Origin: Thermococcus sp. JdFR-02 | GTDB taxonomy: Archaea > Methanobacteriota_B > Thermococci > Thermococcales > Thermococcaceae | Assembly: GCA_002009975.1 (NCBI GenBank) | Contig: MTLP01000015.1 | Coordinates: forward strand, 1 to 22,514 | DNA: 22,514 nucleotides | Reading direction: 5' to 3' | Shown: one piece after another, positions 1-22,514 of the stretch | Position numbering within the stretch: the first letter of the stretch is position 1 | Layout: the number at the start of each line of letters is the position of its first letter | Translations under genes and position numbers: made by a program | Notes under the pieces: model-generated | The model's database searches: none | What the model was told of the DNA's origin: nothing | Seen by the model: the letters and a program-made list of their open reading frames with translations, nothing else

Positions 1-181
1 CCATCTCCTCCCTCTCGCGCTGCATGCGCTTCCTGTAGTTGTCAAAGTCAGCCTGAAGGTAGCGCAGCCTGTTCAGGTAGTCCTCCGCCTTTTCCTGAGC
101 CTGCTTTAACTCATCCCGAAGCCTGGCGAGTTCCTTCTCTAGCTCCTCAACCTTTGCCTTAGCTTCTGCGCCCTCGCTCAT
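1..181 (-). CDS. grpE: GrpE nucleotide exchange factor, 5' part (runs off the window)
   Basis: Manual minus-strand translation from ATG 181 gives MSEGAEAKAKVEELEKELARLRDELKQAQEKAEDYLNRLRYLQADFDNYRKRMQREREEM. This is a coiled coil followed by the GrpE LRxQADFDNYRKR motif. A GGTGGTGG RBS lies at 190-183. Confidence 0.95.
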   Translation of the reverse strand, partial: MSEGAEAKAKVEELEKELARLRDELKQAQEKAEDYLNRLRYLQADFDNYRKRMQREREEM

Positions 182-246
182 GCCACCACCGGGATAAAAA
201 GCAACTACAGCGCTACCTCGAAAACCTTGCATAACAAGATTAAAAT

Positions 247-270
247 TTTTAATAACGAAAGGTTACTAAA
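247..270 (-). promoter_or_regulatory. Putative heat-shock repressor operator (Phr/HSR1-type inverted repeat) upstream of grpE
   Basis: The minus strand reads TTTAGTAACCTTTCGTTATTAAAA, which fits TTTAnnnACnnnnnGTnAnnAAAA (the Pyrococcus Phr consensus as I recall it). It lies 66 bp upstream of a chaperone gene. Confidence 0.7.
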
Positions 271-600
271 CCAGGTTGTTTATCTAACATTGATCCCTCC
301 TGTTGCGCTATTGTGGCGCTAGAAAAGGGGGCTCTCAAGGAAGAAAGAAGATGTGAATGAGAAAGAGCTCTCTGATATGTAAGTGACAGAAGCCAGGGGG
401 AGTGCTCTAGGCGAGAGTTGGTCAGGGAGTGCACAGGTGTTGCACTGAAGATATGGGTGAGAGAAAATATTCCTTTCTCGGAAGCGATACGCTTTATTCA
501 GTTTTTCCCGGTTTTGTGATTCTGCACATGCCATATACAGAGATACGCTTTTATATTTTTTGATTTTTTGTGAACTCTGGGCGTTCGGAGATGCTGGAAT

Positions 601-618
601 AAAAGAAAGGTTTATATA
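601..618 (+). promoter_or_regulatory. Archaeal BRE/TATA promoter of the surface protein gene
   Basis: Purine-rich AAAAGAAAGG directly followed by TTTATATA (611-618), about 90 bp upstream of ATG 709. Confidence 0.7.
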
Positions 619-708
619 CCAGAGGATGCAAAGTAAAAATGTTTTAGAGACGTTGTTTTAGAGGCGTTTCCTACCGTAGATGGGGGAAATGGGAGTAAGT
701 GGGTAGTT

Positions 709-2469
709 ATGGGATATATGGAAAAAAGGACCCTTACAAGTATGGGTTTAACTGTGCTCATTGTTTTTTTGCTCATTCTCTCGGGACCGGCTGCGGCTGT
801 GAAGGTAACCCTTCAGGGCATTCAAACCACAGCACAGCCGATGGACACTTCAAATGATATTATCGAATTCAACTTAACCGTAGAGTTAAAAAGCCCTGAT
901 CAGTACGTGCCTATGCAGAACATCACGCTTAACCTCACAGGGCCTATGAACAGAACCTTCCGTTTAGACCTTAACGGAAATGTGATTCAGGGCAATCTCT
1001 CCCCCAACGAGCTTGTGGTAACTCCCACCGGAAGCTTGGGGAATTTAAGTTACGGCTTTGGCTACGGGTATGATGAAAACGCAGGCACATACCACAACTT
1101 TGGCTATGGTTATGGCTACGGTTATGCTGGCGGTCTCCCCTTAAATAAGACCTACAATATAAAGCTGAACACCACATATATGTCCGACGGGAACTACACA
1201 GCAGTTGCCTATTTTCCCACAGGAAACTCAAACAAACCTTACTTCGCCTCTACACCGGTTAACTTTGAAATCCTGCCAAGGCAGATAACAGTAACAATTC
1301 CACTTCTGTCGTCGAACAGCACAAACTCCTCAGGAGTTATTAACACCTCTGTTGGCAGTTATGAGTGGATTATATCTACCAACGGCTCCACACCTGCGGT
1401 GAACCTTACTGTAAATATCAGCGTAAATCCACCCAGTGGTACCACGAGTCTGAGCGGTGTAGAGGGAGCTATTCTGGATGCCTACTTCTCTATCGATGTC
1501 GACAATTCGAACTGGTATGATAATGTAACAGTCGAGATCAGACTTTACTACAACGAATCGAAGATACCCTCAGGGGTAAGCGAGAGCAGCCTCAGACCTC
1601 TAAGATACACCAACGGTGGCTGGGGTCTGCCTCTCGAGGCACAGACCCTTGCTGATGGCACAGTGGTGTATGCCTCCGGAGTAAACACCTCCGCCAACTA
1701 CGTGTGGGCGAATCTGAGCCACTTCAGTGTATATGGAATTGGCGGTACTGTGATCTCGGCACCTGCAGTTGTTGCTGCTACCGTCCCAGGTGTTAGGAGC
1801 ACCCCACCTGACAAGTTTGAGATTACCATAGGGTTCATCAAACCCGGAGAGACTGGCGTATTCAACATCGGCGACGATGGTAAGATTTACTTCACCCAGC
1901 TTGCAATAAAGGCAGAGAAGTGGATAAGCGGTGTAACTATAAAAGGGAAGACGATTTCCAAGCCAGCTGATATACCTGCTGCCCCCGGCGGAGTTCTAGC
2001 CTACATCGACATGGACACTTTAATTAAGGAAGAGCAGGTGGAGTACGCGGATATAACCTTCCGCGTGCCTAAGTCCTGGATAGATGAGGAGGAGATAGAC
2101 GCCGAGAAGGTGGCGCTATACAGGTACGATGGCACCTGGACAAAGCTAAGCACCAATAAAGTGGGTGAGGACGCGAGCTATGTGTACTACACCGCCCGCT
2201 CACCCGGATTCAGCTACTTCGCCATCGCGGGCGAGAAGTTGGTAGCTCCCCCACCAATTACCACTCCGCCAACTACGCCTGCTCCAACCGCTCCTGCAAC
2301 GCCTGCGCCCATAACACCCGCACCTACAACCCCTGCGCCTACCGCACCTCCACTTACCACTCCCGTCCCTGCGGTGCCACCCGAGCAACCATGGATTAAG
2401 TGGATACTTGCGCTGGTTATAATAATAATGGTTGCGGCGGCTGTTTACTACTACACAAGAAGGCGATGA
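709..2469 (+). CDS. Cell-surface glycoprotein (S-layer-like) with PGF-pre-PGF domain, Pro/Thr linker and C-terminal membrane anchor
   Basis: Signal peptide ending GPAAA; 19 NxS/T sequons counted by hand; GYGYG motifs; a domain ending SPGFSYFAI (PGF-pre-PGF); a PAPT-rich linker; a TM helix followed by RRR. The start could instead be ATG 718. Confidence 0.85.
   Translation: MGYMEKRTLTSMGLTVLIVFLLILSGPAAAVKVTLQGIQTTAQPMDTSNDIIEFNLTVELKSPDQYVPMQNITLNLTGPMNRTFRLDLNGNVIQGNLSPNELVVTPTGSLGNLSYGFGYGYDENAGTYHNFGYGYGYGYAGGLPLNKTYNIKLNTTYMSDGNYTAVAYFPTGNSNKPYFASTPVNFEILPRQITVTIPLLSSNSTNSSGVINTSVGSYEWIISTNGSTPAVNLTVNISVNPPSGTTSLSGVEGAILDAYFSIDVDNSNWYDNVTVEIRLYYNESKIPSGVSESSLRPLRYTNGGWGLPLEAQTLADGTVVYASGVNTSANYVWANLSHFSVYGIGGTVISAPAVVAATVPGVRSTPPDKFEITIGFIKPGETGVFNIGDDGKIYFTQLAIKAEKWISGVTIKGKTISKPADIPAAPGGVLAYIDMDTLIKEEQVEYADITFRVPKSWIDEEEIDAEKVALYRYDGTWTKLSTNKVGEDASYVYYTARSPGFSYFAIAGEKLVAPPPITTPPTTPAPTAPATPAPITPAPTTPAPTAPPLTTPVPAVPPEQPWIKWILALVIIIMVAAAVYYYTRRR
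2248..2385 (+). repeat. Low-complexity Pro/Thr/Ala repeat linker within the CDS
   Basis: PPPITTPPTTPAPTAPATPAPITPAPTTPAPTAPPLTTPVPAVPP, with degenerate TPAP(T/I) units. Confidence 0.7.
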
Positions 2470-2514
2470 GAAGCTATTGTTCCACAGATTAACTGGATTA
2501 TTGAGGTAATTCGC

Positions 2515-2718
2515 ATGGCTACAGTGAGAATACCTGACAGGCTCTATATGGAGATAGAAGAGAGGGTGAAGGAGAGCGGAGAGTTTGAGAGTGTTGAAGA
2601 GTACGTAACCTTCGTGCTTGAAGAACTGCTTAAAGATGAGGAAGAAGAGGAGTACTCCCTCTCTGAAGAAGATGAAGAAAAGGTTAAGGAGCGCCTTCGT
2701 GGTCTGGGCTACCTCTGA
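2515..2718 (+). CDS. Small CopG/ribbon-helix-helix protein with acidic linker and C-terminal ERLRGLGYL motif
   Basis: N-terminal TVRIPDRLYMEIEERV...FESVEEYVTFVLEELL fits an RHH pattern. GAGGT RBS upstream. C-terminus DEEKVKERLRGLGYL. Confidence 0.8.
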   Translation: MATVRIPDRLYMEIEERVKESGEFESVEEYVTFVLEELLKDEEEEEYSLSEEDEEKVKERLRGLGYL

Positions 2719-2930
2719 ATCGGCTGCGGCGCACGTCTTCTCTATTTTTACTCTTGAGCCGTAGTGTACAACACAAGCTTTTGGATGTTTAATCACTGGT
2801 GGGAGTGTTATTTATCAGGTTTCGATTTATGAAAAATAAATAATAAAAAAGCAAATCAATATTCCTTATAAAATCATCAAATCATGGGGAGGGCGATATG
2901 TGGTTATGGCCCTAAATAACACCGGACAGA

Positions 2931-3197
2931 TTGATAGTGATGGGAGATGGGGGTGTTGATGTAACACTCCGCCGATTAACCAGCTTAGCAGTGGGTGTGT
3001 TTTTGCTGCTCTACTCCTACCATCTTATAGTTCAGGTCGCATTCAAGTTCTTCTGGTCAAATAAGGGCACACCGGTACCTTTCGAGTGGTTTGCACTTTA
3101 CACTGGCATCGAGTTCTTCGGCGTTATTTGCCTTTACCTGGGCTGGAAGATACTGGATAAAGATATAATGAGACGTGCGGAGACGAGTGAAGCATGA
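2931..3197 (+). CDS. Hypothetical small membrane protein (2 TM)
   Basis: Two hydrophobic stretches; ATGA coupling to the next ORF; TTATAAAA near 2866. The start may be ATG 2940. Confidence 0.6.
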   Translation: MIVMGDGGVDVTLRRLTSLAVGVFLLLYSYHLIVQVAFKFFWSNKGTPVPFEWFALYTGIEFFGVICLYLGWKILDKDIMRRAETSEA

Positions 3198-3451
3198 AGT
3201 GCTCCATCTGCGGCAGCGAGCTGCAGGAAGTTGGCTATTCCGATGAACTGGGCTATCAGAGATACATGTGTCGGAATGGCTGCAAGTTCTGGAATACATT
3301 GAGCTGGCGGCTGAGGGTTATGGCTGGAGATGTCACAGGTCTCTTTTTCATGCTCTGCCTGCTTGTGCTGAGTGCGCCTCTGTGGCTGCCATTCAGGGTC
3401 TATGAAGTAGTCTCACTGAGAATGAGGTGGCTACACAGGAAGTTTTTTTGA
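3194..3451 (+). CDS. Hypothetical zinc-ribbon membrane protein
   Basis: MKCSICG...CRNGC (two Cys pairs) followed by a hydrophobic helix; overlaps the previous stop (ATGA); T-tract at the end. Confidence 0.6.
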   Translation: MKCSICGSELQEVGYSDELGYQRYMCRNGCKFWNTLSWRLRVMAGDVTGLFFMLCLLVLSAPLWLPFRVYEVVSLRMRWLHRKFF

Positions 3452-3783
3452 GAAGTGGGCAGTTGCAAAATAGTTGCACTGGAGATTCAAGGAAGGTGCG
3501 GCTGATGTGCTGAGCACGTTATCCCGGACTGCTATGGGGAGTAACTTATAAACGGGGTTGTTGAAAAAATCCAGATGTTACATATGAGTGGCAGCTCCGT
3601 TATAGATTTTCATGTAAACCAAGCAAAGCAAACACACAAGACATTCATTCTCTGGCAAATAATAAACTTAGTTAAATATTACTTAAATCTGTGTAGCACG
3701 TTGCTATGCTACGTCCATTCTGTGAAAAATTTTTATAAATTTTTTGAATGAACAAAAAGTATATGCTTTTTTTATATCGTTAC

Positions 3784-3792
3784 TTTTATATA
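3784..3792 (+). promoter_or_regulatory. Probable TATA box for ORF 3830
   Basis: TTTTATATA about 40 bp upstream of ATG 3830, in an AT-rich intergenic region. Confidence 0.45.
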
Positions 3793-3829
3793 TTAGGAAA
3801 TAAAGAAGGAAAAAATAGATGGATGCCCG

Positions 3830-4198
3830 ATGAAAGCAGAAATCATTACGCACATTCACAAATCCTCGTACGAGCGGGTGTGGCTTCCCTCATTGAACGG
3901 ACTCCTGCAACCTCACTCCTTATGTGAGAGCTGTGGTTCTGTTAAGAATATTTCCAGCGACAGGGCTAAAAGCTTGGGATACTACACCAACACCCTTGCA
4001 GAGATTAAGAGCCATCTGGAGAGAAAGGGTGGGAAGCTCACCCAGGTTCAGATCAGGCTGATTATAAAAGAGCTTGAAGGCATAGAAGACTTCGCGGACA
4101 CGTACATAATGCGGGGCAGCGTGCAGAAGAGCATCTTCATCAACACCGTGAGAAAGTATACAGGCTTCTCAAGGAGCCTTATAGAATCGTTCCTTTAG
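3830..4198 (+). CDS. Hypothetical soluble protein with HxxCxxC putative metal-binding motif
   Basis: Clean 122-aa ORF containing PHSLCESCGSVKNISSDRAK. It resembles euryarchaeal conserved hypotheticals (recollection only). Confidence 0.75.
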   Translation: MKAEIITHIHKSSYERVWLPSLNGLLQPHSLCESCGSVKNISSDRAKSLGYYTNTLAEIKSHLERKGGKLTQVQIRLIIKELEGIEDFADTYIMRGSVQKSIFINTVRKYTGFSRSLIESFL

Positions 4199-4291
4199 CC
4201 CATCTGAATTGAGGCAACTATGATAAGAGGGGGGGCAGGGGTAGTGTGTGCTATGCGGAAATACCTGCTGGTGTAGAGGGAGATAGTAGCA

Positions 4292-4736
4292 TTGGACCCG
4301 CTTACTCACATATTCTTACCCCTCGCCCTTGCTCTCCTAAGCTTCTTCGCTATTCTTCCCGACTTTGATGTGTTTTTGGACATTCACCGCGGATTATTTC
4401 ATTCTTTTATTGTTCATCCTCCCATTACTCTTCATCGCCCACATTCTTGCCAGAGAATACTCCAAGTACATCGCCCTGTTTCTCTCTTCGCACCTTGCTC
4501 TGGACTTCATCACAGGCGATGTGCCCTTTCTGTACCCCCTCGTGAATCTCGGCATTGGTGTGGAGTTTCCGCTGGTGATAAAATTCGATAGCGCTCCAAC
4601 TGTGGTTGAGTGGCTTCTGAAGCTTGTGTTCTCCACGCCTATGCAGGTGCATGGGCAAGTTTTCGATGTATTTTCAAGCTTTGGCATCGCCACGCTGCTG
4701 CTGGTCCTGATTATATACTTGAGGAGGGTGAAATGA
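4292..4736 (+). pseudogene. Frameshifted membrane-bound metal-dependent hydrolase (YdjM-like)
   Basis: Motifs MDPLTH, LPDFD and HRGLFHS are in one frame; SHLALD and VPFLYP are in the next. Removing one T from the T4 run at 4405-4408 joins them (HSLLFILPLLF). Confidence 0.8.
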
Positions 4737-4825
4737 AGGCGTATCCTGGCGCCTGTGGCTGCTCTCTCACCTTAATTAGGAAAAGGGGATGAGTCACGGG
4801 AGGATTTAACGCCACGGCAGCTGGC

Positions 4826-4845
4826 AAAGAAATAGTATTATAAAA
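4826..4845 (+). promoter_or_regulatory. Probable BRE/TATA promoter of the flippase
   Basis: AAAGAAATAG followed by TATTATAAAA. The spacing favours ATG 4882 (GGAGG at 4866) over ATG 4846. Confidence 0.5.
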
Positions 4846-4881
4846 ATGGTTAGCATACTTCACGCGGAGGCGTCTTCAGGC

Positions 4882-6117
4882 ATGACAGTGAAATTTCCTC
4901 AGGGGCTGCTTAAAGACGAGCTTCTCAGGCATGGCGGCGTGATGTTCATCGCCTCCATAATAGCCAACGCCCTGAACTACGTATATCAGGTGTATATGGG
5001 CAGGGCCCTGGGACCAGAGCAGTATGGCATCTTCGGCGCTCTCTTCGCCATTTTCTACATGATAGGGATAATCTCTCAGACCCTCTCCACCAGCGCCACG
5101 AGCTTTGTTTCCAAGCTTACAGCCGAGGGCAGGGAGATAGCCTCCTTTCTCCTGGGCGCTATCAAGCGCGTGGCCTTAATAGGTCTAACCTTTTCCCTAC
5201 TTTTCCTCGCAGCCAGCAGGAGCATCGCCTCTGTTCTGAAAATACCCAGCGTTGAGCCCGTGGTGGTGCTCGCCTTTATTCTCTTCCTCGCCTGGGTTAT
5301 GCCCATAAACATCGGCATGCTCCGCGGCTTAAAACGCTTCTTTGCCCTGGGAATGCTCACCGTTTCCAGCGCCTTCTTCAAACTTATTTCCGGCGTTGCC
5401 CTGGTTGCCCTTGGCTATGGTGTTACCGGCGCACTTCTGGGCGTTGCCGTAGGCACGCTCGCCGCCCTGCTTATCTCCTTTTTTCTCATCGCACCCTACC
5501 TCAAGCAGAGTAGCCATGAGTCAAGCTTTAACTTCTCTGCCTTCTACTCCTACTCAGCGCCGGTGATGCTGGCGATGTTCTGCTTCTCTGTTCCAGCTAA
5601 CCTGGACGTGGTGCTTGCCAAGTACTTCTTCTCCGCTCGCGAGGCTGGGTTCTACACCTCGGCAAGCGTGCTTGGCAAGATAATATTCTTCTTCCCCTCG
5701 GCGATATACACGGTGATGTTCCCAATGATTGCCGAGAGACACGCTCGTGGGGAGGATACCTTCCAAGTATTGAAGAAGAGCCTCGCCTACGCTGGCTTAC
5801 TTTCCGGCTCACTGGTTGCCGCCTACCTACTGTTCCCCCAGCTTGTGGTAATCCTCTTCGGCTCCAGCTATCTTGAGGCGCTTCCACTGGTAGCCCCCTA
5901 CGGCTTAGCAATGCTCTTCTTCTCGCTTTCAGTGATTCTGCTCAACTATCACCTGGCGATAAGAAACATGCGCTACGTCACCCTCTTTGCGGGCTTTACC
6001 TTCCTTGAGATTTTCCTTTTATTAACCTTTCACTCCTCGCCATTGGAGCTGGCAGAAGTGCTCCTCTCGGTTAACTTCGCCCTTCTTACTGCGAGCATGG
6101 TGTATACGTTGAGGTGA
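4882..6117 (+). CDS. Oligosaccharide flippase (Wzx/RfbX-like, MOP superfamily)
   Basis: About 12 hydrophobic segments; motifs GRALGPEQYG, NLDVVLAKYFF and EAGFYTSASVLGK. The ORF is open from 4846. Confidence 0.9.
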   Translation: MTVKFPQGLLKDELLRHGGVMFIASIIANALNYVYQVYMGRALGPEQYGIFGALFAIFYMIGIISQTLSTSATSFVSKLTAEGREIASFLLGAIKRVALIGLTFSLLFLAASRSIASVLKIPSVEPVVVLAFILFLAWVMPINIGMLRGLKRFFALGMLTVSSAFFKLISGVALVALGYGVTGALLGVAVGTLAALLISFFLIAPYLKQSSHESSFNFSAFYSYSAPVMLAMFCFSVPANLDVVLAKYFFSAREAGFYTSASVLGKIIFFFPSAIYTVMFPMIAERHARGEDTFQVLKKSLAYAGLLSGSLVAAYLLFPQLVVILFGSSYLEALPLVAPYGLAMLFFSLSVILLNYHLAIRNMRYVTLFAGFTFLEIFLLLTFHSSPLELAEVLLSVNFALLTASMVYTLR

Positions 6118-6149
6118 GCACTTAAGACAAAAAGGAAGTAAGTGATACC

Positions 6150-6397
6150 ATGGACATCGTTTTTACTGACCATGCCGTATTCAAGCTGAAATTGTTAAAA
6201 GAGCACAGCTTTACAATCAACAGAGAAATGGTGTAGAGCTATCCACAACCCAGCCTTCATGACCAAGGCTAAACAGTGACGCTGTGGTTGTTACTGTTAT
6301 GATTGTTAGGAGGATAGAGATACTTGGAGCAAGAAAGAACTTCATCCCAAAGATTCTTCAAAAAATATCAGAAAGCGGAGTGGCTGTTTCAATTTGA
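6150..6397 (+). pseudogene. Decayed DUF4258 (RelE-like toxin) / DUF2283 antitoxin pair remnant
   Basis: MDIVFTDHAVFKLKLLKEH...EMV* followed by AIHNP, then VVVTVMIVRR joined in frame to IEILGARKNFIPKILQKISE*. Confidence 0.55.
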
Positions 6398-6632
6398 GAA
6401 ATTTGCCTGATGGAAATCCTTACTGGGTGGTGTCGGGCGAAACAGACTCCACAGCATAGCAAGAGCGATGCTTTGAAAAAAGCTGGTAACTCTGCTGCTA
6501 TCCCGCGAGATTTTTCCAATGCTGAGGTTTGGGCTGGATTACAACTGCCTCTTAAAGGCAGGCGTATGTTTGACAGATAACAGGTGGCTCGCCTTGAGAG
6601 AGCCTTACTAGCCCACCCCGGAGGGGAGTATA

Positions 6633-7409
6633 ATGGATAAGAGTTGCGTCTCGAGCATACAAATTCACTTTAAGACTGAGGAGAAGATGGTCTCCTTTGT
6701 TGTGCCTGCCTTCAATGAGGCTGGTGGCATCGCTGTTGTGATGAATGAACTCAAAAAGGCAATGCACACACTAAATCAGAAATACGAGATACTGCTGGTA
6801 GACGACGGAAGCACAGACTCCACCCTGGAGAAAGCAAGGGAACTTGAAAAAATGCACAATGGCATTGTTAAGGTGCTCTCCTACAATAGAAACAGGGGAA
6901 AGGGGTATGCCCAGAAGTATGGTTTTGAGCACTCGAAGGGTGAGCTGATATTTTTCATGGATGCAGACGGCGACCTGCCCCCTAGGCAGATAAACAGATT
7001 TCTTGAGGTGATGGAGAAGAGCAGGGCAGACGTTGTGACCGGCTCAAAGAGGCACCCCGATTCAAGGGTTGTAAACTATCCCACCAGTAGAAAGGTGTTG
7101 AGCACCCTCTATGTTCTACTTACCAGAGTGCTCTTCAATTTGAATGTCAGGGATACACAGGTTGGCATGAAGCTGTTCAAGCGTGAAGTGCTTGAAGAGG
7201 TGATGCCAAAGATTCTAGTAAAGAGGTATGCCTTTGATGTGGAGCTGCTGGCAAACGCCACCCGGAGGGGTTACAAGATCGTGGAAGCACCTGTAGAGCT
7301 GACCTTCAAAAATGACAGCAGAATAAACGTCAAAGCGATATGGAACATGTTTGTGGATACCTTCGCTATCGCCTACAGAATGCACATCCTGAGGCACTAC
7401 GACAGGTAG
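6633..7409 (+). CDS. GT2 glycosyltransferase, dolichyl/polyprenyl-phosphate hexose synthase-like (Alg5/DPM1 type)
   Basis: VVPAFNE, VDDGSTD, NRGKG, DADG, GSKRH, DTQVGMKLF and AFDVELL motifs. Alternative start ATG 6687. Confidence 0.9.
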   Translation: MDKSCVSSIQIHFKTEEKMVSFVVPAFNEAGGIAVVMNELKKAMHTLNQKYEILLVDDGSTDSTLEKARELEKMHNGIVKVLSYNRNRGKGYAQKYGFEHSKGELIFFMDADGDLPPRQINRFLEVMEKSRADVVTGSKRHPDSRVVNYPTSRKVLSTLYVLLTRVLFNLNVRDTQVGMKLFKREVLEEVMPKILVKRYAFDVELLANATRRGYKIVEAPVELTFKNDSRINVKAIWNMFVDTFAIAYRMHILRHYDR

Positions 7410-7419
7410 CGTTGTTACG

Positions 7420-8493
7420 ATGAAAATCCTCTGGTATAACTGGCGGGATATAAAAAACCCTGAAGCAGGGGGTGCAGAGGTTTATACCCATGAGATAGCG
7501 AGGAGGCTGGTGGAGAGAGGCTACTCCGTAACGCTGTTTACCGCCGAGTTTAACCGTTGCAGACGAGAGGAGATTGTGGATGGGATTAGAATCATAAGGC
7601 GTGGTGGAAAGTATTCGGTCTATAGAAAAGCAAGAGAATACTGGAAAAAGAATAAGAATTTCGATGTGGTTATTGACGAGATCAACACCAGACCTTTTCT
7701 CACCCCCAAGTATGCCGACAGGGAAAAAATCATCGCCCTGATACACCAGCTCGCCAGGGAGTTCTGGTTCTATGAGACTCCCTTTCCTGTAAGCATGATA
7801 GGATACTACTTTCTTGAAAACTACTGGCTGAGGCATTACCGAAGCGTGCCCACCATCACCGTATCAGAGTCAACGAAGAGCGACTTAGAGCAGCTCGGCT
7901 TTAAGAAGGTCTTCATAGTACCCAATGGCTTGGATGTCAAACCTCTCGACGCCATCCCCAAAAAAAGCGAGCGCCCTACGGTAATCTTCCTGGGCAGAAT
8001 GAAGAGGGCAAAAAAGCCCCAAGACGTCGTTGAGGCGTTCAAGCTGGTAAAGAAAGAGGTTAAGGATGCTCAGCTTTGGATGGTGGGAGACGGATACCTG
8101 CGAAGAAAGCTCGAGCAGAGAGCGAAGGGGGTAAAATTCTTCGGATTCGTAAACGGCAAAACTAGGGTGGAACTGCTAAAGAAAGCCTGGGTTATCGCGG
8201 TGCCAGGAGTAAGAGAAGGCTGGGGGCAGGTGGTAACGCAAGCCAACGCCTGCGCTACGCCTGCAGTTGGCTACGACATCCCGGGCTTAAGAGACTCCAT
8301 AAAGCATAGGTACAACGGCCTGCTCGTAGAGAGCGGCGATATCCACGCTTTTGCGGAGGCGATGATAAAGGTTCTAATCGACGATGAGCTGAGAAAGAAA
8401 CTGAGCAACAACGCGCTGGAGTGGGCTAAACAGTTCAGCTGGGATAAGAGTGCTGAGGAGTTTGAGAGGGTGATTGATCATGTCATCGAATGA
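7420..8493 (+). CDS. GT4 (GT-B) glycosyltransferase, WRD...GGAE subtype
   Basis: NWRDIKNPEAGGAEVY at the N-terminus; FLGRMKRAKK; REGWGQVVTQANACATP and GLRDSI in the C-terminal domain. Confidence 0.92.
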   Translation: MKILWYNWRDIKNPEAGGAEVYTHEIARRLVERGYSVTLFTAEFNRCRREEIVDGIRIIRRGGKYSVYRKAREYWKKNKNFDVVIDEINTRPFLTPKYADREKIIALIHQLAREFWFYETPFPVSMIGYYFLENYWLRHYRSVPTITVSESTKSDLEQLGFKKVFIVPNGLDVKPLDAIPKKSERPTVIFLGRMKRAKKPQDVVEAFKLVKKEVKDAQLWMVGDGYLRRKLEQRAKGVKFFGFVNGKTRVELLKKAWVIAVPGVREGWGQVVTQANACATPAVGYDIPGLRDSIKHRYNGLLVESGDIHAFAEAMIKVLIDDELRKKLSNNALEWAKQFSWDKSAEEFERVIDHVIE

Positions 8494-9319
8494 GTCTAAA
8501 GGTTATCCCTTAGTTTCAATTGTAATTCCAACATATAACTCAGAAAGAACATTAGAAAAATGCTTAGAATCGATTAAAAATCAAACTTACAAAAATGTCG
8601 AAGTCATAGTAATTGATAAAGGTTCAAAGGATAATACTGTTAAAATTGCTAAAAAATATACAGATAAAACTTTTGTCATAAATGCAAATGAAAGAAGTGA
8701 GCAAAAAAACTACGGTATTAAGAAGTCTAATGGTGAATATATCTGTTTTATAGATTCTGACATGGAACTAATGTCAAAAGTAATAGAAGAATGTATTAAT
8801 TTAATAGAGTCTGATGAGAAAATAGGTGGAATTATTATCCCAGAAAGATCAGTCGGTGATAATTTCTGGGCTAAAGTTAGGGATTTTGAAAGAAGCTTTT
8901 ATGCTGGCACAGAAATAGAATCTGCAAGATTTTTCAGGAAAGATTTAGCATTAGAAGTTGGTGGATTTGATGAAAATTTAATTTTCTTCGAAGAAGCTAC
9001 TTTACCACAAAAAATAAAGAAATTGGAATATAATATTAAAGCAAGGATAAAAATAGAGATATTACATCATGAAGATAACCTCTCACTTTTAAGATGGTTG
9101 ATGAAGAAGTATTACTACGGAAAAACGGCTTGGAAGTATATTGAGAAATATAAAGAATATGGAAGTAAGCAAATAAGCCCACTAAGTAGGCTTGGTTTGT
9201 TCCTTAAAAATAAAAAATTTTATTCGGAACCTTTATTAGCTTTTGGAGTTATAATTCTAAAAAGTTTAGAATACGCCTCGGCTACTTCAGGATATTTGGT
9301 TGGAAAGGTGAAAGAATAA
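8480..9319 (+). CDS. GT2 glycosyltransferase
   Basis: VSIVIPTYNS, IDKGSKD, FIDSD and GGFDE motifs; GGTGA RBS before ATG 8480 (the ORF is open from TTG 8474). First gene of the low-GC block. Confidence 0.92.
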   Translation: MSSNESKGYPLVSIVIPTYNSERTLEKCLESIKNQTYKNVEVIVIDKGSKDNTVKIAKKYTDKTFVINANERSEQKNYGIKKSNGEYICFIDSDMELMSKVIEECINLIESDEKIGGIIIPERSVGDNFWAKVRDFERSFYAGTEIESARFFRKDLALEVGGFDENLIFFEEATLPQKIKKLEYNIKARIKIEILHHEDNLSLLRWLMKKYYYGKTAWKYIEKYKEYGSKQISPLSRLGLFLKNKKFYSEPLLAFGVIILKSLEYASATSGYLVGKVKE

Positions 9320-10149
9320 TGCCATTACTAACTCTTGTAAATAAAATCATTAGATCAAAAGGAAATATAGTTAAAATTAAATTTAAGGTAAGAGATGAGT
9401 CTTTTGAGGCTTATGTTCCTGATGATCAATATTGGATAAGTATTAAAGACATTCTACTGAATAGAGAATATGAATATCTACCGGAATTCGAATTGAACAA
9501 TTTCAAAGAAAAGGCAATTGTGATTGATGCTGGAGCTCACGTAGGCCTCTTTTCCTTAGTTGCTTCTGGTTTTGCAGACAAAGTCATAGCAATAGAACCA
9601 CATCCTATAAATTATAGGTTTTTGGAAATTAATAAAATTAAAAATAATTGCTCGAATATTATTCCCGTGAATAAAGCATTAGTTGGTAAAAATATTTCAA
9701 AAGTAAGAATTTACGATGCAGATCTCACAAGTAGTTCTACAATTCTTAATAAAAAAGTAAAAAGTGGTTATGACGTTTCAACTATTACTTTGGAAGAGAT
9801 TATAGAAATATGTGGACAAATAGACTTACTAAAGGTGGATATAGAAGGTGCTGAGTTTGATATTTTCAAAAATGTAAGTAACAAAAGTTTAAGGCAAATA
9901 AGGGCAATAGTTGGAGAAATCCACTTAGAGCATGGAGATATAAACTCGATTACTCAAACGTTGGAGAATGTAGGATTTGAAGTTTCTTACTTTCACCCAC
10001 CTCTTGTTAAAAAATCTAGCAAGATACCAATAGAACTTCATGGTTGCATTAAGCTTAAAATTTTAAGGAGGTTAGTTTACACCTTCGTTTCTTTAGGAAA
10101 TATGGAGGAGAAAAGTTTGGCAATATTATTTGCTAAAAAAGAAAAGTAG
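9319..10149 (+). CDS. FkbM-family SAM-dependent methyltransferase
   Basis: IDAGAHVGLFS, AIEPHP and LKVDIEGAE motifs; TAATG coupling to the upstream GT2. Confidence 0.92.
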   Translation: MPLLTLVNKIIRSKGNIVKIKFKVRDESFEAYVPDDQYWISIKDILLNREYEYLPEFELNNFKEKAIVIDAGAHVGLFSLVASGFADKVIAIEPHPINYRFLEINKIKNNCSNIIPVNKALVGKNISKVRIYDADLTSSSTILNKKVKSGYDVSTITLEEIIEICGQIDLLKVDIEGAEFDIFKNVSNKSLRQIRAIVGEIHLEHGDINSITQTLENVGFEVSYFHPPLVKKSSKIPIELHGCIKLKILRRLVYTFVSLGNMEEKSLAILFAKKEK

Positions 10150-10431
10150 TTGGAGATGTCTAAAATGGGGGACAAACCAAAAGTTATAATAATTGATCTG
10201 GATGGAACAACTTGGGATTTAATAAAGCCTTGGACTGATGAAGGGAAATTACCTACTTTTAAAAAATTAATGGAAAATGGAGCTTGGGGCATCTTAAAAA
10301 GTGCAACACTATCAGTAACCTTTCCTGATTGGGAAGTATTATTTATTGGGGCAAATCCTGGGAAATTTGAGGTATATAATTTTGTTCAAGTTGGCATTTG
10401 TAAAAATAAATTGACTTCCAATGGGTGTTAA
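10150..10431 (+). pseudogene. Truncated AlkP-superfamily phosphodiesterase (N-terminal fragment)
   Basis: KVIIIDLDGTTW...LPTFKKLMENG..G.LKS...VTFPDW...NPGK aligns by eye with the N-terminus of ORF 12686 but stops after about 90 aa, with degenerate motifs. Confidence 0.8.
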
Positions 10432-10434
10432 AAA

Positions 10435-11592
10435 ATGTCTCTAAAAGTTCTTTTCATTATGAATGGGATAGGAAAAAGTGGAGAAAAAGTTGGAATTAGT
10501 GGAGGAGATGTTAGATGGATAGAAATAGCAAAAGAATGGCAAAAAATAGGGGTTGAAATTCATGTATTAACTTTAGATGCTGGAGAAGAATTATGTAGGA
10601 GATTGGGATTAAATGCAATATTCTATCATATAAAAGCACCATCTAAATATTCATTATTCTCTTATATTATTAGATTTTTTAATTCTATAAAAATTCCTAA
10701 GGAATTAAAAAATTTTGATGGAATAATATGCACAACAACAGATCATATTTATGATGTACTACCGGGCGTATTACTCAAAAGGAAAAATAAAAATAAGCTA
10801 ATTATAACGGCTCATTGGGTTGCACCATTAATTAGAAAAGGCACCTCATTATCAAATAGCGTATTTTTTTATTTAAATCAACGTTCAGGGTATTTCTTAA
10901 CAAAAAAATATGCAGATATTGTTCTAGCAGTTTCTGAATCTACAAAACAAGCCATATTGAATAAAATAAAAATACCCGAAGATAAAATAAAAGTCGTTGA
11001 AGCTGGCGTGCATTATGAAAAAATAAGAAACATAGCTTCAAATATTAAAAAAAATGAATATAGTGGTGTTTTTATGAAAAGATTCGATGGAACAAAAGGT
11101 GTTTTTGATATAATAGAAATATGGAAAAGAGTTGTAAAAGAAATATCCGACGCTAAACTCATATTAATAGGCCATGGAACAAATGATACATTAAGAAAAT
11201 TAAAAGTAATGATTAAAAAAAATGATCTTGAAGACAATATCCAAATATTAGGCATTATATATGACTTTGATAGAAAATTTGAAACACTTGCAAGAAGTAA
11301 GATATTTTTACTTCCAAGTTATGAGGAAAATTGGGCAATAGTTATTGGAGAAGCTATGGCCACTGGACTTCCTGTAGTATGTTATGAATTACCTGAAATT
11401 CAACCTATATGGAAAGACAATGTTATCTGGGTTCCTAAAGGAAACAAAGAAATATTTGCTAAGAAAATAGTTGGATTGCTTCAAAATGAAGACATCAGAA
11501 ACGAACTTGGTAATAGATGTGTTGATTTTGTTAAAAAATATGACTGGAAAGAGATAGCTAAAAAAGAAATGGACCTAGTATTAGATAACTAA
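10435..11592 (+). CDS. GT4 glycosyltransferase
   Basis: SGGD near the N-terminus, AVSESTK, KRFDGTKG and LPSYEENWAIVIGEAMATGLPVV (E-X7-E). Confidence 0.92.
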   Translation: MSLKVLFIMNGIGKSGEKVGISGGDVRWIEIAKEWQKIGVEIHVLTLDAGEELCRRLGLNAIFYHIKAPSKYSLFSYIIRFFNSIKIPKELKNFDGIICTTTDHIYDVLPGVLLKRKNKNKLIITAHWVAPLIRKGTSLSNSVFFYLNQRSGYFLTKKYADIVLAVSESTKQAILNKIKIPEDKIKVVEAGVHYEKIRNIASNIKKNEYSGVFMKRFDGTKGVFDIIEIWKRVVKEISDAKLILIGHGTNDTLRKLKVMIKKNDLEDNIQILGIIYDFDRKFETLARSKIFLLPSYEENWAIVIGEAMATGLPVVCYELPEIQPIWKDNVIWVPKGNKEIFAKKIVGLLQNEDIRNELGNRCVDFVKKYDWKEIAKKEMDLVLDN

Positions 11593-11593
11593 C

Positions 11594-12512
11594 TGTACAG
11601 TGACATCACATCTGCCCGCTCCGCTTTTGTTGTCAGGACATATGTCCTATTCTTGTAAAACCTTCACCTACTTCAAATACCTCTCTGCCGGCACAATCCA
11701 GCCAATTCCTCCGTGTCCTCTCACCCAATTATACCCCTGAAACCTACTGAGTTTCCAGCTGACTGTGGTCCAAGTTGGAAAATACCACATGACCTATCAG
11801 CTCCCGGTACATAATTTTAAAGAATGCCTCAATCTTGCCTCTCGCTTAAGGGTTATATGGTCTACCCACAATCAGCTTAATTCCTTTCTTCGTATAGAAA
11901 TTTTTAAACGCCTTTGCAGCAAACTGCGCCGTTATCCACATATAGCGCTCTGGGCGTCATCCCCGTTTTCAGTGCATGGGCAAGCGTATCGATGGCGATG
12001 GCAGCAGTCTTACACTTATATATCTTCAAAGCAGGGCAGAGCGAGAGTGGTCATCGATTATCCCGGAGACCCTGACTTTGCTCCTGCCGCGAATCCTGAA
12101 CTCGTAGATGTCCATCTGCCAAAAAGAGTCAGGATGTTTCCTCTCGAAGCGCTTACAGAGTTTCTTCCTGGGCTTAATCCTCGTCAGCAGCCCATTCCCC
12201 TTTAGAACACGGTGCACCGTCCTGTAGTTGGACTCTTCTCTACCTGTCTCGTCAAAGAGAATGTAGAAAAGCCTCCTGGCTCCTGCTGCAGGGTTCCTGA
12301 GCTTGGCATCAATTATCAATAATTCATCTTCCTCAGGCAGCTTGTTGTGTACATGTTTCGGCGCTCTCGGTCTGGGTAGTAACCCGCTGTACCCTTCCTC
12401 ATGATACCTCTTTGCCCAGTGCCTGAGAGTTCTTACGCTTATATACCAAGATAAGACCAGATATCAGAGGTGGAGTTGCTTTTGGAAGCTTACTAATTAT
12501 GACGTATCTAAT
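11594..12512 (-). mobile_element. Decayed IS481-family element (frameshifted transposase, one end missing)
   Basis: Minus-strand pieces: HTH SVRTLRHWAKRYHEEGYSGL; RFERKHPDSFWQMD; IIDDHSR; VDNGAQF; PYNP*ARGKIEAFF; YNWVRGHGG...PAERY* (stop at 11668). TGT-type end at 11594 and a perfect palindrome AGGACATATGTCCT at 11635-11648. Confidence 0.85.
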
Positions 12513-12699
12513 AAAAAATTATGGTAGATTTAATTTTTATAAAAGAAGGAAGACCAGTAGAGTATATAAGAGCGTTCTCCCCTAAAAGTTTAAAAGAAAT
12601 GTTAGAAGATAATGGTTTTGAAGTTCTAGTAATTTCTATCCTTCATTGTCCACAGTTTTCTTAATTGCTGCCATAAAAAGGGGGAATGATAATGTCTAA
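12513..12699 (+). pseudogene. C-terminal remnant of a class I SAM methyltransferase
   Basis: PVEYIRAFSPKSLKEMLEDNGFEV in one frame and YPSLSTVFLIAAIKRGNDNV* in another. These are typical methyltransferase C-termini; the 5' part is absent at the IS junction. Confidence 0.5.
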
Positions 12700-14152
12700 C
12701 AGAGTTATAGTCATTGGTCTCGATGGAGTTAGCTGGAACGTTCTAGATCCAATATTAAAGGAAGACTTAATGCTTAATTTAAAAAGCCTAAAAGAAGATA
12801 GTATCTACGGAGAGCTTGAAAGTTGCGTTCCTCCGGTAACTTTCCCTGCGTGGAAGTGCTATTCTACAGGAAAAGATCCGAGTCAATTGGGTGTTTATTG
12901 GTGGATGAATCTCGACTTTAAACACAAGAAATTCATTTTAAATAGCTCTTTATCGTTTAAGGGGAAGGATATATGGGATTACCTCTCAGAAAAAAGTTTA
13001 AAATCTATTGTGATAAACATGCCTGGAACATATCCAGCTAGGAAAATAAATGGTATATTAATTGCAGGCCCGCCTAATCCATCTTTAAGAAAAAGCGTTT
13101 ATCCCAAAGAATTATTTGAAAAATTAGTAAGAATAAATTATAAAAATATGCCAGAAGCCAAATGGAGTATAGAAGGTCTCAAGGTCATTAAAGAATGTAG
13201 AATTATACATAAACAACAATGTAAACTTGCTTTAGAGTTGATGGAGAAAAAAAGCTGGGATTTTTTCCACTTTACTTTCGTCTTGACTGATCCTATTTTG
13301 CATCATTTTTGGAACCATCACAAAGATCTACTAGACTCTGACAACAAAATAACTGAGGAATTACGTAAATTTTGGAGAGATATCGACTACTTTATAGGGA
13401 AATTCATCGAAAAAGCTAGTGAAGATGATTATATTTTTATAATTTCCGATCATGGCATGGTGAAAATGGATTATAAATTTTATTTAAATAATTTTTTAGA
13501 ACAAGAAGGGTATCTCAAACTTAAATGGAAAAGTTACATTCGTGATAGGATGATTTCATATTTACCAAAAAGAAAAGTAGGTGAATTATTTTCAAAAATT
13601 CATATGATGAAGCCAACATCTAAAATTTTACAATTGTTAGGTCTATTAGATAAATTCAATCCTACCAAAGATATTGAATTAAATGAAGAACTAATCAATT
13701 GGAAAAAAACAAAAGCTATTTGTCTAAGTGACGCATCTGCACTGATATACACAAATAACATGAACGAAAATGAAAAATATGAACTATTTGATTTGCTTAA
13801 AAGTTTTAAACATAATGATAAAAAGGTTTTTGAAAAAGTTTGTTACGCATCAAAAATTTATGAAAATATTCAAGAGAACTCTCCTAATATAATTGCTATT
13901 CCAAGAAGAGGTTATGAGATAGCGCCTGGAATAGGGAAAAAAGTATTTAAGAGTAGTAGGGAAGATATTTGGAGATCTACTCATAAAGTAGGGGGCATGT
14001 TTTTAGTAAGAGGGGCTGATCTAAAATTTAAGACTAAAAATACAACAATCTACGATGTGGCACCTACAATATTATCTCTACTTGATTTTCCAGATGTCGA
14101 ATTCATGAATGAAATGAAAGGACGTATACTAAATAATTTAGGAAGGGATTAA
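12686..14152 (+). CDS. AlkP-superfamily type I phosphodiesterase / nucleotide pyrophosphatase
   Basis: IGLDG, PPVTFPAW (Thr nucleophile position), TDPILHHFW, ISDHG and IYDVAPTIL motifs; no signal peptide. Confidence 0.9.
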   Translation: MIMSNRVIVIGLDGVSWNVLDPILKEDLMLNLKSLKEDSIYGELESCVPPVTFPAWKCYSTGKDPSQLGVYWWMNLDFKHKKFILNSSLSFKGKDIWDYLSEKSLKSIVINMPGTYPARKINGILIAGPPNPSLRKSVYPKELFEKLVRINYKNMPEAKWSIEGLKVIKECRIIHKQQCKLALELMEKKSWDFFHFTFVLTDPILHHFWNHHKDLLDSDNKITEELRKFWRDIDYFIGKFIEKASEDDYIFIISDHGMVKMDYKFYLNNFLEQEGYLKLKWKSYIRDRMISYLPKRKVGELFSKIHMMKPTSKILQLLGLLDKFNPTKDIELNEELINWKKTKAICLSDASALIYTNNMNENEKYELFDLLKSFKHNDKKVFEKVCYASKIYENIQENSPNIIAIPRRGYEIAPGIGKKVFKSSREDIWRSTHKVGGMFLVRGADLKFKTKNTTIYDVAPTILSLLDFPDVEFMNEMKGRILNNLGRD

Positions 14153-14154
14153 AT

Positions 14155-17100
14155 ATGGGGGCAATCATTAAAATCAAGAGGGAAAGACTTTTGGATGTTA
14201 TTGTTATAATATTCTATTTAATCATTTCTATCCTATCCGTTAGGGAACTATTATTTAGCAAATTTCTTGTAGGGATGAGACATGACTGGTTTTCAGCACC
14301 ATACCCGCAAATGGTGATAGATCATATTAAAAGTGTATTTTTTATTTGGTACGACCAACAAGGCTATGCTTTTTTCAGAGCTAATGTATTGTACTATTAT
14401 TTGTTTTTTAAAGGATTATTAGGTTTATTAACTGGTTTTAATGGCATACTACTCCCTAAAATTGAGATAGGGTTTCTAATTTTTATGTCAGGACTATTTA
14501 TGTATTATCTGCTCTGTAAAATAGAGATTTCAAAGTTTGGTGCGTTTATTTCTGGACTATTTTATATGTTAACACCTATAGTGTTTAATAGAGTTATAGC
14601 TGGTCATCTTGAATATTTGTTCTCATATGCACTCTCACCATTGGTTTTAAGTTTGTTTATTATGGCTATAAAGGAAGATAAACTAAATTGGAAATATATC
14701 ATTTTATCTGGACTTATTTATGGAATTTCAGTTACGCAACATCAATTTATAGTTTATATATCTTTTTTGATTTTTCTTTATATTTCATTATTCTCATTAG
14801 TGATGCATCGTATATATATAAAATATATCACGGCCTTTTTCATAATCTTAGCGATTGGATTTATGTTACATTTGTTTTGGATAATCCCTGCAATTCATAG
14901 GACAATTCCAATATACCACATGGCACCTTTAGCGTATCATGGCATTCAGGTCAGTCCTAATATAATAGAATCATTTCTAATGATTGGTTATCCCCACCCA
15001 TATGATTATATGTCATTAATTTCCAAGGGATTATTACCTAGTCTACAATTATACTTCCTGTTTTTTCCACTAATTTCTCTAGCTACTTTACTAAGTAAAA
15101 GAATGTATTTGTACAAATTATTTGCGGCAATAGTATTATTAGTAGGCATATTTATGGTAACAGCCCTAAAACAACCTTTTGGCAGTCTCTGGAAATTGTT
15201 ATTCATGTATATACCACCTTTTCGAGTTTTTAGAGAAGTGTATCACTCTGAATTTCTTGTTGCTTTCTCACTAAGTATTCTTCTTGGAATATTTATTGGG
15301 GAAATATTAAATAAAATTAAAACATTACAACCATATGACAAAATAGTAAAAGGTAGTATAATTATTATTGTTACTATATTACTTATCCTAGTTGGATTAC
15401 CTGTAATTTCTGGCAATTTTGTTGGACAAATTGGAACATATACTTTTCCAGATGAATATAAACCCATATATCAGAGCATACACTCAGATACTGAGCCATA
15501 TCGTGTTTTATTCCTCCCATCAATCGGACCTTTTAAATATTCTAGTAGTTCTTTTCAAGGATTTGATCCAATGATTCAATCGCCTCCAAAACCAACATTC
15601 CAATCTCTAGTAGACCGGACAAACACATTTAATAGATTTCATAAATACTTTATTTACCAGTTAAGACAGGGAAAGAATATTGAGAATTATCTCGATATAG
15701 TTGCAGTTAGATATATCATGACTAGACCATTTTCAGAAAGTTGGTACCTGTATTATGTGCTTTCATCACCAACACTAAAAGTTAAGTGGAAAAATTATAA
15801 TTTCACTGAAGATTTTAAGTGGGCAAACAACGTTAGGAATGAGGGTAGTCTGATAATAATACATAAAAATAACTCTTACTTCTTCAAGGTAGTAAATGTT
15901 TCTTTAGTTATTGGAAATTTAAAGACTATTAGCAAACTTCCAAATAATAGTTATGACAATACGGCCTTGATCTATAATAGGGACATTAAAATAGAAAGCC
16001 AAAAATTTTTGAGAAATTTTATAAATAAAATTCTAATAGATAATCAAAAATGGATAGAAGAGCTTATTCTAACTTTACCAAATTTTACAATAAAATATCT
16101 TACATTACAAAGCGAGTTATCGAATCCCAACAAAGGTTGGGCCTACGATACAAATTCTTGGTGGCATTATTCAGAAATAGCAGCTCTAACCCCATATTAT
16201 GGCATAAATACTGTATTAACCTCAGCTAACAAAGTTCATATAAACACATCTTTTAACATCAATAAATCTAATAACTACAAACTCCTCATCCGCTACTTCA
16301 AAAACCAAAAAGGCGGAGGGATAAAAGTTTACATCGATGGCAAACCCACAGAAATTAATACAAAAGGTCAGCTCAACAAGTTCGTGTGGAAAGACCTTGG
16401 AACTTTCTACCTTGAAAAAGGCAAACACGAACTGATTCTTGAAAATGTTAATGGCTTCAACGCCGCCAACTTGTTCGTATTAATTCCAGAGGAAGAGTAC
16501 TACAAAGCAAAAGAAAAAGTTGAAAAACTCCTCCAGAACAAAACACTAATCTACCTCTTCGAAGCCGAAGCCGACCTCTACAGGACTAACGCAGAAATAA
16601 CTAAAAACATCAACGCTAGCAATGGAGAGGCATTGCTGTTAGGTGAAAATAGTAAAGCTTGGCAAGATATTGAGATTGTCAAGAATGGAACGTATAGAAT
16701 TGCTTTAAAAGGAATTGGAAAATTCAAGGTTAAGGTAGGCAATTATTCTTCCATATTGAAATTAAACTCTTTGAACTATACATATTCTCCTATGTTCTAT
16801 CTTGATGAAGGAAAATACAGGCTTGAGATAGTTCATTTAAATGTTAAAAATCCTGTTCTCGACGTTATCTGGCTCTACTCCACAGAAACAAATCAAACAA
16901 TAGAGCAACTCTTCGAAATGAGAGAAAAGCCTGCAGAAGTAATCAACTATACAAAAATCAACCCCACCCTCTGGAAAGTTAAAGTCAACGCCGCAAAACC
17001 TTTCACGCTGAGCTTTGCAGAGGCTTATGATCCCATCTGGGAGGCAAGGGTTTACAAAGATGGTAAAAAGGTTGAAACGGTTAAATCAATTCCGCTCTAC

Positions 17101-17337
17101 TCTGTGATAAACGGCTTCTGGATCAACGAAACGGGAGAGCTTGAAATCGTAATAAGATACAAACCGCAAGATTGGTTTGAAAGAGGCTTAATAATCTCTG
17201 CAACCACATTTATTGGTTGCATTGGATATCTCTTCTACGACTGGAGGAGAGGGAAAGGAGACAGGTGGACAAAGAGACTGGAGAAAAAGATTAGAAGATA
17301 TTTAGAGTCCATAAAGAAAAAGCTCACCACCTCTTAA
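14155..17337 (+). CDS. Large GT-C-like multipass membrane protein (AftD/DUF3367- or YfhO-like) with extracellular carbohydrate-binding-like domains
   Basis: About 11-13 TM segments in aa 1-420. Motifs include RHD in loop 1, FYMLTPIVFNRVIAGH, FREVYH, FPDEY and YRVLFLP. CBM6/35-like segments (LGTFYLEKGKHELIL; FYLDEGKYRLEI) follow, then a YfhO-like tail AEAYDPIWEA...NGFWI...YKPQ and a final TM. Confidence 0.8.
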   Translation: MGAIIKIKRERLLDVIVIIFYLIISILSVRELLFSKFLVGMRHDWFSAPYPQMVIDHIKSVFFIWYDQQGYAFFRANVLYYYLFFKGLLGLLTGFNGILLPKIEIGFLIFMSGLFMYYLLCKIEISKFGAFISGLFYMLTPIVFNRVIAGHLEYLFSYALSPLVLSLFIMAIKEDKLNWKYIILSGLIYGISVTQHQFIVYISFLIFLYISLFSLVMHRIYIKYITAFFIILAIGFMLHLFWIIPAIHRTIPIYHMAPLAYHGIQVSPNIIESFLMIGYPHPYDYMSLISKGLLPSLQLYFLFFPLISLATLLSKRMYLYKLFAAIVLLVGIFMVTALKQPFGSLWKLLFMYIPPFRVFREVYHSEFLVAFSLSILLGIFIGEILNKIKTLQPYDKIVKGSIIIIVTILLILVGLPVISGNFVGQIGTYTFPDEYKPIYQSIHSDTEPYRVLFLPSIGPFKYSSSSFQGFDPMIQSPPKPTFQSLVDRTNTFNRFHKYFIYQLRQGKNIENYLDIVAVRYIMTRPFSESWYLYYVLSSPTLKVKWKNYNFTEDFKWANNVRNEGSLIIIHKNNSYFFKVVNVSLVIGNLKTISKLPNNSYDNTALIYNRDIKIESQKFLRNFINKILIDNQKWIEELILTLPNFTIKYLTLQSELSNPNKGWAYDTNSWWHYSEIAALTPYYGINTVLTSANKVHINTSFNINKSNNYKLLIRYFKNQKGGGIKVYIDGKPTEINTKGQLNKFVWKDLGTFYLEKGKHELILENVNGFNAANLFVLIPEEEYYKAKEKVEKLLQNKTLIYLFEAEADLYRTNAEITKNINASNGEALLLGENSKAWQDIEIVKNGTYRIALKGIGKFKVKVGNYSSILKLNSLNYTYSPMFYLDEGKYRLEIVHLNVKNPVLDVIWLYSTETNQTIEQLFEMREKPAEVINYTKINPTLWKVKVNAAKPFTLSFAEAYDPIWEARVYKDGKKVETVKSIPLYSVINGFWINETGELEIVIRYKPQDWFERGLIISATTFIGCIGYLFYDWRRGKGDRWTKRLEKKIRRYLESIKKKLTTS

Positions 17338-18760
17338 ACTTAAACTCGTACTTTTCGCCGTTCAGGTATATCGCTGAGGTCAGGTTCTTCGCTTTAATGC
17401 TTACACCTGACTTAAAGAAAATAGCGCCCTTTCTCGTGGCGCCCGGGTAGAGAACGTCCAGGTTTAGCTGGTCTGGATGCGCAACCCACCTTCCAGCGGC
17501 ATCCTTAATCTTAACATAGGTGTAGTCATAGGTGTTGCCCAAGTCGTCTATGAGCACGGGGTTGTAGGGGGTGAATTGAAATTTGACTTCCTTTTCGCCC
17601 ACGTTCTTTACTTCTATGTCCACGCGGGAGTACGTCTCTTCCAGAGTATCTTTGACGACTTCGACATATACCATACCGTAAAATCTCTTTAGCGTGACCT
17701 CTAAATTGCCCGCCCTAATAGTGTCACCAATGGTGTAAATCTTCTCTTTTTCTTCTTCTGAGGTAGCGTTAATGGTGAAGTAGACGGTTTGAGAGGTGGC
17801 GTTGCCCTGGGTATTGTTGGCTAAGAGTGTTAAGCTGTGCAAACCATTGCTCAAATCTCTTACCACGACTATGTTGTTTACAAGAATAGAGGAACCAGCG
17901 ACTTTTAGGACAAGTTCATCATAAATCTTGTTTTTATTTTGCAGAGGATAGGTTAACCACTCTTTATCATTAATTTTTACTTTTGCATTTCCGTTTTCAA
18001 AGTATATTTCAATGTTATATGGCTTGTTGTATGTTATTTCAACAGGAGCTTTTGTTTGAGTCCATTTCCAGACACCTTTTTCAGTCTGCCCTACGAAACC
18101 TCCTGAAGGTGCATAACTGGAATCGTAGGGGTAAACTTGAAATTTCAGTGCATCGCCTGTTTTGCTGACTAAGTAAATGCCAAAATATGGGCTGGAAGCT
18201 GACTTCTCTAAGAATGTAAATTCTGCAGTGTATCTATAGTTAAAGGAGAAGTTTCCAGTTTTTCTCCATTCTTTCAGTTCCTCTGGTACTTCTCCAATCA
18301 AAACTGGTGCTAGATAACTATCCACCTCCGCTATGTACCCGTCGTGAGGTATGGAGATGTTCTCCCCACCGTCGATTGAAAGCAATACGGTGTCGAGGTA
18401 AGGACCGTAAACCCTAAATCTCACTGGTGGAAGAGAGGTGGTATAGGTATCGTTCTTGGGTTCGTAGAGCACGATTCTAGGTGGGGGTACATTACCGCTG
18501 GGGGCTTGCTCTTCTGGCACCTTCTCAGGTGCTTTCATCTCCGCAGGTGGAGGTGAGGTTTGTGGGGCAGTTTTCTGCTCAGCCACTTTCTGGGGCGCTT
18601 GGGTTGCAGGTGCCTGCTCCGCCTTCTCGCCCCCTGGCAAAGAGGAGAACAGCAGGAAGGCGAAGATTAAAATCACAAGCGCTATACCGAAAAGCTCCGG
18701 GCTGCTTCGCCTCGCAATCTTTTCCCTAATCTTTTTTCTCCTCTCCTCTAATTCGTTCAA
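17324..18760 (-). CDS. Membrane-anchored surface protein: TM, P/A/Q linker, Ig-like domain with inserted beta domain, C-terminal DUF4352-like domain
   Basis: TM FGIALVILIFAFLLF; Ig-like PRIVLYEPKNDTY...GLHSLTLLANNTQGN...VYFTI; tail IGDTIRAGNLEVT...VKNVG...LIDDLGNTY...LYPGATRKGAIFF. TTG 18760 has a GGGGG RBS; the ORF is open from 18799. Confidence 0.8.
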   Translation of the reverse strand: MNELEERRKKIREKIARRSSPELFGIALVILIFAFLLFSSLPGGEKAEQAPATQAPQKVAEQKTAPQTSPPPAEMKAPEKVPEEQAPSGNVPPPRIVLYEPKNDTYTTSLPPVRFRVYGPYLDTVLLSIDGGENISIPHDGYIAEVDSYLAPVLIGEVPEELKEWRKTGNFSFNYRYTAEFTFLEKSASSPYFGIYLVSKTGDALKFQVYPYDSSYAPSGGFVGQTEKGVWKWTQTKAPVEITYNKPYNIEIYFENGNAKVKINDKEWLTYPLQNKNKIYDELVLKVAGSSILVNNIVVVRDLSNGLHSLTLLANNTQGNATSQTVYFTINATSEEEKEKIYTIGDTIRAGNLEVTLKRFYGMVYVEVVKDTLEETYSRVDIEVKNVGEKEVKFQFTPYNPVLIDDLGNTYDYTYVKIKDAAGRWVAHPDQLNLDVLYPGATRKGAIFFKSGVSIKAKNLTSAIYLNGEKYEFKFKRW

Positions 18761-18800
18761 GGCTACGCCCCCGTCTATGTCCACAATAAAGATGCGCAAT

Positions 18801-18820
18801 CAAAGTATATATAATTATAT
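18801..18820. promoter_or_regulatory. Probable bidirectional TATA region between divergent genes
   Basis: CAAAGTATATATAATTATAT is the only AT-rich element in the 82-bp gap between starts 18760 (-) and 18843 (+). Confidence 0.55.
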
Positions 18821-18842
18821 CAATTGAGGTGTAGTTTAGGCT

Positions 18843-19892
18843 ATGATAGAAAGGGAGGAGCTGGTAAGGGGGCTGGTGGTGGTATCCTTTCTCGCGCTCC
18901 TTCTCAGGTACAGGGGCAGCGAGGATGCGAGGACGGCTATAGTCTTTGCCTTTTACTTTCTGGCTGCGCTCATATACAGGATAGACCCCCGCTACCCTGT
19001 GCTTGCTGCAATAGGCTCCCTTGTGCTTGCGGCAATACTTCTCGCACAGCAGAAGGAAGCCCTCGCCAATAGGGTTGCGGTCTATGCCTACTACTTCCTG
19101 GTGGTGGGCGTGCTTTTGAATCTGGTGGATTACCTGAGGGAGGGTAGAGAGGAGGAGTTTGTGCCCGAGGGGGAGCTCAAAAATAAGGTTCTCGCCATAA
19201 CCTCCGGCAAGGGTGGTGTTGGCAAAACAACGCTAGCGAGCAACCTTGCTGTTGCTCTTGCGAAGCTGAAAAAGAGGGTAATCGTAATTGACCTTGACCT
19301 GGCGATGCCCAACCTGGATATAGCCATGGGCGTTGAATGCAGAGGGCTAGAGGAAGCCCTGAAAGAGGGGAAGGGCATAGAGGAGGTCGTGGTGAGAAAT
19401 CTTGGGTGCGATATACTGGCAACGCTGCCCATAAAAGATGGATACAAAGACAGGGGGATGCTGGAAAAAATTAAGGAGGTAATAGGTGAGATAAGTCAGA
19501 GGTATGAGGTGGTGGTGCTTGACTTTCCGCCTGGCGTCGAAGCCCTCGATGTTATTGACAGCGATACGCAAGTGCTGATAGTTGCCAACCCCGAGAAGCT
19601 TTCCATCGCCGACGCTTACAACGTTAAGAGGGCGCTTGAAGGCAGGGCGAGGGTTCTCGGAGTGGTTATAAACAAAGCCAACGGTGCTGATGTAGAGGCG
19701 GTAGAGGAGATGCTCTCATTGCCTGTTTTAGCTGTGCTGCCGGATGAAGAGAGGGTTAGGGAAGCCCTTGAGGCAGAGACGCCTCTGGTTGCAAAAGATG
19801 AGGAATGCGAATTCTCGAGGGAGGTGGAGGAGCTTGTGAAGTTTCTGATAAAATACTGGGAGAGGGGGGAAGGCAGGGGTGAAGCTGGGTGA
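18843..19892 (+). CDS. MinD/ParA-family ATPase fused to an N-terminal ~4-TM membrane domain
   Basis: aa 1-100 are hydrophobic helices ending ANRVAVYAYYFLVVGVLLNLVDY. Then come the deviant Walker A SGKGGVGKTT, IDLDLAMPNL, LDFPPG and GVVINK. GAGGTG RBS. Confidence 0.88.
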   Translation: MIEREELVRGLVVVSFLALLLRYRGSEDARTAIVFAFYFLAALIYRIDPRYPVLAAIGSLVLAAILLAQQKEALANRVAVYAYYFLVVGVLLNLVDYLREGREEEFVPEGELKNKVLAITSGKGGVGKTTLASNLAVALAKLKKRVIVIDLDLAMPNLDIAMGVECRGLEEALKEGKGIEEVVVRNLGCDILATLPIKDGYKDRGMLEKIKEVIGEISQRYEVVVLDFPPGVEALDVIDSDTQVLIVANPEKLSIADAYNVKRALEGRARVLGVVINKANGADVEAVEEMLSLPVLAVLPDEERVREALEAETPLVAKDEECEFSREVEELVKFLIKYWERGEGRGEAG

Positions 19893-21406
19893 GGTACGCC
19901 CTTCTTTTAGCGGCGCTCATCTACTTTCTGACCCTCGGGGAATTTCTCCTCTCGCCCGGCACGCTTATATACTTGGACCACGTCCCAAGCCTCTATCCCG
20001 AGAAGTACTTCGCCATTGTCTTAAGCGGGGCAAACATCTGGGGCGCCGCCTCGCTTGCAAGCCTGCCCTTCTGGGTGCTGTTTACCCTCGCCTCAAAAAT
20101 ACTCTCACCCTTCCTATTTCTTGAATTGTTCTGGCTGGCGTGCTTCCTTATAGGTAGCGCTTTCCTATTCAAAAGTCTCGAAACCAGGCGAGAATGTAAG
20201 TACCTTGGCGTGCTCCTTCTCCTCTTCAACCCATTCATGTACCTCAGAATAACCGCCGCCGGGCAGCTGGGCATGGTGATCTCAGCAGCGCTGGCGCCGG
20301 CGTTTCTCTACTTTCTCTTCAGCTACTACAGAGCGCCCAGCAGAGGAGGTGCCCTCAAGCTTGCCCTTGCGTATACCCTCGCGTCGATGTTCCAGGCTCA
20401 CTTCTTTATACTCAACGCTGTGATATTCATCCTCTACTCGGGCATTTTAGCCGTAAGAAAAGAGACTGGCGTGAAGGAAATAGGCGTCGCCTCCCTCGCG
20501 CTCCTGCTTGTAAACCTCTACTGGGTAGCTTTCATCCCTATTCTCAAGCCCGTTGCAATCGCCGGGGTAACCCAGGAGCAAATGGAATTCTTCTATCCAA
20601 AGCCTTCCCTTGACCTGAACGGAGCGACGAAGCTTGCAGGCTTATATGGCTTCTGGAGGGAGGCTGCGGTTGAAAAAATATACGATGAGGTGCCCTTCTA
20701 CGCCTTCTTGGGGTTTGTCTCCCTGCTCATCTACTTCTCCATCCACGGCTTTCTGAGCGCGCCCAGAGAAAGTAGAAATATCCTCTTCATTATTTTGATT
20801 TTTCTCGGCATAATCCTTGCCCTCTCCTCTTCATACCTTGAGCTCAAGCCCTTCAGGGACAGCCATAAGTTTGCCTACTTCACCCTGCTCGGCTACACTT
20901 ATCTAATACCCCGTGGGGTGGAGGCGCATAAAAGGCTGAAGCTTCTCCTCCTCATGGTAGTTGCGGTGCTGCTCTACTTCAACCACATGCAGATATTCCT
21001 AGCCGGGCAGCTCAACCCAATAAATTACCCTGAAGAGTACAAAGAGGCTGGCAAAGCCTTGAACCACATAGAGGGAGAAGTGCTCTATCTGCCCTGGAAG
21101 CAGTACATGACATACAACTGGTCGCTGAGAGCAGGGCTGGACGGAAGGATAGGGAACCCGATAAACGCGGTTACCAAGAAGATGGTAATAACCGGCTGCG
21201 ACCCTGCTCACGACTTCTGCATGGAGACGCAAGCGCAAAGCAAAATAAGAGCATGTCTGCAAAATAAAAGCATACCCTGCCTGAAGAATCTCAACGTTAC
21301 TCACGTAATTATCGACTCCTGCGCATTTGTACCGGAGGATGATTCCTGGGTTGAGGGGAGGGAGGTGTTTAACAAAGGGTGCATCAGAATTTTAAAGCTA
21401 CTGTGA
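19889..21406 (+). CDS. GT-C-like multipass membrane protein (Rv0226c-like / short DUF3367-like)
   Basis: LLSPGTLIYLD, FNPFMYLR..AGQ, NLYW, GLYGFW, FRDSHKF, YPEEY and VLYLPW motifs; GTGA coupling to the ATPase gene; motif order is collinear with ORF 14155. Confidence 0.75.
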   Translation: MRYALLLAALIYFLTLGEFLLSPGTLIYLDHVPSLYPEKYFAIVLSGANIWGAASLASLPFWVLFTLASKILSPFLFLELFWLACFLIGSAFLFKSLETRRECKYLGVLLLLFNPFMYLRITAAGQLGMVISAALAPAFLYFLFSYYRAPSRGGALKLALAYTLASMFQAHFFILNAVIFILYSGILAVRKETGVKEIGVASLALLLVNLYWVAFIPILKPVAIAGVTQEQMEFFYPKPSLDLNGATKLAGLYGFWREAAVEKIYDEVPFYAFLGFVSLLIYFSIHGFLSAPRESRNILFIILIFLGIILALSSSYLELKPFRDSHKFAYFTLLGYTYLIPRGVEAHKRLKLLLLMVVAVLLYFNHMQIFLAGQLNPINYPEEYKEAGKALNHIEGEVLYLPWKQYMTYNWSLRAGLDGRIGNPINAVTKKMVITGCDPAHDFCMETQAQSKIRACLQNKSIPCLKNLNVTHVIIDSCAFVPEDDSWVEGREVFNKGCIRILKLL

Positions 21407-21559
21407 AAGTCCAACACAGCTAGGGTGTGTCTCTGCTGATTTTTTAAACTACCACTCGCTTTCGCAAGGATACTTCCCGCACCAAGGTTAAAACAGCTCA
21501 GAGGGTGTTAGGAAGTCTTGCTTAAATCCTGCTCACTATTCGAGAAGCTCCTCTTTTAT

Positions 21560-21760
21560 TCATTCATGCTCATGCAGATTTATTTCCGGGATCGGAATTC
21601 CTCTGGCGGTCCTTATAAGTATCCACCCTTCCGGTGCTTCTTCCAGCTCTCTTCTGCATACATCGATGGTTTCAGCGCAGGTGTACACACTTCTTAGCTC
21701 AGGAATCTCTCCGAAGTACTTTTTGCTCTCAGGCAAAACCTTGTATTTTGCTATTCTCAT
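21560..21760 (-). pseudogene. hicB: HicB-family antitoxin, apparently 5'-damaged and orphan
   Basis: YFGEIPELRSVYTCAETIDVCRRELEEAPEGWI...GIPIP is HicB-like. An in-frame TAA lies three codons upstream of the ATG (FQY*GVMRIAKY). No hicA is recognisable. Confidence 0.65.
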
Positions 21761-21849
21761 TACGCCTTAATACTGAAAAATAAAGAGGTGGAGCACCTCA
21801 GCAGTACTCCACCCTGTAGAGAATTTTATTCCTTTTCAGCACCCTCTCA

Positions 21850-22226
21850 ATGTGCTCCCTTACACTCTCTGCAATGCATAACTGCATGATGAGCGTCTTG
21901 GTACTATTTGGCTGGGTCTTCTTTATTATGCACTTAATAGACCCTAATTATCCTGAGTTTGCAACTTTTACAAAAATGATAGCCCCCTCTCCAGGCTATT
22001 TTTCACTCTTGCCCAATTTTATGCCATGCTAACCAAATTCCAGGTGACAGACAGAGGGATAAGAATTAAGCGTTTTATTGGCGGCTCTGTTTTAATACCA
22101 TGGGAAGATATTAAAAGAATTGAGAAGGGGATCCTGAGGGTGCCTGAACGCTACTCAAGCTGGGATGGGCTGGGAGTTAGAGCAGAAATGCATCGCTACC
22201 TTTATCTAACCACACGCATATTCTAA
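21850..22226 (+). pseudogene. Frameshifted membrane protein with PH-like domain
   Basis: ORF 21850 (TM) and ORF 22026 (FQVTDRGIRIKRF...IPWEDIKRI) join via one added base at the C-run near 21983-21987 (KMIAP/LSRLFFTLAQFYAMLTK). Confidence 0.5.
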
Positions 22227-22230
22227 GGCG

Positions 22231-22514
22231 ATGAAAATCCTCCACCGTAACCTGAAGGAGGGTAAGTTCAAGCTTCGCCCCGAGAGCATCGACGACCTGT
22301 GGTACCTCAAGAGCATCATAGAGGAGGGTGATGCGGTATACGGCGTTGCGTATCGCAGGGTGCGCGACGAGGAGCGCGTGCGCGCCGATAAGGGCGAGCG
22401 GGTACGCATGTTTTTAGGGATTAAAGTAAAGCAGGTGGAGTTCGCGCCCTATGCGATGCGCCTGCGCATTACTGGTGAGGTCTTCTCAGGCCCAGAAGAT
22501 TTAATCTCCTTTGG
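22231..22514 (+). CDS. pelA: Pelota / mRNA surveillance protein, 5' part (runs off the window)
   Basis: MKILHRNLKEGKFKLRPESIDDLWYLKSIIEEGDAVYGVAYRRVRDEERVRADKGERVRMFLGIKVKQVEF...RLRITG, containing the pelota PE..DDLW.L..II..GD and RLR..G motifs. Confidence 0.95.
   Translation, partial: MKILHRNLKEGKFKLRPESIDDLWYLKSIIEEGDAVYGVAYRRVRDEERVRADKGERVRMFLGIKVKQVEFAPYAMRLRITGEVFSGPEDLISF

Follow-up and report, generated by a model that had tools for sequence, protein, structure and literature searches.

A MinD-type ATPase fused to a membrane module in a Thermococcus glycan island: a tentative switch for surface glycosylation

What does a MinD-like ATPase do when it is joined in frame to transmembrane helices and encoded immediately upstream of a membrane glycosyltransferase? 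MinD and ParA ATPases are known to bind membranes or DNA reversibly and to position cargo. The fused gene, P0001, was analysed within the contig MTLP01000015.1 of Thermococcus sp. JdFR-02 (assembly GCA_002009975.1), the whole of which, 22,514 nucleotides, is referred to below as the window. The reading that we tentatively favour is that P0001 is a tethered MinD-type ATPase acting as an ATP-dependent dimerisation switch or scaffold of a surface glycosylation complex dependent on dolichol-phosphate sugars. The features considered are as follows.

4846..6117, + strand: Wzx_4846, Wzx-type flippase (Pfam Polysacc_synt, 68.2 bits)
6633..7409, + strand: GT2_6633, GT2 enzyme of the polyprenol-phosphate sugar synthase type, without TM helix (Pfam GT2)
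14155..17337, + strand: P0003, large membrane protein of 1060 aa (N-terminal domain paralogous to P0002)
17324..18799, - strand: P0004, divergent single-pass membrane protein with an extracellular lectin-like domain and DUF4352 (Pfam)
18692..18760, - strand: conserved basic cytoplasmic tail of P0004, NELEERRKKIREKIARRSS, directly before the TM helix (homologue alignment)
18761..18842, no strand: divergent intergenic region between P0004 and P0001 with the AT-rich stretch AAAGTATATATAATTATATC (read from the sequence)
18843..19892, + strand: P0001, TM-MinD gene, 349 aa, ATG start, TGA stop (open reading frame and translation)
18843..19145, + strand: N-terminal four-helix membrane module of P0001, residues 1–101 (AlphaFold2 helices, conserved residues)
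19146..19184, + strand: acidic flexible linker of P0001, residues 102–114 (low pLDDT, variable length in homologues)
19185..19862, + strand: MinD-type ATPase domain of P0001, residues 115–340 (Pfam, NCBIfam, Foldseek, phmmer, invariant residues)
19203-19232, + strand: Walker A motif of P0001, residues 121–130
19889..21406, + strand: P0002, GT-C fold glycosyltransferase, 505 aa (AlphaFold2, Foldseek; 4-nt overlap with the stop of P0001)

The full-length architecture of P0001 was recovered in 33 further protein clusters, the window's own cluster being excluded from this count, at a query coverage of at least 87% and an identity of 37–79%. Sixteen non-redundant loci besides the window carry the fusion. 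Linker and frame are conserved. The TGA of P0001 and the GTG of P0002 at 19889 share the letters GTGA, which is the 4-nt overlap described in the initial annotation, and a Shine-Dalgarno-like GGGGTGA can be read about 8 nt 5' of that GTG. Identical contigs from the runs X1, X2 and X3, which come from three studies, span the boundary between module and ATPase as well as the shared stop and start letters; X1 and X2 may themselves be the source of the DNA. Run X4 and parts of X3 gave coverage in fragments only. An assembly or gene-calling artefact that merged a small membrane gene with a MinD gene could appeal to the stand-alone versions in which the module exists and to the P0005 record at locus L056, which shows a partial tandem duplication and may itself be an assembly error. 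The uninterrupted architecture common to 33 other clusters from several sources, together with the further fused loci and the contigs that bridge both junctions, already refutes this reading, the chance of which is negligible. P0001 thus genuinely joins a four-helix membrane module to a complete archaeal MinD-type ATPase, in a fusion that is conserved. The anatomy had been described correctly at the outset, and the fusion, recurring in many assemblies, is neither unique to this one nor misassembled. One copy only of the module is present in the genome.

Residues 115–335 matched P-loop families of the CbiA/ParA/MinD type (Pfam CbiA 76.6 bits, PF10609 73 bits). In the AlphaFold2 model of P0001 (mean pLDDT 85.8, 28-row alignment) four helices at residues 4–22, 27–44, 50–68 and 72–101 are followed by a low-confidence linker of about 14 residues (approximately 101–114; pLDDT below 50 at 101–104, block mean 61) and then by a MinD fold. 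The closest solved structure identified by Foldseek was A. fulgidus MinD, 1hyq (E 2.9e-16, TM 0.86 on the target, rmsd 2.3), with MinD, FlhG and FleN at ranks 2–20, and phmmer against the PDB returned 1hyq at E 3.8e-24. The deviant Walker A motif SGKGGVGKTT (residues 121–130) with its signature lysine K123 and K128 was invariant in 28/28 full-length homologues, as were D150, D152 and D227, the counterparts in the alignment of the DxD and D of the archaeal MinDs with solved structures. The fold and the invariance of K123 bear out the earlier description of a complete MinD-like domain that keeps the signature lysine. The archaeal MinD family of NCBIfam, TIGR01969, scored 135.1 bits, below its cut-off of 201.75, yet was the best-scoring family for P0001.

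With the solved archaeal MinDs (A. fulgidus MinD-1, 1hyq; P. furiosus MinD, 1g3q) P0001 has in common the fold, 30% identity, the deviant Walker A with its signature lysine and the switch aspartates, whereas the N-terminal four-helix membrane domain, the score under the family cut-off and the glycan-island context set it apart. The invariant AMPNL (M155, P156) and DFPPG (P229, P230) of the P0001 family read TMANL and D.PAG in the solved proteins. Bacterial MinD, FlhG and FleN are, like P0001, membrane-associated MinD-type nucleotide switches. Their binding is reversible, through a C-terminal amphipathic helix (bioRxiv 10.64898/2026.10.19.760177), whereas P0001 is fixed by TM helices and ends at its last core helix (323–340), the 9 residues past it having a pLDDT below 50. 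The amphipathic membrane-targeting helix of bacterial MinD was not found at the C-terminus of the P0001 model, the anchor being N-terminal instead.

In a tree of 119 MinD domains the membrane-linked group of 35 rows (30 by motif filter, 3 of variant motif, 1 partial and 1 other) formed one clade with an SH-aLRT of 97, and its sister group consisted of free MinDs of about 250 aa. One of the 35 has C-terminal TM helices in place of the module. The tree, a quick search with midpoint rooting, suggests that the membrane-linked MinDs are a single clade and that the fusion is of single origin. Other free paralogues are retained in the genome, with 15 matches to MinD/ParA in G000. In 40 related genomes the matches listed did not include full-length P0001, and among these matches the gene appears to be sporadic.

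The N-terminal domain is a module in its own right and not a generic anchor, as it accompanies GT2, GT-C and Wzx proteins without any ATPase. It is recognised by the motif ANxxA[IV]YAYY, the conserved core being formed by the last two helices (E..ANxxA[IV]YAYYFLVVGV), and its invariant or near-invariant residues are Y38, F39, D48, R50, L60, A64, E72, A75, A79, Y81–L86, G89, V90 and L92. From the model and the conservation, the Tyr-rich motif is predicted to be at the outer interface of the membrane, provided that the ATPase faces the cytoplasm. Residues 1–110 gave no Pfam match even at E≤10, and neither did 12 module proteins; a look-up of the same residues in the ESM Atlas returned unnamed clusters only, at 0.83–0.84, under the meaningful level. 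A module profile nevertheless retrieved 2572 clusters at E≤1e-3. Among the best 150 of these, 76 were stand-alone proteins (≤150 aa), 34 had a C-terminal module and 7 were MinD-fused. The module also forms the N-terminus of a 1218-aa and a 1436-aa protein, and a Pfam scan of 27 picked longer module proteins revealed fusions to GT2 (n=1), Wzx (n=1) and LytR_C (n=7). By these searches the module represents a large, previously unannotated family without a Pfam model, made up mostly of small stand-alone membrane proteins.

In size and genomic niche the module resembles GacJ/Rv3632 (DUF2304) and GtrA, small multi-TM proteins that are encoded beside polyprenol-phosphate GT2s, are linked to GT-C enzymes and are sometimes fused to GT2. 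GT2s of this kind are reported to be bound and stimulated by small membrane proteins (bioRxiv 10.1101/180810), with GacJ–GacI and Rv3632–PpgS as the pairs. Descent from either family was rejected at the sequence level: neither gave a Pfam match at E≤10, and hhalign probabilities were 0.3% against 9 genuine DUF2304 proteins and 0.2% against GtrA (PF04138), equal to the level of a DUF2304 versus GtrA control (0.4%). DUF2304 and GtrA-domain genes of its own are encoded elsewhere in the genome. The 2572 clusters, lying in the genomic niche of GacJ, GtrA or DPM2/3-type subunits of polyprenol-phosphate-sugar enzymes, would thus offer candidates, open to experiment, for the subunits or flippases that are still missing from glycosylation pathways of archaea and bacteria.

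The surroundings of the module were compared between 17 non-redundant fused loci (the window and 16 others) and 96 non-fused loci, direct neighbours being defined as genes within 100 nt. Eight duplicate loci (L058, L059, L067, L088, L094, L117, L124 and L129) were dropped, and L051, where the frame of the module lacks a start codon, was not counted. Relatives of the GT-C were gathered by iterated search, which may drift on membrane proteins, and only hits shared with the search seeded by P0002 were counted. Beside the non-fused module a GT2 was found in 30/96 loci, a P0002-like GT-C in 23/96 and Wzx in 6/96, any of the three being present in 56/96; the remaining 40/96 have none of them directly beside the module, many being short contigs. 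Besides the window, 7/16 fused loci have a GT2, GT-C or Wzx as direct neighbour. A P0002-like GT-C lies immediately 3' of the fusion in 5/17 loci (the window, L013, L014, L016 and L057) and Wzx in 2/17 (L015 and L061). In L015 the fused form, with a module 70% identical to that of P0001, and in L018 a stand-alone module of 103 aa (53% identical) both stand directly upstream of Wzx. The module therefore works on its own, and the ATPase is an addition to it. No GT2, GT-C or Wzx gene was found in the flanking positions scanned of the fused loci L020, L021 and L064; the neighbours are MobB, MoaA and ribosomal S24e in L021 and a Mut7-C RNase in L064, while in L020 a partial match of phosphodiesterase type was seen about 1.9 kb upstream. 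Where the neighbours are informative, most homologues stand amid glycan genes, so that the linkage to glycosylation genes, whose absence would have refuted the initial annotation, holds. Toxin-antitoxin genes were seen near some module loci.

Among the neighbours found for the fusion the commonest was a P0004-like gene, divergent upstream of it, in 9/17 fused loci (the window and 8 others) as against 0/96 non-fused loci. The proposed tie to the GT-C stands in so far as the downstream gene is one, but is narrower than supposed, since a GT-C follows in 5/17 loci.

P0002 is a GT-C protein by fold, in agreement with the initial assignment of this reading frame. Its model (pLDDT 92.2, pTM 0.92) matched AftD 6w98 best in Foldseek (E 3.8e-7) and, further down, STT3/OST, ALG12, AglB, DPY19, PglB, AftA and ArnT; the first 30 matches listed were all GT-C enzymes or complexes that contain one. 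No match was obtained in a Pfam scan, and phmmer against PDB sequences gave 0 matches at E≤10, while the MmpA family of NCBIfam was matched at E 1.5e-15, below its cut-off. Homologues were collected as 11 proteins by word-index search together with relatives from the retrieved loci. Relatives matched PF11847, GT-C_AftD (L073 40.9, L068 33 and L066 26.2 bits), and that of L099 matched GtrII at 37.6 bits. D30, in the first extracytoplasmic loop just after helix 2–21, was invariant in 31/31 sequences and may have a catalytic role. A complex prediction of the module (residues 1–110, 28 rows) with P0002 (31 rows) scored 0.00 against a mark of 0.32, which is evidence neither way.

P0003 is GT-C-like in its N-terminal domain, which is paralogous to P0002. 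It has a weak MmpA match, the families of P0002 and P0003 were joined by iterated search, and a 714-aa relative in the P0003 family (L068) matched Pfam GT-C_AftD at 33 bits. The top NCBIfam matches of GT2_6633, all below cut-off, were PgfS, ArnC, PpgS, AglJ and a Dol-P hexose transferase. GT2_6633 lies 11.4 kb from P0001 in the window, and GT2s 41–45% identical to it stand directly 3' of the stand-alone module in many loci of Bathyarchaeia and other groups. Homologues of Wzx_4846 are found directly 3' of the fused form (L015, L061) or of the stand-alone module (L018).

P0004 matched DUF4352 at 31.4 bits and Gal-bind_lectin weakly in Pfam. Its true start is probably the TTG at 18760, as its homologues, when aligned, begin level with residue 14 of P0004. 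The lectin-type domains of these homologues vary (Gal-bind_lectin, CBM_4_9 and 3keto-disac_hyd). A profile of the basic tail and TM helix matched only loci with the MinD fusion, 9/17 as against 0/96 non-fused, although 8 of the 9 matched loci had gone into the profile, so that the independent results are L056 and the 96 misses only. Lectin-type neighbours of the non-fused modules in L081, L102, L106 and L121 are 14–16% identical to P0004, so that the contrast by which the tail occurs only with MinD compares different families. The tail is a candidate peptide for contact with the MinD domain.

The following role is proposed for P0001. Like MinD and ParA proteins it would dimerise on binding ATP, and dimerisation would act as an on/off switch or a scaffold for a complex that assembles surface glycans. 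The module would be a dedicated tether; since in other archaea and in bacteria it is a small stand-alone subunit encoded beside, or fused to, GT2 sugar-lipid synthases, Wzx flippases and GT-C transferases of the polyprenol-phosphate-sugar route, it would serve to dock the ATPase onto such enzymes, in this locus onto the co-translated P0002. The initial proposal that P0001 localises or regulates the GT-C machinery by analogy to BcsQ or Wzc remains an inference. As the module accompanies sugar-attaching enzymes elsewhere, what P0001 switches or organises is probably a machine of cell-surface glycosylation, on which it would exert a regulatory effect. The most likely partner peptide contacting the ATPase would be the basic tail of P0004. 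A speculative and rather unlikely extension is that P0004 and P0001 form an archaeal counterpart, built from different parts, of the bacterial polysaccharide control units that consist of a membrane adaptor and a P-loop protein. The lectin and DUF4352 domains would then read the growing glycan, the tail would trigger ATP hydrolysis by the MinD domain and the module would pass the switch to GT-C, Wzx or GT2. We are aware of no nucleotide switch described so far in archaeal envelope glycan assembly, and if the extension were true the pair would be the first known nucleotide-dependent control point of archaeal surface glycosylation. A membrane-fixed MinD clade encoded with glycosyltransferases and a lectin protein would extend the MinD/ParA family to the control of archaeal envelope glycans.

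Several other explanations were weighed against a tethered switch. P0001 is unlikely to be an ordinary positioning MinD in which TM helices replace the amphipathic anchor, which patterns a cargo (division, motility or chemosensory arrays, for example) and whose island position reflects only the source of the anchor. Archaeal MinD paralogues are indeed described as positioners of the motility machinery and of CetZ1 in bioRxiv 10.1101/2020.04.03.021790, PMC11621097 and PMC11588486. The ATPase domain is nearest to archaeal MinD and its sister clade comprises free MinDs; moreover, the neighbours in L021 and L064 are only housekeeping genes and L020 has no GT2, GT-C or Wzx in the flanks scanned. 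MinD patterning, however, works by cycling on and off the membrane, which four fixed TM helices do not allow, and the genome retains free paralogues. That the listed matches of 40 related genomes include no full-length gene would be odd for a housekeeping protein, and the pairing with the lectin protein in 9/17 loci and with GT-C or Wzx in 7/17 would not be expected. Decidedly unlikely is a role as the energising half of a translocator of lipid-linked sugars, comparable to an ABC half-transporter or to SIMIBI ATPases of the ArsA type, where two modules form a path through the membrane and closure of the MinD dimer flips dolichol-phosphate sugars. GtrA, ArnE/F and GacJ are small subunits, flippase-type or activators, of three-part systems of GT2 and GT-C, a niche that the module fills; the Tyr-rich motif at the predicted outer interface and the short linker of ~14 residues would suit such a device. 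Yet the ATPase is absent from most module proteins (7 of the best 150 are MinD-fused), so that any flipping would normally be unenergised, the module has no detectable relation to GtrA by hhalign, and the island already encodes a Wzx flippase. We know of no MinD-type ATPase that drives transport as a dimer-closure translocator.

Systems that pair a membrane-tied NTPase of the ParA/MinD superfamily with a single-TM protein bearing an extracellular carbohydrate-binding domain are described in bioRxiv 10.64898/2026.10.19.760177, namely PCTM, ParA-like NTPases with C-terminal TM domains, and ParA-CBM, with an upstream single-TM extracellular-CBM protein, both read there as immune sensors. An analogous defence or envelope-sensing switch, in which the lectin domains of P0004 sense a glycan or a virus and its tail signals to the membrane ATPase, would agree with the variable lectin-type domains, with the sporadic occurrence of P0001 among the matches listed and with the toxin-antitoxin genes close to some module loci, and is nonetheless very unlikely. 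No effector (nuclease, pore, caspase or TIR) adjoins P0001 in the window or its counterparts in the fused loci; the direct neighbours are biosynthetic (GT-C, Wzx). The described systems have a C-terminal TM or fused CBM, belong to a bacterial ParA clade and carry effector genes, upstream of the NTPase in PCTM, whereas P0001 combines an N-terminal glycan-pathway module with an archaeal MinD of another lineage and glycosyltransferase neighbours. PCTM membership was rejected on the N-terminal position of the TM module and the lack of effector-type domains in the neighbours, and PADLOC gave a P-loop-local match only, PDC-M28B, over 47 residues.

Wzc and CapA/CapB share with P0001 the layout of a membrane part and a MinD/ParA-superfamily P-loop domain in a polysaccharide locus. 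An autophosphorylating co-polymerase of the BY-kinase type, an archaeal counterpart of Wzc or CapAB, would fit this layout and the weak matches to TIGR01007 (53.3 bits) and to the CapA/CapB chimera 4jlv (E 7e-11). BY-kinases have DxPP in Walker B, which DFPPG recalls, and their P-loop domain is activated by a juxtamembrane cytoplasmic peptide of the partner, a parallel to the P0004 tail. It remains a highly improbable identity: TIGR01007 falls well under its cut-off of 108.05 and MinD matches far better (135.1), no BY-kinase was among the 37 Foldseek rows listed to rank 50, and loops of ≤10 residues in the model leave no large extracytoplasmic domain of the PCP type. A single Tyr in the last 20 residues (KFLIKYWERGEGRGEAG) means that P0001 lacks the C-terminal Tyr cluster, and the initial view that it is not a canonical BY-kinase is upheld. 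BcsQ of cellulose secretion, also a MinD/ParA-type ATPase serving a polysaccharide machine, was matched by Pfam CBP_BcsQ at 30.2 bits and at Foldseek rank 42. It is soluble and works with BcsR/BcsE, to judge by the title of entry 6ybb, whereas P0001 is membrane-anchored; identity with BcsQ was rejected, with TIGR03371 at 50.6 bits against a cut-off of 157.85 and no bcs or cellulose synthase genes in the window. By family scores and profile comparisons P0001 thus appears to be a member of none of BY-kinases, BcsQ, GacJ/DUF2304 and GtrA.

The AT-rich stretch between the divergent P0004 and P0001 genes may be an archaeal promoter shared by the two.

P0001, the MinD fusion, is encoded in an archaeal surface-glycosylation island whose genes are, in order:

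709-2469, PGF-pre-PGF protein, 586 aa (PGF-pre-PGF domain, 85 bits)
4846-6117, Wzx-type flippase
6633-7409, GT2 (GT2_6633)
7420-8493, GT4
8474-9319, GT2
after that GT2 and before the phosphodiesterase genes, FkbM methyltransferase
10150-10431, phosphodiesterase fragment, a 93-aa ORF whose match to the Phosphodiest family is limited to positions 1-65
10435-11592, GT4
12686-14152, phosphodiesterase, full copy
14155-17337, membrane protein P0003, 1060 aa
17324-18799, minus strand, DUF4352 protein P0004, 491 aa
18843-19892, P0001, 349 aa (ATG start 18843, TGA stop 19890-19892)
19889-21406, membrane protein P0002, 505 aa (GTG start)
21560-21760, minus strand, UPF0150-like ORF (HicB-type antitoxin fold), 66 aa, 62.7 bits, between the GT-C gene and eRF1
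right end of the window, eRF1 gene

GC content falls to about 30% at roughly 9-17 kb (9000-17000) compared with 43-55% on either side, and the island is therefore mosaic. The low-GC block holds the FkbM methyltransferase, a GT4, a phosphodiesterase and the large GT-C-like P0003, and looks like a laterally acquired cassette within the glycosylation island. The 93-aa ORF duplicates the N-terminus of the full phosphodiesterase gene and is probably a gene remnant. The product of 709-2469 is likely an archaeosortase-processed surface protein; similar genes were seen near the module, the N-terminal four-helix membrane domain of P0001, at loci L017, L018 and L024.

Residues 115-335 of P0001 matched MinD/ParA-type P-loop families in Pfam, and residues 1-110 gave no Pfam match even at E<=10. 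The AlphaFold2 model (mean pLDDT 85.8, 28-row alignment A4) comprised helices at 4-22, 27-44, 50-68 and 72-101; an acidic linker, poorly defined, connects these to a MinD fold whose last helix is 323-340. The bases GTGA are common to the P0001 stop and the P0002 GTG start at 19889. ORFs, Pfam and model thereby bore out the anatomy given in the initial annotation, a transmembrane module fused to a MinD ATPase that overlaps the next gene. The best solved Foldseek match was A. fulgidus MinD (1hyq, E 2.9e-16, TM 0.86 on target), other top matches being Aquifex MinD, FlhG, FleN and Pyrococcus MinD; BcsQ came at rank 42 and no BY-kinase was among the 37 rows listed up to rank 50. Sequence search against solved structures returned 1hyq (E 3.8e-24) and the CapA/CapB chimera 4jlv (E 7e-11). 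In NCBIfam, archaeal MinD TIGR01969 ranked first at 135.1 bits, below its cut-off of 201.75, and bacterial MinD second at 113.6 bits; BcsQ scored 50.6 bits against a cut-off of 157.85. The Walker A motif SGKGGVGKTT, including the signature Lys, and D150, D152 and D227 were invariant in 28 of 28 homologues. P0001 is by fold and motifs a MinD-type ATPase with an intact nucleotide switch, yet it lies under the curated archaeal MinD cut-off. With a single Tyr at the C-terminus and a BY-kinase score of 53.3 bits (cut-off 108.05), the earlier statement that it is no canonical BY-kinase and lacks a C-terminal Tyr cluster was upheld. Membership of the BY-kinase, BcsQ, DUF2304, GtrA and PCTM families was rejected. 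Neither an N-terminally membrane-anchored MinD nor the module was described at the level of the listings of a full-text literature search, or in the accessible part of a 2026 ParA survey (bioRxiv 10.64898/2026.10.19.760177), whose ParA forms carry the transmembrane region C-terminally, unlike P0001, where it is N-terminal.

The fusion is real and recurrent. A word-index search identified 33 clusters besides the window's own that cover at least 87% of P0001 at 37-79% identity (342-517 aa, several sources); their N-terminal domains align well and the motif E..ANxxAIYAYYFLVVGV is nearly invariant. The gene was covered without any difference by contigs of three sequencing runs from three studies, and the window DNA may itself derive from two of these runs, X1 and X2. 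The X1 contig spans the whole stretch and X2 record 3 covers 18792-21450, while X3 record 8 (18807-19209) bridges the module/ATPase junction and X3 record 10 (19764-19972) the stop/start overlap. The fusion is thus neither unique to this assembly nor misassembled, either of which would have refuted the initial annotation, and an artefact has next to no probability.

Across 40 related genomes (same family, order and class), none of the matches listed extended into the module; those listed covered the ATPase part only, at 25-41% identity, and the gene is therefore accessory in the lineage. The nearest copies, L013 and L014 (77% identical at full length and 81-82% within the module), are in records labelled Hydrothermarchaeota MAGs, and in L014 the four genes are ordered as in the window. 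In a tree of 119 MinD domains from the P0001 homologue search, all membrane-linked MinDs formed one clade of 35 rows (SH-aLRT 97). The motif filter recognised 30 of these, the others being P0012, P0036 and P0038 with variant motifs, the partial record P0024, and P0039 without the module. The sister group, 27 rows, was made up of free MinDs some 250 aa long, and several of these are called Hydrothermarchaeales MinD by their sources. The ATPase part of the fusions would accordingly have a single origin, provisionally, because the tree was a quick maximum-likelihood one with a midpoint root. P0039 (346 aa), in the same clade, has hydrophobic helices at its C-terminus, a second and independent way of fixing this ATPase to the membrane. 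In P0005 (517 aa, L056 246-1799), a 79% identical homologue of P0001, the full copy is preceded by a second, diverged version of the first ~170 residues (module and Walker A region), which is due either to partial duplication in tandem or to faulty assembly of the 2122-nt contig.

The module also occurs independently of MinD. A motif scan yielded 41 loci from genome and 80 from metagenome collections; leaving out L051 (no start codon) and eight duplicates, 112 non-redundant module ORFs were counted, 16 MinD-fused and 96 non-fused. The products of the non-fused ORFs fall into three groups. Those of 54-150 aa often comprise only the last two helices after NWG[AS]PFI, those of 170-270 aa have a C-terminal module, and two (L031, L050), 1218 and 1436 aa long, have an N-terminal one. 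Searching 1.84 billion representatives with module profile A5 gave 2572 clusters at E<=1e-3 and 660 at E<=1e-10. Among the best 150 of the 2572, 76 were <=150 aa, 34 had the module C-terminal, 7 were MinD-fused and 15 had an extension at the C-terminus; a simple rule left 18 unclassified. In a Pfam scan of 27 hand-picked longer members, LytR_C followed the module in seven (P0145, P0188, P0208, P0223, P0251, P0253 and P0265), a further link to cell-envelope polymers; one carried GT2 (P0260), one was a Wzx ending in the module (P0218), one carried MinD, one had only a below-cut-off DUF1129 match and 16 had no Pfam match. Of the 96 non-fused loci, 30 had a GT2, 23 a P0002-like GT-C (only matches of a P0002-seeded iterated search being counted) and 6 a Wzx as direct neighbour, within 100 nt. 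At least one of the three was present in 56, and no such direct neighbour in the remaining 40, many of which are short contigs. In Bathyarchaeia, about 20 loci have an 80-aa module gene that directly adjoins or overlaps the gene of a 257-aa GT2 with 41-45% identity to GT2_6633. The latter has no TM helix, and its best NCBIfam matches, all below cut-off, were PgfS, ArnC, PpgS, AglJ and Dol-P hexose transferase, which places it in the polyprenol-phosphate sugar synthase type. P0001 is permanently tethered to the membrane, and its tether is a module of polyprenol-phosphate-sugar pathways; this is the only module copy in the window's genome. A conserved ORF of ~131 aa without a Pfam family, directly upstream of the module-GT2 pair at many Bathyarchaeia loci (L032-L049), may be a further subunit. 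Toxin-antitoxin and HEPN/AbiEii-type genes adjoin L019, L024, L025, L028, L087 and L132, which fits with module loci being variable islands.

In size and genomic niche the module resembles GacJ/Rv3632 (DUF2304), and it recalls GtrA as well. GacJ and Rv3632 are small membrane proteins that bind GT2s of this type, stimulate them and in some cases are fused with them (bioRxiv 10.1101/180810). Twelve module proteins had no Pfam match at E<=10, and profile-profile comparison gave probabilities of 0.3% against nine genuine DUF2304 proteins and 0.2% against ten GtrA-type domains from related genomes, at the level of the control (DUF2304 against GtrA-type, 0.4%). Membership of either family was rejected on these grounds and the module is therefore a separate family, its likeness to both being one of niche, with no common descent detectable by profile. 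A genuine DUF2304 gene and a ~367-aa GT2 with a GtrA-type TM domain were seen in the window's own genome (contigs C4 19980-20294 and C14 29003-29365); the classical small-subunit solutions coexist there with the module.

P0002 had no Pfam match and a below-cut-off match to the NCBIfam 'MmpA family' (E 1.5e-15); a 2026 preprint likens MmpA to TM helices 1-11 of AftD and reports that Foldseek points to a glycosyltransferase. The P0002 model (pLDDT 92.2, pTM 0.92, 31-row alignment A3) retrieved AftD first in Foldseek (E 3.8e-7, TM 0.65 on query), further matches being eukaryotic STT3/OST, ALG12, AglB, DPY19, PglB, AftA and ArnT. Its first-loop Asp, D30, was invariant in 31 of 31 sequences, and relatives reached Pfam GT-C_AftD (L073, 40.9 bits; L068, 33 bits) and GtrII (L099, 37.6 bits). 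As predicted from its model P0002 is a GT-C, as first proposed, and the N-terminal domain of P0003 is of the same family.

Fused loci were counted as 17 non-redundant, window included. A P0002-like GT-C directly follows the fusion in five (window, L013, L014, L016 and L057), and in the nearest relatives the two genes are tightly coupled. Wzx follows directly in two (L015, L061) and a secreted protein in L062 and L060; L068 has GT-C_AftD two genes upstream and GT2 downstream. Housekeeping neighbours were found in L021 (MobB, MoaA, ribosomal S24e) and L064 (Mut7-C RNase), and in L020 the fusion lies beside an AAA_14 protein and an unknown protein, with a partial phosphodiesterase-like match ~1.9 kb upstream; L055 and L056 were too short for neighbour calls. 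The most frequent neighbour found was a P0004-like protein, a divergently transcribed single-pass membrane protein with an extracellular lectin-type domain (Gal-bind_lectin, CBM_4_9 or 3keto-disac_hyd) and DUF4352. Its short cytoplasmic N-terminus is conserved as [DE]ERR[KR]xI[KR]EKI..[KR]S directly before the TM helix. Of the 17 fused loci, nine (window, L014, L016, L054, L056, L060, L062, L063 and L068) were matched by an HMM of tail and TM helix that had been built from eight of those nine; all 96 non-fused loci lacked a match. Among the eight unmatched fused loci, four (L013, L015, L055 and L057) have <=208 nt of upstream sequence. The partnership of the fusion with a lectin-domain protein bearing a basic cytoplasmic tail is conserved. 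Lectin-type genes beside non-fused modules (L081, L102, L106 and L121; Laminin_G_3) are of another family, only 14-16% identical.

Dimers of the MinD family are closed by ATP binding, and that of P0001 would close in the same way, the module docking the ATPase to GT-C, Wzx or GT2. MinD/ParA ATPases are stimulated by partners through short basic peptides, and the CapA tail activates CapB; by analogy the P0004 tail may be a contact or activating peptide for the MinD domain. In L015 (fused) and L018 (stand-alone) the module has the same position upstream of Wzx, and the ATPase therefore looks like a regulatory add-on and not the machine core. P0001 is tentatively read, at somewhat under an even chance, as such a switch, docked by the module to glycan enzymes, contacted by the P0004 tail and with the ATPase added on. 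The initial annotation had it localising or regulating the GT-C machinery in the manner of BcsQ or Wzc, a functional reading that found partial support. Most of those loci that were informative tie the fusion to glycan assembly, but a GT-C is just one kind of neighbour among several, and the initial annotation had overlooked both the lectin-domain partner and the module's existence apart from the ATPase.

A general positioning MinD is unlikely; the closest solved fold and the housekeeping neighbours of two loci speak for it, the pairing of the fusion with a lectin-domain protein and with GT-C or Wzx against it. An ATP-driven translocator of lipid-linked sugars is somewhat less probable again; the island already encodes a Wzx-type flippase. 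We consider a switch for defence or for sensing the envelope, on the model of the PCTM and ParA-CBM systems (bioRxiv 10.64898/2026.10.19.760177), improbable; P0004 does have a lectin-type domain, but P0001 is no PCTM member. A BY-kinase-like co-polymerase is more improbable still, the CapA/CapB match standing beside a BY-kinase score under the cut-off.

For P0004, the alignment suggests that the true start is the TTG at 18760 and not 18799, which gives an 82-nt divergent spacer with an AT-rich stretch.
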